From contig CAUTZD010000003.1 of the NCBI GenBank assembly GCA_963542825.1, positions 6,804 through 70,803 on the forward strand: 64,000 nucleotides of DNA, written 5' to 3'. Made by a program: the position numbers and the translations under genes. Positions 1-64,000 of the stretch are shown here, piece after piece. The notes beneath the pieces were generated by a model. It was not told the origin of the DNA. It ran no database searches and saw only the letters and a list, made by a program, of their open reading frames with translations. Source of the DNA: an uncultured Acholeplasmataceae bacterium. GTDB taxonomy: Bacteria; Bacillota_I; Bacilli_A; ML615J-28; CAG-698. Positions within the stretch are counted from its first letter, which is position 1, and every line of letters begins with the position of its first letter.

Positions 1-830
1 AAAGCTATTGAATCGGTAACAATCAGTTCTTCAATGCTTGAATTTTCAATTCTTTTAACGGCTTCACCACTCAATACTGGGTGCGTCGCACAAACATAAA
101 TCGATTTAGCTCCAGCCTTTTTAAGCGCTTCGCTTGCAAGCGTAATCGTTCCAGCTGTATCAATGATATCATCAACAATGATTACGTTTTTGCCATTAAC
201 ATCACCAATAATATTCATAACTTCAGCAACATTTGGTTTCGGACGGCGTTTATCAACAATAGCGATCGGGGCATCAAAATAGATTGCAAATTTCCGTGCT
301 CTCGTTGTTCCGCCATGATCTGGGGAAACAACAACAACATCTTTAACTTTTTTGTCTTTAAAATATTGAACAAGAATAGGCAAAGCCCCAAAGTTATCGA
401 TTGGAATATCAAAAAATCCTTGAATCTGAGCAGCATGTAAATCAAGAGCAATAATCCGTGTCGCCCCTGCCGCTTGTAAAAGGTCGGCAACGAGCTTCGC
501 TGTGATTGGCTGCCTACTCATAACTTTCCGGTCTTGCCGGCAATAGCCATAATAAGGCATCACAATATTTATTGTTTTTGCTGATGCCCTTTTTAAAGCG
601 TCAATCATTATTAGAAGTTCCATATAATGATCGTTAACAGGTTCTGAAGTTGACTGGACCACAAACACATCATAGCCGCGAACCGTTTCCGGAATGTTGA
701 TGTTCATCTCACCATCGGCAAAACGAATTGTTTCACAAAATGAAAGCTCTGTATTCATCTTCCTAGCAATTTCTTCGCCTAATGTTTTGCTAGCTGAAAG
801 CGCAAAAATTTTAAATTTTAAATTCTCCAT
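1..830 (-). CDS. prs: Ribose-phosphate pyrophosphokinase (PRPP synthetase), 3' end truncated by window edge
   Basis: Manual reverse-strand translation from the ATG at 828-830 gives [26 protein letters not shown]...[17 protein letters not shown]...[17 protein letters not shown]...[11 protein letters not shown], the classic PRPP synthetase motifs. The RBS GGGGAGAA lies upstream. The ORF track omitted it because it runs off the window. Confidence 0.9.
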
Positions 831-851
831 AAATTCTCCCCACAATTTCTT

Positions 852-1667
852 TTACATTATACCAGAATTATTCATTATTTTTCCTTTTAATATTTTAACG
901 TTATAAGCCTTAATAATTGTTCTAACTTTGATTTTTTTCTCAACTACTAAAAGTGTTGGTCCCGATCCTGAAAGTGTAATATATTTCGGATTTACTGTTT
1001 TTGTTAATTCACCATAAACCTTGTCTACTCTCTCGTCAGCTAAAGCATATTTTAAAAATACATTTCGATATCGAAACTCGCGGCTTGTTTGGTCTATATA
1101 ATCCCCACAACTATTAAAGTCTTCTTCTTCAATTTTCGCAAACATATCCTTAGTTAAGTAAGAAAAAGGAAAAGTGATTAAATGAATTTTTTTAAAATTA
1201 AATCTAAGCTTTTTAACAAAGGTACTACCAGTTCCTTCTAAAACCACCGGTTCTTCAAAAAGCCCGTAATAAACATCACTCCCGAGCTTTTCAGCAAGGG
1301 CTTTTAGTTTATCTTCGCTTGGTTTCAGTTTATTTTTAGTATAGTAAAGTTTTATAAGCCCAGCGCTGTCCATGCTTCCGCCTCCAAGCCCAGCGCCAAC
1401 TGGAATTCTTTTTATGAGTTTTATCTTGTAGCTTTTGGAATCGTTAAATGTTTCTTTAAGAACTTTTAGGGTTTTGTATAAGATGTTGTCTTCTTGGTTT
1501 TCCATGCCAAGTATCGTTATCACGTCGGTTCTGTTTTCCTTAAGCATGAGCGTATCATAAAGACCTCTGACCTTAATTCTTGCGTTCACCATCAAAAGAT
1601 TATGAAAGCCGTCGCTACGCCTGTTTTTAACATCAAGAAAAAGATTAATTTTAGGATTTATCCGCAT
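852..1667 (-). CDS. ispE: 4-diphosphocytidyl-2-C-methyl-D-erythritol kinase
   Basis: 271-aa ORF with a GHMP-kinase glycine-rich motif (PVGAGLGGGSMDSAG) and a KINLFL N-terminus typical of IspE. Confidence 0.85.
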   Translation of the reverse strand: MRINPKINLFLDVKNRRSDGFHNLLMVNARIKVRGLYDTLMLKENRTDVITILGMENQEDNILYKTLKVLKETFNDSKSYKIKLIKRIPVGAGLGGGSMDSAGLIKLYYTKNKLKPSEDKLKALAEKLGSDVYYGLFEEPVVLEGTGSTFVKKLRFNFKKIHLITFPFSYLTKDMFAKIEEEDFNSCGDYIDQTSREFRYRNVFLKYALADERVDKVYGELTKTVNPKYITLSGSGPTLLVVEKKIKVRTIIKAYNVKILKGKIMNNSGIM

Positions 1668-2481
1668 CTAAAACCTCGTATAATTTATAGATTAGCAAAG
1701 GACTTAATTCTTCAATCCGCGCTTCTTTCTTAATTTCGTTTTCCTCGTAAAACTTTTCGATTGTTTCTGTTTTTTCTTGATACCATCGTTTTAAATTTAC
1801 AAATAGCTGCTTGCGGCGGTTTTGAAACGCAAGATGCACAAATTCTAAAAAATTACCGTTTAAATCGCTGTTTAAATCGTTTTTCTTAGAAGAAACCGAT
1901 AAATAGATACTTTGGACCTTCGGTGTAGGATAAAAAGAATTTTCCTTAACGATGATTTTTTCTTTCAAATCAAATAGTAAAGCAAAAACAACACTCAAAC
2001 TACCATAGAGTTTAGAGCCTTCTTTAGCAAGCAGTCTCTCACCAAATTCCTTCTGTATCATCAAAGAAAAAGAAGTAAAACGAAAAAACCTTAAGACTTT
2101 TAAAATGATGTCTGATGTTATATAGTATGGAAGATTACCAACAATTTTTAAGGACTTATACTCTAAAAAGCTATGAGGGTCTGCCTTCAAAAAGTCTTCA
2201 ACTACAAAATACTTTTCACCATATTCCTTCTTGAGAATCTCACCAAGATTTAAATCAATCTCATAGCCTAAATAGTTCTTAGTTTTTTTAAGGATTTCGC
2301 CTGTTAAGGCACCAAGTCCTGATCCTATTTCTAAGATAAAATCATCTTCTTTTATCTCTAAAGAATCAACAATTCTACTTACAACGTTTTGGTCAATTAA
2401 GAAATTTTGCCCAAATCGTTTCTTAGCTGATATTTGATATTTTTTAATTAACTGCATTTGTGTCATAAAACTTAAGAACAT
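1651..2481 (-). CDS. rsmA: 16S rRNA (adenine1518/1519-N6)-dimethyltransferase RsmA/KsgA. The start is uncertain; the ORF extends to 2538, but an internal Met is preferred.
   Basis: KKRFGQNFLID... and EIGSGLGALT SAM-binding motifs. The 2538 start would overlap rnmV by 95 nt, so an internal Met (MFLSF/MTQMQL) is more likely. Confidence 0.85.
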   Translation of the reverse strand: MFLSFMTQMQLIKKYQISAKKRFGQNFLIDQNVVSRIVDSLEIKEDDFILEIGSGLGALTGEILKKTKNYLGYEIDLNLGEILKKEYGEKYFVVEDFLKADPHSFLEYKSLKIVGNLPYYITSDIILKVLRFFRFTSFSLMIQKEFGERLLAKEGSKLYGSLSVVFALLFDLKEKIIVKENSFYPTPKVQSIYLSVSSKKNDLNSDLNGNFLEFVHLAFQNRRKQLFVNLKRWYQEKTETIEKFYEENEIKKEARIEELSPLLIYKLYEVLDADKS

Positions 2482-2983
2482 CCTCTTTTTTAATTTGGTA
2501 CATATTAAGGCGTTTAAACATGGCCTTACTATTTCCATATCCTAAATGAAAATGCTTCCCGACTTTTTCACGTAAACTTTTAGAACCAGAAAGCCCGAGA
2601 TCAAGATACTCAGAATAACTGATTGTTTCTTTATTTTTTGTTTCTGGAAGCCCTTTTAAAATATCACGAAGCACAGAAACTTTAGCATGTTCAACCCCAA
2701 GCTTTTTCTTATTTTTACTAATTGCTTCATTTTTCTCAATAAAAAGTTCTTTGGTTTTAACGTGCTCGTTAATCTTTTTAGCGATTGCTCTGCCTTGGGA
2801 ATCAGGATCCAAAAACAAAACGATTTCCTCTTTTTTTGCTAAAACAACTAAACTTTCAATAAATGTTTTACTAATGCTACTACCACCAGTAACTAAAATA
2901 TTGAGGTTTTTATTAACCTTTAAAAGTTTATCCTTATCGTGCTGTCCTTCAACTACTATTACCACGCTTTTATTATAGCACAT
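2444..2983 (-). CDS. rnmV: Ribonuclease M5 (Toprim domain)
   Basis: 179-aa Toprim-type protein (VVIVVEGQHDKDKL...LVTGGSS...DPDSQG). The rnmV-ksgA adjacency is conserved in Firmicutes. Confidence 0.8.
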   Translation of the reverse strand: MCYNKSVVIVVEGQHDKDKLLKVNKNLNILVTGGSSISKTFIESLVVLAKKEEIVLFLDPDSQGRAIAKKINEHVKTKELFIEKNEAISKNKKKLGVEHAKVSVLRDILKGLPETKNKETISYSEYLDLGLSGSKSLREKVGKHFHLGYGNSKAMFKRLNMYQIKKEDVLKFYDTNAVN

Positions 2984-2989
2984 AATAAA

Positions 2990-3030
2990 AAAATAGCAGA
3001 TACTTTTTAAAGCATCTGCTATATATTATT
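2990..3030 (-). terminator. Rho-independent terminator after the large lipoprotein gene
   Basis: Inverted repeat agcagat...atctgct followed by a T-run on the minus strand. Confidence 0.6.
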
Positions 3031-5187
3031 TTAGATTTCGCCAGGACAAACAACTACGTATACTGGAAGTTTAAGATCTTTATTTTCGTCTGGCTTGCTT
3101 TCACAAGTAAGACCTTTACGGTGATTGTAATATACTTCACTAACATAACAATAGATGTCTTCTGTAAATTCTTTGCCTATAGGGAATTCGGCAATATTTT
3201 TAAATTTTTTAGGACTAAGGACAAAAGAAACACCATTAAGTGTTACCCGAATATCATGAGTTATACCGTTTTTATCTTTATTATGAGCAACAACTTTAAA
3301 GCCTTTTAAGTTAATACGTTTACCAAGCTGATCAAAAATTGCTTTCTTGATATCGATAGGTTTTGGTTTTTCTGGTATTACATTAGCAAGTTCCTCAGCA
3401 GTAACGTTTGCTACGGTTTCTGGAATTTCAATTCCGTCAGTTTTAGCCTCTTCAGCATTTGCGTACTTTTTGCTAACTTTGGCAGAAGTTAAACGTAAAT
3501 TAATTGTATTGTCGTAGTTTGTACTTAAAAATTTTGTCACACCAAATACAGTTACGATATTGCCAACTTGAACATCATTAAACTCATCGCCATAATTTTC
3601 CACTAGGAATCTTCCGGTTTCATCTTCGATAATCACTGCTTTGAAAGGTTTCATGACAACACGACCAGTAATCTTCGTCCAAATTGTCTTACCAAGCAAT
3701 CCTTTACCAAGTGCTTCTTTATGAGTTTTATAAATTTCGTTAATCTTCAAAGGTTTTGGTTCAAGAACTTTTAGCTTAACAAAACTTTCTTTTTCCTTGT
3801 CGCCTACCTTAACTTTATAACCAAGAGTAACGGGTGTTACTTCTTTTGTTAAAACAACAGTTCCATCATCATTAATTACTGCTTTGTCACTAGAATCAAA
3901 AGTAACAGTGTAATTAATTTTATTATCTTTATTGATTTTGAAAACTAAAGGATTTGTTGGAACTTTTGTATCAGTAACATATTCTGGATATCTTTCTTTG
4001 TAATGTCTTTCAAGAACATAAGCAACATAATCAGCTTTTCTTTGGTTATCCCAAGGTGTGCCATCAATATCAGCATATTTTTTGATAATGTTTGCTTCTA
4101 GTTTTGGATATCCTTCGGGAACGATAGCATCGTCTGGTTTGTCAACAGCTACAAAACGAAAACGTGTTCCGAAGTTGTATGCAATAACAGGTAGTTTATC
4201 GACTTTGTTATTTGTCAAACCATTGTTTTGTGCCATGCCTTTAATTTCTTTGTTTAGTGAAGATTGACTAGCTATTGATACTTTATCAAATGTTTTATTA
4301 TCAAGAACTTCAACCAAATCTTTAGTGTCGTTAGAAGAAGCTAGAATGCCTTTAAGAATGTATGCTCTTCCGTACTCTAGTAAATCTGTATCCCAATCGA
4401 TCTTTGCAAAATCAGAAGGTGTAATTTCCTTAGCACCATCGAAAATGTTTGGTGCCTTTTCGCCTTCAGGAAGGGTAGCAAGTATATCAACAATTCCATC
4501 TTTAATACGCGCAAGCTTATCTTTACTATCGCGTTTACCAATAACAGATACCGTTGTACCAACCGTAATCTTATCAGCTTTTTGGCGTGTCTCAACATAA
4601 AGACGCTTAACAGTTTCATCTACTTTCTGTTCAATAAAGAAAGCCTTAGAATCGTTTTTTTCATATAAAGTGGCAACAACTTTTCCTTCAACGCGGACAA
4701 GTTCATTAGTACCAATACCAATACCTTTAAGAATTTTACTATAATCAGTGGTTAACTCAGGGCGCTTAGCAATTTTTAAATTAAAAGTTCTTTCACCTCT
4801 AAATGATGTGGTTTTGCCTTTTTTGTTAGGGTTAGATACATATTCAAAACGCGCAGTTAAAGTAATTGGTGCGTCTTCTTCGCCATATTTTTTAATGACA
4901 AAGAGCCAAGATGCTTCTTTTATCACATCACGGTCCTTCACGTCTTTGATTTCAACAAGTTCAGGTTTATCGACGCTCCAAACAACATTAATTACTCCAC
5001 TTTCGAGATCAATCTTCCGAGATAATGAAAATTGATCATAAAGACTATTAGGTTTATCGAGACTTTTAACATTAACATATTCATCAATTCTCTTCTCAAC
5101 TGATTTCGCTGTATTTTGACATCCAGCTATTGTTACGCTAACTAAAGCTAAAGCAATAACTGCTAAAAGTTTTCGTAAAAATTTCAT
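3031..5187 (-). CDS. Large surface lipoprotein (718 aa), unknown function, last gene of the ABC/nuclease operon
   Basis: Signal peptide plus lipobox (LVSVTIAGC). Strong RBS AGGAGG 15 nt after the nuclease gene stop. No recognisable catalytic motif. Confidence 0.6.
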   Translation of the reverse strand: MKFLRKLLAVIALALVSVTIAGCQNTAKSVEKRIDEYVNVKSLDKPNSLYDQFSLSRKIDLESGVINVVWSVDKPELVEIKDVKDRDVIKEASWLFVIKKYGEEDAPITLTARFEYVSNPNKKGKTTSFRGERTFNLKIAKRPELTTDYSKILKGIGIGTNELVRVEGKVVATLYEKNDSKAFFIEQKVDETVKRLYVETRQKADKITVGTTVSVIGKRDSKDKLARIKDGIVDILATLPEGEKAPNIFDGAKEITPSDFAKIDWDTDLLEYGRAYILKGILASSNDTKDLVEVLDNKTFDKVSIASQSSLNKEIKGMAQNNGLTNNKVDKLPVIAYNFGTRFRFVAVDKPDDAIVPEGYPKLEANIIKKYADIDGTPWDNQRKADYVAYVLERHYKERYPEYVTDTKVPTNPLVFKINKDNKINYTVTFDSSDKAVINDDGTVVLTKEVTPVTLGYKVKVGDKEKESFVKLKVLEPKPLKINEIYKTHKEALGKGLLGKTIWTKITGRVVMKPFKAVIIEDETGRFLVENYGDEFNDVQVGNIVTVFGVTKFLSTNYDNTINLRLTSAKVSKKYANAEEAKTDGIEIPETVANVTAEELANVIPEKPKPIDIKKAIFDQLGKRINLKGFKVVAHNKDKNGITHDIRVTLNGVSFVLSPKKFKNIAEFPIGKEFTEDIYCYVSEVYYNHRKGLTCESKPDENKDLKLPVYVVVCPGEI

Positions 5188-5202
5188 TTTTCCTCCTTTT
5201 TA

Positions 5203-6597
5203 CTATTTAACTCTTTTAAAATTATTGATAAGATTAAGATCATCTTTCAAAACTTCTTTTACAGGGTCGCCAATTGGTTTGCCATCATTGTCATACTTTT
5301 GAGTTTGTTTTACACGGAAGCATTCTCCCGGTGTTAATTGATATCCTTCTTTTGGTTGTTTAACGATTGCCGCAATAATATCATATTTAACACCTTCTTC
5401 AATTCGAAAGTCTGACCAGTGTAAAGTTTCACCGCCTGCAAGAATTTCATAATCCTGTGTTTTTATTAAATATTGATCCCATTTAGTTTTAATATCGGCA
5501 CCAATATACATATTGAAATCGTTGCCGTCTTTGTCTTTGCATTTGATAATCCAGTAGTAGTTATCGCTGTTCTCCGGCTTCTTGCGAATTATCTCACTTA
5601 CAGTAACACCCTTAAATTTGACAACCCGACCTGCGTATTCTTTAAAATCATCAGATGAAGTAATCACTGGAAACTCAAAATCTTTCATGTTTATCTTGCC
5701 AGTAACAACAGCTTCGGTAACATCGGTAAACTGTGTTCCAAATTCACCTTCGTAATCAAGTTTAGCTTTAACTTTAACCTTATCACCTACGCTTGTAGAA
5801 GCATAGAATCTTTCATCATTAAAGTGACCGTAGAAAAATGCTCCGGCTTTTCCTTTGTGAATTTTTTGTTCACCATTTTCTTCATATGTAAATTCGTCTT
5901 CAATATCCTCAACAAAAACGCCAGTTCCTTTTTTTCGAGTAATTAAACCTTCGATCTCGAAAATAGTTCCTGTTTGCCATTCGTCGCCTTTATCTAAGAT
6001 ATATTTGATTGAACCTTTAATCGTTGTTGTTGCGTAGTTAAAATCAGGATCAGGTTTAGGAGAGTATAGATGAAGTTTTTTACTGCGAGCATATTTATCA
6101 GCTTGAAGCAGTTCCTTACTAAACTCGTCAGCATCACCTCCAAGTTTAGCTTTTGAAAAACCATTCAAAACGATATCAAAGTTTAATAGACGAGGCACTG
6201 TTTCACCTTTAGGGATATACCAAACCCAACCGAGAACCCGCGAACCAGTTGCATCGATTCCGCGACTCTCAACAATAATTTTAGCATCTTTTAAAGCGTT
6301 TTTTGTATAGTCACTAGCCTTCTTACCCCAGGCTTCAACTTTACCAGTTGATTCAGGAGTATCAATACCTAAAAAACGAATCTTATAACTTTTGCCGCTG
6401 CTTGTCACATGAATGGTGTCACCATCCACGTGCTTGGCTAACTCTACTTCGCCAATTGACCCTGCTGTACCATCAAAAACTTGACCAGTATAGTTTTTCT
6501 TAAGCAGAGGGCTCTTTGGCTCTTTGACATTACAACCACCTAAAAGCAGTCCAAGTAGAGCTAGTAGACATAGTTGTAAAAATCTTTTAAATTTCAT
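5203..6597 (-). CDS. Membrane nuclease lipoprotein with a staphylococcal (thermo)nuclease SNase domain
   Basis: Lipobox LLGGC. SNase motif VDGDTIHV...YKIRFLGIDTPE...KKASDY. The start codon overlaps the stop of the upstream binding-protein gene (TAATG). Confidence 0.75.
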   Translation of the reverse strand: MKFKRFLQLCLLALLGLLLGGCNVKEPKSPLLKKNYTGQVFDGTAGSIGEVELAKHVDGDTIHVTSSGKSYKIRFLGIDTPESTGKVEAWGKKASDYTKNALKDAKIIVESRGIDATGSRVLGWVWYIPKGETVPRLLNFDIVLNGFSKAKLGGDADEFSKELLQADKYARSKKLHLYSPKPDPDFNYATTTIKGSIKYILDKGDEWQTGTIFEIEGLITRKKGTGVFVEDIEDEFTYEENGEQKIHKGKAGAFFYGHFNDERFYASTSVGDKVKVKAKLDYEGEFGTQFTDVTEAVVTGKINMKDFEFPVITSSDDFKEYAGRVVKFKGVTVSEIIRKKPENSDNYYWIIKCKDKDGNDFNMYIGADIKTKWDQYLIKTQDYEILAGGETLHWSDFRIEEGVKYDIIAAIVKQPKEGYQLTPGECFRVKQTQKYDNDGKPIGDPVKEVLKDDLNLINNFKRVK

Positions 6598-8273
6598 TAT
6601 TTGGTGCTCTTCTCATGAATTTTCTTAAATTGTTCATTAATTTTCGCTAATTGTTCATTTTCAGGTTTATTAAAAATTTGAAGATCCATCAAAATAGCTT
6701 TTAGATATGTTTCTGAATTAGTTCGAACTTCAGAACTTGTTCCCCAAGCAGGATCAACGAAGAATGTATACTTAACGTTTTGATCTGGACTTTCATAAAA
6801 ATCTTTCATAACGCGAACAACTTCTGTCTTAAGACTTGGTTTTGCTAAAAATTCTTTATATGCAGGAATTTCGTAAACCGACTTACGAACAGGTAAATAA
6901 CCAGTACCCATTGAGAATTTCGCACAGTTTTCTGGCGAAAGAATTGTTTTGATAAACTTCCATGCAAGGTTTCTTTGAAGGTTAGTTCCGGTATTAAACA
7001 TAACAAGGTTAGTTCCTTGCTGAATTACCGTACGCTTATTTTTGTCAGTTCTATATGGAGCTGGAACAACGCCATATTCACCATTAGTATAGTAGTTAGT
7101 ACCACCTGAAGAACCAACATTCAATAGAGTACGACAATTACTTAGTAATGTTGAAGCATATTTTTCTTCCCACTGCTGTGGTACACCAAGTACCGCCTTA
7201 TCAAATAAATTCTTGAAATAAAGAATGGCTTTTTGACTGTCAACATTATCAACATATTTATGAAGACCGCGTTGAACATCGACTTTTCCGTTATTTACAA
7301 TTGCTCCTGTATAAGGGGCATCAGACTGATGCATTGCTGTTGTAAAAAAGTTACCAAGAGAATCATACATTACAGTACGGAAATTTTTGAAAGTTTGCTT
7401 ACCGTTAAAATCTACAAAATTTCCAAACGCTGCGTCAAATTTTTCTTGACCACCAAAATATTCAGGCAAAGATAACTCTGGAACGGGTTTAAGAGAATCG
7501 GCTTTAAGACAATCGTAATATTTCTTTAAAGCCTTAACGATAAAATTAGAGAAATCTTCAATTTCTTCCCAAGTGCGAGGAACTTTGATATGTTTAGCAG
7601 TAAGTTTTCCTTCGCTGTCTCTAACTTCGACTAAGAAGTCTTTAGCTTTTGGAAGATCATCGTCTTCAAATAATTCAGTTTTTAAAGCATTCTTATAATC
7701 GATTGGGAATTGTTCCATGAAATCACGGCGATAATACATAACTTCAGTTGACTTGTTAAATGGAAGTCCATAAATTGTTTCTTTTTCATCGAAGTATCTT
7801 GTTTCTTTTAAATATTCTTGGTTGAAATCGGCGATCTCGTTTTTAATACCGATTTTGCTATCATTAACAAAGCTTGAAAGTTCCTGGATAACACCACTAA
7901 TTAAATATTTAGCGATGTGGTCGGGATAAGCAAGCGATACATGAGGAGCATATTTTCTACTACGTGCATCTTCACGGTTTTTCTTAAGCAAACTGTCATA
8001 ACCTGATTCTTGCTCAAGTTTAACCTCAGCATTATATCCTTCCTTGGCTAATTGTTCATTGAATGGCGCAACAAGTTCTTTCTCAACAACATCATAAATG
8101 TCTTTACCAAAAGAGACGCGGAACTTAATTTGCACTTTACTTTTTTGCTTATTAATTTCTGCTTTTAGATTATCAGCACTTAAAACTGTTAGTTTTTCAA
8201 AGCGCTGACATCCTGCTAAGACTACTGTTAGCACTAAGACTAAAAGTAGACCAAAAAATTTCTTAAATTTCAT
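6597..8273 (-). CDS. ABC transporter solute-binding lipoprotein (family-1 sugar/solute type)
   Basis: Lipobox VVLAGC. 558-aa periplasmic-binding-protein-like sequence immediately downstream of two MalF/MalG-type permeases. Confidence 0.65.
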   Translation of the reverse strand: MKFKKFFGLLLVLVLTVVLAGCQRFEKLTVLSADNLKAEINKQKSKVQIKFRVSFGKDIYDVVEKELVAPFNEQLAKEGYNAEVKLEQESGYDSLLKKNREDARSRKYAPHVSLAYPDHIAKYLISGVIQELSSFVNDSKIGIKNEIADFNQEYLKETRYFDEKETIYGLPFNKSTEVMYYRRDFMEQFPIDYKNALKTELFEDDDLPKAKDFLVEVRDSEGKLTAKHIKVPRTWEEIEDFSNFIVKALKKYYDCLKADSLKPVPELSLPEYFGGQEKFDAAFGNFVDFNGKQTFKNFRTVMYDSLGNFFTTAMHQSDAPYTGAIVNNGKVDVQRGLHKYVDNVDSQKAILYFKNLFDKAVLGVPQQWEEKYASTLLSNCRTLLNVGSSGGTNYYTNGEYGVVPAPYRTDKNKRTVIQQGTNLVMFNTGTNLQRNLAWKFIKTILSPENCAKFSMGTGYLPVRKSVYEIPAYKEFLAKPSLKTEVVRVMKDFYESPDQNVKYTFFVDPAWGTSSEVRTNSETYLKAILMDLQIFNKPENEQLAKINEQFKKIHEKSTK

Positions 8274-8297
8274 TTATACCTCCTTAAAATTTAGAAA

Positions 8298-9257
8298 TTA
8301 TCCTTTAGTTCCACCACGCGTAACTCCACGCATGATATATTTTCTAAGTGTAATAAAAACGATTAAAAGTGGAATTGTTACAAGCATACTCATCGCCATC
8401 CGGAAGTGAAGTGGATCTTTTAAACCGTTTTGGGCGATTTCTCCCGTCATCGGTCTAAAGACACGAATTAAGGCGTTGGATACAAGGAGCATGTTTGGCT
8501 CGTTAGCTACTAAATCTGGCCAAATATAGGCATTCCAAGTTCCCATCATACTAAGGATGAAAACAGTCGTCATCGTTGCTTTTCCAAGCGGAATCATGAC
8601 TTTAAATAAATATTTAAAATCACCACAACCATCAATCTTGGATGCAAAATATAACTCATTAGGAATTTGTTTAAATGTTTGTCGTAAGAAATAAATATAG
8701 AACACACTAACGATAAAAGGCAGTAAGAGTGCCGTATAATGATTTCTTAAATGTAAGCTTGTAATTGTTGAGTAGTTAGTTAAAATGAAGATTTCACCAG
8801 GAACCATCATTGTTCCTAAAAGAATCGTAAATAAAACATTTTTAAGTTTGAAGTTAAGTCGCGCAAACGCAAAAGCTGAAAGTGTTGTCGATATCATCGC
8901 AAACGATGTTGTTAGAAAACCAACCAAAATTGTATTGAAGAACACACGGCCCAAACTAACAGCACCCATCGCTGGCTTAACAGGAAGACCTGCAAGCTCG
9001 TAAGTTCCTTTAGCATATCTTACCGTATCGATAAAGTTTCTAAATTGCCAGTGCTTGGGAAAGAAACTAACTTTTGCACTATTGATTTCTTCAGTTGTCC
9101 GTAGAGCCGTTGCAAACATCCAGTAAAACGGCAAAATGATAAAAATGGCAATGAGGACAAGAAAGGCATAAATTCCAATATTTATTGCCACCGATTTAAC
9201 TTTATAAGCCTTGGCTTTTTTACCTGTTAAATAAAGAGCACGTTCATTTTGATACAT
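8298..9257 (-). CDS. ABC sugar-type permease (MalG-like)
   Basis: Six TM segments. EAA loop ASKIDGCGDFKYLFKVMIPLGK. Confidence 0.8.
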   Translation of the reverse strand: MYQNERALYLTGKKAKAYKVKSVAINIGIYAFLVLIAIFIILPFYWMFATALRTTEEINSAKVSFFPKHWQFRNFIDTVRYAKGTYELAGLPVKPAMGAVSLGRVFFNTILVGFLTTSFAMISTTLSAFAFARLNFKLKNVLFTILLGTMMVPGEIFILTNYSTITSLHLRNHYTALLLPFIVSVFYIYFLRQTFKQIPNELYFASKIDGCGDFKYLFKVMIPLGKATMTTVFILSMMGTWNAYIWPDLVANEPNMLLVSNALIRVFRPMTGEIAQNGLKDPLHFRMAMSMLVTIPLLIVFITLRKYIMRGVTRGGTKG

Positions 9258-9268
9258 AAATTTTCACC

Positions 9269-10291
9269 TTAGTAATGAACCTTTCTTTTGGAAATTTGCT
9301 GCTGAATAACAGTGATAATCATAATGATAATGAAAAGACTAATAGAAGCGGCAGCTGCTCGTGGTTGTCCATTAACCTCATCGCTTCGACCAACCCATTT
9401 ATACACATAGCCAACAATTGTTAAGTATCTATCAGGATTATCATCAGTTCCCATTTTACCGTTAAAGAGTGCCAGTACGCTTGTATACACTTTGAAAGCA
9501 CCAATAAAGGAAGTGATTGAAATATAAGAAATCATTGGTGATAAAAGCGGAACAGTAATCCGCCTAAATACTCTTTCCCGTGGTGTTGAATCGATTTGGG
9601 CTGACTGGTAGTACTGCTTATCAATACTTTGCATACCTGACAAGAATACCATGATCTTAAATGCTAAACCGTGCCATAAAGAGTGAATAATAATAACTAG
9701 AAATCCCGCCATATATTTCGGAATCCGCGATTCGCCGTTATCAAGAATTACCCGGTTAACCCAAGGAATCGCTTCTTTCCCAAGACCAATTCTTAACGAG
9801 TTAATCAAACCGCTTGATGAACCAAAGATTGCCGCAAACGTTAAACCAACGGCAATCGTATTTGTTACATAAGGTAAGAAATAGATTGTCTGGAAAACGC
9901 CTTGACCTTTTTTAATTCCGTTTAAGGCTACGGTAATAAACAAAGCAACCATAATTGTAAGCGGAACGGAAATAACAACAATTAACGCTGTATTCCCAAG
10001 GCTTGTTAAGAAAGTTTTATCTGTCCAAATGTGTTTAAAACTTTCGATACCAATTCCGATTCTAAACGTTGTCTTATTTCCTAAACTGTCGACTGTTTCA
10101 ATGGTTTTCCCAAAATGTTCAAACCAGTTGTAAACAAACGTACTACCTCTTGCAGCTCCATATGTGTATCCATCCATAAAAGCCATTAAGAAAGCTCTGA
10201 TAATTGGATAAATCATAAAAACTGTCGTTAAAAGGAGCGTTGGAAGTAAGACTAAGGTCGCCTTTAAATCGTCCTTTTTATATTCTAACAT
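9269..10291 (-). CDS. ABC sugar-type permease (MalF-like)
   Basis: Polytopic. EAA loop QSAQIDSTPRERVFRRITVPLL. The start abuts the ATPase stop (TAAATG). Confidence 0.8.
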   Translation of the reverse strand: MLEYKKDDLKATLVLLPTLLLTTVFMIYPIIRAFLMAFMDGYTYGAARGSTFVYNWFEHFGKTIETVDSLGNKTTFRIGIGIESFKHIWTDKTFLTSLGNTALIVVISVPLTIMVALFITVALNGIKKGQGVFQTIYFLPYVTNTIAVGLTFAAIFGSSSGLINSLRIGLGKEAIPWVNRVILDNGESRIPKYMAGFLVIIIHSLWHGLAFKIMVFLSGMQSIDKQYYQSAQIDSTPRERVFRRITVPLLSPMISYISITSFIGAFKVYTSVLALFNGKMGTDDNPDRYLTIVGYVYKWVGRSDEVNGQPRAAAASISLFIIIMIITVIQQQISKRKVHY

Positions 10292-12403
10292 TTATAGAAC
10301 CCTTTCACCTGTCTTCTGACTGAAAACATAAAGTTTCTTAAATCCTAGAGAAATTTTTTGACCAACACTTAACTGGCGTCCTTCAGCAACGATAACTCTG
10401 ATTGTTCCTTTTTCCCATTGAGCGGTTAAAGTGATATTTTCTTTAATTGGCTTAATGAAATTGAAGTCTTTTCCATTAAGTGTCCAAGCTCTAAATGAAT
10501 ATCCTGGTCGTCTTGGTAGAATCTTCGGTTCTTCAATTTGTGTTCCCACAGGAACTGTAATTGATGGAACTGGACTTCCACCTTCAACTGCGAAACTAAC
10601 AGTAACCATTTTTGGTGTTTTAGCTTTTGGATCTTTAGGTTCCTCGGAAACAGTTTCTTCAGACTGTTTTTGCTCTTCAAGTTCTAGGGCTTTTAAGGTC
10701 TTCCTCTCAGCAACCTTATCGAAGTTTTCGAAATCACAAATCGCCATCGTATCACGACCAATATGCTCGATATATTTAATGCCTGCTTTCATTGGTCCCT
10801 TTTCATCAATCACAAAGAACTCTGGACGAAGTCCAATAAATACTTCTTGATCATCAGCATCAGCATTTGTTAAAAGTGTGCCATTATTCAAGTAAAGTTT
10901 TTTACCAAGTATATATCCAGCTTGGATATTGATTGGTGGATTACCTAAGAATTTAGCAACAAATAAATTCTTTGGATTATCATAAACGTTTTGTGGTTCA
11001 TCTTCTTGCTGGTGAACACCATAATTCATTAAAACAATCTTATCACTTATACTCATCGCTTCTTCCTGGTCATGAGTAACGAAAATTGTTGTGATACCAG
11101 TAGAATGCTGAATACGGCGAATTTCTTCACGCATCTGCAAACGCAAGCGCGCATCAAGATTACTTAACGGTTCATCAAGAAGCAAAACGCGTGGCTTCTT
11201 AACTAAAGCCCGGGCGATGGCAACACGTTGCTGTTGTCCGCCTGATAGCTGTTGAGGTTTGCGGTCAAGCAAATCGCCAATATGAACAAGCTCTGCCATT
11301 TTCTTCGCCATCTCTAAGGCTTTCTCTTTTGGCACCTTCATATTCTCAAGCGGGAATAAGATGTTTTGTTTAACAGTCATATGCGGATAGAGCGCATAGT
11401 TTTGGAAAACAAGACCAATACCGCGTCTTTCTGGTGGCATTACGGTAACATCTTCTTCATCAAAATAAATCTTCCCATTCGTTGGATTATGTAGTCCTGC
11501 AATCATAAATAGCGTTGTTGACTTACCACATCCTGACGGACCTAAAAGACCAACAAGTTTTCCTGCAGGAATGGAAACGTTGAAATCATTAACAGCAACC
11601 GTTTCCCGTCCTTGCTTATCTGTAAAGACTTTTGTTAATCCTTCCAAACGAACTTCCACGGAATGCATCTTACCTTCGAGAGCTTGCCATAAACTAGCTC
11701 TTTTAGCTAAACTAGGATTTTCGATATGATTTTTGATGCTGATTATTAAATAAGTAAAAGCCTTGAGTTTAAGAATCTTCGTAAAATCTACAATTGTCTC
11801 CGCGTTATAGTCAAGCTTAATATTATCGATAATATTGTAATCAGTAAAAAGCATTTCATTTAACCGGTAAAGAATCGCTTCACTAATAAACTTTAAAGGA
11901 TCGCTCGTTTCAATGCCAAGACCTTCAACAATTTCTTTGGCTTCTTTAATTGTTGGATTCCCTTTAAAACATAACTTGTTTGTAAGCCAAAGAACAGTTT
12001 CTTCTAAATCACGTTCCTCGTTTTCTTTTAAAGGCTTTAAACAATACTTTTCCTTGATTTGATAATTCTCTACCCAAAGAGATTTATCTAGGGTTTTTGA
12101 TTCTTCCTTTGTTTCTTCTGATCCACTTAAAGAAACAATTTTGTTTTTAAGTTCTTCACTGGCATTAAAAAGTATCGCCTCGAATTCATCATTGCTTAGC
12201 AAATCAAGAAACTCTTTAATCTTTTCACCACTAAGGCTATTAATTTCCCGATCTAGCCGCGAAGCAAACTCTGGCTTCATAGCCTCTTGCAAAGCTAATA
12301 ATTTGGCTTTCGATACTTTAGGTTGTTTTTCGTGCCGCCTAAAAAGTCCAAGTAACTCAGAATCAAGGCACGGTTCTAAATTTTGATTTTCCTTATTTTC
12401 CAT
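10292..12403 (-). CDS. MalK/UgpC-type ABC ATPase with a 230-aa N-terminal extension and a Flg_new-like insertion in the C-terminal regulatory domain
   Basis: Walker A GPSGCGKST, signature [15 protein letters not shown], Walker B LLLDEP. The start was reassigned to the ATG at 12401-12403 (RBS AGGAG 7 nt upstream), because the 23 extra N-terminal codons of the tracked ORF are encoded by a terminator hairpin. Confidence 0.8.
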   Translation of the reverse strand: MENKENQNLEPCLDSELLGLFRRHEKQPKVSKAKLLALQEAMKPEFASRLDREINSLSGEKIKEFLDLLSNDEFEAILFNASEELKNKIVSLSGSEETKEESKTLDKSLWVENYQIKEKYCLKPLKENEERDLEETVLWLTNKLCFKGNPTIKEAKEIVEGLGIETSDPLKFISEAILYRLNEMLFTDYNIIDNIKLDYNAETIVDFTKILKLKAFTYLIISIKNHIENPSLAKRASLWQALEGKMHSVEVRLEGLTKVFTDKQGRETVAVNDFNVSIPAGKLVGLLGPSGCGKSTTLFMIAGLHNPTNGKIYFDEEDVTVMPPERRGIGLVFQNYALYPHMTVKQNILFPLENMKVPKEKALEMAKKMAELVHIGDLLDRKPQQLSGGQQQRVAIARALVKKPRVLLLDEPLSNLDARLRLQMREEIRRIQHSTGITTIFVTHDQEEAMSISDKIVLMNYGVHQQEDEPQNVYDNPKNLFVAKFLGNPPINIQAGYILGKKLYLNNGTLLTNADADDQEVFIGLRPEFFVIDEKGPMKAGIKYIEHIGRDTMAICDFENFDKVAERKTLKALELEEQKQSEETVSEEPKDPKAKTPKMVTVSFAVEGGSPVPSITVPVGTQIEEPKILPRRPGYSFRAWTLNGKDFNFIKPIKENITLTAQWEKGTIRVIVAEGRQLSVGQKISLGFKKLYVFSQKTGERVL

Positions 12404-12439
12404 ATACACTCCTGTTTCTTTTTTTATTTTTAACTGATT

Positions 12440-12467
12440 AAAAAAGCCAGACTTTTCTAAGTCCGGC
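12440..12467 (-). terminator. Intrinsic terminator (recR terminator and/or attenuator of the ABC operon)
   Basis: Minus-strand hairpin GCCGGAC-uuagaaaa-GUCUGGC followed by UUUUUU. It lies downstream of a strong promoter and a 32-codon ORF. Confidence 0.6.
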
Positions 12468-12498
12468 TTCATAGCTTCCGGACACCATGAAGTAAAAA

Positions 12499-12597
12499 CT
12501 ACCCCTTGGTGTCAAATTTCTTAATTTTTTTAAATGAAAAGGTTTTTATCGGCATCGCATTTAATAGCTCAATGTTCTTGCTATAAATCATTCTCAT
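12499..12597 (-). CDS. Candidate 32-codon leader ORF (MRMIYSKNIELLNAMPIKTFSFKKIKKFDTKG)
   Basis: AAGGAG RBS 4 nt before the ATG. It sits between a sigma-A-like promoter and the terminator. Speculative. Confidence 0.3.
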   Translation of the reverse strand: MRMIYSKNIELLNAMPIKTFSFKKIKKFDTKG

Positions 12598-12615
12598 TTA
12601 ACTCCTTAGCACTAT

Positions 12616-12644
12616 ATTATACTATATTTTTGATTTTCTTTCAA
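12616..12644 (-). promoter_or_regulatory. Sigma-A-type promoter (TTGAAA-17-TATAAT) at the recR stop, reading toward the ABC operon
   Basis: -35 TTGAAA (complement of 12639-12644), 17-nt spacer, -10 TATAAT (complement of 12616-12621). Confidence 0.55.
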
Positions 12645-13221
12645 GCGCTTTTTTTAATGTGAGGTTATCAACATACTCGATATCAGAACCAAAAGGAATC
12701 CCATATCCTATCCGGTAAACCTCAATATTTAATCCCTGATTTTTAAATTCTTCCTTTAAAAATTCGACCGTTAATTCTTTGTTAATCGTTGAAGAAATTG
12801 CAAAAGTAATCTTTTCAATTTTGTTATCATTAATCATTCGAAAAAGCTTATCACTGCCGATGTTCTCTGGATTGATACCATCAATTGGAGATAAGAATTT
12901 ATCGAGGATAAAATAATAACCATCGTAGATTTTTAAGCTTTCGATTTGGATAATTTGCTTACTGTTTTCGACAATCAGAAGTTCGTTTTTCCGCTTCGTT
13001 TTACAAATATCACATAAATCATTTTCCGTATAAAAACCACACTTTTCACATTTTCTGACGCAATTAAATATTTTTTCAAGATTATTTATAAATAATTTTG
13101 CCTTATCCTTACCGATTTTTTCCAAAGTATACACAGCCATTCGTTCAGCCGTCCGCGGACCAACCCCGGGATACTCTTCAAAAGATCTAATAAGGTCCTC
13201 CATTACCTTCGGGTAACGCAA
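12622..13221 (-). CDS. recR: Recombination protein RecR
   Basis: MRYPKV..LIRSFEEYPGVGPRTAERMA N-terminus, C4 zinc finger (CEKCGF...CDIC) and Toprim. Conserved dnaX-ybaB-recR order. Confidence 0.9.
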   Translation of the reverse strand: MRYPKVMEDLIRSFEEYPGVGPRTAERMAVYTLEKIGKDKAKLFINNLEKIFNCVRKCEKCGFYTENDLCDICKTKRKNELLIVENSKQIIQIESLKIYDGYYFILDKFLSPIDGINPENIGSDKLFRMINDNKIEKITFAISSTINKELTVEFLKEEFKNQGLNIEVYRIGYGIPFGSDIEYVDNLTLKKALERKSKI

Positions 13222-13536
13222 TTAAAATAATCCCCCCATGCCACCAAGAAACGAATTGAAAGGACCCATTTTTTCATCGGTCATTTTTTCGATTTGCTGA
13301 TAGCAATCTTCACAAGCGGCTTGAATCATGTCTGATAACATCTCTACTCCATCTTCTTCGATTGGCAAAAATTCTTTATCAATTTCGACAGATGCTAAAT
13401 GTTTTGTCCCAAACATTTCAATTGTGACAACTCCACCAGCTTTACCAATAAAAATTGTGGAATTGATTTCTTCTTGGGTTTTGAGCATATCATCTTGCAT
13501 CTTCTTAAGTTTGTTGAGCATTGCTTGTTGATTCAT
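13222..13536 (-). CDS. ybaB: Nucleoid-associated protein YbaB/EbfC
   Basis: 104 aa, MNQQAMLNKLKKMQDDMLKTQEEI. Positioned between dnaX and recR. Confidence 0.85.
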   Translation of the reverse strand: MNQQAMLNKLKKMQDDMLKTQEEINSTIFIGKAGGVVTIEMFGTKHLASVEIDKEFLPIEEDGVEMLSDMIQAACEDCYQQIEKMTDEKMGPFNSFLGGMGGLF

Positions 13537-13538
13537 GT

Positions 13539-16500
13539 TTACTCCTTTCTATCGAAGAAACTGGCAATCACTTCACGAGCTTCTTCGACTTCTGTCTTTT
13601 CCTTTTTAAATTTCGTTAAATCAATCAAACCTTCAAATTTGAATGGTTTGAGAATTGGTTTTTGTGTTCCGTTAGCAAATTGATTACGATAATCTTTGCG
13701 GATTATTTCCCAAACTTCCTGAGGCAAAGCGAGGTACTCATAACCGGCTCCAAGAACCCTATACAAAGCTCCTGTTGCTGTCTCATAAAATTCTGGCTCC
13801 ATCACAAGATTACAATTAGTGATATCACCAAACACAAGAATCATCTTGCCATTATTTGCAGCTACTGGGGTACCATTTTTAAGAATTCTCAGGTTACCAT
13901 TACCAGGAAGCGCGACATCGAAATTAGCTCCAAGGTCGCTTTGGAAAATTGACAACACACGCTTTTTCTCATCACGAGCCTCTTGACTACTAGCATCATT
14001 TAAAATCTTTTCAATGTATTTGATGCTGTATTTTTTATAAAACCACAAATCTTTGTTTTCAATGTTTTCTGGTTTGTTATCGGCAACAATTGTCGAGTTT
14101 GTCTTATCTTTAATAACAAGTTCAGAATTTTTAACTATTGGTTTTACAACTTGTTCTTCTTTTTTATTTTCAAGCTCACGCAAGGCTTCAATTGCCTCTT
14201 GTTTACGGGCTTTGGTTTCTTCAAGTTCTGTTTGAATGCGCTCTTTTTCTTTTTCAAGAACTTCAAGCTTCTCCTGCGTCTCGCGTTCTTTTAAAGCTTC
14301 GACTTCTGCTAGTTCTTGTTTTTTCTTCATAAATTCAGCTTCCTGTTTTTCCTTGATTGCTTTTTCTTTCATCTGAAGAATTTCTTCAGCTTTTCTGATT
14401 TCAGCTTCCCTTTGCTCTTTCTCAAGCTGTTTAAGTTTTAACTCTTTCTCACGAAGTGCATTTTCTTCCTCAATGCGCTTTTGCTTTTCTTCGATAAGGA
14501 GCATTTCTTCTTTGCGCTTGATTTCTTCTAAACGCCGTTTTTCATTAAGGCTTTCTTCGCTAGTTTTACTAAGATCACCAAAATTAACTTTAGGGTCAAC
14601 CGCTTTTTGAAATTCACTCAAATTCTCATATTCATTACCACGATTAACAATTGAAGTTTTCCTTGCTTGTTTTTGCTTGATTGGACTATTATCATAAAGT
14701 TCTCCCGAAGCAAAACGATAAAACTCTTTTTCAAGTTTCTGAATACGTTCAAGTAAATCATCGTCAACTGCTGTATTCTCTCTTGATATCTTTACATTTT
14801 TCAAGTCGTTAAATTTTTCTTCGAGCTCATTAATACGCCCATTATACTTATACGTATTGTTGCTATTTGTTTGAATCTGTGATTTCAAAACAGAAATTTC
14901 TGAAAAAAGTGATTCAACTGTTTCACTGTTTGACGCTTTGCTAGCACCCTCTGTTTTTTGGTAGTCGCGTTCAAACCTACCCTCAAGAATCTCAAGACGC
15001 TTATTTAAAAGTTCAAGCTGATCTAGTTTATCATAAACGCTAGTATCTATTTCTTGAGGTCTAAGTTTCAGTTTACTAAGGTCACTATCAACGCCATATA
15101 CTTTCTTCTCGATGATATCGAATTTCTCTTGAAGTAAACCTACCTTTTTATCGATCAGTTCAACTTCTTCGCTGTTAGCATTCGTTATATTTTCGCCAAT
15201 ACTTCCGCGAGACATATCAAAAATTAACATCTTTTGTTCAAGCTCATCGATGCGCCCCTCAAAATAAGCGTTGTTAATCTTCGGACGATTTTCCTCAGCT
15301 ACTTCAAGTTTATGAAGACTCTCTTTTAGTTTAGGTATTTCAAGTTTGTTTAGTTCCTCAACAATCATTTCAAGTCGGTTTTTAAACTCTTCAATTTCTT
15401 CAGAAGATACCTTGGAACCCGTAGTTAACCCTTCAATATCGAGTTTATTTATTTTTTCTTCTAAAGCATTAAGACGCGATATCGTTTCAATTGTTTCCCC
15501 ACGCGCTTTAATCATTTTAACTAGAGCAATCTCAAAATGAATTCGGGGATTTGGTGTCCTCTTAATTTTATACAAAACCTCACTAAGGATTTCGATAAAA
15601 TAAAAGATTTTCGCTTCGGTCTCGTCTTTTGCAAGTTCAATAAACTTATCATAATCATAGATATGTTTATTTTGAATATCCCGCTCGCCATTCTTATAAA
15701 GAAGCATATCACGGTAAAGTTGTATCAAACCATATATTATCTTTGAGATTTCTTTTCCTTCAGCATAAAGCTCTTCAGCAATCGCTAAAGTCTCTTTAGC
15801 GCCACCCCTTGTAATGCTTGTTGCAAGTTTTACAAGTGCCTGGTATTCAACGTTCCCCGTAACAGAACTAACGTCTGTTATCTCAACTGTATCTCCGGTT
15901 GCATAACTTATAACTTGATCAAGAATACTTAAAGCGTCACGCAAAGCTCCTTCCGATGCTTCAGCAATTGCGATAAGTGCTTCATCAGAAACATTTAAAT
16001 CCTCGTTAACGACAATCAAACGAAGCTTTGTAAAAATCTCGTTAACTGTCAAAATCCGAAAATCAAACCGCTGGCAACGCGAAATGATTGTTTTCGGAAG
16101 TTTTTCAGGCTCGGTAGTTGCTAGAATAAAAATAACGTGTTTTGGCGGTTCTTCTAAAACTTTTAGTAAAGCGTTGAAAGCAGCCTGCGTAAGCATATGT
16201 GCTTCATCAATTATATAAACTTTATAATTAGCAGCAGATGGTAAAAACTGAACTTTTTCTCTGATATCACGAATTTGTTCAACCCCGTTGTTACTCGCGG
16301 CATCAAGTTCAATAACATCTGGGTAAGAACTCTCGGCAATTTCTTTACAACGGTTACACTTACAGCATGGCTCGGAATCGCGCGTATCTTGGCAAACTAA
16401 AGTGGACGCAAAAATACGGGCAACACTTGTTTTCCCGGTTCCGCGTGGTCCCGAAAATAAATAAGCATGCGATATCTTTTGTTGCCCAATTGAGTTTTGT

Positions 16501-16580
16501 AGGGTCCTTACGACTAATTCTTGTCCAACGACTTCTTTAAATTTCTTTGGTCTGTAAGTCCGGTAAAGTGCCTGGTACAT
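13539..16580 (-). CDS. dnaX: DNA polymerase III subunit tau/gamma with a roughly 450-aa charged coiled-coil extension
   Basis: N-terminal clamp-loader AAA+ region (GPRGTGKTS, zinc module CCKCNRC, DEAHML, SRCQ). The following 600 aa are E/K-rich repeats plus a C-terminal globular region. Confidence 0.9.
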   Translation of the reverse strand: MYQALYRTYRPKKFKEVVGQELVVRTLQNSIGQQKISHAYLFSGPRGTGKTSVARIFASTLVCQDTRDSEPCCKCNRCKEIAESSYPDVIELDAASNNGVEQIRDIREKVQFLPSAANYKVYIIDEAHMLTQAAFNALLKVLEEPPKHVIFILATTEPEKLPKTIISRCQRFDFRILTVNEIFTKLRLIVVNEDLNVSDEALIAIAEASEGALRDALSILDQVISYATGDTVEITDVSSVTGNVEYQALVKLATSITRGGAKETLAIAEELYAEGKEISKIIYGLIQLYRDMLLYKNGERDIQNKHIYDYDKFIELAKDETEAKIFYFIEILSEVLYKIKRTPNPRIHFEIALVKMIKARGETIETISRLNALEEKINKLDIEGLTTGSKVSSEEIEEFKNRLEMIVEELNKLEIPKLKESLHKLEVAEENRPKINNAYFEGRIDELEQKMLIFDMSRGSIGENITNANSEEVELIDKKVGLLQEKFDIIEKKVYGVDSDLSKLKLRPQEIDTSVYDKLDQLELLNKRLEILEGRFERDYQKTEGASKASNSETVESLFSEISVLKSQIQTNSNNTYKYNGRINELEEKFNDLKNVKISRENTAVDDDLLERIQKLEKEFYRFASGELYDNSPIKQKQARKTSIVNRGNEYENLSEFQKAVDPKVNFGDLSKTSEESLNEKRRLEEIKRKEEMLLIEEKQKRIEEENALREKELKLKQLEKEQREAEIRKAEEILQMKEKAIKEKQEAEFMKKKQELAEVEALKERETQEKLEVLEKEKERIQTELEETKARKQEAIEALRELENKKEEQVVKPIVKNSELVIKDKTNSTIVADNKPENIENKDLWFYKKYSIKYIEKILNDASSQEARDEKKRVLSIFQSDLGANFDVALPGNGNLRILKNGTPVAANNGKMILVFGDITNCNLVMEPEFYETATGALYRVLGAGYEYLALPQEVWEIIRKDYRNQFANGTQKPILKPFKFEGLIDLTKFKKEKTEVEEAREVIASFFDRKE

Positions 16581-16695
16581 AAGTCCTCCCGCTTGAGTAT
16601 CAATTATACCTCTAGATAGTTAAATAGTAAATGAGAAAAACCTAAAACTTTGTTTTCCTCATTTCTATAACATTAAAGCATTCACCTGATTATAC

Positions 16696-16706
16696 CACAA
16701 AGCACG
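16696..16706 (-). promoter_or_regulatory. Extended -10 promoter (TGTGGTATAAT) for dnaX
   Basis: The complement of attataccaca reads TGtGGTATAAT, about 115 nt upstream of the dnaX ATG. Confidence 0.4.
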
Positions 16707-16795
16707 GATCTTTTGTATCTTAAGTTAGAGACACCACTGCTTCTTTTTTTGCTTTTTTACTTTACTTTTTTCTTCTTTACCGGTATTATTTCCTT

Positions 16796-17019
16796 AGAGC
16801 GTTGACGAAGACAGAAACCTTAAAAACTATTTCAAAGGGAGATAAGGATAGTGAGACCTTATTAAATAGTGTAGGCTTTTTGAACACTTCTGAGCTGTTG
16901 GAAGAATTAAGTAGAACCAACCGTTAATTCCTTACGACAAAGGAGAAAATGAGGGCTTTATTGAATTAAGGTGGCACCGCGGAATATTTTTCGTCCTTAA
17001 GTTTTCTTAAGGACTTTTT
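16796..17019 (+). promoter_or_regulatory. T-box riboswitch leader of asnS
   Basis: Conserved T-box sequence AATTAAGGTGGCACCGCGG at 16964-16983, followed by terminator hairpin GTCCTTAAG-tttt-CTTAAGGAC plus T-run at 16991-17019. There is a candidate AAC (Asn) specifier in the stem-I region and a GGAGG RBS before the asnS ATG. Confidence 0.75.
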
Positions 17020-17035
17020 ATACGGAGGTATTTTT

Positions 17036-18403
17036 ATGGAAATTAAAGAATTAAGAAACAATTTAAAAAAGTTAAAGGCAAAAACGGTAACAGTTAACGG
17101 CTGGGTTCGCAACAACCGTAACCAAAAGGATTTTGGTTTCCTTGAACTGAACGATGGAACAACTTTTAAAAGTATTCAAGTAATCTATGATGAGAAACTA
17201 AAAAACTATCAGGAAGTTAAAAAATTATTAACATCTAGCTGTGTCGAAGTAACAGGAATTGTTGTATTAACTCCTGAGATGAAACAACCCTTTGAAATAC
17301 ACGCAACCAAAATTATGGTTCTTGGTCTTAGCGATGAAACTTATCCAATCCAGCCTAAAAAACACAGTCGTGAATTCCTACGTGAAAAAGCACACTTACG
17401 CCCCCGTACAAATCTTTTTTCAGCTGTTTTTAGAGTGAGAAGCTTACTGGCCTTTGCTATTCATAAATTTTTCCAAGAAGAAGGCTTTGTCTATCTTAAC
17501 TCACCACTAATCACCGCTAACGATGGTGAGGGCGCTGGTAACATGTTTACAGTAACTTCTCTCGATTTAAAAAGTGGCAAAAAATTTGACTGGAGTGAGG
17601 ACTTCTTCGGTAAACGCGCATACCTAGCAGTAACCGGTCAGCTCGAAGCTGAGTGCTTTGCTACAAGTTTTCAAAAAACTTATACTTTCGGTCCGATCTT
17701 CCGTGCCGAAAACTCAAACACAACCAAGCATGCATCAGAGTTTTGGATGATTGAACCAGAAATTAGTTTTTGTGACCTCAATGGCCTTATGGAAATTATT
17801 GAACACTTATTAAAATACGTCATCAAATACACTTTAGAAAACGCCCCAGAAGAAATGAAATTTTTCGACGCTTTTGTTGCTCCTGGAAAACTTAAGCAAC
17901 TAGATGATTTCCTCAAAGCAAAAATTAACATCTGTCCATATGAAGAAGTTATTAAGCTTGTTCAAAAAAACAACAAGAAATTCGAACACGTTTTACAGTT
18001 TGGTGATGATCTTGGCAGTGAACATGAAAAGTTTTTAACCGATGAATATTTTAAAGCCCCAGTATTTGTAACTAACTGGCCGAAAGAGATTAAAGCGTTT
18101 TATATGCGCGAAAACCCTGATAAGAAAACCGTAGCAGCGGTTGACCTACTTGTACCTCTTGCAGGAGAACTTGTTGGGGGTAGCCAAAGAGAAGAACGCC
18201 TCGATATTTTAATTAATAAAATGGATGCTTTAAAAATGGACAAATCAATCCTTGACTGGTATATCGATTTACGACGCTACGGCACGTGCGTTCATTCAGG
18301 ATTCGGAATTGGTTTTGAACGCCTTGTGATGTATGTAACAGGAATTGAAAACATAAGAGATGCTATTCCATTCCCTCGCACACCTAAATCTTGTGAACAC
18401 TAA
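17036..18403 (+). CDS. asnS: Asparagine--tRNA ligase (class II)
   Basis: 455 aa with an N-terminal OB fold and class-II motifs (FRAENSNTTKHASEFWMIEPE, GGSQREERLD, GFGIGFERL). Confidence 0.85.
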   Translation: MEIKELRNNLKKLKAKTVTVNGWVRNNRNQKDFGFLELNDGTTFKSIQVIYDEKLKNYQEVKKLLTSSCVEVTGIVVLTPEMKQPFEIHATKIMVLGLSDETYPIQPKKHSREFLREKAHLRPRTNLFSAVFRVRSLLAFAIHKFFQEEGFVYLNSPLITANDGEGAGNMFTVTSLDLKSGKKFDWSEDFFGKRAYLAVTGQLEAECFATSFQKTYTFGPIFRAENSNTTKHASEFWMIEPEISFCDLNGLMEIIEHLLKYVIKYTLENAPEEMKFFDAFVAPGKLKQLDDFLKAKINICPYEEVIKLVQKNNKKFEHVLQFGDDLGSEHEKFLTDEYFKAPVFVTNWPKEIKAFYMRENPDKKTVAAVDLLVPLAGELVGGSQREERLDILINKMDALKMDKSILDWYIDLRRYGTCVHSGFGIGFERLVMYVTGIENIRDAIPFPRTPKSCEH

Positions 18404-18406
18404 TTT

Positions 18407-18441
18407 AAAAGGACGAGACTTTTTAATTCTCGTCCTTTTTT
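18407..18441. terminator. Bidirectional terminator between asnS and the convergent lipoprotein gene
   Basis: AAAA-GGACGAG-actttttaatt-CTCGTCC-TTTTTT. Confidence 0.7.
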
Positions 18442-21390
18442 CTATAAGTAGTATTTTCGATCTTCAAGCCAAACTAAATCAATTTGTTTAGCAGAAATTT
18501 GAATAAGACCAGTTAAATCAAGTAAGTCCATAAACGCAAGTTCAACAAATTCTGGAACATCAATAAATGGATTGCGGTTCTTTTGAATTCCATAAATTCT
18601 GTTATTACGGCTCTTTTCAAACTTATCGACTTTGTCTTGATAACTCCACTTAACAAGATATGAAAACCGCCCCATATATCCTTTTGGTCTATAGTTACCA
18701 TCGTGGTTGTCTTTACCAAGCTTACTAACTTCGTCAGTTAAGATTAACGTTTCTCTATACATAATAAACATATAGAAAAGGATTCGTGCAGCATCGCCTT
18801 TGCAAAGGTCGCCGGGATAAAATCCATATTCTCCATCTTTTCCGCTAGTTAAGTATCCTGTTGTTTGTGGTTTTGGATTTTTTGGATCAACGTATGGATA
18901 GTTGTTTCTTGTTGAATTGATGTTTTTTTCTGCTGCTCTTAAATTGTGGAGATCCGATGCAATGTTTCTTTCTCCAGCACCAACACGCTTAACACCAAGT
19001 CTTGAATTTGGCCATACGTGTTCGCGATTCCAAGGATCTCCCCCTGTCCATTCAGCTTTATAAAGTACCCGGTCATACATACCAAGAACTTTGCCTGGAT
19101 GGTCTGGGTCTTCATCGGTTGTACACAAATCATATCTAACTTCATTATAACTACGTCTTACAAGATTACTAGGGTGCATTAGTTCATTGAGTTTGTCTCG
19201 CAAAGCACTTCCTGTTAAGCCTTTAGTGCCCTGCCAATAAAGGTTAATATTTTCTTCTGATTCAGGTGACATCCCGCCTTGTTTATAAAACTTAAAAGTA
19301 TAATCTCGCGCAACAAAATCAATTTTTTGGTATTTTTTCTGAGTTTCAACATCAACGAATTCGCCTTCACCTTCTTCGTAATAATCGAGGGCATGATCAA
19401 ATTCACTACCATATTTACACTGATACTCTTTAATCAAATCACCAGTTGATTTCTTGAAAGCTATTTTATATACTTTACGTTTATAGTATACTTTCAAAAG
19501 ATTATTAGTTTCAGAAACATTAATAATAAGAATAGCATTGACGTTCAGTTCATCATGCTCAAAACCATCAAACTGCTTAATATCAGCCTGAACTTCTTCG
19601 CCATCCTTATAGTTTACTTTTGTTGTCTTGGTGTCGTCTTTTGTAAAATCAGAATTATCAATATTCTCAAAATAATATTCAGTAGTTACTAAAACTACCT
19701 TTTCCCAGTGTAATGTTATTGTAACGTTTTCTGTTATCGCGTAGCTTTCTGAAACTTGATTCCCGTCAATAAAATAACCAACAAAGCGATAACCAATACG
19801 AATCGTGTTAATGTTAAGTTCGGAAATTTTAGTACCAACCTCAACACGCTTAACGATAGTATTACCATCATAATTATAGTTAATTGTTACATTAACGTAT
19901 TCTTTGGCCTTTTCCCAAACAAGTTTAATTTTGGTATTTACCGATAACGTTAAATCGCCACTAACTTCTTGGTCGTTAATTAGATACTTTTGAATTGTAT
20001 ATCCAGGTCGATTCTCAAACGGAAGATCCTTAATTTTTGTGTATTCTTTAACAGTAACGGTTCTTACAATACCATCATAGTTATAGTCAATTTCAACATT
20101 GATATCGTTAACCTGTAAAGCCCAAATAAGTTTAACAGTTAAGTTTTTTGTAATCATGAAATCAGGATTTTTCCAAATACCATCAACTTCATAACCACGA
20201 TGAACAAAGCCAGCTCTTGTAAACTCACCAAGTTCGCTGAGAGTTGTATCTTCGTTTACTTCTCGTGTTTCTGTGATGCTATCATAACCGTGATCAATTG
20301 TCACTTGATATTTGTTAATAATCTTTTCCCAAATAACTTGGAGTTTAGCATCACTATTAAATGGACTCAAACCGCCAACATATACATCATTAAGTTTATA
20401 ACCAATAATTTTATATCCTTGACGTGGGTCAAGTGTTAGTTCGCCAACAAGCGTTCCTTCGTCAACTACATAATTTTTAACAATGCCGTTATAGTTATAA
20501 TCTACTTCTATTTTGTACTGACGAACAAAAACAACATGGAGTGCTGTTTCTTGTTTGATTTCATAATCATCGGTAAGCTTAACACCATTTAGCGTATAGT
20601 GTGAAAAACGAAAGCCCGGCTTTTCTGGTTTTTCGAGATCACCAATTTTTTTATTACGGTCAATAATTACTGTTTTAAATTCATCAAAAGATAAATAAAT
20701 GAGAACTTTGATTTGCCAAACAACTGTTATTTTAATATTATTTTTAATTTCATAGTCATCAGAAAGAACATTGCCGTCTTCATCAGCAAAATACCCAAAC
20801 ACAAAACCAAGTTTTGTTGGTTTTTTAATTGTGCTGATTTTTGTTCCCCTAGAAACTTCTTCAGTTGTTAGTTCACCATCGTTATCGATTGTTAAAGTAA
20901 CTTTTACAAGTGAATAAACAGGAACAAGATTAAGGTCTTTTTTAACCTTGTCATCTAAACTAATATCTTTGCCTTTTTCATCGCAGAATCCTAAAACGGT
21001 ATTGGTAAAATTAGAAAGTATCTCGCGAAGCGTTTTACCGTGTTCAACTTTATACGTTGTTTGAACACCATTATCAGTAACAGTAATATTATACAATTTA
21101 CCTTTAATTATCTTAACAGTTGTTGAATAACGGTTTCCTTTGAAGAGAATTGTTAGTGTGTGTTCTCCAGCCGCTTTTAACTCCTCAAGATTCGATATCA
21201 CCATATCCTGAGTTAAAGTTTTGGTTTTGGTTTTGCCGTTTTCTTGATACTTTATTGAAATATCAGATAACTTAAAAGTGTTAGCATCATACTCTGCCTG
21301 CTTGTGGATAAAATCAACACGATTACCCCTACAAGCAGCTAGAAAAAAAATACTTAATCCTAATATTAAATAACTAAAAAATTTCTTCAT
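18442..21390 (-). CDS. Surface lipoprotein with multiple Listeria-Bacteroides (Flg_new) repeats and a C-terminal Endonuclease-I-family nuclease domain
   Basis: Lipobox FFLAAC. There are at least five repeats of the form GY[RK]F.GY...G......I..N.T..L.WEK. The C-terminus carries WNREHVWPNS...DLHNLRAAEKNINSTRNN, the hallmark of Endonuclease I (EndA/Vvn/Bsn family). Confidence 0.7.
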   Translation of the reverse strand: MKKFFSYLILGLSIFFLAACRGNRVDFIHKQAEYDANTFKLSDISIKYQENGKTKTKTLTQDMVISNLEELKAAGEHTLTILFKGNRYSTTVKIIKGKLYNITVTDNGVQTTYKVEHGKTLREILSNFTNTVLGFCDEKGKDISLDDKVKKDLNLVPVYSLVKVTLTIDNDGELTTEEVSRGTKISTIKKPTKLGFVFGYFADEDGNVLSDDYEIKNNIKITVVWQIKVLIYLSFDEFKTVIIDRNKKIGDLEKPEKPGFRFSHYTLNGVKLTDDYEIKQETALHVVFVRQYKIEVDYNYNGIVKNYVVDEGTLVGELTLDPRQGYKIIGYKLNDVYVGGLSPFNSDAKLQVIWEKIINKYQVTIDHGYDSITETREVNEDTTLSELGEFTRAGFVHRGYEVDGIWKNPDFMITKNLTVKLIWALQVNDINVEIDYNYDGIVRTVTVKEYTKIKDLPFENRPGYTIQKYLINDQEVSGDLTLSVNTKIKLVWEKAKEYVNVTINYNYDGNTIVKRVEVGTKISELNINTIRIGYRFVGYFIDGNQVSESYAITENVTITLHWEKVVLVTTEYYFENIDNSDFTKDDTKTTKVNYKDGEEVQADIKQFDGFEHDELNVNAILIINVSETNNLLKVYYKRKVYKIAFKKSTGDLIKEYQCKYGSEFDHALDYYEEGEGEFVDVETQKKYQKIDFVARDYTFKFYKQGGMSPESEENINLYWQGTKGLTGSALRDKLNELMHPSNLVRRSYNEVRYDLCTTDEDPDHPGKVLGMYDRVLYKAEWTGGDPWNREHVWPNSRLGVKRVGAGERNIASDLHNLRAAEKNINSTRNNYPYVDPKNPKPQTTGYLTSGKDGEYGFYPGDLCKGDAARILFYMFIMYRETLILTDEVSKLGKDNHDGNYRPKGYMGRFSYLVKWSYQDKVDKFEKSRNNRIYGIQKNRNPFIDVPEFVELAFMDLLDLTGLIQISAKQIDLVWLEDRKYYL

Positions 21391-21420
21391 TTGTTCCCTC
21401 TTAGCTATTCATTATACCCT

Positions 21421-21458
21421 ATTTTCCTTAAAAATAAAAGAAATAGAAGAAAAATTCT
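21421..21458 (-). terminator. trxA terminator
   Basis: Hairpin gaaatagaag...cttctatttc followed by a T-run on the minus strand. Confidence 0.55.
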
Positions 21459-21459
21459 T

Positions 21460-21756
21460 CTATTTCCCACAAAATTTTAGTAATTCATCTTTTGGTAAAA
21501 AGCCTGTGTTAATCTTACTAACTTCGCCTCCCTTAAATAAAACAAGGGTAGGAATTGATCTAACTTTAAATTCATTAGCAAGTTCTGGGTTCTCGTCAAC
21601 ATTGATTTTAACAACCTTGAGCCAGCTTTTTTCTTCTTCCATAACTTGTTCGACAAGTGGAAGTAGCATTCTACAAGGTCCACACCAAGTTGCGAAAAAG
21701 TCAATAAGTACATTATCGTTTGCTTTTACAATTTCATTTAACTCTTTAACTGTCAT
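21460..21756 (-). CDS. trxA: Thioredoxin
   Basis: 98 aa with the WCGPC active site. Confidence 0.9.
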   Translation of the reverse strand: MTVKELNEIVKANDNVLIDFFATWCGPCRMLLPLVEQVMEEEKSWLKVVKINVDENPELANEFKVRSIPTLVLFKGGEVSKINTGFLPKDELLKFCGK

Positions 21757-21812
21757 TTTTTCACCTCTAATGCAATAATACTAGTATTTTGTTTTTCTGT
21801 CTAGTCGTTTGC

Positions 21813-21850
21813 TTTAGTATAAAAGCGTCTCAGAAAACCCAAGACGCTTT
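21813..21850 (-). terminator. ppdK terminator
   Basis: AAAGCGTCT-cagaaaacccaa-AGACGCTTTTT, palindromic with flanking T/A runs. Confidence 0.65.
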
Positions 21851-21858
21851 TTGGTTAA

Positions 21859-24507
21859 TTATTTATTTAACGCTTTTTCGCGTTTTAATTTAATTTGTGC
21901 TTGAGCACCAGCTAAACGAGCAATTGGTACTCTGAATGGTGAACAAGAAACATAATCAAGTCCTACTTTATTAAAGAACTCAATACTATTAGGTTCACCA
22001 CCATGTTCACCACAAACACCTAAGTGAATGTTCTTGCGTGCTTTCTTGCCAAGTTCAACTGCCATGCTTATAAGTTTACCAACACCATTTTGGTCAACAG
22101 TTCTAAATGGATCAAACTCAAAAATTTTCTTTTCGTAGTAGCTTGATAGAAAACTTGCAGCATCATCGCGGCTAAAGCCGAAAGTCATCTGTGTTAAGTC
22201 ATTAGTACCAAAACTAAAGAATTCTGCTTCCTTAGCAATTTCATCAGCAAGCAGTGCTGCCCGTGGAATTTCAATCATTGTTCCTACGTGGTATGTAAGT
22301 TCAACCCCAGCTTCTTTAATAATTTCATCAGCCGTTTTAACAACAACATCCTTAACGTATTTAAGTTCCTTAACTTCACCAACAAGTGGAATCATAATTT
22401 CAGGAGCACTAAAGTTTACTTTTGGATTACGTTTGCGCACGTTGATAACTGCTTCAATTACCGCTCTTGTTTGCATCGCTGCAAGTTCAGGATAAGTGAC
22501 GGCTAACCGGCAACCACGATGACCCATCATTGGGTTAACTTCGTGAAGTGATGAAATTTGATCTTTAACTGTAATAACACTAACACCAGTTTCGTTAGCA
22601 AGCTCGTTGATTTCTTTTTCCTCTTTTGGCAAGAACTCATGTAGTGGTGGGTCAAGATACCGAACAGTAACAGGTAATCCTTCCATCGCTTCATATAAGT
22701 CTTCGAAATCTTTTCTTTGAAGTGGTAAAAGTTTCGCTAAAGCTTTTTCACGTTGCTCTGTTGATGTTGCAACGATCATTTCTCGCATTGCCTTAATTCG
22801 GTTAGAATCAAAGAACATATGTTCTGTCCGGCATAAGCCAATTCCTTTGGCTCCAAAGGCAAAAGCTTGTTTAGCATCTTTAACAGTGTCAGCGTTAGTC
22901 CGAACTTCAAGACGACGATATTCATCGCACCAGCCCATGAACTTAGCAAAATCGCCGGTAATCTCCACAGGGTTTGTTGGAATCTTTTCAAGATATACAG
23001 CTCCAGTTGATCCATCAAGAGAAATGAAATCACCTTCTTTGATTGTGTGCTCACCAATTTTAGCAACACCACCGCCAAAAGTTAAAGTTTGGCAACCTGA
23101 TACACAGCACTTACCCATACCACGCGCTACAACGGCTGCATGGCTTGTCATACCACCGCGTGCTGTTAAAAAGCCTTCAGAAATATGCATTCCTTCGATA
23201 TCTTCAGGAGAAGTCTCAAGCCGTACTAAAACAGCAGGCTCACCACTTTTTACAAATTCTTGAGTCTTTTCGACACTGAAAGCCACACGACCACAAGCAG
23301 CACCAGGGCTTGCTGGAAGTCCTTCAGCTACCATTTTCGCTTTCTTTAGAGCGGCTTGGTCAAACTGTGGATGTAATAAACTGTCAAGTTGAGCAGGTTC
23401 AACATGCAAAACAGCATCTTCTTTACTAATCATCTTTTCATTAACTAAATCAACCGCAATTCGCAAAGCGGCTTGAGCAGTACGTTTACCATTACGTGTT
23501 TGTAAGAAATATAATTTTTCATTTTCAATCGTAAATTCAATGTCTTGCATATCACGGAAATGATTTTCAAGTTTCTTACTTAACTCTAAAAACTGTTGAT
23601 AAACACTAGGCATAATCTCTTTTAATTGATCAATCTTTGAAGGTGTCCGCACGCCGGCTACAACGTCTTCACCTTGAGCGTTCATTAAGAACTCACCATA
23701 AAGCTTGTTCTCACCAGTTGCAGGGTTACGGGTAAAAGCAACACCAGTTCCTGATGTATTTCCCATGTTACCATAAACCATTGACTGAACGTTAACTGCA
23801 GTTCCCCAAGAACCAGGAATACCGTTTATCTTCCGGTAGTACTGGGCCCGAGGGTTTTCCCAAGAACGGAACACCGCGCTTACTGCTCCATATAATTGAA
23901 CTTTTGGATCGGTTGGGAAATCTTCTTTCTTCTCAGCCTTATAAAACTTCTTAAATTTCTTGATCATCTCAAGTAAATCTTCAGCAGTAAATTCGATATC
24001 TTGTTTAATATTACGAGCTTTCTTCATCTCATCGATAATCTCTTCGAACCGATGTTTTGGAAGTTCCATAACAACATCAGAATACATTTGAATGAAACGA
24101 CGATAAGAATCATACGCAAATCGTGGATTATCTGTAATCTTCGCTAATCCTTCGACAACCTCTTCATTCAATCCAAGATTAAGGATTGTGTCCATCATTC
24201 CGGGCATCGAAACACGTGCACCTGAACGAACAGAAATAAGAAGCGGGTTAGCGGGATTACCAAATTTCTTTCCAGTAATCTTTTCAAGTTCCACAACTGC
24301 TTTCTCAATTTGGGCAACAATTTCCTCAGAAATCTTTTCCCCAGCGTTATAGTATTCAGTACAAGCCTCTGTTGATACAGTAAATCCTTGAGGGATTGGT
24401 AGTCCAAGCTTAGTCATCTGACCAAGGTTAGCACCTTTACCACCAACGAGGTTGCGCATTGTTGCGTCTGTCTCTGAAAACATATAAACATATTTTTTCT
24501 TCGCCAT
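21859..24507 (-). CDS. ppdK: Pyruvate, phosphate dikinase
   Basis: 882 aa with a PEP-utilising-enzyme N-terminus (GGKGANLGQM), a phospho-histidine domain (GGMTSHAAVVARG) and a C-terminal TIM-barrel domain. An extended -10 (TGGTATAAT) lies upstream at 24539-24547. Confidence 0.95.
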   Translation of the reverse strand: MAKKKYVYMFSETDATMRNLVGGKGANLGQMTKLGLPIPQGFTVSTEACTEYYNAGEKISEEIVAQIEKAVVELEKITGKKFGNPANPLLISVRSGARVSMPGMMDTILNLGLNEEVVEGLAKITDNPRFAYDSYRRFIQMYSDVVMELPKHRFEEIIDEMKKARNIKQDIEFTAEDLLEMIKKFKKFYKAEKKEDFPTDPKVQLYGAVSAVFRSWENPRAQYYRKINGIPGSWGTAVNVQSMVYGNMGNTSGTGVAFTRNPATGENKLYGEFLMNAQGEDVVAGVRTPSKIDQLKEIMPSVYQQFLELSKKLENHFRDMQDIEFTIENEKLYFLQTRNGKRTAQAALRIAVDLVNEKMISKEDAVLHVEPAQLDSLLHPQFDQAALKKAKMVAEGLPASPGAACGRVAFSVEKTQEFVKSGEPAVLVRLETSPEDIEGMHISEGFLTARGGMTSHAAVVARGMGKCCVSGCQTLTFGGGVAKIGEHTIKEGDFISLDGSTGAVYLEKIPTNPVEITGDFAKFMGWCDEYRRLEVRTNADTVKDAKQAFAFGAKGIGLCRTEHMFFDSNRIKAMREMIVATSTEQREKALAKLLPLQRKDFEDLYEAMEGLPVTVRYLDPPLHEFLPKEEKEINELANETGVSVITVKDQISSLHEVNPMMGHRGCRLAVTYPELAAMQTRAVIEAVINVRKRNPKVNFSAPEIMIPLVGEVKELKYVKDVVVKTADEIIKEAGVELTYHVGTMIEIPRAALLADEIAKEAEFFSFGTNDLTQMTFGFSRDDAASFLSSYYEKKIFEFDPFRTVDQNGVGKLISMAVELGKKARKNIHLGVCGEHGGEPNSIEFFNKVGLDYVSCSPFRVPIARLAGAQAQIKLKREKALNK

Positions 24508-24649
24508 ATTTTTTTGACCTCCTAAAAATATTCATCCCATTATACCACCAACTGATAATTTAAGCCATTTTTTTATTTATACTTGAAGAGTTTTTCTTTT
24601 AGCAGTCATAATAAAAAATATGGCTCTTTAAAAACCATATTTTTGTTGA

Positions 24650-26236
24650 TTATTTATTGAGTGCGTAGTACCAAAGAATTAGTCCAATAGCAAATAAAAC
24701 AATAATCACAGCAACAGTAATAACAACTGTTGTAATATACGCATTCGCGTTTTGACTACGATTTACAGTTTTAGGACTACTATCCTCGCTTACAACTATA
24801 GTCTCTCCCTGTTTTTCTTCTGGGACTTGTTTTAAATCAATAGCCTCGTTATAGTTTTCTACGTCGCTAGATTTTCTTTCTTCACTAAGAAGAGAAAGTT
24901 GTTCTTTTAACTCTCTAATTTCTCTCTCGTACATTGGCTTCTGTTTAAGAAGAACTTCGGCGCGCAAGCGCAAGGAAACAATCATGTCCGTTAAATTCTT
25001 AATTCGTGCTTCTTGATTATAACTAACGCGGGCATCAGTTTTTGCTGATTCTTTGATATTTTTATAATAATTTATTTCTCTTTCAAGTTCATAAATTCGT
25101 TCTTGAAGCGGTTTAACGTCGTTATTGATAGAAACAACAGAAGTATTCTTTTCGTTTAACGCTTTCTCAAGCTGTCTTATCTTTTCCTGAAGTTTTGCTT
25201 CACCAACTGCATCAAGTGACCCACTGACAGTTTTTCCATGTTTGTTCTTAAGTTCGCTTTCAAGTGTTGAAATAGTATCTTGTTGACTCTTAATTTGCGC
25301 CTCTGTCAAAGCTCCCTCTTTTTTATTTTTAGCAATCATTGCCTTAAGCTCTTCATCGAGCTTTTTCTTTTCCTCGTTAAGTTTTTTGATTTGCATCGTC
25401 TGGCGAGGGTTCAAAGGAATATTGCTTCGCGAGGCTAAAATATCATCAGCAAGCAAATTGACTTTCTCAGCTAGTTTAAGTTCAATACGGGCATCAAGCT
25501 TGTTATCGATCGCAAATTTCTCAAGGTCTTCAATAGGTAGTGCCCTTAACTCTTTGATTTTAGCTGATTCCTCTTTCTTCTCGAAAAGCTTTTTTTCTTT
25601 AACTTCTTCAACAACTAAACGTTCAAACTCTTTTTTCTTCCAGCTGTCTTGAAGCCGAACACCATATTTACTTGCAACTTTTTTAACAATCTCTAAGCTA
25701 TTTGTAGCCGTCATGATTTTCTCAAATTCGATTCGCGATACACCATCAATATTCTCGCCTTCGTCAAAAAACACATTTTCTGTTTCCTTGTTGAAAGTTG
25801 AAACCGAAGGAATCGTTTTACCATCAGTCACGATTTTACCCGTACTGACTTTAATAAATGTTTCAAGTAAATCTTCATGCGTTCTTCTGAAGAGTAAATA
25901 CTCCATTAAAACAAGCCATAACTCTTCGTAGTAAACGGTTCTTAATGGCTTTAAATTCATTTCTTGGAAAGTTAGTTCAAGAAGCGTCTCCGAAAAGTTA
26001 TCAAAGTTTTTCCAAATTTCAACCCATTCTTTATTTTTGTTTTCGTTAACTTCTTTAATAACGTTATCCCGTAAAGCTTTTTTAAGAGCTTGCGTTCTAT
26101 CACTTTTTGGAATTGATAGCCCGTTTTCGCTCAAACTATCAGAAAGGTAGTTCCCCGGTATTGTAATTAAATACGGAAGAACATCTTCAACTTTAAATTC
26201 GCGGTTCTTAATGTAAAATGTTGATTCTCTTTTCAT
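24650..26236 (-). CDS. Tail-anchored coiled-coil protein (528 aa), unknown function
   Basis: Long heptad-rich central region and a single C-terminal TM segment (VVITVAVIIVLFAIGLILWYY). Confidence 0.5.
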   Translation of the reverse strand: MKRESTFYIKNREFKVEDVLPYLITIPGNYLSDSLSENGLSIPKSDRTQALKKALRDNVIKEVNENKNKEWVEIWKNFDNFSETLLELTFQEMNLKPLRTVYYEELWLVLMEYLLFRRTHEDLLETFIKVSTGKIVTDGKTIPSVSTFNKETENVFFDEGENIDGVSRIEFEKIMTATNSLEIVKKVASKYGVRLQDSWKKKEFERLVVEEVKEKKLFEKKEESAKIKELRALPIEDLEKFAIDNKLDARIELKLAEKVNLLADDILASRSNIPLNPRQTMQIKKLNEEKKKLDEELKAMIAKNKKEGALTEAQIKSQQDTISTLESELKNKHGKTVSGSLDAVGEAKLQEKIRQLEKALNEKNTSVVSINNDVKPLQERIYELEREINYYKNIKESAKTDARVSYNQEARIKNLTDMIVSLRLRAEVLLKQKPMYEREIRELKEQLSLLSEERKSSDVENYNEAIDLKQVPEEKQGETIVVSEDSSPKTVNRSQNANAYITTVVITVAVIIVLFAIGLILWYYALNK

Positions 26237-26271
26237 ACTTGTATTATAACCTATTTCTCATCTAATGTAAA

Positions 26272-27099
26272 TTATTTATTCTTTTTAGCTTTGTCATAAG
26301 TATCTAAAAAAGAATGTTTAGTATTTCCTTTTTTATATTCAAGGACACAGTTTAAGTTAACATTTCTCCCTAAGGAAAATAGTGTTTTCTCAATATCCTT
26401 ATTAAACGCTTTTAACTTTTCAATAATTTTTTTCGCTTCCTGGCGGTCACTATACATCTTTTCTTCGACAAACTTACAGCCTTTAACAATCGGCACAATT
26501 TCACATTTCTTCATGAAATTTAGAATATCTTTTTCCTTAACTAAATACAAAGGTCTAATAAGTTCTAAACCATTAAAATTTGTTGACCAAAGCTTCGGCA
26601 TCATCGTTTTAAATTCACCAACTCTAATAACATTTAAAAGTGTTGTTTCAATAACATCATCAAATGTGTGAGCTAAAGCAATTTTATTACAGCCGTATTT
26701 CTCAGCGTTTTCATAAAGAAATCCCCTACGCATCCGGGCACACATATAGCAAGGCCTTTCGGGATCAAGTTTTAAGGCAACACTTAGAAAGTTACTATCA
26801 CCTATTATTAAAGGAATCATAAGCTCTCTTGCATTTTTCTCAAGAAGTTTTCTATCACTTTCCTTAAACCCAGGGTCCATCGCAAAAAACACAAGATTCA
26901 CCTTAAACTGATCGTGCCTCACTATCTCTTGTAAAAGTTTGGCAAGAACTAAACTATCCTTACCACCCGATATACAAACAAGTACCTTATCGCCATCTTT
27001 TAAAAGCTTGTAATCAACAATCGCCTTAACAAATGGCTTATAGATAGTTGACCGGTAAGTTGTGAGAATTAGTCTCTCAATTTCTTTGATGTTTAGCAT
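26272..27099 (-). CDS. ttcA: PP-loop ATPase, TtcA-like tRNA 2-thiocytidine synthetase family
   Basis: PP-loop SGGKDS. CYMCARMRRG plus GC motifs parallel the TtcA Fe-S cysteine cluster (CSLCSRLRRG). Confidence 0.7.
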   Translation of the reverse strand: MLNIKEIERLILTTYRSTIYKPFVKAIVDYKLLKDGDKVLVCISGGKDSLVLAKLLQEIVRHDQFKVNLVFFAMDPGFKESDRKLLEKNARELMIPLIIGDSNFLSVALKLDPERPCYMCARMRRGFLYENAEKYGCNKIALAHTFDDVIETTLLNVIRVGEFKTMMPKLWSTNFNGLELIRPLYLVKEKDILNFMKKCEIVPIVKGCKFVEEKMYSDRQEAKKIIEKLKAFNKDIEKTLFSLGRNVNLNCVLEYKKGNTKHSFLDTYDKAKKNK

Positions 27100-28072
27100 T
27101 TTTGTTGTTAAGTGGATGGATTAAACTAACAATAAAACCAACGCTAAAGAAAGCCGATACAACAAAAGTAATTAACACCTGCCACCAAACATATTTCTTA
27201 AAAACATACTTTTGATAACCAATCGCTTGAACGTCGTGGTTTGCCGCCTTAGTAAGTTTTAAAGTCTTATCATTTAACTTTTCAGCAATCCCTGTAAAGA
27301 TAACATCCTCACCACTATTTTCCTTCATGAGGTCAACCTTCTTATCTCCAAGTAGTAAACTAACAATTACACCCTCATCTGATGATTTCTTTTCGGTGTC
27401 GTTTAAGTAGTCAGTTAGTTCTGGTTTTTCATGATTGCCTTCAAAAGCGGCAACCCGCATTGGTGAATGGAATTTTTTGCCGTTCTTATCAGTCTTAGGA
27501 ATAACCGTATTTTCAACCATCCCAAGATAAGTTGTATTTTGATCTGCATAAGAATGTGGCGTTTTAAAAGTCAATTCTCTTTTAAAGTCTGTATTGTTTT
27601 TATAAGTTAAAAGTAGTTTAATCGTTGATGGTGTAATGTCTTTTTCTATCGATAAGTCTTCACCTTTTTCTTGGCGATCTCTTTTATTCAAGAGCTCTTC
27701 ATTAACGTTCTTTAGATAAAAAAACGTTACAATCTCATCACGATTTACTTTAACTGTCTTATTAGATTCTTTCTTTTCCTCTTGCCACTTAACCCGGGCC
27801 CGTTTAGCAACAAGCGTTAGATAACGCTTGCCGTCGCCCGTTAAAACGTCTTTCTCAAAAATTGTTTCCGTTTCGTAGCTATAGCTTTCATATTTTAAAT
27901 ACTTTTCCATAAATTCATCTTCAGTTTGATTTTCTTTTTCTACTAAATAGTGATCAACAAAATACTTTTCTTTGTACCTGTTATAGCCGTAGAAACCTAT
28001 TATTATTGAAAGGATAATAGGAATGATCCCAAACGAAAGTATTATCAAAATTTTAGCTATTTTATTATTCAT
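27077..28072 (-). CDS. Bitopic membrane protein, unknown function
   Basis: N- and C-terminal hydrophobic segments. Overlaps the ttcA-like start by 23 nt. Confidence 0.45.
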   Translation of the reverse strand: MNNKIAKILIILSFGIIPIILSIIIGFYGYNRYKEKYFVDHYLVEKENQTEDEFMEKYLKYESYSYETETIFEKDVLTGDGKRYLTLVAKRARVKWQEEKKESNKTVKVNRDEIVTFFYLKNVNEELLNKRDRQEKGEDLSIEKDITPSTIKLLLTYKNNTDFKRELTFKTPHSYADQNTTYLGMVENTVIPKTDKNGKKFHSPMRVAAFEGNHEKPELTDYLNDTEKKSSDEGVIVSLLLGDKKVDLMKENSGEDVIFTGIAEKLNDKTLKLTKAANHDVQAIGYQKYVFKKYVWWQVLITFVVSAFFSVGFIVSLIHPLNNKNAKHQRN

Positions 28073-28135
28073 CTTTCCACCTCTTGTTACCTGTCTTATT
28101 ATACTGATTTTTTCATTTTTAGCAACAAGGAAAAA

Positions 28136-29485
28136 TCACTTTCCTAGGCAAAAGCGCTTGAACATCTCACTTACTACTGTCTCTTCTGTTTGATATCCAA
28201 GTATCATATCAAGCTCAAGAAGCGCCCCTTTTAAATCGATAAGAAGAAGATCAAGGGGCACATGATTTTCTGTTCCCTCTAAAGTGTCTTCTAAGAATTT
28301 ACTAGCTCTTTCAAGGCACGTTACCTGCCTTGTTGTTCCAAGATACGTTTCATCACTTGTATCGATATCATTTAAGTTAAACAATTCAATAATCTTTTTC
28401 TTAATATTTAAAATATCTTTTTGTTTGAACGTTGATATATACAAATGCTCGCCAACCGCTTTACGATCAATTTTTAAAGGCAGGTCGCTTTTGTTAACGA
28501 TAACAATTCGCTTCTTATTGTGAGTTTCTTTAAGAAGAGAAAGATCACTTTCTGTTAAAGCTATGGAACTGTCAAAAACCAAAAACAAAAGATCCGCTTC
28601 TTCGATAACTTTTTGAGCTTTCGTTACCCCTATTTTTTCAGCCTCAGATTCTCCTGTTCTTAGTCCTGCCGTATCAATAAAATGTAAAGGCAGGCCTTCT
28701 ACCGCAATCTCAGCTTCAACAAGGTCACGTGTCGTTCCAGCTTCGCTTGTAACGATCGCTTTTTGATATCCTAACAGTGCATTAAGTAAGCTACTCTTAC
28801 CAGCGTTTGGTTTACCAACGATTCCCGCGTTTATCCCTTTTTGATAAAGCTGCTTATCTTTAGAATATAAAATGATATTTTTAAACTTTTTTAAAAGCTC
28901 GGTAACTTCTGTTTTAATAAGGCCATTTGTTACCTTTTCTTCATCTTCATATTCTGGATAATCGATGTTGACTTCAGCTTTTAAAATAACTTCTAAAAGC
29001 CTTTCTCGCAATTTATCGATTTCGTTTTTCGTTTCTTTAAAAAGCCCTTTACGACTAAGCTTCAAACTTTTTTGTGATTCCGAAGTAATCGTATCCATAA
29101 TCGCCTCGGCTTCCGTTAAATCGATGCGCCCATTTATAAATGCCCTTTTTGTGAACTCCCCAGGCTCAGCTAATCGCGCTCCGTGTTTTAAGCACTCACT
29201 TAAGACCTCTTTTGTAATAAGGTTACCGCCATGCGTATTAATTTCAACAACGTCCTCACACGTATAACTTTTCGGTTTTCTAAAAACACTAACGAGCACT
29301 TCATCAATATTCTCGCCCTTATCATTAACGATATATCCATACGAAATAGTGTGACTTGGTCTTTTGGTTAAATCAGGTCCTTTGAAAATTTTATTAACTA
29401 TTTCGATACTATCATCACCTGATAGTTTGACAATTGCAATTCCGTGATTAGATAAAGCAGTTGCAATCGCTGCGATCGTATCCAT
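28136..29485 (-). CDS. mnmE: tRNA modification GTPase MnmE
   Basis: G-domain GKPNAGKSSLLNALL, DTAGLR and NKSD motifs. C-terminal CLGK. Confidence 0.95.
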   Translation of the reverse strand: MDTIAAIATALSNHGIAIVKLSGDDSIEIVNKIFKGPDLTKRPSHTISYGYIVNDKGENIDEVLVSVFRKPKSYTCEDVVEINTHGGNLITKEVLSECLKHGARLAEPGEFTKRAFINGRIDLTEAEAIMDTITSESQKSLKLSRKGLFKETKNEIDKLRERLLEVILKAEVNIDYPEYEDEEKVTNGLIKTEVTELLKKFKNIILYSKDKQLYQKGINAGIVGKPNAGKSSLLNALLGYQKAIVTSEAGTTRDLVEAEIAVEGLPLHFIDTAGLRTGESEAEKIGVTKAQKVIEEADLLFLVFDSSIALTESDLSLLKETHNKKRIVIVNKSDLPLKIDRKAVGEHLYISTFKQKDILNIKKKIIELFNLNDIDTSDETYLGTTRQVTCLERASKFLEDTLEGTENHVPLDLLLIDLKGALLELDMILGYQTEETVVSEMFKRFCLGK

Positions 29486-29498
29486 ATATTCTCCTTAT

Positions 29499-32072
29499 TT
29501 AGATATCGTATTTCGTTAAAATCTGGGCAGGTGTTTTTCTCAATAATACATTAATTGGAATCATCCCCGCAATAGCGTTTACTAAGAAGATACCGCCGAT
29601 TGTTACAACAAGATACCACCATTCGTAAGTGATAACTCCGAGCTTATCAAAGTTAACAGCAAACATATATCCAACTAAAACTCCAGGAATTGAAGTAAGA
29701 AACGTAAGTAGTAACACTTCAACATAGAAAAGTTTCTTACAGTCAAACTTCTTAATACCAATTGCTCTATATACTCCTATCCGGTAAACCTCATCAATTA
29801 AACTACCCCGCATAATAAGAACAAGGAAAAGGAAGCTAAAGCCAATTAGAAGAATCGGCATAATTAATAGTGAATATCTCCCGCTCATTCTTTCGCGGTT
29901 GAGAGCTGTGTTTTTATTTAAAGTGTTAAGATTTTGGGCACTTCTAATATCAAAAGCTTCTTGATAGTTTTTAACGTTATTATAAAATAGTAGTTTGTAA
30001 GGACTATTATCTAAAACCGTATTATAAACTTCAGCCATCGTCTTACGACTGACAACATATTTTTGGCTACTTGAGAATCCAATAACCTCGTATTTCTTGC
30101 CTCGCGGCATTTGATAATAAAGCTTTCCGTCTTCAACTGAAAATTCTGAACCACTAAGATTTTCCTTTATATGGTCAAAATAACCATAGCCGTTACTAAT
30201 TGCTGTTGATAACAAAGGAATAATTATTTTATCAACACCTAAAACCGTTTCCTCTTTATCTAGGTTTACTGTTTCAACCTTTTCGTAGTTAACAAAGTTT
30301 GTCGTAATTGTTTGAAATTTTTTAATGTTTTCAGTAATCGATGAATCAAAAGTTTTAATCTTGTCAGCATCATGAAGTGGATAATAGCTTTCCCCAAGGC
30401 TATTTAAAACTTTAATTGGCTTATTGATTTTTTTCTCATTGATCAAATAAAAGCCTATAGCATTTAGTGGATGAACGAAGAAATAGTAATCATCAATATC
30501 AGAAATACCAACAATTTTTAATTTCTTTCCATCATAGCTATATTCGCTATTTATATATCTATCAAGATAATTTTTCGAATTGAATATTTCTTTTTGCCGG
30601 TTGGCATGCTGCTTTAAGCTTTTTTTCGTTACAACAATTTCGTTATCATTTTCCGGCATTCTTCCAGAGCTTAAAGACTTCGCAATTTTTTCTCTTGAAA
30701 AACCACCAATCTCGTATTTACTGTCTTCAATAGGAACAACAGACCCCTTGATCGTTTCCCGAGTGTCTTCGCCAAAGAAAGTTGTCAGCGATCCAATTGT
30801 TTCTTCATAGCCATACTTATAATCATATGGAGCAATAAAGTTTTCCCCATGAAACTTTTGATTTCTGTCTTTAAGATCTTGTAAACTTTCCGACCCTTCA
30901 TACGCATAAGCACTATCAGCAACGCCTTTATAATTATCAGGCTTTCGGTAAAATACTCCCATTAACGAGCTGACAGCAAAAACAGAAACAAATCCAATAA
31001 ATATGAGTCCAAAATACATGAACTTGCGTCCAAGTTTTGGGAAAAAGATGCGTTTAAGTGCCACTTTGAGAGCTTGGAAAAAACTGATTGCTGAACGTTT
31101 TTTAGTCACTTTTAGTGGCTTCAGAGCAAAATCTTTAACTTCTGATTCTGGCTTTTCAGTTTCCACATGTTCAAGAATCTTAATTGAATTAACTTCGTTT
31201 ACAAGAATTGGCTGAGTGTTCGCATTTTTTAAATCGATATATAGATTACCGTTTTTGGCAATCAAACGAATCTTAACTTTTTCTTCGCCTTCGTGATAGT
31301 ATTCAAGATCGATACTAGGGTTACTAAAACTTGATTTATCAAGCGTATCTAAATAAATGTTGTCGGTATGAAGAAGACTTAGCTTTTTATCTTCAGTGTT
31401 TGCTGCTATAGCTTCTGCCTTACCATCGATCATCTCAACTATATAGTCTGAGTAGAAAAGCCCAAGTTCCTTATTATGAGTAACTAAAATAACTAATCTT
31501 GTTTTACTGACAGCTTTAATGATATCCATAACCATTCGGCTGTTTTTATCGTCAAGGTTTCCTGTTGGTTCATCAGCAAAAATAATATCTGGAGATTTAA
31601 CAATCGCTCTCGCAATTGCTACCCGTTGCTGCTGCCCGCCAGACAGCTGTTTAGCTTTTCGGTGTTCAAATTTTTCAAGACCAACAACTTTCAAAGCTTC
31701 AGTAATTCGCTCTTTTTGTTCTGGTTCTGGAACTCTTAAAATATCAAGAACGATTCGCAAATTATCATAAACCGTCTCATCGTTTAAAAGAACATAATTT
31801 TGAAAAACATATCCGATATGCGATATCCTTAGGTTATCCCACTTATTAGCCTGGTATCTTTTGAACATGGCATTATCAATTTCAATAATCCCTGAAGAGT
31901 TTTTATCAAGTCCAGATAGCACATTTAAAAATGTTGTCTTACCACATCCTGATGGACCCATCAAACAAACAAGACCGGTTTCAGGAAACTCCATATTAAT
32001 ATTGTTGAGAGCGTGGACTTCGTTCGCTTTGTTTTTATTAAAAAATTTATTTATCGCATGTACTTTAATCAT
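29499..32072 (-). CDS. ABC transporter ATP-binding/FtsX-type permease fusion (MacB-like topology)
   Basis: N-terminal ABC ATPase ([33 protein letters not shown]), then TM1, a roughly 350-aa extracytoplasmic domain and three C-terminal TM helices. Confidence 0.8.
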
Positions 32073-32074
32073 CG

Positions 32075-34456
32075 TTATTTACCTCGAGCTCCGGCTAATA
32101 GTTTCTTTTTGTTGAGTGAACGGTAATACCTTAGAATAACAAATCCAAAGACAATAAAGCACAAAACAAAGAGAACTAAATAGTCATACCAAATAAACAA
32201 AGCTCCAAAAGCTCTGTACATCTCCGATTCCTTGAAAAACGAAAGCGATAAAAACATCGTCACAACGCAGGCATACGAAATAAGGAAAGTCCAAAGCATC
32301 TCAAAGATAATTACAAACCCAACATTAGATGACGGTAGTCCGAGTATCTTCATGATTTTATACTCAGTATTTTTACTTCGTAAAATGATTCTATAAATTA
32401 AATAGCTAATGTAGTAAACACCAAGGACAATTAAGAAAATGAAGAAACGCAAGAAGAAGACACCAGCTTTATTAATATTATCAAACTCATTATCTCCATT
32501 TTTCACGCTTTGATAAACGAAGCCGTCTTTCAAAATTTCTTCTAAAACTTTCTTGTTCTCGTTTTTAGGATAGAAAATAACTTTATTAACGCTATCAAAT
32601 ATTTCTAAAGCTTCTCCGTATAAACTCTCACTTAAGAAGATCGTTTTGTTACTAATTGTCTTACCTTGAGCACGGAGTGTTTCATAAACGCTTACCTTAT
32701 TAGCAAACATCATTTCTTCCTTAGTTCCATCTGCTTTGGTAATTGTTTTTTTGATTACCGGCGTTACTTTATCTGTATACTCTAGTGTACTTTCATAGCT
32801 TAGATGCCCTAAACTGTTTTTAAAAAGCGTGTAAGCGTCTTTGCTGAAACTAACCTCGTCTTTAGCTAAAAGATTAGTAAAAATGATATTTTCAAATACT
32901 GCCCCCTTAAAAAGGATATCCTGGTTTTGTAGTGGCCCAACGCAGCCCTCATATTCCATCGATACCTTTTTGTCGTTTGCAAGTAGTCTTGCTGACCCAA
33001 ACCGTTCAAAAGCGTAATATTCTTTATAAGCCTCTGGTTTTAGAAAGACAATTGCATTCACCATCATGTCGCTTGAAAGATTTCTCACAACACCTACAAC
33101 CTTAACGGTTGCCCGCTTTTTAACAAGTTCCTGAGTCACCGGGGCATTTGTCCCTAAAATAGCGTGGCCTCCCTTTCCATCAGGCCTCAAATATTGTACA
33201 GGCGTCAGTAAAAGTTTCCCTTCACCTATTAGTTTCCTTTGTTCGTTATTTAACTCATTGAAAAACGCTTCTGATATAACCGCTTCGTCATTTTCAGCTG
33301 GTTTACGTCCATAATAAAGCTGACGCTTGTTATCGTGCTCTTCAAACGGTAATATCATACTAACTACGGCACTAACATCCTCTGCATTAGATAAATCAGT
33401 ATTAGGATCTTTATAAATGAAAACCTTCGAATTATAAACAGTTCCGTATTTTCGGTTATAAACAGTTCCTTTAGTTTTTAGATATTCATAATCTTTACTT
33501 GATAGACTGTTATTTGCTTTCTCAGTTTGTTTATGTCCAACATAATAAGCTTTATCATAATAATTAGTGCTAGAACCAAGAAAAGACCTTCTCGTTGCCG
33601 CGTTGATTGCTCCATAACCAAGCACAATTAAAAAGATTGTAACAAATGCCGTCATGAACATGAAAATGGCTTTTTTGGGCTGTGAAAAGAGATTCGTGGT
33701 CGCAAGTAAAAATCCACGCTTAAGACGTTTAACTTTTTTCTCTTCTTTTAATATTTTAACTTCGCCTGTTTTTTCTGTTTCTTTAGTTTTAACGTCTTCA
33801 ATAATTTTCCCATCGAACAAGCGAATGTGTCTTGTTGAAAATTCTTTCATTTCTTCAAAGCTATGACTAACAACAACAACAAGCTTCTCCTTAGAGATCT
33901 CGTGAAGTATCGCAAGAATAGCATGAGAATTTTCTTGATCAAGGTTCCCAGTTGGTTCATCAGCAACGATAATTTTCGTGTCTTTCGCTAAAACCCGGGC
34001 AATCGCTAAACGCTGCTTTTCACCACCCGATAGCCTACTTGCTTTCGTTTTTATCCGTTTTTCAAGGCCAACACGCTTAATAATATCTAAAGCTCTTTTT
34101 TGATATTCCTTACGACTAAAGCCTTGAATAATAAGAGCCATTTCGACATTTTGCCGAACTGAAAAACTATCGACTAAATTATAGTTTTGGAAGATAAAAC
34201 CAACATTGTTTCTTCGGTATTCTTCCCAGTCTTCTTTCGAGTAATATGTCGTATCTTCACCATCGATGTACATAATACCACCTTCATAGGTGTCGATACC
34301 ACTGATTACATTTAAAAGTGTTGACTTACCACTACCAGACTCACCAGTGATTGTAATAAACTCGTTTTCTGTAATTTCAAGGTTGACGTTATCAAGAGCT
34401 TTAACAACCCCGCTTTCGCTCGTATAGTACTTAAAAATTTTTTCTAATTTTATCAT
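32075..34456 (-). CDS. ABC transporter ATP-binding/FtsX-type permease fusion, tandem paralog
   Basis: [34 protein letters not shown], then a permease region with four TM helices. The stop is 2 nt upstream of the downstream paralog start. Confidence 0.8.
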
Positions 34457-34478
34457 TATAAGCCTCCGCCTCTTAGAA

Positions 34479-34507
34479 ATTATACTTGATTTACTTTTTA
34501 AGTAAAG
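34479..34507 (-). promoter_or_regulatory. Promoter of the tandem ABC-fusion genes with an overlapping palindromic operator
   Basis: -10 TATAAT (complement of 34479-34484). -35 TTTACT lies within the perfect palindrome TTTACTT-AAAA-AGTAAA (34490-34506). Confidence 0.45.
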
Positions 34508-34623
34508 AGAAAGTCCAAATTTCCTGCTTTTTAAGCCTTATAAATACTCTATTTTTATAGCGTTTTTAAAATCTTAAACCGTTTCTACAATAAAGTAAAA
34601 TCTACCTACAAAAATATTTTAAT

Positions 34624-34652
34624 TGCTTTTGCGCGTGTTTTCGACTATAATA
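34624..34652 (+). promoter_or_regulatory. Sigma-A-type promoter of the Fic gene (TTGCTT-17-TATAAT)
   Basis: TTGCTT at 34624-34629, 17-nt spacer, TATAAT at 34647-34652. An RBS GAGAGGTG precedes the ATG at 34679. Confidence 0.6.
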
Positions 34653-34678
34653 TTATCGAGAGGTGTTATTAACAAATT

Positions 34679-35362
34679 ATGGATAAATTAGAAACCCTAA
34701 AAAAAGCTAAAGCTGAGGTTATTCAATCATTCGCGCCAACTAACGAATTTTTAGCAAAATTTATTACTAGTCAATTTGGGTTTGAGGAAGATGGATTAGA
34801 TGAAATTGAAGTTTTGAAAGTTCTCGAAGATAAGAAATCAAAACTTACTGTCCAAATGCAAAAAGGTATTTTAAACGAAAAGGAAGCCTTTTTGAAAATT
34901 TTCGATATGGCTAAACAAGGTGAAGACATGGATGAAAAACATTTAAAAGATATTCACGCAATCTTGCTAAAAGATTTAAATCCTCTTGGAGGACTATATC
35001 GCCAGGTAAATATTAGTGTTAAAGGCAGTTCGTACATCCCGCCTCATTTTTTAAAAGTGTATGATAAAATGAATAAATACTTTGTTGAAACTTTAAATCC
35101 GTTTGGCAATTTATATGAAAACATCAGTTATGCTCACCTGCAGCTAACAAAGGTTCGCCCATTTATTGATGCCAATGGCCGCCTTGCAAGAATTGTACTT
35201 AACTATCATCTCATTAAAAACGGTTTTCTACCAATTATTATTAACCATAAAAAACCTCAAGAATACTTTGCTTTACTTGAAGAGTTCAAAGTCCAAAAAA
35301 ACATTAAACCGTTTGTTGAATATTTAATAAAAGAAGAAGCTCTCGTTTTGGAAGCTTTATAA
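34679..35362 (+). CDS. Fic/Doc-family protein with a degenerate active-site motif (RPFIDANGRLAR)
   Basis: Fic fold signature ...AYAHLQLTKVRPFIDANGRLARIVLNYHL. The canonical HPFx[DE]GNGRxxR has His replaced by Arg and the first Gly replaced by Ala. Confidence 0.75.
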   Translation: MDKLETLKKAKAEVIQSFAPTNEFLAKFITSQFGFEEDGLDEIEVLKVLEDKKSKLTVQMQKGILNEKEAFLKIFDMAKQGEDMDEKHLKDIHAILLKDLNPLGGLYRQVNISVKGSSYIPPHFLKVYDKMNKYFVETLNPFGNLYENISYAHLQLTKVRPFIDANGRLARIVLNYHLIKNGFLPIIINHKKPQEYFALLEEFKVQKNIKPFVEYLIKEEALVLEAL

Positions 35363-35367
35363 TATGT

Positions 35368-35397
35368 AAAAGACACAGGATCATGCCTGTGTCTTTT
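35368..35397. terminator. Bidirectional terminator between fic and the convergent membrane-protein gene
   Basis: AAAGACACAGG-atcatg-CCTGTGTCTTTT. Confidence 0.6.
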
Positions 35398-36391
35398 CTA
35401 TTGCTTCTTCAGTCATTATAATTTCTTTCCTAAGTTCTTCTTTATCTTTCTTTTTCTTGAGGAAATACAAAACAAAATTCGTGATAAACAAAAGACTCAC
35501 AAGAACTGTAAAAACCCATATAGTAATGAAACGACCAAGTCCGTAAATTCTTACTCCGGCGATCAGAAGCACTGCTGGATAATGAATCACAGAAAAACCA
35601 AAGTAAATGATTTCTAAAATGATTCCAATAAATCCTTCCTTTTGCTTCTTTGGATCGACAATTGAACTAGCTTGTAAAGCTAAACCAACCATTAATAAGA
35701 TATCAAGCGCTACAATAAATGAATGATAAAAATGTCTGATTTTTGTTGGTTTGTCTTTAAACGTTTCCGAACCCGGAAACACTTTTTTAAAAAATTCTTC
35801 TAAAGTTAATATTTCATGTAATGCTTGTACATGTAGAAAAAGCACAGCAGCAAGAACAACAAAAATAATAAAATGCGCTTTTTTAAGTTTACTATTAAGT
35901 AAATCCTTATATCTAATAACCTTTTCTTTTTCATCTTCTTTAACTTTGACATGTGTTAAGAAAATATGTAGTACTATATTAAAAGCGATGATTAAAAAGA
36001 ATAATATATAAATAAACGACCACCCAGAGACACCTAAAATAGCAAAGAATTCAACAGCATCAGGAAATACAATATTAATCACAATAAAATCAATAAATAA
36101 CAAGATATTAAAACTATATGAGATTATTGAAAATATAAATCTTCTTTTGTTAGGATTTAAATGCACAAGTGTTAATTGAACACCATATCCAAAGAAAACC
36201 AGAAAAGCTGGCAATATTATAGTCAAAAAAGGCGTTAGGCCAATATCATCAAAGATATATTCTAGAAATTCGAAGTAGTAGTCCACGATAGTAAAGTAAA
36301 AGATTATCGGTAAATAAAAAAGAAGGCAGATGATTCCCGTTAAAAATAGTATCGTAGATAAGATTTTTTTTGTGTTTTTCGTGATATTCAT
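35381..36391 (-). CDS. Polytopic membrane protein, member of a three-copy paralog family in this window
   Basis: Shares GYGVQ.TL..L.PNK.RFIFSI.SY, IFLTH.K.. and a C-terminal FI.RKQNK with the ORFs at 61750-62757 and 62741-63691. Confidence 0.55.
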   Translation of the reverse strand: MNITKNTKKILSTILFLTGIICLLFYLPIIFYFTIVDYYFEFLEYIFDDIGLTPFLTIILPAFLVFFGYGVQLTLVHLNPNKRRFIFSIISYSFNILLFIDFIVINIVFPDAVEFFAILGVSGWSFIYILFFLIIAFNIVLHIFLTHVKVKEDEKEKVIRYKDLLNSKLKKAHFIIFVVLAAVLFLHVQALHEILTLEEFFKKVFPGSETFKDKPTKIRHFYHSFIVALDILLMVGLALQASSIVDPKKQKEGFIGIILEIIYFGFSVIHYPAVLLIAGVRIYGLGRFITIWVFTVLVSLLFITNFVLYFLKKKKDKEELRKEIIMTEEAIEKTQA

Positions 36392-37380
36392 TCGGTAATC
36401 TCTTTACTGATACTTTTAACATTATTAATGAAAACATTGTTCTTATTAATCCATTCTACAAAAACTTTTTTTCTAAGTACAAAAGGAATTTCTGGTGTTG
36501 GTGAATTATTGGCAAAATCTTTCCCACAAAATTTACAATATCTTTTAAAACCGTTATTGACTGTAAAATGCTGCTTTTTGCCGATTTCCTCTCCGCAATA
36601 ACAAATATTTACGTGATATTGCTCGTCATATACTCTATAATAACAATAGTGGCAGTCATCTAAACAACTGTGACTTCCTATGAAAATTTTTTTAAATAAT
36701 TCACACTCAATCATTTCCAATGGTATCATCATAAACATAAAATAATGAATCGGGAAAACTTGGCAATATGCAAACTTAACCAAAGTCACACAGTTAAACG
36801 TTTCAAGATTGTATGTGGTTCCTAGTTTACTCTTCAAATAATTAACGATTATACTTCTTTTGCTATTATCAATGTTTTTAGGTTTGTATATCTCACCTTT
36901 CCGTTCACTGAAACGATATTCATCTAACATCCCATAGCAAACGTTATATCCCTTAGCGTTTTCAATTAATTCTATATAATATTTATTATATCGATAATCG
37001 AATTTAATTCCTGTAATTATTGCCACATGCCCTTGTCCTGCTGCTGCATTTTTTTCATAATAAAGATCTCCTATTTCGACAAGATCAAGAAGATTTTTAT
37101 TGCCAAAAATAGGTGTCGTTTTGAGACCATCATCGATTTTATAATAATTTTTCATCCATTCAGGTGCTTCAGATGAAGACATCGCCTCAAATTCATTTTC
37201 CGTTTCGTGAATTGAATCGAAATTTTCTGTAATTTCGCTTTCAGCAACACAATCCTCGCACGCTTTTATTCTAGCTGAATTAAAGAACGCAAAGAAAGAA
37301 AAAAGAAAAACCAAAGCAATAGCAAAGAAGGCTTTCATTATTTTGTTTAAGCTTCTTTTGTTTAATTTCATAGAAATCAA
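36388..37380 (-). CDS. Secreted or membrane-anchored Cys-rich protein, possibly a permuted papain-like (LRAT/YaeF-type NlpC/P60) domain
   Basis: N-terminal signal/TM. A His block (GQGHVAIITG) precedes a Cys block (ETFNCVTLVKFAY), resembling the NCEHF-type permuted NlpC/P60 order. The C-terminal region has at least 10 Cys (CHYCYY...CYCGEE...CKFCGK). Confidence 0.4.
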   Translation of the reverse strand: MISMKLNKRSLNKIMKAFFAIALVFLFSFFAFFNSARIKACEDCVAESEITENFDSIHETENEFEAMSSSEAPEWMKNYYKIDDGLKTTPIFGNKNLLDLVEIGDLYYEKNAAAGQGHVAIITGIKFDYRYNKYYIELIENAKGYNVCYGMLDEYRFSERKGEIYKPKNIDNSKRSIIVNYLKSKLGTTYNLETFNCVTLVKFAYCQVFPIHYFMFMMIPLEMIECELFKKIFIGSHSCLDDCHYCYYRVYDEQYHVNICYCGEEIGKKQHFTVNNGFKRYCKFCGKDFANNSPTPEIPFVLRKKVFVEWINKNNVFINNVKSISKEITE

Positions 37381-37439
37381 CCTCCTAACTTATTATCCTG
37401 TGTCTTTATTTTTTTGTCAATACAAATAACGTTTTAAAA

Positions 37440-37478
37440 AATCCCCTTTAGTTGCTATCCAACTTTGGGGGATTTTTG
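37440..37478 (-). terminator. jag terminator
   Basis: AAAATCCCC-...-GGGGATTTTT palindrome after the jag stop. Confidence 0.65.
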
Positions 37479-37490
37479 TTGAGATTTGTA

Positions 37491-38096
37491 TTACTCTGCT
37501 TTGGGTTCAATAATTAACTTACGCTCAAGTCCTTCGCCTTCAGAATGTGTAAAGACGTTTTTAGAACGAGAAAGTTTATCATGGATTATTTTTCTTTGAT
37601 AAGGATTAAGATTACTTAATTCGATTTTTTGTTTAGAGGTTGCAACTTCTTTTGCATATTGAACAGCCATCCGTTCTAGCCTATGAATCTGTCTTGTCTT
37701 GTATTCACCAACATCAATTTGCACGATTTTTTGTTCATCAGCATTATAGTAAGAATTGATAATTGTTTCAACAATAACTTGTAAAGCTCGTAAGTGCTGA
37801 GAGTTTTTTCCGATTAAAACGCCATTAAATTCATCAGCTTCGATGTTGAAACTAATTTGGTTATCGCGAACTCTTTTTTCAATTGCTCCGCCCTGCTGAT
37901 TTTCAATTAAGAGCATTTGCAAAAAATCACGTCCTTTTAAAACACCATCAGCTGTTGTCTTAACTTCAACTGTTAGTTCTTTTTTATTGTCTTCGATAAT
38001 ATTAGCTTCAAGATCGTCTTTCTGAATTCCTAAATCATTAGGTGCAATCTTCCAAACTTCTTCAAGTTTTTTAACTGTGTAGATTTTTGATTTCAT
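37491..38096 (-). CDS. jag: RNA-binding protein Jag/KhpB (KH plus R3H)
   Basis: 201 aa. Located immediately downstream of yidC, as in Firmicutes. Confidence 0.8.
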   Translation of the reverse strand: MKSKIYTVKKLEEVWKIAPNDLGIQKDDLEANIIEDNKKELTVEVKTTADGVLKGRDFLQMLLIENQQGGAIEKRVRDNQISFNIEADEFNGVLIGKNSQHLRALQVIVETIINSYYNADEQKIVQIDVGEYKTRQIHRLERMAVQYAKEVATSKQKIELSNLNPYQRKIIHDKLSRSKNVFTHSEGEGLERKLIIEPKAE

Positions 38097-38097
38097 T

Positions 38098-39048
38098 TTA
38101 TATCGTGCCCTCCTTTTTCTTGTTGAGCTTCTCTTCCATTTTCTTTTTCCGTTTTTCCTGTGTTTCTGTACTTAGTATCTGTTGTAAAGAAGAATATATG
38201 TTACCAACAAGCCAGTAAAAACCAAGGGCTGCCGGACGCAGTACAACAAACACAACCATCATTATCGACATACCATACATCATCACATTCATAATGACTG
38301 CTTGAGACTTTTGCTTGTCAGTTTGTTTGGGTCTTCGGTACTCTGGAATATCAGAAACAACTGTTTGTTTTTGCTTTCTTTGGGTGTACTGTGAATAAAT
38401 TACTGTAAAAATTTGCGTTAAACCAACTAAAATGGCGAGAATAATAATTCCCCATAACTGAATTGTGCTCCCTTCACGCCCCTTAAATAGATCGATACTT
38501 CCAATCATGTGGTTCGTGAAAAGACTGCCAGCCCATCCGCCTTTTTCATAGGTCACAGGAATTCGATACAAAGTGTCGAAAAAGCCAATGAAGATTGGAA
38601 ACTGAAGAAGCGGAAGCAGGCATCCACCAATACCAATGCCGTGTTTTTTATACACTTGCCTAAGTTCTAATGACATTCTCTGCCGGGTTTGTGGATCTTT
38701 ACTTGCTCCCGTTGCTTGATACTTTTGGTTAATTTTATCGATTTCTGGTTGAGCGAGCTGCATCTTCAAACTAAGGTCGGTTGTCTTGGCGTAGATTGGC
38801 CAAGCAAGCGTCCGCACAATAATCGTTGTAAAAAGAATCGCTAAAGCATAATTACCAAGACACACCTTACCAACAAGCCACATCAGCCCTGCCATCGGAT
38901 AAACAAAAATATCAAAAAATCCCGTAAATCCTTCGATTGGTCTAGCGCCTGTATCACCCTTTCGACAACCTGCTAAAAGGAACAAAACACCAATGAATAT
39001 AAAAATAGTTAACGTTTTTCGTAAATATTTATTCATGCTTCTTTTCAC
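38098..39048 (-). CDS. yidC: Membrane protein insertase YidC/SpoIIIJ (lipoprotein type)
   Basis: Lipobox FLLAGC. Conserved YidC core. C-terminal basic tail KRKKKMEEKLNKKK. Confidence 0.9.
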   Translation of the reverse strand: MKRSMNKYLRKTLTIFIFIGVLFLLAGCRKGDTGARPIEGFTGFFDIFVYPMAGLMWLVGKVCLGNYALAILFTTIIVRTLAWPIYAKTTDLSLKMQLAQPEIDKINQKYQATGASKDPQTRQRMSLELRQVYKKHGIGIGGCLLPLLQFPIFIGFFDTLYRIPVTYEKGGWAGSLFTNHMIGSIDLFKGREGSTIQLWGIIILAILVGLTQIFTVIYSQYTQRKQKQTVVSDIPEYRRPKQTDKQKSQAVIMNVMMYGMSIMMVVFVVLRPAALGFYWLVGNIYSSLQQILSTETQEKRKKKMEEKLNKKKEGTI

Positions 39049-39362
39049 CTAATTTTCTTAATAAGACCTAATAAATCCTCTTTTTTCGCGAGAAATTCAC
39101 TTTCCAGTGCTTTTTCTCTAACCACTATTAGCATTTGATAGCTCGGCATTTGTTTGACTAGAGGGCGTAAAATTTCCTTAACCACCCGCTTCTCATAATT
39201 CCTAATATTAGCCTTACCAAGCTTCTTTGAAACCGAAACTGCAAGTTTAAATCTTTCATGCTTATAGTAATAAACAATATAGTTATCAGAGTAAAGACGT
39301 TTCTTCTTGCCGACAAGTGTGGCAATATCCTCGTTTTTTTTAATGATGTATTCTTTTTCCAA
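39045..39362 (-). CDS. rnpA: Ribonuclease P protein component
   Basis: 105 aa basic protein. Lies between rpmH and yidC. Confidence 0.85.
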   Translation of the reverse strand: MEKEYIIKKNEDIATLVGKKKRLYSDNYIVYYYKHERFKLAVSVSKKLGKANIRNYEKRVVKEILRPLVKQMPSYQMLIVVREKALESEFLAKKEDLLGLIKKIR

Positions 39363-39423
39363 GTTAATACCTCACACAAAATAAAGGACCTTTTGTTTTT
39401 GCAAACAAGAGGTCCACAGATGT

Positions 39424-39573
39424 CTATGCTGTTAGTTCGTATCTTCCTTTTTTCCGGCGACTAGCAATGACGCGTCTTCCACCGACAGTTGCCATCCGGG
39501 CACGAAAACCATGAACTTTGCTTCTTTTTCTTTGGTTAGGTTGGAAAGTACCTTGTGTTGCGCTTGATCCCAT
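39424..39573 (-). CDS. rpmH: 50S ribosomal protein L34
   Basis: Manual translation gives [59 protein letters not shown]. Not present in the ORF track (under 60 aa). Confidence 0.85.
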
Positions 39574-39596
39574 TTTTTACACCTCCAATTTAAATT

Positions 39597-39625
39597 ATTT
39601 TACCTTATAAATATCTATAGGTCAA
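39597..39625 (-). promoter_or_regulatory. rpmH promoter (TTGACC-17-TAAAAT)
   Basis: -35 is the complement of 39620-39625. -10 is the complement of 39597-39602. Confidence 0.55.
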
Positions 39626-39632
39626 CTTAAGA

Positions 39633-40682
39633 TTAAGCTAAAGTGTTTGGTAACGATTTAATATCGTAACTAAAACGCAAAATCTTTTGTTCTTCGCCTT
39701 CTGCATTATATACGAGGCGACAATAAATCTTACTATATTTACGAGATTTTAAAACCACGTAGTTATCAGTCTTAACTAAGAAATTTTCACGAGCTTCTTT
39801 TTGTAAAGTGTTAGGACGAAGACCATAAACACCATAAAACGGATCCATTGTCCCGTCTTCACGTTCAAGCCATAACTGATAAGAAATGTGCCGGTTTTTT
39901 TCAATATATTTTTCATTATCAGACAATCTTAAACCAAAATTATAATTATCACGTTCTTCAGCTGTTAAGTGCTTTTCTTTACTTTCTTCAGCTGTCAAGT
40001 GTTTACGGCTAATAAAGAAAGTAAAAATCTTCTCGCCATTTGCTTCTAGGAAATTGTTATTATTATAATCTTCCTTTTTTTCTTTTAAATCGCTGAAATA
40101 AAAGAAATGTTTTTCCGCAAATTGATACTTAACTTCAGTTGGTTCTTTAAACTTCTCTTCGCCTTTATATAAATAGCTAATATAGAAATCCCTAACTTTG
40201 TTAACCCCGAATTTATAAATTTTACCATCTTTCTTCATCGCAATATTGCGGGAAGCATCGGAAGTGTACTTAGAACTTAAACTTCGTTCATAATATGTAA
40301 TGAGTGGAACGATACCAAAATTATCAACTTCAGCATTAATATTTAAATATTTAATGTAGCTACTTTTCCATTCAGACGGTTCGTCTTTTTTTGTCCCTAA
40401 ACGCATATACATAAGATGAGCGATAACATTAACTTCATCGGTTTGGCTGTCACGAGCCAAATCGCCTTTCATATGAAGTTCAATTGAAACGTTTCCTCTA
40501 TTATACAGTTCTGTATTCCAATTAATGTAAATGAGCTTACTTCGCTTTTTGAGTTCGATTCTTGTAATCAAAAAACTAATCAAAGCAACGAGGAAAACAA
40601 AACAAATTCCTCCTAAAATAATCCATAAATAGTTTATCTTTTTAAAATCACGATAGTTTTTCACTTCGGCTTTTTGTGTCAT
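39633..40682 (-). CDS. N-terminally anchored hypothetical protein (349 aa) sitting between rpmH and dnaA
   Basis: A single N-terminal TM (LWIILGGICFVFLVALISFLI) and a largely hydrophilic remainder. Contains a 27-bp tandem duplication (KHLTAEE x2). Confidence 0.5.
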   Translation of the reverse strand: MTQKAEVKNYRDFKKINYLWIILGGICFVFLVALISFLITRIELKKRSKLIYINWNTELYNRGNVSIELHMKGDLARDSQTDEVNVIAHLMYMRLGTKKDEPSEWKSSYIKYLNINAEVDNFGIVPLITYYERSLSSKYTSDASRNIAMKKDGKIYKFGVNKVRDFYISYLYKGEEKFKEPTEVKYQFAEKHFFYFSDLKEKKEDYNNNNFLEANGEKIFTFFISRKHLTAEESKEKHLTAEERDNYNFGLRLSDNEKYIEKNRHISYQLWLEREDGTMDPFYGVYGLRPNTLQKEARENFLVKTDNYVVLKSRKYSKIYCRLVYNAEGEEQKILRFSYDIKSLPNTLA

Positions 40683-40890
40683 ATTTCACCTACCTAATTT
40701 ATAACTTAGGTTTTATTATACTTTAGATTAAGCAAAAATGGGAAGTTTTTTACTTATCAACATGAGGATAAAAAACAAGGTTATGGAATACTTTTTCACC
40801 ATTTTATAATCATTTTATGAATGTGGAAAAGTGGAAAAGTTTTTGATGCAAAGATCTTTCTTTTATGGTATATTAAAACGAGACAAAATA
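40683..40890. other. Probable oriC segment / dnaA control region
   Basis: Gene-strand polarity switches here. DnaA-box-like 9-mers: TTATCAACA around 40757 and tandem TGTGGAAAA/GTGGAAAAG at 40822-40839. A further TTTTCCACA lies just after dnaA at about 42311. Confidence 0.5.
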
Positions 40891-42300
40891 ATGGAATTAA
40901 GTTACTACCAAACCCTTTTTAATCAGATAAAAACCGAGCTTATTAAGGAAAAAGAAAAAGTCGATAAGAACGGTCAAAATATCGAAAGCATGTTTAATAA
41001 TGTTTATGGTATATATAAATATGAAAACGGCGTCGTGTTTGTTGAAGTTACCGATCAAGTAGCTCAATTTCGTTTCGATCGTTTCTTTAAAAATTCCATT
41101 AACGACATCGCTGAAAAGTTAACTGGCGAAAAAATTATCTTTAAATTTATCACTTCCGACGAAGTTATTAAAGAAAAATCTGAAGACATGACGTTTTTAA
41201 CTCCTGAAAAAAGCGATAAAATACGGGGTGAACGGCGTCTTCGTGCTGAGTTCACGTTTGAGATGTTTGTTGTTGGTGAAGCTAACCGGTTTGCTTATAT
41301 TAATGCTTTGCAAGTTGCCCAAAATCCTAATTCAACATTAAATCCTCTATATATATTTGGAAACGTTGGTCTTGGAAAAACCCACCTCATGATGGCAATT
41401 GGTAATTATATCCTCGAAAACAACATGCAAACAAACATCATTTATACAACAGCTCAACAGTTTGCGGAGAATTTCTTTTTTTATACTAACGACCGCGAAG
41501 GTAAACAAAAGATTGAGTCTTTCTATAATTATTATAATAGTGCCGATATTTTACTTGTTGATGATATCCAGTATCTTGAAGGAAAAAATAAAACCCAAGA
41601 CGAATTTTTTAAGATTTTCGACCGTTTATACGAAAATAGTAAGCAAATAATTGTAACAAGTGATCGAAAAGCGAACGATTTAAAACTTATGGATCGCTTA
41701 AAAAGTCGGTTTAGCTGGGGTTTAGAAGTTAATATTAATTATCCAGATCAAAATTTACGTGAAAAGATTGTTTATAGTAAACTTTCGACCTTAATTCAGA
41801 ACCCAAAAGACGTCCCTGAAGAAGTAGTAGTTAAAATCGCAAGTCTTTTTACTTCTAATATCCGTGAGCTTGAAGGAGCAACGAGACGCTTTATCACTTA
41901 TTGTGTAGGCCTTGATTTGCCGTTTACTATCGAAAACGCTGAAATCGCTTTAAAAGATATTTTAGCGACAAATAATAATGAGAAAGAAAATTATTATCTA
42001 AGTGAAACTAACGATTTAAAAAAGGTAATTAGTGAATATTTTAAACTCCCAATTAGCGATCTTGAGTCTTCGACACGCAAAAGCGCTGTTGTTTATGCTC
42101 GCAATATCTGTTTCTACTTAATTAGAGAGTATTTTAAGGTTCCTTTAAAGGAAATTGGATCGTTTTTTGGTAACCGCGACCATGCTACAGTTGCACATGG
42201 CATCGAAAAAATAGCATCAGAGATGAAAACAAATCATAATATTAAAAATGATATATCTTATTTGACGAAAAAGGCAAATATTTCTCGGAAAAATGGTTAG
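40891..42300 (+). CDS. dnaA: Chromosomal replication initiator DnaA
   Basis: AAA+ motifs (GNVGLGKTHL, LLVDDIQ) and a C-terminal DNA-binding domain. The start was moved to the internal ATG at 40891 (MELSYYQTLFNQIK). Confidence 0.95.
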   Translation: MELSYYQTLFNQIKTELIKEKEKVDKNGQNIESMFNNVYGIYKYENGVVFVEVTDQVAQFRFDRFFKNSINDIAEKLTGEKIIFKFITSDEVIKEKSEDMTFLTPEKSDKIRGERRLRAEFTFEMFVVGEANRFAYINALQVAQNPNSTLNPLYIFGNVGLGKTHLMMAIGNYILENNMQTNIIYTTAQQFAENFFFYTNDREGKQKIESFYNYYNSADILLVDDIQYLEGKNKTQDEFFKIFDRLYENSKQIIVTSDRKANDLKLMDRLKSRFSWGLEVNINYPDQNLREKIVYSKLSTLIQNPKDVPEEVVVKIASLFTSNIRELEGATRRFITYCVGLDLPFTIENAEIALKDILATNNNEKENYYLSETNDLKKVISEYFKLPISDLESSTRKSAVVYARNICFYLIREYFKVPLKEIGSFFGNRDHATVAHGIEKIASEMKTNHNIKNDISYLTKKANISRKNG

Positions 42301-42374
42301 TTATTAACTTTTCCACACTCATAATAATAAAAGTAATTTTATTATTCAAATTAATAAACAAAAAGGCTTTAAAA

Positions 42375-43502
42375 ATGAAATTTAAAATTAAAACTTCTTA
42401 TCTTTTAAATAATTTAATACCTGTATCTAAAGCTGTATCAAGGAACATTCAAATGCCGGTGCTCACTGGCATTAAGTTTGATGTAAAAAAAGATACAGTC
42501 GTCCTTTCAGCGACCAATAACAGCGAGCTTTCGATTCAGGCAAAACTTCAAGCAAACGAGGATTTAATAATCGAAGAAACAGGAACAACGGTAATATCAG
42601 CTAATGTGTTATTAAACCTTATTAAGAAAATCGAAGAGAAATGGTTAAATTTTAGTTTATTTGAAGAAAAAACACTCAAAATTTACAACGAAAAAGGTAA
42701 TTATAGTATTAATCAGTTTGATCCTGAGTATTTTCCTAATATTTCTTTTATAGCTTCTGATAAAAAACTCAGTTTATCAACAGTCGTTTTTAAAGATATT
42801 ATCAAAAAAGCAACAATTGCTGCTAGTGAAAGACTCGGTGATGGTGTTTTGACTGGTGTTAATTTAACTATTGATAATAAAAAAGTAATCTTTTCAGCAA
42901 CAGATAGTTACCGATTATCGCGAAAAATTATCGACCAAACTGATGAATTTGAAGATGTTAGTGTCGTAATACCTGCAAAATCCTTAGAAGAAGTAGGAAG
43001 GATCTTAGAAGATGAGAAAGGAAAGGTTGAATTATTCTTCAAACCTTCAAACGTTATCATTAAATATAAGAATATTCACATAAAACTAACAGTTATTGAA
43101 GGTAAATATCCTAAAACTGATGTTTTTATTCCTAAAAAATACACAAACGGTTTTGTTGTTAGACGATCAGACTTATTAGCAACGATTGAGCGAATGAATA
43201 TTTTTATTGAATCTGATAGTTCTAAGATGATAAAAATCCAGTTAAATAACCAAAAAGTTCTTGAATTTAACTCTTCAACAACAGAAACCGGAGGGGCACA
43301 AGAAAAGCTTGAACCGATAGAAGTTGATAATGACACGCCATTTATTGTTGCTTTCAGTGCTAAATACTTTCATGAAGCGATAAAAATCTTCGATGGTGAA
43401 CTAATTAGCCTCAAATACACAGGCGAAGTTAAGCCTTTTGTCTTCACATCTGAAGGTGATGAGAATTTTATTCATTTGGTTTTACCAATGCGGCGTCCAT
43501 AA
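42375..43502 (+). CDS. dnaN: DNA polymerase III beta subunit (sliding clamp)
   Basis: 375 aa with three-domain clamp architecture. Sits immediately after dnaA. Confidence 0.9.
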   Translation: MKFKIKTSYLLNNLIPVSKAVSRNIQMPVLTGIKFDVKKDTVVLSATNNSELSIQAKLQANEDLIIEETGTTVISANVLLNLIKKIEEKWLNFSLFEEKTLKIYNEKGNYSINQFDPEYFPNISFIASDKKLSLSTVVFKDIIKKATIAASERLGDGVLTGVNLTIDNKKVIFSATDSYRLSRKIIDQTDEFEDVSVVIPAKSLEEVGRILEDEKGKVELFFKPSNVIIKYKNIHIKLTVIEGKYPKTDVFIPKKYTNGFVVRRSDLLATIERMNIFIESDSSKMIKIQLNNQKVLEFNSSTTETGGAQEKLEPIEVDNDTPFIVAFSAKYFHEAIKIFDGELISLKYTGEVKPFVFTSEGDENFIHLVLPMRRP

Positions 43503-43507
43503 TTAAA

Positions 43508-43533
43508 AAAAGAAGGATTTTTCCTTCTTTTTT
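43508..43533. terminator. Bidirectional terminator between dnaN and the convergent ParA-like gene
   Basis: AAAGAAGGA-ttttt-CCTTCTTTTTTT. Confidence 0.65.
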
Positions 43534-43535
43534 TA

Positions 43536-44345
43536 TTACTTAACAACATTTTTATTTGGTTTAAATTTAAAACGACTGTAAATATCTTCTAAATCTTTCT
43601 TTAATTCTTCAAACATGCTTTTATCATAAGGTTTTAAAGGGAGATTATCATCATAAACACTCCATCCTTCTGATTGAATGTTTTTAATTATCGATTTATC
43701 ACGTAAAGCTGGTAATAAAACTGCTTTTTTCGTGAAATCTTTAACTTGCTGTTCCAAATGTTCTAAGGAAACTTGTGGAGCTCGTTTGTTTTTAGCGTAT
43801 CCATTAGGAACAACATACTTTACTTTGTCTAAATCGAGGTCTTTATCCACAAAATACTGGATAGTGTTAAAGAATCCATCAATTCCTAGACTATCAAGAC
43901 CAACAACAACAATGATTTCATCACTTATTTCTAATAAAACTTCAGTTAAACGGCAGCCAGAAGGTGGAAAATCAATAAAAACATAATCAAAACCATTAGC
44001 ATATTCCTTAACCGCTTCAATAACTTTCTTTTCGTAAGGTCTATTTAATGTTATTTGCATAGAAATCTGATCTGTATTGAGAGTTTTAATTAAATATAGG
44101 TCTTCACGAGCTTCAATTAGGATGTCTCCTTCATATTTATCACCAGTTAATAGGTGTTCAAAGAAATTATCGACGTTTTCGTCGATCTTTTTTTCAACTC
44201 CAAAGACTTTAAAGACACTATTTTGGTCATCTGAACTTAAAATTAGTACAGTATTTCCTTTTTTAGCGAAATAATGAGCTAAATAACTAAGAATTGTGGT
44301 CTTTCCGACCCCGCCTTTTCGGCAATAAGCAGATATAATTGGCAT
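43536..44345 (-). CDS. ParA/MinD-family (Soj-like, short type-Ib-like) P-loop ATPase
   Basis: Deviant Walker A CRKGGVGKTT, A-prime ILSSDDQ, Walker B YVFIDFPPS. 269 aa with no N-terminal HTH. Confidence 0.8.
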   Translation of the reverse strand: MPIISAYCRKGGVGKTTILSYLAHYFAKKGNTVLILSSDDQNSVFKVFGVEKKIDENVDNFFEHLLTGDKYEGDILIEAREDLYLIKTLNTDQISMQITLNRPYEKKVIEAVKEYANGFDYVFIDFPPSGCRLTEVLLEISDEIIVVVGLDSLGIDGFFNTIQYFVDKDLDLDKVKYVVPNGYAKNKRAPQVSLEHLEQQVKDFTKKAVLLPALRDKSIIKNIQSEGWSVYDDNLPLKPYDKSMFEELKKDLEDIYSRFKFKPNKNVVK

Positions 44346-44347
44346 AA

Positions 44348-44674
44348 TTAGCGTCCTTCTCTATCTAATTTCTCACGACAAGCTTCTTCTATGTAGTCAG
44401 AAATCTGTAAACCATAGGTTGCAGCAGCAATTTTGAGCCTTCTTCGTAGGTTTACGTTCATAGTTGCGGTGTATTTTTCCCGAATTTCTCCACTATCCTT
44501 TATAGGTTTTGTAGCTTTAACGGGTTTTGGTTCAGGATTTTCGACCTTTTGTGTGAAAAAAGGCGGGTCTTGCTCGATTTTTTCGGGTGTAACAGCCGTT
44601 TTTTCGATCGTTTTTTGGATTTCATTCTCCATTGGGTTTGATCTTTTCTTAAATGGTAGGGGTTTATTAGCCAT
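44348..44674 (-). CDS. Small ribbon-helix-helix (ParG/CopG-like) DNA-binding protein with a disordered K/P-rich N-terminus
   Basis: C-terminal 40 aa YTATMNVNLRRRLKIAAATYGLQISDYIEEACREKL matches the beta-strand/helix/helix RHH pattern. Stop is 2 nt before the ParA ATG. RBS AGGAGG. Confidence 0.55.
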   Translation of the reverse strand: MANKPLPFKKRSNPMENEIQKTIEKTAVTPEKIEQDPPFFTQKVENPEPKPVKATKPIKDSGEIREKYTATMNVNLRRRLKIAAATYGLQISDYIEEACREKLDREGR

Positions 44675-44734
44675 TTTTTTGCCTCCTTTTTTAGGTTAAT
44701 AAAATTTTGATCATTTTTCTTTAAAATGCGTATA

Positions 44735-44826
44735 TATACATAAAACCATATTTACGTATATGTTCTTATACATAAATAAATATATAAATATATACATATT
44801 TACATTTATACATAAAACCATATTTA
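44735..44826. repeat. Two exact 20-bp direct repeats TATACATAAAACCATATTTA (44735-44754 and 44807-44826) immediately upstream of the RHH gene
   Basis: Read directly from the sequence. Related inverted TATGTATA / AAATAAAACCACTTTTATTTA copies occur at 45090-45165. Confidence 0.7.
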
Positions 44827-45169
44827 TTTTTTGATTCTAAAGCGCCTATTTTTTCAAAAAACAAAGTAAATTTTTGCAATTTTTGTGTTTTGATCAACAG
44901 ATTTTGGGTATTTCATCGGAAAATATCTTCTGATTTTAAAAATTAGCCCGAAAATCGCTTTTTAAATCGCTTTTTTCGCCAGTGTAAGAAAATTACTCAG
45001 GTTTGAGGCTAAAAATTATCACAGAGCCCGAAAGAAAGTTTGAATTTTTTGCAAACAGCTGTTAAAAGAAGATTTTTTGTTTTATTTACATAAATATGTA
45101 TTTATGTATTTATTGTTTTATGTATATAAATAAAACCACTTTTATTTATTTACACATAGCCATAATACC

Positions 45170-46270
45170 ATAAAAAAATACCCTGTCAACAGTTAATTTT
45201 TGGTGGTTATTTTAAGATCATAAACAAGAGGTTAAAAAAGTACCTAAAAAATGGATAAAAAAGCCCGTTTTTAAGCATTATTAAGCAAAAACAAGCAAGA
45301 ATCGGCTTATTTAATAAGAATTTTCTCAAAAATTAACAGTTCTTAAAAATACTCTTCCTTATATATATACAAAAAAGGCACAAAAAAGTTAAAATGCCGC
45401 TTTTTTGTGTTTTTTAGCTCTAAAACAACCAAAAAATATGAAAAAACATAGCTTTTTACCCGTTTTAAGGCTGTGTTTGCCCCTTTTTACTGGTTAAAAT
45501 CAATTTAAAATATAAAAAATGCTGTTTTTTATTAAAAAATCTCTCTTTTTTAGCAGAAAACCATCGAAAAAACAGGCGAAAAGTAGTTAAAATACGATTT
45601 TTATCACTAAAAACACAAAAATTGCAGAAAAAATACGACAAAATCATCATATTTTTGCCTAAAAACGATCTTTTTTATGTTAAAAAAAGGAAAAATAATA
45701 AGAAATGCCTAAAAAGCAGGTATAAAACACAAAAAAAGATGCGAAAATTTAGCAAAAACAAGCGTTTTTTTGTTAAAAAATGGCCAAAAGAGCAAGAAAG
45801 CAGCTGTTTTTAGATCTAAATAACAAAAAACGCCCAAATTTACGCAAAAATCCAGTAAAAAAGTAGCTGGATTAACTTGAAAAAGTTTAAGAAAACCAAA
45901 ATCATTAACCAGTAACTAATTTTTTAAGTGTTTTTGACTAAAAAATCCAAGAAAAGTACATAAAATCATCAAAAAACACTGGATAAAGTATAAGCAATTG
46001 GATTTTAAGAAGAAAATGCTGTTTTAAACACCAAAAAAGCTTAAAAAAGAGGATAAAAAGTGTAAAAATGTTAATAAGTTGTGGAAAACTAGCTACTTTT
46101 TAGTATGTTTTAATAATATTAAAAAATACGCCCCAAAAAATCCAAAAAATTGCTGATTTTTGAGAGAATTTATGGTAAAAAACAGCCACAGAAAACCATT
46201 TTTTATTAAAAATGAGGAAAACTTTCAAAAACTAACGTTTTAAGGCTTAAAATCACATATTTTTATGGAA
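45170..46270. repeat. 1.1-kb gene-free array of helically phased A-tracts (degenerate 21-bp period), strongly A-rich on the plus strand
   Basis: A4-A7 runs recur every 10-11 bp, for example starting at 45557, 45567, 45579, 45589, 45608, 45617, 45628, 45640, 45661, 45682, 45691. There are recurrent words AAAAAATACG(A/C)C, GAAAATGCTGTTTT and GAAAACCA. One DnaA-box-like TGTGGAAAA lies at 46081-46089. Only low-complexity K-rich ORFs are present. Confidence 0.6.
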
Positions 46271-46325
46271 AAAAGTGAAGATTTATAGTAATATGATATA
46301 TATAAGGAAGAAAAGGACCAGAGGA

Positions 46326-46535
46326 ATGAAAGAAATAAAAATAACTACTGAATACATTACTTTAGGTCAATTTCTAAAGTTTTCTGGTGTCATTTTAAAT
46401 GGTGGCGAAGCGAAAAATTTTATTGCCAATAGCACAATAAAAGTCAACGACCAAATCGTAAAAGAACGCGGGAAAAAGCTGAGAAATGGTGATTTGATAG
46501 AAATCCATAAGGAAAAATATGTCATCAGAAACTAA
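46326..46535 (+). CDS. yaaA: S4-domain RNA-binding protein YaaA
   Basis: MKEIKITTEYITLGQFLKFSGVILNGGEAKNFI... (69 aa). In the B. subtilis-like dnaN-yaaA-recF position. The start was moved to the internal ATG with an AGAGGA RBS. Confidence 0.7.
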   Translation: MKEIKITTEYITLGQFLKFSGVILNGGEAKNFIANSTIKVNDQIVKERGKKLRNGDLIEIHKEKYVIRN

Positions 46536-46536
46536 G

Positions 46537-47604
46537 ATGTATCTAAAATCTGCGAAAATTGTTAATTTTCGTAATTATTTTGATAAAACATTCGATTTTT
46601 CACCTAAAATGAACATAATTGTTGGCGAGAACGCCGTTGGGAAATCGAATTTAGCTGATGCAATCAGCGTTTTAGCTTCTGCCAAGAGCTTTAGATCAAT
46701 AAAAGACCCGTTTTTATTAAAGAAAGAAATGCCTTTTTATCGTTTAGAAGGCCATTTTTTAAGAAATGGATTAGAATCTAAAAGAATTGTTATGTTTGAT
46801 GGCGAAAAAAGGATTCAAAAAGTTAATGATAACTTGTTAAAAACTAGTGAATATCTTGGAGAAATAATTCCCGTTGCTTTTACCGCTGATGATTTGTTAA
46901 TAATTAAGGGAAGTCCAAGTGAAAGAAGGCGGTTTTTAGATTTAATTTTGTGTCAAATTGACAAGGAATACCTGAAAAACCTCGTTCACTACCAAAAAAC
47001 TCTTAAAGAGCGCAATATTTTTCTGAAAAACCCCGGAAAATCACCATATAATCGTTCTTTTCTTGTGAGTTTGACAAAATACTTGCTTACAACCGCAAAG
47101 CCTATAATCGAGAAAAGAAAGGTCTTCATTAGTGAGTTAAACGAGGAAATTAAGCCGTTTTTACAGGATTTAGCTATCGATCAAGACATTTTTCTTGAAT
47201 ACTTACCAAATATCGTAGGAGAAAACCTAGAAAATTATCTAGAAACGTTGATTCAGGCAGACATTTTAGCGAAAAAAACGACCTTTGGTATTACAAGAGA
47301 CGAGCTTAAAATTGCGGACGCTAAAGGTCTTGTTATGAATGTTGCTAGTCAAGGGCAAATTCGGGCAGTTGCTTTGGGATTAAAACTGGCAGCTGCGAAG
47401 ATTTTAGAGAAGAAAAACTATGAAATTATTATCATTTTAGATGATGTTTTGAGTGAACTTGATAAGGTTCGCCAGGACAATGTTCTGAAACTTATTCCAA
47501 AAAACGTGCAAACATTTATTACAACAACATCTACTAATGAAATAAATGATGAAATACTTAAAAATAGCCATCTAATATATATCGAAAGAGAGGAAAACAA
47601 ATGA
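46537..47604 (+). CDS. recF: DNA replication and repair protein RecF
   Basis: [14 protein letters not shown]..., Walker [11 protein letters not shown]-terminal signature region. Start at the ATG 1 nt after the yaaA stop. Confidence 0.9.
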
Positions 47605-49520
47605 GTGTAAAAGTAGAACAACAGTATAAAGCAGATGATATTCAGATTCTTGAGGGTTTGGAAGCGGTTCGAAAGCGTCCCGGAATGTACATTGGGTCGA
47701 CAGGACCACGTGGACTCCACCATTTAGTCTGGGAAATTGTCGATAACTCGATCGATGAGGCGTTAGCTGGCTACTGTAGCGAAATTTTAGTGGAAATTTT
47801 ACCAGGAGATATTATTAGAGTTACAGATAATGGCCGGGGAATTCCGGTTGATATTCACCCAAAAACGAAAAAGAGTGCCCTAGAAGCGGTTTTTTTAACA
47901 CTTCATGCCGGCGGAAAGTTTGGCGGTGGCGGATATAAGGTTTCTGGTGGTCTTCATGGTGTTGGTGCGAGCGTTGTTAATGCTCTTAGTGAACAACTCC
48001 GAGTTGAAGTATATAAAAATGGAAAAATTTATGCGCAAGAGTACACGCGAGGGAAAAAACTTAACGAAGTAACAGAAATTGGTGAAACAAAGCTTCAAGG
48101 AACGCGTGTTACATTTAAACCAGACCCAGAAATTTTTAAAGATACAACTGTTTTTGATTTCGAAACTTTATCTTTTAGGTTGCAACAATGTGCCTTTTTA
48201 AATAAAGGTTTGTGTATAACTTTAAATGACACAAGAAAAGAAGGAAAAGAGAAAAACGTCAAGTATCGCTATGAAGGCGGTATTAAAGAGTATGTTGAAC
48301 ACATCAATAAGGGTAAAAAAGTTATTCATCCAGCAATTATTTATGTAAGTGGTGTGATGGAAAATATTGAAGTCGAAATAGCGATGCAGTATACGGAAGA
48401 ATATAACAGTTCCATCCTTTCGTTCATCAATAATATTATTACTCCAGAAGGTGGAACTCACGAAGAAGGTTTTCGGTTGAGTCTTACGCGTGTACTAAAT
48501 AATTATGGTAGGCAAGCCAAAATATTTAAAAAAGATGAGGGTTTGTCTGGAGATGACGTCAGAGAAGGCCTTACTTCGATTATTTCTGTACGCCATCCCG
48601 ATCCACAGTTTGAAGGACAAACAAAATCAAAACTTGGAAATACCGAAGTCCGGAAAATTGTCAGTCAAATCCTGAGTGATGGCCTTGAGCGTTATTTAAA
48701 TGAAAATCCCCAAGATGCGCGAAATATTGTTGAGAAGGCTTATATTGCTTTACAAGCGCGAAACGCTGCCAAAAAAGCGCGTGAGGCTACCAGAAGAAAG
48801 AATCCGCTCGATGCCCTCGATTTTGCTTCGAAACTTGCTGATTGTCGAAATAAAGATCCAGAACTATGTGAAATTTATATCGTTGAAGGAGATAGTGCGG
48901 GAGGTAGCGCAAGACAAGGAAGAGATCCCGAATTTCAAGCCATATTGCCACTTCGCGGTAAAGTTTTAAATGTTGAAAAAGCTCGTCTTGATAAAGCGTT
49001 AAGTAACAAAGAAATCATTTCGATGATTAGAGCTTTTGGTTCGGGTATTAGTGATGAATTCAATCTTGAAACACTAAGATATCATAAAATCATTATTATG
49101 ACTGATGCCGATGTTGATGGTGCACACATTAGAACACTACTTTTAACTTTCTTTTACCGCTATATGAAGCCGCTTGTCGAGCAAGGGTATGTTTACATCG
49201 CTCAGCCGCCACTTTTTAAAGTGGTATTTAATAAGAAAATTTATTACACATATACAGATGATGAGATGGAAAGACTGTTAGCGTCGTTCCCTAAAAACGC
49301 CCGTCCGGCAATTCAACGCTATAAAGGACTTGGTGAAATGAATCCTGATCAGCTTTGGGAGACAACAATGAATCCAAAAACGCGGACACTTCTTCAGGCA
49401 ACCGTTGCTGATGGGCTTGAAGCCAACATGGTTTTTAGTATGCTGATGGGAGACGATGTTGATCCACGGCGTGATTTCATCGATAAGAATGCGAAATTCG
49501 CAAGCAATATAGATGTATAG
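47601..49520 (+). CDS. gyrB: DNA gyrase subunit B
   Basis: GHKL ATPase and Toprim motifs ([40 protein letters not shown]). Confidence 0.97.
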
Positions 49521-49530
49521 GAGACATTAA

Positions 49531-52185
49531 ATGGCGGTAGATGATAATATAAAAAACGAAGATCACGATTTTGAAGAACAAAAGTTTGATGAAATCGACG
49601 ATTCCGAACTAGAACGTGACCAAAAAGAGCGCGAAGAAGGCGATCTTGGGATCAAAGAAGTTGATATCTGCCGGGAAATGAAGAACTCATTTTTAAGTTA
49701 TGCGATGAGTGTTATCGTTTCGCGGGCGCTTCCTGATGTTCGTGACGGCTTAAAACCTGTTCATCGGCGAATTCTTTTTGGGATGAGTGAACTAAGTGTA
49801 TTCCCCGACAAACCGTATAAAAAGAGCGCGAGAATTGTCGGTGAAGTCATGGGTAAGTTTCACCCTCATGGTGATACAGCAATATATGATGCGATGGTCA
49901 GAATGGCTCAGGACTTTAACTATCGGCATACTTTAGTTGATGGTCATGGTAATTTTGGATCACTCGATGGTGATGCGCCGGCAGCGATGCGGTATACCGA
50001 AGCACGCCTTAGTAAAATTGCGATGGAGATGCTTAGGGATTTACAAAAAGACACCGTCAATTTCATCGATAACTATGATGGAACCGAGAAAGAACCAGAA
50101 GTTCTCCCTTGCCGTTTTCCAAACCTTCTTGTCAACGGATCAACAGGAATTGCCGTTGGTATGGCAACGAACATTCCTCCTCACAATTTAGGAGAAATTG
50201 TTGATGGAATTCTCGCTTTAATTGACAATCCAGGAATCGATGTTGATGGGCTCATGAACTATATTAAAGGTCCTGATTTTCCAACAGGTGGGGAGATTAT
50301 GGGGCTTGCGCAAATTAGGCGCATGTACATGCAAGGTGAAGGAACACTTGTTGTCAGAGCGAAAGCGGAGATTCATCAGCTTGCTTCTGGAAAGTCAGAG
50401 ATTATTGTTACGGAAATTCCCTACCAAACAAACAAAGAGCGACTTATCGAACGGATTGCCGAATGTGTTAAGGGCAAAATCATCGACGGAATTACTGATC
50501 TACAAGACCATTCCGGAAGACAAGGAACGCGGATTGTTATTGAACTTAGGCGCGATGTTAATCCAAATGTTGTTTTGAATCAGCTATATAAGCACACGTC
50601 ACTGCAAACAACTTTTGGGGCGAATATGATTGCTTTAGTTAACAACGAACCAAAAACATTGACGCTTAAGGAAATGCTTGAGTATTACTTAAAACACCAA
50701 ATCGAAGTAATAACAAGAAGAACGCAGTTTGATTTAGATAAAGCTGAAGCACGAGCCCATATCGTCGAGGGTCTTTTGATTGCTCTTGCAAGTATCGATG
50801 AAGTTGTAGCTGTTATCAAATCAAGTAAAGACACAGAAACAGCTAAGCGTGGTCTAGTTTCAACATTTAGGTTAACCGACATTCAGGCGCAAGCTATTCT
50901 TGATATGCGCTTAAGTAGATTAACTAGTTTAGAAGTTGATAAACTTCGTGATGAACTAGCTGAACTTAAGAAATTTATCAAAGAGTGCCGTGATATTTTG
51001 CGTAGTGAAAACAAAAAACTTAAAGTTATTGTTGGTGAACTTACAGAACTTAAGGAACGCTTCGCTAATGAGCGTAAGTGCGAAATAAACCTAAAAGAGT
51101 TAACAGAAATTGCCGATGGTGATCTCATTCCAGTTCAGGAGACGCTCATCACAATCACAAACACTGGTTATATTAAACGCTTAACTGCTAATACGTATAC
51201 TAGCCAAAACCGTGGTGGTAAAGGAATTACGGGAGCTAAGCTTGTCGAAGATGATTATGTGCAGCAGGTTATTTTTACATCAAGTCATGATAATTTATTC
51301 TTCTTTACGAATATGGGGTCGGTATTTAAACTTAAGGCTTTTCAAATCCCTGTCTATTCACGGACGAGCCGCGGGACGCATATCAACAATCATTTGAATA
51401 TGCAAAAAGGTGAAAAACTCAATGCAGTTTTACCAATTCCTGATGACCTTGAAAAGGATCATTATCTTGTATTTATTACCCGCAAGGGTATTATTAAAAG
51501 AACACCGCTCAGCGAGTTTCAAAATATCCGTACTAATGGTATTAGGGCGGTCAATTTAAATGAAGGTGATGAGCTCTTTAAAGTTGGTTTAACCGATGGT
51601 GATAAGGATATCATTTTAGGAGCATCAAACGGTAAAGCTATCAGATTCTCTGAAAACGATGTGCCATCGATGAAGCGAGTAGCGGCTGGTGTTAGAGGTT
51701 TAGATCTTTTTGAAAATGAACAAATTGTTGGTATGGCAATTGTCACAACAGATGGCGATGAGATTATTATTGTTACTGAGTTCGGTATCGGCAAGCGTAC
51801 CCCTGTAAGTAGTTTTAGACTACAAAAGCGAGGCGGGCGCGGCTGTAAGTCTTTAAGTATCACCGATAGGAGCGGTTCAATGGTTGCTCTTGAAACTGTT
51901 CGTGGTGACGAAGATCTCTTCATCGTTAGCGATAAGGGAATGGTTATTAGAACTCCGCTATCGCAGATTTCAACTTTTGGACGCGATGCTAAGGGTGCCA
52001 AACTTATGGAACTTAATGAAGGACAACGCGTTAGTCATATTGCTATCGTTCCAAGTGAAGAAAAGATCAATGAATTTGAAAATCTTCAGCTCGATAGTGA
52101 TTATAAATTCCTCGATGAACGTGACCAAGAAGATTCTGAAGAAGAAAATCATGAGCAAGACGAAGAAGATTATAATTTACTGTAG
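49531..52185 (+). CDS. gyrA: DNA gyrase subunit A
   Basis: Active-site region [11 protein letters not shown]-terminal beta-pinwheel repeats. Acidic tail [23 protein letters not shown]. Confidence 0.97.
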
Positions 52186-52193
52186 GTGATATT

Positions 52194-53477
52194 ATGTTAG
52201 ATATAAAACTATTAAGAGAAAAACTAGATGTTGTTATTGCCAATTTAAATAAACGCGGTGGTGATTTTAGCTATTTAAAAACGGTTATTGATAAAGATAC
52301 AGAACGAAGAAAAAAACTTGTTACCGTTGAAGAGTATAAAAATAAACGCAACACTTTAAGTAAAGAAATTGGCGTTTTAAAAAGAGAGAAAAAGGATGCA
52401 ACAAGCGTATTAAATGAAGTTTCTAAACTTGGTTCAGAAATTGAGCGCCTAGATAAGGAAGTTAAAGAACTTGATGAATACATTAAGTCAGAACTACTTA
52501 AAACCCCAAACATGCTTCACGAGTCAGTTCCAGTTGGTAAAGATGAAACGGAGAATAAAGTTTTGAAAGCCCAAAAGCCTACGAAATTTTCGTTTCCTGT
52601 TAAGGCTCATTATGAGCTTGGTGAGGAACTTGGAATTCTTGATTTTGAGCGAGCTGCCAAAATTTCTGGGGCGAGATTTTGTATATACAAAGGTTTAGGA
52701 GCACGTCTTGAAAGAGCACTTATTAATTTCTTTATGGATGAGAATTATAAGGCTGGATATACCGAGGTTATGCCACCATACATTGTTAATAAAGATTCGA
52801 TGTATGGAACTGGGCAGCTCCCAAAATTTGAAGATGCGGCTTTTAAACTGGCCTCTGAAAACGAGTGGTATTTAAACCCAACTGCTGAAGTTCCAACAAT
52901 CAATATGTTTAGAGGAGAAACGGTTGATTACAGTAAACTACCTATGTCATTTACAAGTTACACAACAGCATTTCGTAGTGAAGCAGGTAGCGCTGGTAAA
53001 GATACACGCGGACTCATTAGAATGCATCAGTTCAACAAAGTTGAACTTATTAAACTAAGTAAGAAAGAAGACAGCTATAAAGAACTTGATAAGATGATTG
53101 AGCAGTCATGTTCACTTCTTGAAAAACTAAAACTTCCATACCGGCTTGTTAGTTTGTGTTCAGGCGATATGGGTTTTGGGATGGCCAAAACAATCGATAT
53201 CGAGGTGTGGCTGCCTTCACAAAACACGTACAGAGAAATTGCAAGTATTAGTAATGCTGAAGATTATCAGGCGCGAAGAGCTAACATCACAACGCGCCCC
53301 TATAACGAAGCTAAACTCGAGTATGTCCATACGTTAAATGGATCAGGTCTTCCTGCCGGAAGAACCGTTGTTGCGATTATGGAAAACTATCAACAGGAAG
53401 ATGGAAGCATTAAAATTCCTGAAGTCTTAGTGCCATATATGTTAGGAATAAAAGAGATAAGAAAGGAAAACAAATGA
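52194..53477 (+). CDS. serS: Serine--tRNA ligase
   Basis: N-terminal coiled-coil arm plus class-II core (TGQLPKFE, FRSEAGSAGKDTRGLIRMHQF). Only 8 nt after gyrA. Confidence 0.95.
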   Translation: MLDIKLLREKLDVVIANLNKRGGDFSYLKTVIDKDTERRKKLVTVEEYKNKRNTLSKEIGVLKREKKDATSVLNEVSKLGSEIERLDKEVKELDEYIKSELLKTPNMLHESVPVGKDETENKVLKAQKPTKFSFPVKAHYELGEELGILDFERAAKISGARFCIYKGLGARLERALINFFMDENYKAGYTEVMPPYIVNKDSMYGTGQLPKFEDAAFKLASENEWYLNPTAEVPTINMFRGETVDYSKLPMSFTSYTTAFRSEAGSAGKDTRGLIRMHQFNKVELIKLSKKEDSYKELDKMIEQSCSLLEKLKLPYRLVSLCSGDMGFGMAKTIDIEVWLPSQNTYREIASISNAEDYQARRANITTRPYNEAKLEYVHTLNGSGLPAGRTVVAIMENYQQEDGSIKIPEVLVPYMLGIKEIRKENK

Positions 53478-54913
53478 AGAAGAAAACAGTAGTTATTGGA
53501 CTTTTTGAAGATAGTAAAAAAGTTAAGGTCAATCCAAGTTTTGATGAAAAGCTTGAGCTTTTAATTAAAAGAAAACAGTTAAAGCTTGGACTTGGTGAAG
53601 TTAATAAAGTGCCAACATTCCAAAAAGACGTCGAGCTTATTTGGGTTGTTGGGCTTGGTAAAGAACGCGATTATGATATGAAAGCCTTGCGCAAGGCTGC
53701 AAGTACAATCACAAGTAGTTTAGGTGAAGACTTTGAAGTTATCGTCAGTACGTTTTTAGGAAAACTAAATGAAGAAGAAGGCTTAAAGAAATTAGTTCTT
53801 TTTGCTAATGATTACAATTATGTATTTGACCGTTACAAAAGTGACAAGAAAGAAAATAAGAAGCTTGATATTTTGTGGACAACTGAACGGTCTTTCAAGA
53901 AAGCCCCACTCATCATTAATGAATACACAAACGTTAGTGAGAGTATTAATATGACAAGAGATTTAATTAATACGCCACACTGCGATCTTAATTCTGAAGA
54001 TTTAGCGGCTTTTGTTAAAAAGACGTTTAAAGAGCTTAATAATCCAAAAGTTGAAGTGAGTGTACTTGGGCGCAAGGAAGTTACTGAACTTAAGATGGGA
54101 GCGTTTCTAGCGGTTAATAAAGGTAGTAAATACGAACCACAACTTATTCATCTTAAATTTATGAACAACCCTGAATCTGAAGAAGTTTTAGGACTTGTTG
54201 GTAAGGGGTTAACGTTTGATACTGGCGGGTATTCTTTAAAGCCATCACAGTTCATCAATGATATGAAAATGGATATGGGAGGAGCTGCTACTGTTCTTGG
54301 AGCTTTTAGAGCTGCTGTAGCTAACAACTTAAAAATCAACTTACAGCTTGCTGTTGCGGCTACTGATAACATGGTAAACGAAGCTGCTTATCTTCCTGAT
54401 GATATCGTTACTTCAATGAATGGCAAAACAATCGAGATTATTTCAACAGATGCGGAAGGAAGATTAACACTTGCTGATGCTTTAACTTATATCCAAAAAC
54501 AAAAAGTTACAAGGGTCATTGATATGGCGACTTTAACAGGAGCGGTTATCTATGCTTTGGGGCACTATACAACAGGAGCGTTTGGCAATAACAAAACGTT
54601 CACAAATGATATCATTAAAGCTGGCGAGAATGAGCTTGAGGAGTTATGGGAACTTCCGATCAACGATTCAACGAAAAAAGGTGTCAAAGCAAGCAAAGTC
54701 GCTGACCTATTAAATGCAACCGGAAGAAGTGTTCCCGGAGCCCAAGCAGCGGCTGCGTTTTTACAAGAATTCATCAACAAAGGAATTAAATGGATTCACC
54801 TTGATATTGCAGGAACTGCATTCAGAGGCACACCACTTTATGGTGAACATCCAGGAGCAACCGGAGAATGCGTTAAAACGCTTTATCAGTATTTTAAACA
54901 AAACTCTAAATAA
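53474..54913 (+). CDS. pepA: Leucyl aminopeptidase (M17 family)
   Basis: NTDAEGRL signature (ISTDAEGRLTLADAL) and VGKGLTFDTGG. The ATGA overlaps the serS stop. Confidence 0.9.
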   Translation: MKKKTVVIGLFEDSKKVKVNPSFDEKLELLIKRKQLKLGLGEVNKVPTFQKDVELIWVVGLGKERDYDMKALRKAASTITSSLGEDFEVIVSTFLGKLNEEEGLKKLVLFANDYNYVFDRYKSDKKENKKLDILWTTERSFKKAPLIINEYTNVSESINMTRDLINTPHCDLNSEDLAAFVKKTFKELNNPKVEVSVLGRKEVTELKMGAFLAVNKGSKYEPQLIHLKFMNNPESEEVLGLVGKGLTFDTGGYSLKPSQFINDMKMDMGGAATVLGAFRAAVANNLKINLQLAVAATDNMVNEAAYLPDDIVTSMNGKTIEIISTDAEGRLTLADALTYIQKQKVTRVIDMATLTGAVIYALGHYTTGAFGNNKTFTNDIIKAGENELEELWELPINDSTKKGVKASKVADLLNATGRSVPGAQAAAAFLQEFINKGIKWIHLDIAGTAFRGTPLYGEHPGATGECVKTLYQYFKQNSK

Positions 54914-54940
54914 AAAAAGACGGCTTAGCCGTCTTTTCTA
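54914..54940. terminator. Bidirectional terminator between pepA and the HIT gene
   Basis: AAAAAAAGACGGC-ttag-GCCGTCTTTT. Confidence 0.7.
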
Positions 54941-55342
54941 TTTGGTAAGTTTTTCGTGAACTTTTTTGATTTCGTCAAGTGGATGGGGATTAGGATCTGT
55001 CTTTCGCGAGAAAATTAATTCTTCTTTAGTGTATCTTGGAATAATGTGGATATGGCAGTGGAAAACAGATTGTCCGCTGATCTCACCAATGTTTGTTAAA
55101 ACGTTCGCTCCTTTAAAATTTAATTTTGTTTTAAGAAGTTCTAAAACTTTTTTAACTGTTTCATTTAGCTTTTGATTGATGCTAAAAGGGAGTACTATAA
55201 AATTATCATAGTGCTTTTTAGGAATAAGAATGGTATGTCCTTCGGAAATTGGAGAAATATCTAAAAACGCCAAAAAGGAATCATCTTCATATACCTTAAA
55301 GTGAGGAATTTTCCCTGCGACCATTTCACAAAATAAACACAT
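54938..55342 (-). CDS. HIT-family (histidine triad) hydrolase
   Basis: VFHCHIHIIPR histidine triad. 134 aa. Confidence 0.85.
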   Translation of the reverse strand: MCLFCEMVAGKIPHFKVYEDDSFLAFLDISPISEGHTILIPKKHYDNFIVLPFSINQKLNETVKKVLELLKTKLNFKGANVLTNIGEISGQSVFHCHIHIIPRYTKEELIFSRKTDPNPHPLDEIKKVHEKLTK

Positions 55343-55438
55343 TTATATCACCTCAAAATATTTTACCACAAAAGTAGTATAATGCATAAATTGAAATTTT
55401 ATAAAATGTGGGTATAATAAAAGAAGTAGTAAATAACG

Positions 55439-56911
55439 ATGAACGAAAAGCAAAAAAAACGAAAAACTGGTGATCAGTACATAATATTAGGGGTATATTT
55501 AGCATTGGCTTTTGGTCTTTCTTTTATTGATCGCACGATATCAGGACATGTTTTACCAATGCTTCCTGGAATCAGAGTCGGGATTGCTAATATTGTCGTT
55601 GTCATTGTTGTACTTGAATACTCATTTATCGAAGGTCTAATGTTTGCTGTTTTAAAAGCTATACTTACGACTGTGCCATTTGGTGGACTCATGAGTTTAG
55701 CAATTGGTGGTACTGCAACAATCGTTAGTTTTCTTATCATGGAAGGGATTAAACATAGTTTAAAAAAACATGTATCACCAGTTGGCATTTCGCTTGGTGG
55801 AGGAATTACTCATATTCTAACGCAGCTTTTAGTAATTGGGCTTCTCTATAAAATCATGAGCGTATTGCCATATTATGGATTTTTCTTAGTACTTGTTAGT
55901 TTTGCTACTTCAATCATTGTTGGTATCGTAGACATTCAAATAATTAAATTTTTAAAGAAAGAAGGAGATAACGAAATGGAAAAATTAGAAAAAAAGATTT
56001 TAAACAAAATCAAAGAATATGATAAGATTATTATCCACAGGCACAAGCTTCCTGACGGGGACGCTTATGGTTCACAGCTAGGACTTAAAAACGCTATTTT
56101 AACAACGTTTCCTAATAAGAAAGTTTATGCTGCCGGGAAAACCTCAGAGCGTTTTAGTTTTTTAGGAAAGATGGATAATCCTGAAAACTATACTTACGAT
56201 AACGCTTTAGTAATCGTTACTGACACAGGAGCTACGCACCTAATCGAGGGAGATGATTGGGTTAAAGGCGAATATAAAATCAAAATTGATCATCACGAGC
56301 CTGTTGAAGAGTATGCTGATTTAAATTACGTTAAACAGGACAACGTTAGCGCGGCATCCGTAGTTACGGGACTTGTACGCAGGTTCAAATGGAAAATCAC
56401 CAAAGAAGGCGCTAATTGTTTATACACAGGAATTACTACTGATAGTGGGCGTTTTTTATATCGCGGAGTTAATAAGGAAACGTTTGAAGAGGCGGGGTTT
56501 CTTATGGAACAAGGTGCTGATATTGAATACATTTATAGAAATCTATATGATGAAGATTTAAACCTTAAACTGTTGCGAGCTAAAATGACTCTAAAATTTG
56601 TAATTGAAGATCGTGTTGCTTATATGATTAATACCAAAGAAGAAGTAAAAGAATCGGGTTTTGATTTTTTCACGATTTCAAGAGGTATGGTTGGTGTGAT
56701 GTCAGGAATTAAAGAAATTGACATTTGGGCAAACTTTACGGAAAACGAAGAAGGAAATTTCATTGCCGAGCTAAGATCTAAAGATAAGACAATTGTTAAT
56801 GTTGCACAGGAGTTTGGTGGCGGCGGACACGCACTTGCTTGTGGGGCTACTTTAAAAAATAAAGACGAAATTAAGAAAATGGTCGATAGGCTAAAAGAGG
56901 TGCTTAAGTGA
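55439..56911 (+). CDS. nrnA: DHH/DHHA1 phosphoesterase (NrnA-like nanoRNase / pAp phosphatase) fused to an N-terminal 4-5-TM membrane domain. An internal in-frame start is possible at 55976.
   Basis: DHH motifs IIIHRHKLPDGDAYGS, DHHEP, and DHHA1 GGGHALACGA. N-terminal 175 aa are hydrophobic. GGAGAT plus a 6-nt spacer plus ATG lies internally at 55964-55978. Confidence 0.75.
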   Translation: MNEKQKKRKTGDQYIILGVYLALAFGLSFIDRTISGHVLPMLPGIRVGIANIVVVIVVLEYSFIEGLMFAVLKAILTTVPFGGLMSLAIGGTATIVSFLIMEGIKHSLKKHVSPVGISLGGGITHILTQLLVIGLLYKIMSVLPYYGFFLVLVSFATSIIVGIVDIQIIKFLKKEGDNEMEKLEKKILNKIKEYDKIIIHRHKLPDGDAYGSQLGLKNAILTTFPNKKVYAAGKTSERFSFLGKMDNPENYTYDNALVIVTDTGATHLIEGDDWVKGEYKIKIDHHEPVEEYADLNYVKQDNVSAASVVTGLVRRFKWKITKEGANCLYTGITTDSGRFLYRGVNKETFEEAGFLMEQGADIEYIYRNLYDEDLNLKLLRAKMTLKFVIEDRVAYMINTKEEVKESGFDFFTISRGMVGVMSGIKEIDIWANFTENEEGNFIAELRSKDKTIVNVAQEFGGGGHALACGATLKNKDEIKKMVDRLKEVLK

Positions 56912-57870
56912 ACACATTTAAAGAGATTCTTGAGACGATTAAAAGTTATGACACAATCATCATTAAACGCCACTTATTTCCTGATGGAGACTGTATTGGC
57001 AGTGGTCTTGGGTTAACCGAAATTTTAAAGGCTTCTTTTCCAAGTAAGCGTATCTTATTTGATAGTCCAAACGACTCGAAGTTTTTAGAGTTTTTAAATG
57101 AAGGTGACGAGGTTACTGAAGACGACCACAAAGGGGCTTTAGTAATAACAGTTGACACATCTGTCAGTAAGCGCGTTTGTAACTGGAGCGATAAGGGCGA
57201 TAAAATCATTAAAATTGACCACCACATCGTTGAAGAAGAGTTTGGTGATTTAAATTATGTTGAGGAAGAAAGTCCTGCCTGCGCTTTGATTATTTTTAAG
57301 TTTTATGAAGCGTTCAAAGATGTTTTAAAAATAACGCCAAAAGCTGTTAAAGCTTTGTTTGTTGGAATTTATACTGACACTGGCGGTTTTCGCTATGGTA
57401 ATCCCGATGGGGAGTTTTTTGTAATTGTTGGTAAACTTTTAAAAGCTGCACCAATTAATCTAACAAGTGTTTATCGTGACCTTGAAAAAGTTGAACTTAA
57501 TTCGGTGCGAATCAAAGGATATGTAGCGTCCCATTTTAAAATCTACGATAAGGTTGCATATTTTTATATTTCACAAAGAACAATGAATAAATTCAAAGTA
57601 TCACCAGAAGAAGCACGTAACACAGTTTCTGTTATGTCGGGGATTAAAGGCGTTGAGGCGTGGCTCTTTTTCTGTGATGTGAAAGATAAAATTATGATAC
57701 GGTTCCGGAGTAAGAATACAGACGTAGCCGCGGTTGCCAATCTTTTTAATGGCGGCGGACACCGTTTAGCTAGTGGGGGCACGATTTATAAGAAAAGTGA
57801 CATCATGAAAGTTGTGAAAAAGACAAACGAAGCTGTTTGGAGAATGTTAAATGAAAATTCTCATAACTAA
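56908..57870 (+). CDS. nrnA: Second DHH/DHHA1 phosphoesterase (soluble NrnA-like paralog)
   Basis: IIIKRHLFPDGDCIGS, DHHIV, GGGHRLASGG. Overlaps the upstream gene stop by 4 nt. Confidence 0.8.
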   Translation: MNTFKEILETIKSYDTIIIKRHLFPDGDCIGSGLGLTEILKASFPSKRILFDSPNDSKFLEFLNEGDEVTEDDHKGALVITVDTSVSKRVCNWSDKGDKIIKIDHHIVEEEFGDLNYVEEESPACALIIFKFYEAFKDVLKITPKAVKALFVGIYTDTGGFRYGNPDGEFFVIVGKLLKAAPINLTSVYRDLEKVELNSVRIKGYVASHFKIYDKVAYFYISQRTMNKFKVSPEEARNTVSVMSGIKGVEAWLFFCDVKDKIMIRFRSKNTDVAAVANLFNGGGHRLASGGTIYKKSDIMKVVKKTNEAVWRMLNENSHN

Positions 57871-58564
57871 TGATGATGGCTTTGATAAGTTTGGAATCGC
57901 TGAGCTTGCAAAAGCGGCCACTAAATATGGCGAAGTTTTAGTTGTTGCTCCCCTTACGGAGCAATCAGGAACAAGTCACTCCTGTAATTTTCACAAAGCA
58001 CGAAAACTAAATTTAGAAAAAGATATTGTGAAAGGCGTTAAAACCTACTCATATGATTCAACACCTGCGGACTGTGTTAAGCTTGCATGGTACTATTTAG
58101 GGTATGAGTTTGATCTTGTCTTATCTGGAGTTAATAATGGATATAATGTCGGCGAAGATATTTCTTACTCCGGAACAGTCGGCGCAATTATGGAGTGTGG
58201 AAACTTTTCACGCCCAGGGATTGCTTTTTCTGTTGAAAGAGGGCACAAAGAAACGGTTGAAGAGAATCTAGAGAAGGCACTATCGTTTGTTTTTACAAAT
58301 GATTTACTTAACAAACATTTATACTGGAACATCAATATGCCTAGTATAATAAGTAAAGGGGGCCGCTTTTCTAAGCAAGGAAACCTCCACTACGAAAAAA
58401 TCTTTACAGATAGGGATGGAGGGATTTACCAAACAGGTGTTCCTCATCCTGAACTTGATAAGGATGAAAAAAGCGATATCCGTTTAGTTATTTCAGGCTA
58501 CACTAGTTACATGCCTTTAGTAACTAATAAAACCGCTTTTGATGTTTTAAATAAAATTAAGTGA
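57851..58564 (+). CDS. surE: 5'/3'-nucleotidase SurE
   Basis: MKILITNDDGFDKFGIAELAKAA...SGVNNGYNVG. Confidence 0.9.
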   Translation: MKILITNDDGFDKFGIAELAKAATKYGEVLVVAPLTEQSGTSHSCNFHKARKLNLEKDIVKGVKTYSYDSTPADCVKLAWYYLGYEFDLVLSGVNNGYNVGEDISYSGTVGAIMECGNFSRPGIAFSVERGHKETVEENLEKALSFVFTNDLLNKHLYWNINMPSIISKGGRFSKQGNLHYEKIFTDRDGGIYQTGVPHPELDKDEKSDIRLVISGYTSYMPLVTNKTAFDVLNKIK

Positions 58565-59085
58565 AAGAAGTAAAAAAAGAATCACAGTTAGTTTATAAGG
58601 GAAAAATAATCGAGGTTTTTAAAGACCTAGTTTTTGTTGGCGGCAAAACTTTTCAGCGCGATGTTGTACGGAAACAAAAGGCTGTTGCTTCTTTAATATT
58701 TAACGAAGATAAAACTAAAGTTTTACTTGTTTCTCAGTATCGTTATCCAATCGGCAAAGAAACAAAGGAACTTCCGGCTGGAAAAGTAGAAAATGAAGAA
58801 ACACTTGCGGAGGCTATGATAAGAGAAACTGAGGAAGAGACAGGCCTCTTTCCTACTAAATATGAGGAGCTAGGAACTTTTTATACTTCTGCAGGGTTTT
58901 GTGACGAGGAAATAACTTTGTTTGTTGTTTGGGAATACAAAGAGTCAAAACAAAAGCTAGAGGATGATGAAAAAATAACTCTTATGTGGGAAAACGTTCA
59001 TGATATTATGAAGGAAACAAAACACTTTGATCCTAAAGCGATGCTTGCTTTAAGTATGTACTGGAGTAAGTATGGTAAGAATTAA
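58561..59085 (+). CDS. Nudix hydrolase (ADP-ribose pyrophosphatase-like)
   Basis: Nudix box GKVENEETLAEAMIRETEEETGL. Confidence 0.8.
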   Translation: MKEVKKESQLVYKGKIIEVFKDLVFVGGKTFQRDVVRKQKAVASLIFNEDKTKVLLVSQYRYPIGKETKELPAGKVENEETLAEAMIRETEEETGLFPTKYEELGTFYTSAGFCDEEITLFVVWEYKESKQKLEDDEKITLMWENVHDIMKETKHFDPKAMLALSMYWSKYGKN

Positions 59086-60406
59086 AAAGTTTCCACCTCT
59101 ATTAACAATTGTTTTAAGTTTTGTCCTGGTTGTCTTTTTAGGATCATGTTTACTTATTCTGCCGATATCAGTAAAGGAAGGAGTTAGAATAAGTTATCTT
59201 GATGCTCTGTTCACATCAGCTAGTGCTACATGTGTAACAGGGCTTGTGTCAACTCCGCCTCTTGCTACGACGTTTTCAGTTTTTGGAAAAGTAGTTATTT
59301 ATTTTCTCATTCAAATTGGTGGGTTAGGAGTCATAACGATATCGATTGCTATTCTCTCAATTTTTGGCTATAAGTTTGGAATAAGCGATCGGTTCTTAAT
59401 GAAGGACGCTTTAAACCAAAACGGCATCAGAGGAATTGTTAGACTCGTTTTAGCAGCAATTATTATTAGTTTTAGTTTCCAGTTTGTAGGAACGATGGTT
59501 AATTTAATTGTTTTTACGAAAAGATATTCATTTGGTAAGGCTTTACTGATTTCTTCGTTTCATGCAAGTAGCGCTTTCAACAATGCTGGTTTTGATATCA
59601 TTTCATGTGACGGATCTAGTTTAATGAGTTATAAAGATGATATCATTTTGAATCTTAATACGGCTTTTCTCATTATTTTCGGAGGACTTGGATTCCTTGT
59701 TCATTACGAAATTATCACAAGAAGAAGCTGGAAGAAATTTTCATCACACACGAAGATTGTTTTGAAGATGACATTTTTCCTTTTAATATTTGGATTCCTA
59801 CTTCTTAAAATAATTGCGTATAATAAAGTCAGCTGGCTACAAGCGTTCTTTAGCTCTGTTAGTAGTAGAACTGCCGGATTTCAGACGGTTGATTTAAATG
59901 TTATGGTTCCAGCGTTTTCCCTTGTAACTATAATTTTAATGTATATAGGTGTGAGCCCCGCATCAACGGGTGGAGGCATTAAAACAACAACACTTTATAC
60001 AATTCTAAAAACAACTGCTGCAACGGCAACTGGTCGTCCTCCACTTATCTACAATAAGCGGATTAGTCAAACAAGCATCATTAAAGCTTTAACCTTGATT
60101 GTGGCAAGTCTTGCGTGGATTATGTTTGTTGTGGTTATTATATCATCGATTGAATATAATAACGTCAAGCTTGACCATAGTGATCGCTTCGTTGAGAAAA
60201 TCATTTTCGAAGTGTTCTCGGCATTCACAACAACTGGTAAGAGTTTTGGGATAACTGGAAGCCTTCATCCTGTTAGTAAACTATTTTTGATATTATCGAT
60301 GCTTATTGGACGCGTTGGTCCAATCACTTTCATTTCGATTTTTGCGAAACGACTTCACCAGTTTGAAGAGAGTTATTATTTAGAAGATACGATTATCGTA
60401 GGTTAG
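59072..60406 (+). CDS. ktrB: TrkH/KtrB-family K+ transporter membrane subunit
   Basis: Four MPM repeats with selectivity-filter-like GGLG/TGG motifs. 444 aa. Confidence 0.85.
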   Translation: MVRIKKFPPLLTIVLSFVLVVFLGSCLLILPISVKEGVRISYLDALFTSASATCVTGLVSTPPLATTFSVFGKVVIYFLIQIGGLGVITISIAILSIFGYKFGISDRFLMKDALNQNGIRGIVRLVLAAIIISFSFQFVGTMVNLIVFTKRYSFGKALLISSFHASSAFNNAGFDIISCDGSSLMSYKDDIILNLNTAFLIIFGGLGFLVHYEIITRRSWKKFSSHTKIVLKMTFFLLIFGFLLLKIIAYNKVSWLQAFFSSVSSRTAGFQTVDLNVMVPAFSLVTIILMYIGVSPASTGGGIKTTTLYTILKTTAATATGRPPLIYNKRISQTSIIKALTLIVASLAWIMFVVVIISSIEYNNVKLDHSDRFVEKIIFEVFSAFTTTGKSFGITGSLHPVSKLFLILSMLIGRVGPITFISIFAKRLHQFEESYYLEDTIIVG

Positions 60407-60415
60407 GAGAAAAAT

Positions 60416-61075
60416 ATGAAAAAAACATTTGCCGTCATTGGACTTGGGCGCTTTGGTCTTTCAATATTTAAAGAACTGGTAGCAACAAACCAAGACGTTA
60501 TTGCTATCGACATTTTGCGTGACAATGTTAAGAAAGCTTCCGAATTTTCTGATAAGTGTTTTATTTGCGATGCTACTGACAAAAAAGGACTTGTTGATTT
60601 AGGAATTAAAAATGTTGATCATGCCATTGTCAGTGTTCCCTCAGATTTACAAGCTTCAATTTTATCAACAATTATTCTAAACGATCTGAAGATTCCCCGA
60701 ATTACTGTTCGGATAGATGACGAACTGTACCGTCCAGTTTTTTTAAAGCTTGGGGCAACAGATGTCATAAATCCTCAAGAAATTATTGGAGCCCGGCTTG
60801 CTAATAACATCGTTAGTAGCAATCTAACCGATTACTATAAAATTGATAGCGACTATGGTGTAGCAGAAATCAAGGTTGGCGAGAATTTTACAGCCATCGA
60901 TATCGAAAAGTTTAATCCTCGTAATAATTATAATGTTAACGTTATGGTTGTAAGAAAAGGAAACAAAGCACTCATTGCTAATCGTAAGACGATGATCGAA
61001 AAAAACGATACGCTAATTGTTTTTGGTCGCAAGGAAGATCTTATTAAACTAGGAGTAATCCTCAATAAAAACTAA
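60416..61075 (+). CDS. ktrA: TrkA/KtrA RCK-domain regulatory subunit
   Basis: Rossmann GxGxxG (VIGLGRFG) plus a C-terminal RCK_C domain. Confidence 0.85.
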   Translation: MKKTFAVIGLGRFGLSIFKELVATNQDVIAIDILRDNVKKASEFSDKCFICDATDKKGLVDLGIKNVDHAIVSVPSDLQASILSTIILNDLKIPRITVRIDDELYRPVFLKLGATDVINPQEIIGARLANNIVSSNLTDYYKIDSDYGVAEIKVGENFTAIDIEKFNPRNNYNVNVMVVRKGNKALIANRKTMIEKNDTLIVFGRKEDLIKLGVILNKN

Positions 61076-61123
61076 TTGCGGTTTTTAGATTGTTATGATA
61101 GAATGAATAGAATAGGTGAAATA

Positions 61124-61648
61124 ATGGACGAAAAAGAAAAAAAGAATATTAAACCCTCAATGCTTAACAAAGCATTTGAATTATTTGAGACCCAAAAAAG
61201 ACCCAAGAGTTTGACTTTTCGCAGTATCGTGAATAGTGTTTTTAAAGACACTAAACAGCCATCAGAAGAAAAGATTGCTAGGTTCTGGGCTGATTTTATG
61301 AACAGCGGTCTTTTTGTTTATTGTGGTGATAATTCTAAGGGTGAACAGGTTTGGGATCTAAAAGCTCGTAAATCAGTAGCGATACTTGATAAGAGTAGTT
61401 ATGATCTTGAATATATCGACAATTCTGATGACGAACAAGAAGCACTAACTAATGAGCTTAAAGACGGAATTAATGAGGAAGACGATATCCTTGAAAGAGC
61501 TCGCAATTACGAAGAAAGCGAAGATGACACCGATGACACTGATTTTGATGATGAAGATGTTGAACTTGACGCAACAGGAGAAGATGTGAATATCACACTC
61601 GACGATGCTGATTTCGGTGATGAAGATATTGAAGATACAGACGAATAA
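61124..61648 (+). CDS. rpoE: Probable RNA polymerase delta subunit (RpoE-like) with an acidic C-terminal tail
   Basis: Basic/globular N-terminal 100 aa followed by a D/E-rich tail (DDTDDTDFDDEDVELD...EDIEDTDE). The start was moved to the internal ATG with an AGGTGA RBS. Assignment is by architecture only. Confidence 0.55.
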   Translation: MDEKEKKNIKPSMLNKAFELFETQKRPKSLTFRSIVNSVFKDTKQPSEEKIARFWADFMNSGLFVYCGDNSKGEQVWDLKARKSVAILDKSSYDLEYIDNSDDEQEALTNELKDGINEEDDILERARNYEESEDDTDDTDFDDEDVELDATGEDVNITLDDADFGDEDIEDTDE

Positions 61649-61656
61649 ATAGTTAT

Positions 61657-61690
61657 TAAAAGAACTTTTTAACTAAAAGTTCTTTTTTAT
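61657..61690 (+). terminator. Terminator after the rpoE-like gene
   Basis: AAAAGAACTTTTT-aactaa-AAGTTCTTTTTT. Confidence 0.7.
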
Positions 61691-61749
61691 TTTGGTTTTT
61701 CTTTGATTAATTTGCTTATTGTAGTACACTTATTACATGGAGGACAAAA

Positions 61750-62757
61750 ATGTCTATATCTGTTAATCAAAAAAGAAGCTTAAACGTTATTCTTTTCATA
61801 ACGGGAATTGTGTCTTTATTCTATTATTCAAATCTTGTTTTTTTGTATAACATCATAAGCTGGATGGGCTATGGAGAGCTACATAATTTTACTAATAATT
61901 GGTTCTGGTTTACTGCGTTAAGTTTGCCTTATCCTTTATTAATAATGGGATATGGAGTTCAGTTTATATTAATTTTTCTAAAACCGAATAAGAAAAGATT
62001 CATTTTTTCAATAGTATCTTATTCGTTAATTGCTATTCTTTTCGCAGAACTTATTTTTGTTTATGATATTACTGCAGAAATCGGGATTTTTTGTTTTTCT
62101 GAGACTATTGGTATCGTTCCTTGGTCATTTACACACTTACTATTTTTATTAACTATCATGGTTAATTTTGGTTTAGCGGTTTTTCTTACACATATCAAAA
62201 TTAGAGGAGAACAAAAAGAAGAAAGTTTACATGACGAAAAGATTATTAAAACTAAAATCGGAATAGCTTATTTAGTTATTGCAACAGTTTCTTTTACACT
62301 GATAGTTTTTTATATAACTAGTGTTTCTCAAATTATGGGTGTTTTTCTTCGCGAAAAACTGAGAGGTTATGAATTTAAAAATTTTATATATGCAAAGAAC
62401 ATTGATGAAATATTACTTTCCGCTGTACTTGTATTTCAAGTAATGCTTATGATTGGAGTTACTCTTCAGATTGTTTCAATAATTGATAATAAGAAAAGAA
62501 AGCAAGGATTAACAGGAATTATTCTTCAGGCAACAAGCGTCATATCTTCCCTTCTATATTTCCCCTATTGTTTCAAAAATGAATTTAAAGAAATTAAAGC
62601 TGAAGAAATTTCTTATATAATATTATACTCTCTAACTATTGCCGTTTTTATTAGTTGTATGGTCATGTTTTTCATTTTTAGAAAGCAGAATAAGTTAGCT
62701 GAAACCAGGAATATTAGGATAGAACAACAAGGAAAAAAGAATGATTATATCAACTAA
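61750..62757 (+). CDS. Polytopic membrane protein, paralog family member 2
   Basis: See 35381-36391. Shares GYGVQFILIFLKPNKKRFIFSIVSY and FLTHIKIRGEQKEESL with member 3. Confidence 0.55.
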   Translation: MSISVNQKRSLNVILFITGIVSLFYYSNLVFLYNIISWMGYGELHNFTNNWFWFTALSLPYPLLIMGYGVQFILIFLKPNKKRFIFSIVSYSLIAILFAELIFVYDITAEIGIFCFSETIGIVPWSFTHLLFLLTIMVNFGLAVFLTHIKIRGEQKEESLHDEKIIKTKIGIAYLVIATVSFTLIVFYITSVSQIMGVFLREKLRGYEFKNFIYAKNIDEILLSAVLVFQVMLMIGVTLQIVSIIDNKKRKQGLTGIILQATSVISSLLYFPYCFKNEFKEIKAEEISYIILYSLTIAVFISCMVMFFIFRKQNKLAETRNIRIEQQGKKNDYIN

Positions 62758-63691
62758 ACAAAACAAAGCTTTATTATCGATTTTATTTATAACGGCTATT
62801 TTATCGTGGTTTTATTATTCGATTCTTGTCTTTCCATGGAATTCTATAAGTTGGGATTTCTTTTCGACTGTAGATTTTTTTGACAATTATATTTTCCTAG
62901 AACTACTAGATTTTGTTGTGCCGTTTCTTTTGCTAATAATAGGATATGGCATTCAGTTAACGCTAATATTTTTAAAGCGAAATAAAAGAAGATTTATATT
63001 TTCAATAATTTCATATGTAGCGACAATTCTTCTTTTTGCTGAGCTTATTTTCATTTATAGTGTTGATAATGAAGTTGGAATTTTTGATGTTCCCGAGTAT
63101 ATCGGTATTGTCCCTTGGTCGTTTTTGCATTTACTCTTCTTGCTAATAATAGTATTCAATTTTAGTTTAAAAATATTTCTGACACATATCAAAATTAGGG
63201 AAGAACAAAAAGAAGAAAGTTTAGATGACAAAAAGATTATTAAAGCAAAGACCGGGATAGCTTATTTAACAGTTTCGACGATTGCTTTTGTATTCATAAC
63301 ATTTTATTTAACTAGCGCTTCTCAAATTGCATTACATTTCTTTTATGATAGATTTAACAATCACAAAATAAAAGATTTACACAAAATATTATCTTCATTT
63401 GTACTTATGTTTCAGGAAATTTTAATGATCGGGGTAATTCTTCAAATCGTGTCGATGATTGATAGTAGTAGAAATAGGTTAGGATTAACAGGAATTATTT
63501 TACAGATTGTGGGTATCGTTTCTTCCTTTGCATATATTCCATATGCTTTAAGCACCAAATATAAAGGATATGTTATTAGTCTAATATTTTATCCCTTAAC
63601 TATTGTTGTTTTTATTAGTAGTGTAGTTGTGTTTTTTATTTTTAGAAAACAAAATAAACAAAGTCAAATGGAAACTCTTAAATTAGAATAA
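62741..63691 (+). CDS. Polytopic membrane protein, paralog family member 3 (tandem duplicate)
   Basis: About 60% identical to member 2 by eye. Overlaps it by 17 nt. A terminator hairpin AACAGCGGTGTG-aaatta-TCACACCGTTTTT follows at 63702-63733. Confidence 0.55.
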   Translation: MIISTKQNKALLSILFITAILSWFYYSILVFPWNSISWDFFSTVDFFDNYIFLELLDFVVPFLLLIIGYGIQLTLIFLKRNKRRFIFSIISYVATILLFAELIFIYSVDNEVGIFDVPEYIGIVPWSFLHLLFLLIIVFNFSLKIFLTHIKIREEQKEESLDDKKIIKAKTGIAYLTVSTIAFVFITFYLTSASQIALHFFYDRFNNHKIKDLHKILSSFVLMFQEILMIGVILQIVSMIDSSRNRLGLTGIILQIVGIVSSFAYIPYALSTKYKGYVISLIFYPLTIVVFISSVVVFFIFRKQNKQSQMETLKLE

Positions 63692-63809
63692 AATAAAAAA
63701 CAGCGGTGTGAAATTATCACACCGTTTTTAACTGGGTAAAACAAACTTATAAAAAAAGTCGTTCTTTGTTTTCTTTTTTTGGTATAATTAAAGCGAAAGG
63801 AGGAGAGAA

Positions 63810-64000
63810 ATGAAAACAAACCGTTCAGGAATAATTGCATTTTTATTAAACATTATTACTTTTGGGATTTTTGGTATCGTTTTAATGTTTCAAAAGGCAA
63901 AAGAAGTCAACGTTACTTGTAAAGAAGATGGCGAGCACACAAGAAACCCTCTTTCTGCTTTTATTATAATGCTACTTCTTAGTTTGGTTGGTGTTGGTCC
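63810..64000 (+). CDS. Small membrane protein, 3'-truncated at the window edge
   Basis: Extended -10 TGGTATAAT at 63780-63788. RBS GGAGGAGAG. The N-terminal TM helix is IIAFLLNIITFGIFGIVLMF. Confidence 0.4.
   Translation, partial: MKTNRSGIIAFLLNIITFGIFGIVLMFQKAKEVNVTCKEDGEHTRNPLSAFIIMLLLSLVGVG

Follow-up and report, generated by a model that had tools for sequence, protein, structure and literature searches.

A conserved six-gene ABC importer operon with a surface nuclease and an OB-fold lipoprotein, a candidate system for harvesting nucleic acid

Six tightly packed genes on the minus strand of the window (the whole 64,000-nucleotide stretch of DNA that was analysed) encode an ABC ATPase, two permeases, a binding lipoprotein, an SNase lipoprotein and a last, 718-aa lipoprotein, referred to here as LP6 (Table 1). 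It seems that this conserved module harvests extracellular nucleic acid by capture, cleavage and import of 3'-nucleotides or dinucleotides, a reading that we consider probable rather than certain. The link between a nuclease and a transporter is already known, having been published for Mycoplasma and Izemoplasmatales; the placement of the binding protein, the Ig and OB domains of LP6 and the OB fold of the nuclease are refinements that are new here.

Table 1. Coordinates of the operon, its predicted domains and the adjoining features in the window.
Feature	Position	Strand	Remarks
Intrinsic terminator, operon end	2993..3022	-	13-bp stem hairpin followed by T-run
LP6, 718-aa lipoprotein	3031..5187	-	collinear with orthologues
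LP6 OB fold 2 (predicted), aa 499-553	3529..3693	-	18.7 bits
LP6 aBig_2-like Ig domain (predicted), aa 425-475	3763..3915	-	E 0.022, below threshold in the window copy
LP6 OB fold 1 (predicted), aa 159-233	4489..4713	-	19.9 bits
SNase lipoprotein, 464 aa	5203..6597	-	Pfam SNase 42.5 bits, cut-off 21
Nuclease OB-fold domain, aa 187-298	5704..6039	-	hhalign of nuclease family with LP6 OB profile: 95.7%, E 1e-8
SNase catalytic domain, aa 48-181	6055..6456	-	residue matches to staphylococcal nuclease
Solute-binding lipoprotein, CUT1 family	6597..8273	-	UgpB/dinucleotide-binder branch; SBP_bac_8
Permease 2, UgpE/MalG-like	8298..9257	-	BPD_transp_1
Permease 1, UgpA/MalF-like	9269..10291	-	BPD_transp_1
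ABC ATPase, UgpC/MalK-like	10292..12403	-	core aa 271-590 of 726-aa ORF; Pfam ABC_tran
ATPase insertion of ~100 aa in regulatory (C-terminal) domain	10397..10705	-	Flg_new (Listeria-Bacteroides repeat), E 2e-9
Orphan N-terminal ATPase extension, ~247 aa	11663..12403	-	no Pfam domain
Terminator-like hairpin and T-run	12440..12470	-	~37 nt upstream of ATPase start; fold z = -2.8
32-aa small ORF	12499..12597	-	strong ribosome-binding site; leader between recR and ATPase gene
Promoter-like site TTGAAA-17-TATAAT	12616..12644	-	11/12 consensus match only; within recR 3' end

The six-gene operon described in the original prediction was recovered in full, with every open reading frame in its expected place, tight junctions and a terminator at the end. 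All six frames are intact under translation table 11, TGA being read as a stop in the source organism. The ATPase gene abuts that of permease 1 (TAAATG, gap 0), and 11 nt separate the two permease genes. The spacers preceding the binding-protein gene (24 nt) and the last gene (15 nt) each contain GGAGG. The nuclease ATG does overlap the binding-protein stop by 1 nt (TAATG), as had been predicted. Lipoboxes were found in all three lipoproteins (LAGC, LGGC and IAGC), and the Pfam domains across the operon are ABC_tran, BPD_transp_1 (twice), SBP_bac_8 and SNase.

Conservation was counted at species level, in 63 loci where 3.5 kb or more lies downstream of the gene for the binding protein. The SNase gene is present in 57 and the last lipoprotein in 59 of these, both occur together in 54, and the SNase gene directly adjoins the binding-protein gene in 51. 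The same gene order is found in 54 of the 63 species-level genomes, often at one chromosomal site; in close relatives the module lies in a dnaX-ybaB-recR ... rnmV-ksgA neighbourhood, as in the window. Module-bearing loci total 79, Izemoplasmatales genomes included, and the lineages among the 63 comprise Acholeplasmatales, Izemoplasmatales, Anaeroplasmataceae, Haloplasma, Erysipelotrichales and other Bacilli. The arrangement is far beyond chance. Mycoplasma homologues show cytotoxicity or break down neutrophil extracellular traps (PMC9740415), and the nuclease and LP6 might serve mainly defence or colonisation (host DNA traps, biofilm DNA, cytotoxicity), their adjacency to the transporter being a historical accident. 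This is very improbable, since the linkage is kept in gut and in free-living or environmental lineages (digesters, sediments, seeps), with translational coupling and down to 26-36% sequence identity, a pattern difficult to account for unless the genes share a function.

The binding lipoprotein belongs to the organophosphate branch of a sugar-type family. As was found by comparing the family profile with solved structures, the closest relative is the Thermus thermophilus U3G binder of the PDB 7C0F series (E 5e-40; the identity of 7C0F was checked and confirmed). UgpB comes next (1e-31 to 1e-27), and true sugar binders reach 4.5e-18 or weaker, the best of them covering only part of the profile. 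In a Foldseek search with a structure model of the protein (pLDDT 85.9), the top 25 matches were the dinucleotide-binding protein bound to uridylyl-3'-5'-phospho-guanosine, with a TM of 0.80 over the target. Thus, profile and fold place the protein with the Thermus binder and UgpB, and not with oligosaccharide binders. Identity to the Thermus protein is ~17-18%, and the motifs PFNKS, QGTN and TGY(L/V)PV are common to both. The window protein has 150 aa more and carries insertions at ~185-300, and Thermus N81 is replaced by an invariant Asp with an invariant His beside it. The U3G of the Thermus protein was an endogenous ligand, which may or may not have physiological meaning. As to a possible homology with Mycoplasma P80/MslA, PF03305 was detected in only one of the 25 family members, weakly (E 0.05).

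The predicted phosphate ligands of the binding protein are Y92, S175, S388, Y459 and R517, and the pocket residues Y116, D118, Y394 and Q419 are common to the Thermus dinucleotide binder. Four of the eight residues mutated in the 7C0F series are identical (Y92, S175, Y394, Q419) and three are similar (Y116, D118, S388), six of these seven showing no variation in 25/25 family members; the eighth, reference Y224, falls in an unaligned region and has no clear counterpart. None of the four phosphate-contacting Tyr and Ser residues (two of each) varies in the family. Such ligands are said to tell organophosphate binders from sugar binders and are reported to be absent from glucose-binding proteins (PMC12718374). 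The earlier description of the transporter as a sugar type is correct for the superfamily (CUT1) and fails below that level, where the pocket keeps phosphate-binding residues. This suggests import of phosphorylated nucleotides, not sugars, and makes nucleotides or dinucleotides likelier cargo than the nucleosides or deoxyribose first proposed. Glycerophosphodiesters are a possible cargo as well, because UgpB has the same phosphate ligands.

The transporter might accordingly be an ordinary Ugp importer of sn-glycerol-3-phosphate or glycerophosphodiesters, with the nuclease and LP6 as general phosphate- or phospholipid-scavenging neighbours. Its parts have UgpC, UgpA, UgpE and UgpB as top NCBIfam models, UgpB structures rank second among the PDB relatives, and the four-component CUT1 architecture, the phosphate-binding Tyr/Ser and the Arg are shared with UgpBAEC of E. 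coli and M. tuberculosis. However, all four scores are below the curated equivalog cut-offs (in bits: UgpC 333/432, UgpA 67/335, UgpE 113/297, UgpB 36/411). The glycerol clamp of E. coli UgpB, Trp169/Trp172, is replaced by G/A/S and F in the family, and Q419 and Y394 are those of the dinucleotide binder, not of UgpB. No glpQ/ugpQ phosphodiesterase was found among the called genes of five loci, and nuclease and OB-protein partners stand in its place, the SNase gene in 57 of 63 loci. An ordinary Ugp function is thus unlikely.

A separate surface phosphatase could also act first, leaving the transporter to import dephosphorylated products (nucleosides, nucleobases, deoxyribose). The CUT1 'sugar' superfamily would fit such cargo, and charged nucleotides are generally held to be seldom imported whole (PMC6609329). 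Wasmund et al. drew the same inference from the genomic neighbourhood of Izemoplasmatales loci, describing 'probable nucleoside or nucleobase transporters' and stating that nucleotides must lose phosphate before uptake (PMC8289736). This possibility seems rather unlikely, for the pocket retains all four phosphate-coordinating Tyr/Ser that glucose-binding proteins are reported to lack, and no nucleotidase or phosphatase gene occurs in the operon, whether in the window or at the five loci of relatives whose genes were called. Moreover, the nucleoside ABC importers known so far use a different binding-protein family, of the BmpA/PnrA type.

The SNase lipoprotein is putatively an active nuclease. 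Its catalytic and metal-binding residues form a complete set: D60, D79 and T80 correspond to the Ca2+ ligands D21, D40 and T41 of staphylococcal nuclease, and R74, E82 and R120 to its R35, E43 and R87.

LP6 had been thought to have no recognisable domain, and Pfam indeed found none in the 718 aa of the window copy, but the orthologues reveal an Ig-like aBig_2 domain and two OB folds. Among 34 orthologues, aBig_2 was found in 32, BOF in 11, LTD in 10 and the tRNA_anti-codon OB domain in eight, and the PDB matches of the LP6 repeat profile were OB proteins without exception (YgiW, RPA14, STN1, RPA32). In the window copy the OB scores are modest (~19-20 bits, with a profile built without the window's sequences), and the structure model has a very low pLDDT of 34. 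As judged from its orthologues, LP6 is a divergent member of a family of surface proteins with Ig (aBig_2) and OB-fold domains, which makes it probably a nucleic-acid catcher; oligosaccharides or proteins are other possible OB-fold ligands.

In the harvesting mechanism that we infer, above all as regards the cargo, LP6, whose two OB folds are set apart by Ig-like domains, would keep DNA or RNA bound to the surface of the membrane, and the SNase lipoprotein, with an OB fold of its own, would cut it. The products of SNase-type enzymes are nucleoside 3'-phosphates and short 3'-phosphorylated oligonucleotides. The binding lipoprotein, with a phosphate pocket as in UgpB and the Thermus protein, would take up 3'-mononucleotides and/or dinucleotides and pass them on to the permease pair, with the ATPase driving import. 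Inside the cell, the breakdown could be completed by NrnA-like and SurE-like enzymes, whose genes lie elsewhere in the window. The original proposal that a surface SNase lipoprotein and an ABC importer together harvest nucleic-acid products gains support from the grouping of the binding protein, the intact SNase residues, the linkage in 54 of 63 loci and published parallels. Mycoplasma mycoides imports intact mononucleotides, the gene for uptake not being assigned (PMC6609329).

Among the parallels, the P80/MslA-SNase-ABC 'putative nucleotide transporter operon' of Mycoplasma includes MslA, which binds DNA (PMC3585158, PMC4045577), and SNase lipoproteins such as Mhp379, MAG_5040, MGA_0676, Mpn133 and MG_186, together with an ATPase and two permeases (PMC3585158, PMC4045577, PMC9740415). 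As in the window, one transcription unit unites a surface SNase lipoprotein, a binding-protein-like lipoprotein and a CUT1/Ugp-like ABC importer, with a proposed bind-cut-import logic; the likeness is one of gene content. In Mycoplasma the lipoprotein genes lead the operon; the window order begins with the ATPase and ends with LP6. The window also has the extra Ig/OB lipoprotein, an OB fold on the nuclease and TGA as a stop, and the DNA-binding role, assigned in Mycoplasma to the binding-protein-like MslA itself, is proposed here for LP6.

In the 'DNA-degradation loci' of Candidatus Izemoplasmatales, extracellular nucleases lie beside an ABC transporter (Wasmund et al. 2021, PMC8289736). DNA supports the growth of a cultured isolate (Zheng et al. 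2021, PMC8397711), which up-regulates on it a cluster of EddB, thermonuclease and ABC transporters that is set beside the window module by description. These loci likewise combine an ABC binding protein that co-occurs with nucleases and a large protein, theirs carrying nucleic-acid-binding and lamin-tail domains; LP6 is without a lamin-tail or nuclease domain. The window module lacks the phosphohydrolases, 3'-5' nucleases and phosphate (Pst) transporter found in those loci, and the presumed cargo differs, being nucleosides or nucleobases there and nucleotides here. Nucleic-acid-binding OB folds and SNase domains also meet on the YhcR-type surface nucleases of Bacillus subtilis, a likeness by description; unlike the window protein, YhcR is sortase-anchored, has an extra 5'-nucleotidase domain and is not known to belong to an ABC importer operon.

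The ATPase has peculiarities of its own. A search of its N-terminal extension among 1.84 billion proteins gave a single weak match, and the extension was found in none of the other loci; compared with a sister strain, it shows 14 synonymous and 10 non-synonymous substitutions, and the Flg_new-bearing insertion five and one. The longest ATPase frame extends to 12472, but that ATG sits inside a hairpin, and the original start at 12403, with AGGAG 6 nt upstream, is the better choice. The hairpin matched no Rfam family and could either terminate the recR unit or act as an attenuator. In the 97% strain L007 the leader is almost unchanged, and relatives have an ORF of 81-83 aa where the window has its 32-aa one. 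The promoter-like site, the best one there, is a possible operon promoter; such matches are no commoner across the region than in shuffled sequence. Elsewhere, the window contains a DHH-DHH-SurE cluster, and a second surface nuclease is encoded 6 kb from the operon.

Six consecutive open reading frames of the standard bacterial code were found on the minus strand of the window. They encode, in operon order, an ABC ATPase (703-726 aa), two permeases (340 and 319 aa), a binding protein (558 aa), an SNase-domain protein (464 aa) and a last protein of 718 aa. The gaps between the genes are 0, 11, 24, -1 and 15 nt, with GGAGG-type ribosome-binding sites within the larger gaps, and the operon ends with a 13-bp hairpin and a T-run. 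Lipoprotein signal peptides are present on all three extracytoplasmic proteins (LAGC, LGGC and IAGC, with LGGC belonging to the SNase protein). The original prediction, which was made from the sequence before any database search, is borne out in every detail of the six-gene minus-strand operon; the -1 nt gap is the TAATG overlap between the stop codon of the binding-protein gene and the start codon of the nuclease gene that it had pointed out. The ATPase start given there, 12403, is preferred over the start of the longest ORF, 12472, because a rightly spaced AGGAG precedes the former and the latter lies inside a hairpin. None of the six ORFs depends on TGA as a tryptophan codon; the organism is therefore no code-4 mycoplasma.

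A genome scan for homologous loci gave 345 matching stretches, of which the best 79 were kept, and one profile per operon protein (six profiles) was run against all ORFs of these 79 loci. Module counts were limited to the 63 loci, among the best 79 of 345, that reach 3.5 kb or more beyond the binding-protein gene on its downstream side. Within this set the SNase gene is present in 57 of 63 loci, the last lipoprotein in 59 and both in 54; the SNase gene directly adjoins the binding-protein gene in 51. With such a conserved arrangement, it is highly improbable that the nuclease and the transporter are linked incidentally, and the reading of a nuclease working together with an importer is supported. 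The binding-protein homologues are 26-36% identical to the window protein, except for one sister strain at 97%, and their hosts include Acholeplasmataceae, Izemoplasmatales, Anaeroplasmataceae, Haloplasma, Erysipelotrichales and unnamed Bacilli metagenome bins. Acholeplasma equifetale and Haloplasma contractile are cultivable species that have the module.

The chromosomal site of the operon in the closest relatives is the one seen in the window, between dnaX-ybaB-recR and rnmV-ksgA; in the window it is flanked by recR/ybaB/dnaX and, at its other end, by rnmV/ksgA/ispE. The GC content of the operon is like that of its surroundings. The matching GC content and the conserved neighbourhood led to the rejection of a recent horizontal acquisition, and the operon is an old chromosomal unit, vertically inherited, not an island. 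It lies 28-37 kb from the replication origin and points in the direction of replication; a sign change of the GC skew falls between 40 and 46 kb of the window.

The specificity of the transporter was approached through a profile of 25 members of the binding-protein family, which was searched against the PDB. The 7C0F-7C19 series ranked first (E 5e-40), followed by UgpB of E. coli (3e-31), UgpB of M. tuberculosis (1e-27) and a marine UgpB. The entry 7C0F is the uridylyl-3'-5'-phosphoguanosine (U3G) binding protein of Thermus thermophilus (supplementary Table S5, PMC12718374). Genuine sugar binders appeared at E 4.5e-18 or weaker, and the best of them match part of the profile only. Oligosaccharide binders trail the leading organophosphate binders by 20 orders of magnitude or more, so that a plain maltose or oligosaccharide transporter was rejected. 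In this search, which the original prediction had proposed, there was no grouping with oligosaccharide binders. The earlier description of the transporter as a sugar type holds at the superfamily level only (CUT1); the permeases and the ATPase are of the CUT1 (MalFGK/UgpAEC) type. Foldseek with a confident AlphaFold model of the binding protein (pLDDT 85.9) listed 'dinucleotide-binding protein' for the 25 top chains (E ~1e-22, TM 0.78-0.80 normalised to the target) and then UgpB. Among solved structures the U3G-binding protein is nearest in sequence as well as in fold, and the binding protein is assigned, by its sequence profile and model fold, to the organophosphate/dinucleotide branch. Relaxed Pfam scans for the Mycoplasma MG185/P80 families (PF03305/PF03202) gave a weak PF03305 match in one of the 25 family members (E 0.052), which is insufficient for a claim of homology, and none is made.

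The titles of the PDB entries of the 7C0F series name the mutated residues Y56, F79, N81, S127, Y224, T240, Y246 and Q274, which presumably contact the ligand. Apart from Y224, which is not alignable, their counterparts in the window protein are, in the same order, Y92, Y116, D118, S175, S388, Y394 and Q419; four are identical (Y92, S175, Y394, Q419), three are similar (Y116, D118, S388), and six of these seven positions do not vary among the 25 family members. Glucose binders do not conserve the two Tyr and two Ser that contact the phosphate and are shared by UgpB, the GPC binder and the U3G binder (PMC12718374). The predicted phosphate ligands of the window protein are Y92, Y459, S175 and S388, plus the arginine R517, each found in 25/25 family members.

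These ligands are shared with the Ugp importer, and the best curated models for the permeases and the ATPase are also Ugp. However, all four proteins score below the NCBIfam equivalog cut-offs (UgpB 36 versus 411, UgpA 67 versus 335, UgpE 113 versus 297 and UgpC 333 versus 432 bits). Besides, the Trp169/Trp172 glycerol clamp of E. coli UgpB is absent, the aligned positions being G307 (G/A/S/D in the family) and F310, and Q419 and Y394 are common to the window protein and the dinucleotide binder, but not UgpB. A true Ugp function is thus quite unlikely. Since the phosphate-binding Tyr and Ser are kept, the Trp clamp is missing and Q419 and Y394 are as in the dinucleotide binder, the pocket seems made for a phosphate-bearing ligand that exceeds glycerol phosphate in size.

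The SNase lipoprotein matches PF00565 over aa 72-178 with 42.5 bits (cut-off 21), and its aa 52-180 align with structures of the S. aureus nuclease. The Ca2+ ligands D21, D40 and T41 of the staphylococcal enzyme correspond to D60, D79 and T80, and the catalytic R35, E43 and R87 to R74, E82 and R120. Across 55 orthologues, conservation of these key positions is 90% or more, with the exception of the D40 position (D79), which is D or N. The C-terminal 280 residues are conserved over their full length, with 37% identity to the orthologue of L001, a homologous locus in another genome, and the OB-fold profile of the last lipoprotein aligns with aa 187-298 (hhalign probability 95.7%, E 1e-8). SNase-type enzymes (EC 3.1.31.1) yield nucleoside 3'-phosphates and short 3'-phosphorylated oligonucleotides.

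The last lipoprotein was thought to have no recognisable domain. This is true of Pfam at normal thresholds, and a direct PDB search with the 718-aa protein gave no match, but two OB domains were recognised by the orthologue profile. A word-indexed homology search with the single sequence returned the 97% twin only, and a four-member alignment gained one further weak match; orthologues were therefore drawn from the neighbouring genes in the loci, where the protein is collinear with the sixth gene of relatives. Scanned singly, 34 orthologues gave aBig_2 (Ig-like) in 32, BOF in 11, lamin-tail in 10 and the tRNA_anti-codon OB fold in eight (best E 9e-11). The family contains the repeat unit 'V.V.G.V....G..v.D.TG.i.VY......G..V.V.G....Y', and its profile found only OB-fold proteins in the PDB, namely YgiW (2.5e-6), archaeal RPA14, STN1, RPA32 and SOSS-B1. 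An OB profile rebuilt without the window sequences located two domains in the 718-aa protein, aa 159-233 (19.9 bits) and aa 499-553 (18.7 bits), with the binding protein and the ATPase as controls scoring 0 bits or less. The AlphaFold2 model obtained from three sequences was unusable (mean pLDDT 33.8), so the OB-fold assignment rests on profiles. The protein is a putative surface nucleic-acid catcher.

The accessory genes vary between lineages. In Acholeplasma, Mariniplasma and Izemoplasmatales-type loci (L032, L036, L043, L049, L056, L057, L071, L078 and others) the OB lipoprotein has 970-1860 aa, the second permease (~470-530 aa) is longer too, as is the binding protein (mostly 630-675 aa), and many of these loci carry a second SNase gene downstream. 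In the lineage of loci L005, L006 and L019 the OB lipoprotein has a lamin-tail domain too, and is followed, at positions 13827-16085 of these loci, by an additional binding protein of 745-752 aa that carries fused Flg_new and Big_3 domains.

Wall-less bacteria and their relatives are often unable to make nucleotides and live on outside nucleic acids. In the proposed mechanism, the OB lipoprotein would capture nucleic acid at the surface, the SNase-OB lipoprotein would cleave it, and the binding lipoprotein would pick up mono- or dinucleotides for ATP-driven import through the permeases. The imported dinucleotides and 3'-nucleotides could be processed by the cytoplasmic DHH/DHHA1 phosphoesterases and SurE encoded in the window. 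These genes, and a gene 6 kb from the operon that is predicted to encode a second surface nuclease, give the harvest model circumstantial backing only. It is likely that the general function of the module is nucleic-acid harvest and uptake of the products. Phosphorylated products are tentatively predicted as the cargo, and the combined description, a harvest module with such products as predicted cargo, seems moderately probable. The original idea of a nuclease feeding an importer is supported and sharpened.

Unlike the Izemoplasmatales-type locus, the window operon has no phosphohydrolases or Pst phosphate transporter. Import of nucleosides or sugars after dephosphorylation would be closer to the published guess of a nucleoside/nucleobase cargo, against which the placement of the binding protein runs, and is considered unlikely. 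Reports of the 1980s on Mycoplasma mycoides describe the uptake of intact mononucleotides, with no gene assigned to it (Breuer et al., PMC6609329), and the module is a reasonable candidate for this uptake. It is conceivable, if rather doubtful, that the module imports intact nucleoside 3'-monophosphates and/or dinucleotides via a Ugp-like ABC transporter, is the missing gene set for nucleotide uptake in M. mycoides, and represents the first functionally defined nucleotide/dinucleotide ABC importer, ancestral to the whole wall-less lineage. Direct nucleotide or dinucleotide import is the idea of wider value, and the pocket of the binding protein makes it testable. If it is true, models of DNA turnover in sediments and guts would have to be adapted where they assume that dephosphorylation precedes uptake.

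The link between a nuclease and an ABC transporter was already known from Mycoplasma and Izemoplasmatales. MAG_5030 (P80) and MAG_5040 (SNase) share a transcript with three ABC genes, and the same import model was proposed (PMC3585158) and repeated in reviews (PMC9740415, PMC12115388). The Mollicutes precedent invoked by the original prediction is established. Like the Mycoplasma 'nucleotide transporter' operon, the window operon joins an SNase lipoprotein to a CUT1-type ATPase and two permeases. The order differs: lipoprotein, nuclease, ATPase, permeases in Mycoplasma (PMC3585158), and ATPase, permease, permease, binding protein, nuclease, OB lipoprotein in the window. The DNA-degradation loci of Izemoplasmatales comprise nucleases, an ABC transporter with a binding protein co-occurring with nucleases, and a large nucleic-acid-binding and lamin-tail protein (Wasmund et al., PMC8289736); an extracellular nuclease, an ABC transporter and a large putative nucleic-acid-binding surface protein are likewise together in the window. 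The module is also present in the Izemoplasmatales loci L028 and L074, the latter having an additional SNase gene. A cultured isolate growing on DNA up-regulated a DNA-degradation gene cluster that comprises EddB, a thermonuclease and ABC transporters (Zheng et al., PMC8397711). Three elements are new, namely a six-gene core that is widespread and fixed in its order, the predicted OB-fold content of both accessory lipoproteins and the placement of the binding protein. The pairing of nuclease and transporter in pathogenic mycoplasmas is thereby seen as an old, vertically inherited six-gene unit common to free-living, gut and sediment lineages.

Positions of the operon and of other features in the window
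Feature	Position	Strand	Remarks
Operon terminator	2993-3022		hairpin and T-run
Six operon ORFs	3031-12472	-	longest ORFs
718-aa lipoprotein gene	3031-5187	-	sixth gene
ATPase insertion, ~100 aa	10397-10705	-	Flg_new repeat, within cytoplasmic regulatory domain
N-terminal ATPase extension, ~247 aa	11663-12403	-	orphan
Leader	12440-12644	-	best promoter-like site, 32-aa ORF with strong ribosome-binding site, terminator-like hairpin
Terminator-like hairpin of leader	12440-12470		~37 nt ahead of ATPase start codon
982-aa lipoprotein (FLAAC)	18442-21390	-	~8 Flg_new-like repeats, C-terminal Endonuclease_1 (PF04231); second predicted surface nuclease
Two adjoining large proteins (857, 793 aa)	29499-34456	-	N-terminal ABC ATPase domains
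Fic/DOC family protein, 227 aa	34679-35362	+
Replication-origin region	37491-47604		jag, yidC (-); dnaA 40831-42300 (+), dnaN 42375-43502 (+), then parA-like, recF
DHH/DHHA1 and SurE genes	55439-58564	+	consecutive: membrane-anchored DHH/DHHA1 phosphoesterase (490 aa), NrnA-like DHH/DHHA1 (320 aa), SurE 5'/3'-nucleotidase (237 aa) without signal peptide

The window ATPase is longer than the complete ATPase ORFs of the other loci (348-463 aa among the best 79 of 345) and contains an N-terminal extension and an insertion. No Pfam domain was found in the extension, which gave a single marginal match among 1.84 billion proteins. A fused copy of the upstream small gene was considered as its origin, but the extension shows no similarity to the small ORF of relatives at that position, and this origin was rejected. 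The Flg_new repeat of the insertion is normally of extracellular type. Among ~80 loci, the best of 345, both segments are confined to the window species and the 97% sister strain. Since both are kept in the sister strain and the changes are mostly synonymous (synonymous to non-synonymous 14 to 10 for the extension, 5 to 1 for the insertion), they represent real coding sequence. The ATPases of four other loci (L051, L066, L072 and L076) have a different ~90-aa insertion at another position of the regulatory domain; this domain thus seems to attract lineage-specific insertions.

The leader upstream of the ATPase gene has no Rfam family match and its fold is only mildly more stable than shuffles, so a riboswitch is unsupported. 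Its hairpin may be an attenuator, which is speculation, or simply the recR terminator.

Elsewhere in the window, the first of the two adjoining large proteins with ABC ATPase domains is fused to an FtsX-like permease domain, and the Fic/DOC family protein is encoded on the strand opposite most of its neighbours.

Follow-up and report, generated by a model that had tools for sequence, protein, structure and literature searches.

Locus and domain organization

A single ORF of 982 aa with an ATG start, encoding a predicted lipoprotein nuclease, occupies the reverse strand between asnS and trx in the window (the whole 64,000-nt stretch of DNA that was analysed). Coordinates of the gene, its parts and other features are collected in Table 1. 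The neighbouring genes are asnS, trx and ppdK; no transporter gene is linked to the nuclease gene among them. The asnS gene is convergent and lies 38 bp past the nuclease stop codon; this arrangement and the trx–nuclease–asnS order are also present in L002 and L006. Orthologs of the full-length protein are P0286 (identical), P0001 (97%) and P0002 (89%). A terminator-like hairpin sets the gene apart from its upstream gene. The putative −10 hexamer is a lead only, because a consensus scan gave no full promoter upstream of the nuclease gene.

The encoded protein consists, in order, of a lipoprotein signal, a 76-aa region, seven repeats, a module that we call midA, a degenerate eighth repeat (midB), an Endonuclease_1 domain and a 32-aa tail. 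The description given by an earlier reading of the DNA, made without database searches (hereafter the sequence-only reading), omits aa 21-96 and the two beta-grasp-like modules (aa 566-645 and 646-715) between the repeats and the nuclease. The region of aa 21-96 had no match in Pfam (the best was CBM_X2 with E = 0.03), nor did it match the aBig_2 domains that take the same position in relatives. Model confidence in the tail is low (pLDDT <50 over about the last 20 residues); conservation of the tail among orthologs is 97-100%.

Table 1. Features of the nuclease locus and of the SNase operon in the window
Feature	Position	Strand	Basis
Whole gene, lipoprotein nuclease	18442..21390 (stop codon included)	−	ORF list
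Lipoprotein signal peptide, aa 1-20, MKKFFSYLILGLSIFFLAAC, lipobox L-A-A-C, Cys20	21331..21390	−	Sequence
N-terminal region, aa 21-96	21103..21330	−	Between signal peptide and repeats
Seven Flg_new/InlB-B-type repeats, ~66 aa each, aa 97-565	19696..21102	−	Self-alignment, HMMs, Pfam
midA, beta-rich module of ~75-80 aa, aa 566-645	19456..19695	−	Recurrence and model
midB, degenerate eighth Flg_new-like repeat, aa 646-715	19246..19455	−	hhalign
Endonuclease-I (His-Me finger) domain, aa 716-950	18541..19245	−	Pfam PF04231, PDB profiles, AF2/Foldseek
Glu790-His791 codons (counterparts of Vvn Glu79-His80, general base)	19018..19023	−	Motif and fold
Asn825 codon (counterpart of Vvn Asn127, metal ligand)	18916..18918	−	HMM alignments to Vvn
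C-terminal tail, aa 951-982, and stop codon	18442..18540	−	Predicted helical, low confidence
Segment swapped for a divergent allele in strain L006, codons ~615-959	18514..19548	−	DNA identity, dS
Putative −10 hexamer TATAAT (21411-21416) and ribosome-binding site AAGAGGGA (21395-21402)	21395..21416	−	Read from sequence
Terminator-like hairpin 3′ of trx	21438..21468	−	Scan: 14-bp stem, then T-run
SNase-domain lipoprotein	5203..6597	−	Pfam SNase 42.5 bits, lipobox LLGGC
ABC operon: ATPase	10292-12472		Pfam, lipoboxes
ABC operon: permeases	9269-10291, 8298-9257		Pfam, lipoboxes
ABC operon: binding lipoprotein	6597-8273		Pfam, lipoboxes

The lipobox claimed in the sequence-only reading is present at the N-terminus. 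Candidate lipoproteins were recognized by the pattern [LVI][ASTVI][GAS]C in roughly the first 35 residues, together with a positively charged N-terminus and a hydrophobic core. The layout MKK-FFSYLILGLSIFF-LAAC, ending at Cys20, has all three elements and makes the protein a predicted Lgt/LspA substrate; the signal peptide is the sole hydrophobic segment of the protein. The 152 closest relatives of the nuclease, clustered at 50% identity, include 72 with a signal of the same type.

The second, unrelated nuclease that had been proposed for the window, a predicted lipoprotein of SNase type, is real as well. The SNase lipoprotein gene, 12 kb from the gene described here, is the last but one of an ABC-transporter operon, an arrangement also found in Mycoplasma agalactiae MAG_5040 (PMC3585158). 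Membrane nucleases of mollicutes are lipoprotein-anchored, metal-dependent and sugar-nonspecific, and they have been proposed to supply nucleotide precursors (PMC3585158, PMC12848938).

The nuclease domain and its active site

The C-terminal domain matched the complete Pfam Endonuclease_1 profile (positions 1-235 of 235; aa 726-947) with 103.6 bits (gathering score 25) and E = 1.7e-29, which bears out the assignment made from the letters; the motifs quoted there, WNREHVWPNS and DLHNLRAAEKNINSTRNN, lie at aa 787-796 and 813-830. When a subfamily profile was compared with the PDB, Vvn and the Vibrio EndoI enzymes were matched with E = 5e-17 (Vvn) to 3e-11. The same proteins were the only significant Foldseek matches in the PDB for the AF2 model of the domain (pLDDT 85), with probability 1.0, alignments of 231-240 columns and TM 0.61-0.67 on target. 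A second structure model gave the same Vvn/EndoI match. The predicted overall fold is the one expected for Endonuclease_1 (His-Me finger group 9), in which a helical C-terminal domain supports the finger.

The segment NREHVWPNS lines up with IEWEHVVPAW of Vvn and places Glu790 and His791 against Vvn Glu79 and His80. Both residues are invariant in alignments of 25 and 41 sequences, and His791 ends a beta strand in the model. The HMM alignment to Vvn spans only the part from DLHNL onward; the match to His80 rests on the EHVxP motif, invariance and fold. For Asn825 the HMM alignments are direct: the residue is aligned to Vvn chain position 109, that is Asn127. It is nearly invariant in both alignments, and in the model it falls within the first turn of the helix that follows the hairpin. 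Secondary-structure positions of Glu790, His791 and Asn825 fit the definition of the His-Me finger (PMC5714182). The catalytic His and Asn, whose absence on alignment with Vvn the sequence-only reading had named as decisive against a nuclease, are thus both present, the His invariant and the Asn nearly so.

From the catalytic His to DLHNL the connecting loop is 13 residues shorter than in Vvn, and a counterpart of Vvn Arg99, the arginine that stabilises the cleaved phosphate, could not be placed. In the alignments R808 is not conserved; R818 (of DLHNLR) is nearly invariant and specific to the subfamily, and could be a candidate stand-in for Arg99. If the shortened loop and the missing Arg99 counterpart are taken as signs of a dead domain, the protein would only bind nucleic acid or act as an adhesin. 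We find this very improbable: across 41 relatives the catalytic His, the Glu before it and the Asn metal ligand vary little or not at all, these residues are kept in two diverged alleles described below, and R818 could replace Arg99.

The NCBIfam model of the EndA equivalog (PRK15137) scored 22.4 bits against a cut-off of 372, and the domain has only two cysteines, C756 and C863, neither of them conserved. With this score and without the conserved disulfide cysteines, identity as an EndA/Vvn ortholog was rejected; the protein is therefore a member of the family, not an ortholog of EndA or Vvn.

Which nucleic acid would be cut is a separate matter. The same Pfam family includes Bsn (YurI) of Bacillus subtilis, an extracellular, Mg2+-activated RNase (PMC5714182), and the protein could be a Bsn-type extracellular ribonuclease on the same anchor and stalk, turning RNA into 5′-phosphate oligonucleotides for nutrient recycling. 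A few Mollicutes are said to have kept Bsn, with a probable role in nutrient cycling (PMC4014445); one close relative (P0392) is annotated as ‘ribonuclease’; and both the low EndA equivalog score and the absence of the disulfides seen in the DNases of Vibrio and E. coli fit this alternative. Most relatives, however, are annotated as ‘endonuclease’ or ‘endonuclease I’, an extracellular location is given for V. cholerae endonuclease I (2g7e), and extracellular nucleases of this species are reported to act on DNA traps (PMC3764145). Among the active-site residues we found no feature that tells a DNase from an RNase. Vvn cuts DNA and RNA alike, and the trap-acting extracellular nucleases of V. cholerae include Dns of the EndoI family. 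We regard a dedicated ribonuclease as possible, with the odds leaning against it.

Repeats, stalk modules and their distribution

The repeats align mutually; the motif G[YF]xF..Y occurs in six of the seven, and five end in W[EQA]x (WEK three times, WQI and WAL once each). Seven matches were obtained with an HMM built from the protein's own repeats, and all seven repeats were matched (i-E 4e-5 to 5e-16) by a generalised HMM, for which 178 Flg_new repeats from other, Pfam-positive relatives had been used. Where ‘five or more’ Flg_new repeats had been claimed, we count seven, plus the degenerate eighth. The Pfam call for Flg_new (PF09479), suggested as a check, failed on the whole protein (25.1 bits, gathering score 27) and succeeded when only the repeat region was searched (three stretches; 35.2 bits, E = 1.3e-8). 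The InlB B-repeat 2y5p was matched in the PDB with E = 0.004.

The midA module had no family match in Pfam and no relationship to Flg_new by hhalign. It is modelled confidently as a beta module and recurs in nine further relatives with an EndoI domain, seven of them lipobox-bearing; in P0085 it occurs 10 times. For midB, hhalign gave a match to the first half of the Flg_new profile only, with probability 51% and E = 1.5e-4; P0076 has a bona fide Flg_new repeat where midB stands here, flanked by midA and the nuclease.

A model of repeat 7, midA and midB (pLDDT ~83-97) matched tandem ubiquitin-like and MucBP beta-grasp arrays and InlB 7pv9. The proteins matched, namely an immunoglobulin-binding protein of Ruminococcus gnavus, the MucBP of YwfG, a mucus-binding repeat of Lactobacillus reuteri and the InlB B-repeat, bring up a role in host interaction, in which the stalk would bind mucin, immunoglobulin or glycan and the nuclease would degrade neutrophil traps or harm host cells. 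Activity on DNA traps has been reported for surface nucleases of Mycoplasma and for extracellular ones of V. cholerae (PMC9740415, PMC3764145). The stalk matches, however, are uninformative on the ligand, because the beta-grasp fold is generic and the TM scores are low (0.14-0.25), and a host life of the organism is not indicated by the samples, which are metagenome assemblies. Trap degradation, which the sequence-only reading had raised for the case of a host-associated organism, is at this point speculative. We return to this alternative with the allele data.

Flg_new-type repeats precede the nuclease in 60 of the 152 closest nuclease relatives, mostly together with a lipobox, and Pfam confirmed the repeat-plus-nuclease layout in the 15 proteins checked. 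A survey of 2017 had already observed that fusions of Endonuclease_1 to immunoglobulin-like domains of the cell surface are common (PMC5714182). The sequence-only reading had called the architecture unusual, which was not supported. The nearest named relatives belong to Acholeplasmataceae and are annotated as ‘endonuclease I family protein’ or ‘ribonuclease’; our literature search found no experimental study or activity report for any Flg_new-EndoI protein. Since the design is common among Acholeplasma-like bacteria, the annotation is correct but ordinary: the gene is a further case of a known lipid-anchored, stalked endonuclease-I design, of modest significance.

Two alleles of the nuclease module

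Between the window and strain L006, DNA identity is 60-87% in codons ~615-959 and 95-100% in the flanks, with dS of 1.4-1.6 and 0.12, respectively. The two alleles of the nuclease module are 74% identical in protein, in strains that are otherwise ~97% identical. Recombination breakpoints around the module are sharp; the extreme C-terminal 22 codons are common to both alleles, which makes the exchange an internal one. Each allele has the other as its nearest relative, their architecture is the same, and both keep the catalytic His, the Glu and the metal-binding Asn despite saturated dS. Between the strains dN/dS is ~0.12 in the stalk as well as in the nuclease part; therefore, the protein is functional. 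Both alleles are, as judged from these substitution ratios, under purifying selection.

The swap bears on two alternatives. If the protein were a host-interaction factor, immune or inhibitor pressure could stand behind the exchange of the module from strain to strain, and such divergent alleles in nearly identical strains are in favour of it; a dN/dS of 0.12 in the divergent segment points instead to purifying, not diversifying, selection. On balance we consider a host-directed role unlikely. The second alternative is an antibacterial toxin of polymorphic type, contact-dependent or secreted, in which the allele swap would be an exchange of toxin modules. Its layout would be similar (long repeats and a C-terminal His-Me nuclease), and the sharp breakpoints resemble those of a cassette exchange. 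Against this, there is no candidate immunity gene, the convergent asnS following directly also in the strain with the other allele; the alleles share the final 22 codons; the alleles are mutually closest, with identical architecture; the protein has a lipoprotein anchor in place of a secretion-system or delivery domain; and in the relative P0007 the gene stands alone amid housekeeping genes. A toxin thus appears hardly credible.

Membership in the polymorphic toxins was rejected for lack of a downstream immunity gene in the window, L002 and L006 and of a delivery domain.

Proposed function

We propose that the gene product is a nuclease of the Endonuclease-I family (His-Me finger) that is tethered to the cell surface, depends on a metal ion and cuts without sequence specificity, and whose products feed nucleotide and phosphate salvage (probability about 0.8). 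Scavenging of nucleic acids with a Mg2+-dependent surface nuclease is the most likely function. As the lipobox suggests, the protein would be exported by Sec, lipidated at Cys20 and relieved of its signal peptide, so that the mature protein would be suspended on the outside of the cell membrane. A flexible stalk of about ten small beta-rich modules (~700 aa), made of the N-terminal region, the seven Flg_new repeats, midA and the degenerate eighth repeat, would keep the catalytic domain off the membrane and may also bind a surface or polymer.

By analogy with the chemistry of the family, His791 would activate a water molecule, while Mg2+ held by Asn825, with Glu790 near, would stabilise the transition state. 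The nucleic acid would be cleaved to 5′-phosphate oligonucleotides, as by Vvn, EndoI and Bsn. With only two cysteines in the domain, the enzyme would not depend on four disulfides as its counterparts in Vibrio and E. coli do. The products would probably enter nucleotide and phosphate salvage alongside those of the SNase lipoprotein of the ABC-importer operon, a step that assumes a wall-less lifestyle and nucleotide auxotrophy. The scavenging role put forward in the sequence-only reading is reasonable in this light, given that Acholeplasmataceae are the nearest named relatives and that the SNase gene lies in an ABC operon as in mycoplasmas.

If the enzyme is active, Acholeplasma-like bacteria display a surface enzyme of endonuclease-I type; the mycoplasma membrane nucleases studied are SNase and MnuA. 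This bears on the nucleotide and phosphate supply of small-genome bacteria and on the turnover of extracellular DNA and RNA in their habitats. The anchor-stalk-nuclease design is common in metagenomes and experimentally uncharacterised, so one studied member would annotate many proteins; the two-allele module offers a natural pair for functional comparison. A stalked EndoI lipoprotein does not overturn current understanding. A broader proposal, which we find doubtful, is that the EndoI stalked lipoproteins form a third class of Mollicute-type surface nucleases, beside SNase and MnuA, with an exchangeable catalytic cassette. Two old alleles could then have been swapped by recombination under balancing selection from host antibody, a proteinaceous nuclease inhibitor or a difference in substrate, and midA, named in no database, might be the ligand-targeting part of the stalk.

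Comparison with known systems

The periplasmic or extracellular enzymes Vvn (1OUP/1OUO), EndoI of V. cholerae and V. salmonicida (2G7E/2PU3) and EndA of E. coli have PF04231 and the predicted fold in common with this protein. The Glu-His of the beta-hairpin, the metal-binding Asn, DLHNL and the C-terminal NxNPF of Vvn and EndoI are all kept here, at an identity of about 20% to Vvn and Vibrio EndoI. EndoI of gamma-proteobacteria is exported from the cytoplasm, and export is likewise predicted here. The solved EndoI chains are soluble and 207-231 aa long, whereas here a predicted lipid anchor and a stalk of ~700 aa are added. The two cysteines of the domain contrast with the disulfide-bonded DNases of Vibrio and E. 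coli; Vvn reportedly has eight cysteines in four disulfides. ‘Disulfide bonds’ are mentioned for EndoI enzymes, with no number given, in PMC5714182.

Bsn yields 5′-phosphate oligonucleotides, with a proposed role in nutrient cycling (PMC4014445), and is secreted as a free protein with a size of about 30 kDa (PMC12229549). Compared by description only, Bsn and binase II share the Pfam family and the Bacillota lineage with this protein. To our knowledge, Bsn has neither repeats nor a lipid anchor.

SNase lipoproteins (MAG_5040 and Mhp379 of M. hyopneumoniae) and MnuA are lipid-anchored surface nucleases, as is predicted for the EndoI protein. Their folds are unrelated to the His-Me finger (OB-fold in SNase, EEP/DNase I in MnuA). 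The SNase lipoprotein of the window lies in a mycoplasma-like ABC operon, whereas the EndoI lipoprotein gene is outside any transporter operon.

In repeat length, motifs and modelled beta-grasp fold the stalk is like the InlB B-repeat/Flg_new and MucBP arrays of Gram-positive surface proteins. The repeats here have diverged from these arrays, with a sub-threshold Pfam score for the full protein, and they bear an enzyme instead of an LRR or adhesin head.

The closest counterparts are ‘endonuclease I family’ lipoproteins from Acholeplasmataceae and related Bacilli MAGs (for example P0007, P0016, P0076, P0098, P0035 and P0010), whose nuclease domains are 40-58% identical to the one described here. 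They share with it the order of lipobox, surface modules and nuclease, and several also have midA directly upstream of the last Flg_new repeat and the nuclease. The layout in such relatives is aBig_2, a variable number of Flg_new repeats, in some cases midA, and Endonuclease_1. The protein differs in its N-terminus, aa 21-96 being unlike the aBig_2 of many relatives, and in the number of its repeats: seven and the degenerate eighth here, one to six in most relatives, eight in P0010.

Domain organization of the EndoI lipoprotein

The 982-aa protein begins with a lipoprotein signal and carries its nuclease close to the C-terminus; between the two lies a long series of repeated modules (see the table). 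The domain identities proposed by the sequence-only reading (lipobox, Flg_new-type repeats and an Endonuclease-I, or EndoI, domain) held, the last with the entire Pfam Endonuclease_1 profile covered at E=1.7e-29. Many relatives have an aBig_2 domain at the N-terminus. An HMM built from eight such domains matched nothing in aa 21-96 of our protein, and Pfam produced only noise there.

Features of the gene, its product and the window (positions in aa refer to the protein; all others are nucleotides of the window)
Feature	Position	Strand	Remark
Nuclease gene	18442-21390	-	one ORF, ATG start
Lipoprotein signal MKKFFSYLILGLSIFFLAAC	aa 1-20	-	sole hydrophobic segment of the protein
N-terminal region	aa 21-96	-	no match to Pfam or to aBig_2 domains of relatives
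Seven Flg_new-type repeats	aa 97-565	-	~66 aa each; mutual alignment, HMM, Pfam on the region
midA	aa 566-645 (19456-19695)	-	module without Pfam family
midB	aa 646-715	-	degenerate eighth Flg_new-like repeat (hhalign)
Endonuclease-I domain	aa 716-950	-	Pfam and model
C-terminal tail	aa 951-982	-	conserved; predicted helical, low confidence
T8 run (coding strand)	21343-21350		within signal-peptide codons
Segment replaced in P0002	18514-19548	-	codons ~615 to ~959
SNase operon	3031-12472	-	ABC ATPase, two permeases, solute-binding lipoprotein, SNase lipoprotein, 718-aa lipoprotein
SNase lipoprotein	5203-6597		LLGGC lipobox, SNase domain
SNase-operon ATPase	10292-12472	-	726 aa, MalK-like
DnaX (clamp-loader tau/gamma)	13539-16580	-	1013 aa
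ORFs of 330-528 aa	24650-26236, 27077-28072, 35381-37380, 39633-40682	-	no Pfam match at thresholds used
Fic-domain protein	34679-35362	+	
GC-skew sign change	~40-46 kb (region 40000-47000)		switch at ~45 kb
dnaA	40831-42300		
dnaN	42375-43502		
recF-gyrB-gyrA	from 46519		

All seven repeats could be aligned to one another, and each was matched by an HMM trained on 178 Flg_new repeats taken from other proteins. The Pfam Flg_new score was just under the threshold of 27 bits for the whole protein (25.1 bits) and above it for the repeat region alone (35.2 bits). A solved InlB B-repeat structure also matched the repeats (E=0.004).

Two modules, which we call midA and midB, separate the repeats from the nuclease. 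The first is a beta-rich domain of ~75 aa. Several surface proteins have it alternating with Flg_new repeats, and in some EndoI-containing proteins, mostly lipobox-bearing, it stands immediately ahead of the final repeat and the nuclease. Nine further relatives with an EndoI domain carry it, seven of which have a lipobox, and the 2409-aa protein P0085 has ten copies; carriers besides P0085 are P0138, P0066, P0076, P0016, P0099, P0114, P0117, P0126 and P0140. The idea that midA is a diverged Flg_new repeat was rejected, as no relationship was detectable by hhalign (probability 2.6%). For midB the corresponding probability was 51%, and in P0076 a bona fide Flg_new repeat occupies the midB position.

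The AlphaFold model of aa 497-982, in which repeat 7, midA and midB are beta modules, had pLDDT 88 but pTM 0.59, and thus describes confident domains in a loose mutual arrangement. Jointly, the three modelled modules matched tandem beta-grasp arrays: the Ruminococcus gnavus Ig-binding protein, YwfG MucBP domains, poly-ubiquitin, the L. reuteri MUB repeat and InlB.

Conservation of the catalytic residues

A 25-sequence profile of the nuclease subfamily matched Vvn (Vibrio vulnificus endonuclease I) and three Vibrio EndoI structures with E-values from 5e-17 to 3e-11. The same structures were the only significant PDB matches of the model of aa 716-982 (pLDDT 85), with probability 1.0, ~235 aligned columns and TM 0.61-0.67.

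Vvn landmarks were located on the true Vvn sequence, where Vvn numbering equals chain index + 18: Glu79-His80 in IEWEHVVPAW, Arg99 in GGRKNC and Asn127 in EVNGDRSN. Their counterparts here are E790-H791 within NREHVWPNS and N825 within KNINSTRNN. The profile alignment to Vvn begins only at DLHNL, and an attempt to align the EH motif directly with phmmer, using an 88-aa segment, found no nuclease; the EH correspondence comes from motif comparison with the recovered Vvn sequence. In alignments of 25 and 41 sequences E790 and H791 were invariant and N825 nearly so. In the model a beta strand ends at H791 and N825 lies in the first turn of the following helix, the arrangement described for His-Me finger nucleases (PMC5714182). 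Loss of the catalytic His or Asn had been named as an observation that would overturn the nuclease assignment; both residues are kept, so this check does not refute the assignment.

Distribution of the architecture

Searched exhaustively with HMMER, aa 567-982 gave 8360 relatives at E<=1e-3, from which we analysed 152 nuclease-containing proteins, most of them belonging to the top 150 representatives after clustering at 50% identity. Among these best-ranked representatives the nuclease is preceded by Flg_new-type repeats in 60 of 152, and 72 of the 152, including most of the repeat-bearing proteins, have a lipobox at about residue 20. In 15 proteins checked with Pfam, one or more Flg_new repeats are followed by Endonuclease_1, often with aBig_2 in addition. 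The 2017 survey of His-Me finger nucleases had already reported that Endonuclease_1 commonly shares a protein with cell-surface-associated domains that have an immunoglobulin-like fold (PMC5714182). The claim that the combination of repeats and EndoI is unusual is therefore unsupported; the design is a recurrent one, of which this protein is a long-stalked example.

In other relatives the nuclease is accompanied by LTD or T9SS sorting domains or is itself present in tandem. P0006, P0008 and P0009 have Endonuclease_1 two or three times in a row, with a type-IX-secretion sorting domain in the latter two and a lamin-tail domain in P0009; these three proteins show that the nuclease is freely combined with surface-display modules.

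Named relatives of the nuclease domain come from the cultivable Mariniplasma anaerobium and Acholeplasma (Paracholeplasma) morum and from MAGs labelled 'Acholeplasmataceae bacterium' or 'Bacilli bacterium', and are annotated as 'endonuclease I family protein', 'endonuclease' or 'ribonuclease'. A Bsn-type RNase (after the extracellular RNase of Bacillus subtilis) was considered as a variant of the surface-nuclease reading; the RNase Bsn family is noted to persist in a few Mollicutes (PMC4014445). The window's GyrB has identical entries in NCBI and ENA metagenome assemblies; beyond these, its identity to proteins labelled 'MAG: Bacilli bacterium' is only ~73%. The standard bacterial code reads the long ORFs of the window correctly, as in Acholeplasma. 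The source is probably an uncultured, Acholeplasma-like member of the Bacilli, a placement for which the pointer to Acholeplasmataceae comes solely from the relatives of the nuclease; a genome-collection scan gave just a repeat protein from Christensenellaceae.

A mosaic allele in another strain

The ortholog P0002 (gene at 582-3527 of L006, a metagenomic locus of another strain) shows 95-100% DNA identity to the window over trx, codons 1-614, the last ~22 codons and asnS. In the segment between (see the table) DNA identity is only 60-87%. Its breakpoints are sharply defined, and identity is complete again over the final ~22 codons. Synonymous divergence rises from 0.12 in the 5' part to 1.4-1.6 in the exchanged segment; dN/dS is ~0.12 in both. 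The two alleles are mutual closest relatives (74% protein identity vs at most 56% for the next-best protein), and both keep the catalytic motifs. Conservation of the catalytic residues and the dN/dS value of 0.12 argue against a catalytically dead enzyme, which we had considered as an alternative to an active nuclease.

The mosaic is a recombinational exchange in which an allele from a sister lineage outside the sample has taken the place of the nuclease module (midB, the EndoI domain and the final part of midA). Among sampled sequences the window type was seen seven times and the other type once. The mosaic, together with midA as a module that has no family name, adds slightly to the otherwise modest interest of the protein.

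Genomic context

Directly 5' of the nuclease gene we read from the sequence a putative AAGAGGGA ribosome-binding site and a TATAAT hexamer; a terminator-like hairpin lies 3' of the preceding thioredoxin gene (trx). No overlapping ORF of at least 80 aa was found on the opposite strand. The nuclease gene is surrounded by housekeeping genes (convergent asnS, trx, pyruvate phosphate dikinase and dnaX-recR) and thus stands alone on the chromosome; the order trx - nuclease gene - asnS is conserved in two further metagenomic strains. No second EndoI paralog was found in the window. A polymorphic toxin was considered and rejected, as the locus has no immunity gene.

The 64-kb window has just four A/T runs of at least 8 nt, the T8 run among them. 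The length of the T8 run is constant in two orthologous loci and no notable tandem DNA repeats were seen; there is thus no evidence of phase variation.

The window covers a region with dnaA, dnaN, recF, gyrB and gyrA, and the GC-skew sign change adjoins dnaA and dnaN; this region is probably the replication origin. Genes flanking the putative origin are mostly co-oriented with replication. In DnaX, Pfam domains end at about residue 360, leaving ~650 C-terminal residues without a Pfam domain. Four further ORFs without a Pfam match and a gene for a Fic-domain protein are listed in the table.

Proposed mode of action

As the lipobox suggests, the protein would be exported by the Sec pathway and then lipidated at Cys20. 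The ~10 beta modules may form a flexible stalk that holds the enzyme off the membrane. By analogy with the family chemistry, the conserved residues and fold would allow His-Me finger cleavage of nucleic acid, with His791 as general base and Asn825-bound Mg2+ stabilizing the transition state, to yield 5'-phosphate oligonucleotides. The cleavage products may then enter salvage. A role as a host-interaction or trap-degrading factor was considered as an alternative.

Comparison with known systems

The window does encode two predicted surface nucleases, as the sequence-only reading stated: the EndoI lipoprotein and the SNase lipoprotein. The SNase operon resembles the SNase-ABC arrangement of the Mycoplasma hominis group, where MAG_5040 was proposed to supply the transporter with nucleotide precursors (PMC3585158). 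The 718-aa lipoprotein of the operon had no Pfam match. The ATPase of the operon has Walker A at aa 311, no membrane segment, an N-terminal extension of ~270 aa without a Pfam match and one well-scoring Flg_new repeat (aa ~622-688) within the C-terminal part; a 'surface' repeat here sits in a presumably cytoplasmic ABC ATPase.

Compared with the Vibrio and E. coli enzymes, the EndoI domain is only ~20% identical, its loop after the catalytic His is 13 residues shorter, and its only two cysteines are non-conserved. There is no clear equivalent of Vvn Arg99, for which the nearly invariant R818 is a candidate, and the score against the NCBIfam equivalog of EndA (E. coli endonuclease I) is far under the cut-off.

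Our literature search found no paper on Flg_new-EndoI proteins and none reporting experiments on a Mollicute enzyme of the EndoI type. The membrane nucleases characterized in mycoplasmas belong to the SNase and MnuA (DNase-I-like) types (PMC12848938); the nuclease lipoprotein is an uncharacterized addition to a known type of protein.

Follow-up and report, generated by a model that had tools for sequence, protein, structure and literature searches.

A ParA gene, a ribbon-helix-helix gene and an octamer repeat field between dnaN and yaaA as a candidate chromosomal partition system in Acholeplasma-like Bacilli

Gene content of the dnaN-yaaA junction

In the 64-kb window (the whole stretch of DNA that was analysed), dnaA (40831-42300), dnaN (42375-43502), yaaA (46323-46535) and recF (46519-47604) lie on the plus strand according to the ORF list, and gyrB, gyrA and serS come next after recF. 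Pfam confirmed DnaN, YaaA and the N-terminal domain of RecF, and the yaaA product also scored 87 bits against the NCBIfam model TIGR02988 (YaaA_near_RecF, cutoff 84.75). The original prediction of a dnaA-dnaN-yaaA-recF-gyrB-gyrA order that is broken between dnaN and yaaA was borne out for all of its elements. The break contains two genes on the minus strand, one for a ribbon-helix-helix (RHH) protein of 108 aa (44348-44674), the candidate centromere-binding protein, and one for a ParA/MinD-class ATPase of 269 aa with the N-terminus MPIISAYCRKGGVGKTT (parA, 43536-44345). Only 2 nt separate the stop codon of the RHH gene from the ATG of parA, in agreement with the translational coupling proposed for this opposite-strand pair. 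The RHH gene is the first of the two, so that the order is not A then B. Between the convergent dnaN and parA genes there is a hairpin without assigned strand (AAGAAGGA-TTTT-TCCTTCTT, 43506-43533), which has an A run and a T run on its flanks and belongs to direct-repeat family D11. Judging from these features, it is likely to be a bidirectional intrinsic terminator; it was not among the listings of a consensus terminator scan.

From the RHH gene to yaaA, an interval of 1648 nt (44675-46322, hereafter the gap; 1600 nt if yaaA starts at the alternative GTG at 46275) has no ORF larger than 63 aa. No tRNA was found in it, an Rfam scan gave no match with E<0.28, and its GC content is 25%, compared to 34% for the surrounding 18 kb. 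The 1.6-kb block without a credible ORF is real, but it is not featureless, since blocks of octamer repeats lie inside it. Upstream, the dnaA-dnaN spacer (42301-42374, plus strand) contains the DnaA box TTTTCCACA (42309-42317), followed by TAA TAA TAA AAG TAA and an AT-rich run, and from what is known of B. subtilis oriC we take it to be a Bacillus-type unwinding region. The RHH-parA operon meets replication from oriC head-on, an orientation that is uncommon among core genes and counts against a role in partition.

ParA matched the Pfam families AAA_31 (8.4e-23, from residue 2) and CbiA (1.5e-11). In an alignment of 28 homologues, 83 columns are invariant, and the deviant Walker A motif (K10-GGVGK15-TT) does not vary. 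The protein is small and has no N-terminal DNA-binding (HTH) domain, and so corresponds to the type Ib ATPases (small Walker-type ParA, deviant Walker A of the form xKGGxxK[ST], no N-terminal HTH); combined with an RHH partner, this supports the type Ib architecture that had been proposed. Altogether, 388 ParA homologues were found, the best 120 being 55-99% identical and, where they have a name, 'ParA family protein' entries from Bacilli or Acholeplasmataceae MAGs. ParA lies outside the curated family NF041546 (ParA_partition), with 53.8 bits against a cutoff of 180. When the ParA profile was compared to solved structures, the matches were remote, namely HpSoj (1e-9), pNOB8 ParA (4e-9) and the delta protein of pSM19035 (1.5e-8), so the closest solved relative is a chromosomal Soj. 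Soj, plasmid ParAs and MinD-like proteins are all about as far from this ParA as one another, so that its cargo is not readable from its sequence, a point against the partition reading.

The RHH protein has three parts, namely the peptide PFKKRSNP near its N-terminus (residues 7-14), a linker of low complexity that varies (residues ~15-64) and, at the C-terminus, an RHH domain (residues 65-108) with the beta-strand KYTATM followed by two helices. Its family comprises 473 sequence clusters, for which the source names shown were 'hypothetical protein' with two odd exceptions. Across the family, the strand KYTA[T/V]M is invariant in the alignments, and the N-terminal motif PFKKRxNP is near-invariant (P7, F8, K10, R11, P14), with a linker of varying length after it. 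The window protein alone reached RHH models only below threshold (56B_RHH, 20.8 bits, cutoff 27.2). The family profile matched the SSV 56B RHH structure 2kel with E=6.9e-9, and 56B_RHH and RHH_3 were detected in 16/21 (best 4.7e-8) and 9/21 family members, respectively, so that the RHH fold expected of a type Ib binding protein is supported by profile searches. The AF2 monomer model shows helices at 74-87 and 93-106, an extended strand region and a low-confidence linker; it is a weak model (pLDDT 63), and a fold search with it gave no useful match. The RHH protein does not belong to the ParG or Omega families, to which the matches are weak and below threshold: ParG (PF09274) was seen in 3/21 members with E>=0.068, and Omega_Repress (PF07764) in 5/21 with E>=0.0062, the window protein scoring 13.7 bits against a cutoff of 33.3.

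Conservation of the locus and searches for ParB and parS

The order dnaA-dnaN-(parA-RHH)-gap-yaaA-recF-gyrB is kept in species-level genomes of Acholeplasma-like Bacilli. RHH-parA adjoins dnaN-dnaA in 30/30 clade loci, each from a distinct GTDB species, and gap-yaaA-recF-gyrB-gyrA is also present in all 24 of the loci that reach far enough; a 31st match, in Emticicia, is unrelated and was left out of the count. The comparison with relatives that had been suggested as a check therefore places the same cassette between dnaN and yaaA, which are not contiguous, in 30 species. The genomes of the clade range from 26 to 51% GC and their ParA proteins are 53-60% identical. The gap varies from 827 to 3238 nt, is 5-18 GC points below its own locus and contains no conserved ORF in the relatives. 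It can be aligned over the 500-750 nt proximal to the RHH gene and the 120-440 nt proximal to yaaA, but not in its middle, even between fairly close relatives.

This synteny bears on the suggestion that a plasmid or phage par locus was recently captured beside oriC. Although the type Ib design is typical of plasmids and an opposite-strand cassette breaks an otherwise Bacillus-like gene order, the cassette sits at the identical place in 30 species with the above ParA identity, its GC content matches that of the host, and no close relative was found in 72,556 plasmids or 2.9 million viral contigs. The best plasmid ParA was 26% identical and no plasmid matched the RHH protein, the long matches to ParA in the viral contigs were 23-33% identical, and the gap DNA matched nothing in the phage or plasmid collections. 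The fixed chromosomal position between dnaN and yaaA also sets the locus apart from type Ib systems of mobile replicons. By these comparisons, the locus is not a recent plasmid capture, an origin that we regard as extremely improbable; an ancient capture in the ancestor of the clade may have taken place, and would leave the present role unchanged.

The absence of ParB/Spo0J and of an mnmG-rsmG-soj-spo0J block from the window had been part of the original prediction, and it was confirmed by a domain scan of 47 ORFs in the window, all 110 aa or longer, which detected no ParB domain, second ParA, RsmG or MnmG. A Spo0J tblastn probe gave nothing below E=0.4 in the 64-kb window or in the origin loci of the 30 relatives (5-21 kb each), and recovered the unrelated locus L031, used as a positive control, at 7e-59. 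The 16-bp palindromic parS (TGTTNCACGTGAAACA), with up to 3 mismatches allowed, had 3 matches in the window against 2.5 expected, and no exact parS occurs in any fetched origin locus. Over the regions covered, there is no ParB or parS near the origin in the window or in the 30 relatives; that one may be encoded in another part of the genome counts against the partition reading.

Octamer repeats and other elements of the gap

The gap repeat is an 8-bp unit with the core TATGTA/TACATA, in strict register and mixed orientation. TATG-to-TATG spacings of 8, 16, 24, 32 and 40 nt occur 185, 105, 65, 60 and 53 times, against an expectation of 3-4, and inverted pairs share the 8-bp register when the 6-bp core is used. 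The consensus of 571 in-register units is (A/T)(T/A)(T/A)TATGTA(T/A). There are 4-19 in-register clusters per gap, compared to 0-4 per flank of 7-19.5 kb. The arrays reach the RHH ribosome-binding site in every species, and in-register units abut the RHH gene in 25/25 loci with both gap flanks. Short iterated repeats that adjoin or overlap the operon promoter region are, by position, what a type Ib system has as its centromere, and we consider the arrays a putative centromere.

In the window, a proximal block of 86 bp (44737-44822, minus strand) ends 62 nt upstream of the RHH start codon and has 11 slots of 8 bp in one register, with 6 canonical units (TATGTA/TATGGT); it is supported by the unit map, by repeat families D1 and D6 and by a TRF period of 8, and is, from its sequence and place, a candidate centromere and operator. 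A distal block, also of 86 bp and 11 slots of 8 bp in one register (45087-45172, minus strand), has 6 canonical units in mixed orientation (TATGGT, TATGGC, three TACATA and TATGTA), and is supported by the unit map, a TRF period of 8 and inverted repeats I1-I5, which pair it with the proximal block. Apart from the proximal block, 3 or more units in register are clustered at only two places in the 64-kb window, one within the distal block (4 units) and the other at 24479 (3 units). BLAST matches between the window gap and the gaps of 24 other species fall only in these two blocks. The expected extent of the RHH-binding DNA, 44.7-46.3 kb, was accordingly reduced, as candidate sites occupy only 44737-45172. 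The RHH protein would be the binder of the 8-bp units, an association of position and co-conservation, and the KYTA[T/V]M strand, which is invariant like the repeat core, would read the DNA; that no change in the strand goes along with one in the core, and hence no covariation is seen, counts against the association.

The other 1.1 kb of the window gap (45190-46322, no strand) is an A-rich, lineage-specific spacer without octamer clusters or an ORF above 63 aa. It has no similarity to any other gap and no match in phage or plasmid collections, and its 58 A/T tracts of at least 5 nt are phased at ~11.5 bp (power 1.53, shuffle 95th percentile 0.65). That the window has only two repeat blocks, with 1.1 kb unrelated to the arrays, counts against a partition role. 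It could instead be that the RHH protein represses its own operon only, and that the gap is for the most part functionless, AT-rich simple sequence that evolves fast, with slippage as the source of the repeats beyond the promoter-proximal block, as the unalignable middle, the fourfold variation in gap length and the loss, or original lack, of clusters in this spacer would suggest. However, a gap of 0.8-3.2 kb is kept in 24/24 relatives with both flanks, although their genomes are densely packed elsewhere, the unit core and its 8-bp register are kept at 26-51% GC, and the clusters alternate with unique sequence and do not form a single expanding microsatellite; we therefore consider this explanation improbable.

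The best sigma-70-like site of the region (TTGACA, 16 nt, TG-TATTAT; 11/12) lies at 45162-45189 on the minus strand, with its -10 hexamer within units one and two of the distal block. By sequence match, it is possibly an autoregulated promoter reading through the island between the blocks and the proximal block into RHH-parA, and is to be taken as a lead only, the total of promoter-like matches in the region being not above that of shuffled sequence. The cluster-free island (44823-45086) harbours a conserved DNA element of ~100 nt, of which the window has a diverged copy (44946-45024, minus strand) with a GC run, CTAATAAnTTTACC, AAAATCGATT and CGnAAATTT. With nhmmer, 29/30 relatives had one copy per locus, with E from 5.5e-26 to 2e-9 and without exception on the strand of the RHH gene, and the window copy (E=0.005) is at the expected place and strand. 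The element is not coding.

A long intergenic region of conserved position, with a strong promoter-like site (45189-45162) and the conserved element downstream of it, could encode one or more non-coding RNAs. Against this, RNAalifold found 0 consensus pairs in the 29 aligned copies of the element and Rfam scans of the window and two relatives gave only chance-level matches, which leaves non-coding RNAs a very unlikely explanation. Another explanation would make the gap part of the replication origin, with the repeats as iterons or architectural sites for an initiator or origin-binding factor and the island element as an unwinding or loading site. The gap is AT-rich and beside dnaA-dnaN, the cumulative GC skew dips a second time, to a shallow minimum at ~45.6-46.0 kb, and in the element TAATAA and AT-rich sequence come after a GC run. 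However, DnaA boxes are concentrated upstream of dnaA and within the dnaA-dnaN spacer in 25/25 loci with both flanks, while the gaps have 0-4 relaxed boxes each (0-1.2 per kb), which is noise level, and none adjoins the island element. As the spacer already has a box, trio-like repeats and an AT-rich run, and the skew dip is accounted for by the two minus-strand genes, we give an origin function of the gap little credence.

A candidate chromosomal partition system

The gene pair, the fold assignments, the repeats with their register, the clade-wide synteny and the lack of ParB and parS near the origin are observed directly. From these we infer binding of the repeats by the RHH protein, stimulation of the ATPase and a role in segregation. 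The comparative evidence (synteny at oriC, repeat arrays, no ParB/parS at the origin) favours the earlier suggestion of chromosome segregation with an RHH centromere binder, and the explanation that we prefer, and hold to be fairly likely, is a chromosomal, origin-linked partition system of type Ib design, vertically inherited in the clade of Acholeplasma-like Bacilli. RHH dimers would each occupy one 8-bp unit and line up next to one another on contiguous slots. The two 11-slot blocks of the window, and up to 19 clusters over 3 kb in relatives, would then form a large nucleoprotein complex ~2.4 kb from the oriC unwinding site, this being the distance between the proximal block and the AT-rich dnaA-dnaN spacer with its DnaA box; the candidate centromere is origin-proximal, as in ParABS-type systems. 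ParA-activating adaptors, unlike plain repressors, characteristically have a conserved basic N-terminal peptide on a flexible linker, and by this analogy PFKKRxNP is a candidate ParA-contacting, ATPase-stimulating tail. The peptides would touch ATP-bound ParA dimers spread over the nucleoid and trigger ATP hydrolysis, so that RHH-coated origin regions would be pulled apart along a ParA gradient by a diffusion-ratchet mechanism like that of pSM19035 delta/omega, TP228 ParF/ParG and archaeal SegAB. The same binding may autoregulate the operon, because the blocks abut or overlap promoter-like sequence.

The pair could also be a regulator and not a segregation motor, the RHH protein being an autorepressor on the arrays and ParA acting on DnaA like B. 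subtilis Soj or positioning other cargo, in which case the location at the origin would reflect regulation of dnaA-dnaN or oriC. The genes directly adjoin dnaA-dnaN, with the unwinding region 2.4 kb away, there is promoter-like sequence that overlaps with the arrays, and ParA-family ATPases have many roles outside segregation, with a chromosomal Soj as the closest solved relative here. However, autoregulation needs one operator, not 4-19 clusters over 1-3 kb in every species, and the basic peptide on its flexible linker would again be typical of ParA-activating adaptors. We consider regulation as the sole role unlikely; regulation and segregation are not mutually exclusive.

A partition system finds several counterparts among known ones. 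The delta/omega system of the Firmicutes plasmid pSM19035 (type Ib) also pairs a small ParA with an RHH protein that has a flexible N-terminal tail, and delta is the solved ParA that aligned longest to our family profile (residues 9-249, E=1.5e-8). Its parS sites are built from 7-bp repeats, 7-10 in a row, which are mixed in orientation, overlap promoters and bind one omega dimer each (PMC9499535), and the repeats described here are likewise short, contiguous, direct and inverted, and overlap promoter-like sequence, with 8 bp in place of 7 bp. In contrast to pSM19035, the system is chromosomal and fixed at oriC across the clade, forms one coupled operon with the RHH gene first, uses the unit TATGTAnn and not WATCACW, spreads its arrays over as much as 3 kb, with blocks between which lies a conserved element that is not a repeat, and has an RHH protein without significant Omega family membership.

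ParF/ParG-parH of the enterobacterial plasmid TP228 (type Ib) is similar in having a ParA and an RHH protein with an N-terminal tail. The unstructured tail of ParG carries an ATPase-stimulating residue, and the parH centromere/operator is made of 4-bp boxes and 4-bp AT-rich spacers, i.e., it has an 8-bp period. Unlike the present locus, TP228 has the gene order A then B and is plasmid-borne, and parH is ~100 bp, compared to kilobases here. The ParF-ParG interaction is among the subjects of PMC7308502.

Archaeal SegAB (Sulfolobus) has been proposed to segregate chromosomes without ParB (PMC8682754; PMC12139799), and SegB binds 7-bp repeats beside segAB (PMC12139799). It shares with our locus a chromosomal ParA-type ATPase, an RHH protein with site-specific DNA binding, predicted in our case, and short tandem repeats adjoining the operon, but belongs to another domain of life, and segS is 166 kb from oriC2, whereas the arrays here are ~2.4 kb from oriC. 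The resemblance is one of architecture and not of sequence: SegA (7dut) matched the ParA profile in the P-loop only (residues 3-36, E=8.9e-5), and SegB is absent from the PDB matches of the RHH profile up to E=10. With chromosomal ParABS (Soj/Spo0J/parS), the locus has in common an origin-proximal centromere-like DNA and a ParA-family ATPase whose best solved relatives include Soj. It differs in that the partner is an RHH protein, no HTH/CTPase ParB or 16-bp parS having been found in the window or the 30 origin regions, and in that the genes lie between dnaN and yaaA and not in an rsmG-soj-spo0J block.

Being kept at one place in 30 related species, RHH-parA and its repeats are probably the chromosome centromere system of these species, with another DNA-binding protein than is usual in bacteria. 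More tentatively, and with somewhat less confidence than doubt, the ParB-parS centromere that is universal in bacteria may have been replaced altogether in the clade by an RHH system with a multi-kilobase field of 8-bp repeats beside oriC, as a bacterial counterpart of SegAB, and the ~100-nt island element may be a further cis-acting part of the centromere, e.g., the site of another protein linking segregation with replication or with the folding of the chromosome. One review describes every bacterial chromosomal centromere-binding protein as an HTH ParB (PMC5002424), and others treat mollicute-type bacteria as lacking Par systems (PMC7022226, PMC13142093). If our explanation is correct, these reviews would have an exception in a ParA-RHH module that is linked to the origin, occurs throughout the clade and has a repeat centromere of its own. 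It would also mean that a plasmid-type (Ib) design is able to serve a bacterial chromosome, as a bacterial parallel to archaeal SegAB. ParB of Firmicutes also loads SMC and regulates DnaA via Soj, which raises the question of how SMC loading and DnaA regulation are achieved without ParB. The locus also matters for annotation, as the RHH partner is labelled 'hypothetical protein' in nearly all source names seen for its 473 clusters, and for the closing of genomes, as the repeat field breaks metagenome assemblies right at the origin.

The ParA-RHH pair at the replication origin

On its minus strand, the window carries jag, yidC, rnpA and rpmH, followed by a 349-aa gene of no known function, and on its plus strand dnaA (40831-42300), dnaN (42375-43502), yaaA (46323-46535), recF, gyrB, gyrA and serS. 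As the original prediction had it, this Bacillus-like order is interrupted between dnaN and yaaA by a pair of genes on the opposite strand: parA (43536-44345, minus strand), encoding a 269-aa protein that starts with MPIISAYCRKGGVGKTT, and a gene for a 108-aa ribbon-helix-helix (RHH) protein (44348-44674, minus strand), whose stop codon lies 2 nt from the parA start. ORF calls together with Pfam and NCBIfam confirmed the order and the identities of ParA, DnaN, the RecF N-terminal domain and YaaA. A domain scan covering 47 window ORFs, each 110 aa or longer, found no ParB domain, in agreement with the claimed absence of ParB from the window, and no second ParA, RsmG or MnmG. The predicted 1.6-kb gene-free block between the RHH gene and yaaA (the gap, 44675-46322, 1648 nt) has no ORF above 63 aa and no match in a tRNA or Rfam scan, but it is not empty, as repeat arrays lie inside it.

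A ParA scan over one genome per GTDB species yielded 30 loci of the same clade, with records titled Acholeplasmataceae, 'Bacilli bacterium', Mollicutes or Tenericutes bacterium, Coprobacillus CAG:698 and, for some, Bacillales or Bacteroidales, as well as one unrelated Emticicia locus. The clade ParA proteins are 53-60% identical to that of the window. Using the window proteins in tblastn, we found dnaA, dnaN and then parA and the RHH gene on the other strand in the same order in all 30 clade loci, followed by the gap, yaaA, recF, gyrB and gyrA in the 24 that extend far enough. Hence, dnaN and yaaA, whose contiguity in relatives the original prediction had proposed to check, are separated by the parA-RHH pair and the gap in 24/24 loci reaching yaaA. 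An approximate Spo0J sequence, used only as a probe, detected no ParB either in the window or in any of the 30 loci, and matched the Emticicia locus at 7e-59; canonical parS sites were found neither in the window nor in the fetched loci.

We then considered whether the pair could be a recently captured plasmid par locus, as had been suggested. The best ParA among 72,556 plasmids is only 26% identical, the RHH protein has no match in the same plasmids, and ParA matches on viral contigs have 23-33% identity when they span more than 140 residues. Because these mobile relatives are so distant, a recent plasmid capture is excluded, and it is further contradicted by the shared order in the 30 clade loci. 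It is an ancient, chromosomal module; an early capture by the ancestor of the clade is conceivable. We also rejected the idea that the gap holds a decayed gene or the remains of a mobile element: a comparison across the gaps found no ORF common to them, and the gap DNA matched nothing in phage and plasmid collections.

Some neighbouring genes were also recorded. The 349-aa protein encoded between rpmH and dnaA (39633-40682, minus strand) is not matched by any Pfam model; its N-terminus is basic, and a single transmembrane helix is predicted. At this position, almost all of the 30 loci have a 300-400-aa ORF of like build (an FPxKxN-like motif, then a hydrophobic helix), and L005 has one of 676 aa instead. 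The gene evolves fast and has positional orthologues at the origin throughout the clade. Beside jag, two ORFs of about 330 aa (35381-36391 and 36388-37380, minus strand) have no Pfam match, a Fic-domain gene (34679-35362, plus strand) lies amid minus-strand genes, and mnmE (28136-29485) is followed by neither mnmG nor rsmG.

The RHH and ParA proteins

The RHH family comprises 473 sequence clusters, and the source names shown for it read 'hypothetical protein' apart from two odd exceptions. Its alignment resolves into three parts, namely an N-terminal peptide, M-N-x(2-4)-P-F-K-K-R-x-N-P, a Q/P/T-rich linker of about 13 to 50 residues, the longest seen being that of the window, and a C-terminal stretch of 45 residues, (R/K)xKYTA(T/V)MxxxLRxRxKIAAxxxxxxxSxFIEEAxxEKLEREG. 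Within the peptide, F8 and R11 are invariant and P7, K9, K10 and P14 near-invariant (58-sequence alignment). Profile searches upheld the assignment of the small partner to the RHH fold: the family profile matched PDB 2kel, a structure of the Sulfolobus-virus RHH protein 56B, at E=6.9e-9, and the Pfam models 56B_RHH and RHH_3 matched 16/21 and 9/21 members, respectively. The ParG and Omega models matched only weakly. In the AlphaFold model, of modest overall confidence (pLDDT 63), the linker has low confidence and an extended segment precedes the two helices (residues 74-87 and 93-106); a fold search with this monomer model was uninformative, with NikR as the top match at E=5.

The Walker A motif of the ParA protein is of the deviant type, with its signature lysine, and 83 columns are invariant when 28 sequences are aligned. 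Its matches to solved structures are remote (HpSoj, 1e-9; pNOB8 ParA, 4e-9; pSM19035 delta, 1.5e-8; MinD, 3e-7), with the longest aligned stretch for pSM19035 delta. Since its kinship to solved ParA-class proteins is only remote, this ParA is a separate deep branch within the ParA family.

Octamer arrays and the remainder of the gap

One repeat family fills every gap. TATG-TATG spacings peak at 8, 16, 24, 32 and 40 nt (185, 105, 65, 60 and 53 counts, compared to 3-4 expected from composition-preserving shuffles), and inverted pairs peak at 6/14/22 and 10/18/26, which is the same 8-bp register when the core is taken as the 6-bp TATGTA/TACATA. The unit consensus is (A/T)(T/A)(T/A)-TATGTA-(T/A) in mixed orientation (571 in-register units, 25 loci), and TATGGT, TATGTT and TACGTA occur as minor variants in these 25 loci. 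No clear difference in the repeat units was seen between the KYTATM and KYTAVM variants of the RHH beta-strand. Each gap has 4-19 clusters of two or more in-register units, compared to 0-4 per 7-19.5 kb of flanking sequence, and the arrays reach up to the RHH ribosome-binding site. That the gap is simple sequence without function does not explain a unit core and register conserved across 26-51% GC. Gaps across relatives are 827-3238 nt long and always AT-richer than their own locus, with 28-33% GC even in genomes of 45-51% GC.

The window gap resembles the others only in a proximal block (44737-44822) and a distal block (45087-45172), each of 86 bp and 11 slots with six canonical units in a single register. 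Three in-register TATGTA-like units occur at only one other site in the window (24479-24508, AACATATAAACATATTTTTTCTTCGCCATA), probably by chance, where a pyruvate phosphate dikinase gene begins. In the gaps of two related 'Coprobacillus' MAGs, most clusters follow one another at intervals of 95-112 nt, with many of these at 101-106 nt, over about 0.7-1 kb (about 1277-1989 of the L017 gap and 1126-2106 of the L020 gap); as this is close to ten helical turns, successive clusters would share one helix face. Public metagenome contigs with 99%- and 84%-identical ParA (L032, L033 and L034), from the same species or a close one, stop 48 and 332 nt upstream of the RHH gene, or inside it, and a run of N lies within the L017 gap; short-read assembly seems to fail at the origin because of the repeat field.

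Between the proximal block and the next one, nearly all loci have an island of about 260-420 nt that is free of clusters. An element of about 100 nt occurs in the island in 29/30 relatives, in one copy per locus, always on the RHH strand (nhmmer E 5.5e-26 to 2e-9) and 250-450 nt upstream of the RHH gene. Its layout is AAAATTTCG, about 6 nt, TTGTTTT, a GC run of about 10 nt, CTAATAAnTTTACC, about 10 nt and AAAATCGATTnnAnnCGnAAATTTT, or, in short form, GC run, CTAATAAnTTTACC, AAAATCGATT, CGnAAATTT; the polarity of the GC run flips between species. The window copy (44946-45024, minus strand, E=0.005) is the most diverged, in the expected place and orientation. A small ORF was rejected (any frame is open in at most 5/29 copies, and conservation has no 3-nt periodicity), and an inverted-repeat pair was not convincing, as the best arm matches have a mean length of 6.4 nt and AAATTT accounts for most of them. 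RNAalifold gave no consensus structure for the element, and it had no Rfam match in the relatives scanned. An RNA gene in the gap is not supported, given that these analyses, the tRNA scan and the E-value-based Rfam scans, which covered the window and two relatives, were all negative. We regard the element as a DNA-level cis element.

The remaining 1.1 kb of the window gap (45190-46322) has no match in other gaps, and the only near-identical or 84%-identical contigs for comparison stop at the gap. This lineage-specific stretch is rich in A and contains 58 A/T tracts of 5 nt or longer, with a phasing of about 11.5 bp (power 1.53 versus a shuffle 95th percentile of 0.65); it may be intrinsically curved DNA. 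The counterpart space in other species holds further clusters or cluster-free stretches of its own of 0.5-0.85 kb. In closer relatives, conservation is confined to the two ends of the gap, 500-750 nt on the RHH side and 120-440 nt adjoining yaaA. The latter end, 71-84% conserved among related species (L006, L008, L009, L013, L028, L016, L018, L019, L021, L023 and L024), may serve as promoter or leader of yaaA; nothing corresponding to it was found in the window.

The possibility that the gap serves as the origin is not supported by the distribution of DnaA boxes, which cluster upstream of dnaA (window 40754, 40763 and 40822) and in the dnaA-dnaN spacer, likewise in relatives, and show no enrichment in a relaxed count over 25 gaps. 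The boxes and an unwinding-like region sit around dnaA. The spacer (42301-42374) reads TTTTCCACA (a DnaA box at 42309)-ctc-a-TAA-TAA-TAA-AAG-TAA and then an AT-rich run, which we take to resemble the box, trio and AT-rich unwinding arrangement of B. subtilis oriC; most relatives have one DnaA box in a spacer of about 80-100 nt. This oriC-like layout puts the probable unwinding site at a distance of about 2.4 kb from the arrays. Elsewhere, parS sites flank oriC, much like the placement of the arrays here.

A putative partition system

RHH proteins bind DNA as dimers, one per short repeat, and cooperatively on contiguous repeats. The anatomy of the locus and its conservation are direct observations, from which we infer, by analogy with pSM19035 omega/delta and archaeal SegB, that RHH dimers would coat the 8-bp arrays, that their PFKKRxNP tails would stimulate nucleoid-bound ParA-ATP, giving a ParA gradient that separates sister origin regions, and that the RHH-parA operon would be autoregulated. 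In pSM19035, parS consists of 7-10 contiguous 7-bp repeats in mixed orientation that overlap promoters; each repeat takes one omega dimer, and at least four contiguous repeats are needed for activation of the delta ATPase via the omega N-terminus (PMC9499535). Archaeal SegB binds 7-bp repeats adjoining segAB (PMC12139799).

The window module has the design of a type Ib partition system. However, it is chromosomal, whereas the type Ib class is plasmid-borne, and its proteins do not belong by sequence to the ParG, Omega or ParF families. In contrast to chromosomal ParABS, it comes without ParB or parS within the window and the 30 origin loci. According to published accounts, mollicute-type bacteria lack par genes or ParABS (PMC7022226; PMC13142093). 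Full-text literature searches turned up no account of a ParA-RHH system at oriC on a bacterial chromosome, which is no proof that none has been described.

Promoter-like matches in the region are in total not above chance; the best of them (45189-45162, minus strand; TTGACA, 16 nt, TG-TATTAT) has its -10 hexamer within the first distal units and, as a candidate operon promoter under autoregulation, is only a lead. A regulatory role alone, through autorepression plus a Soj-like control of DnaA, or the movement of another cargo, is possible. Such a role would be compatible with one in segregation, but on its own it leaves the kilobase-scale arrays unexplained.
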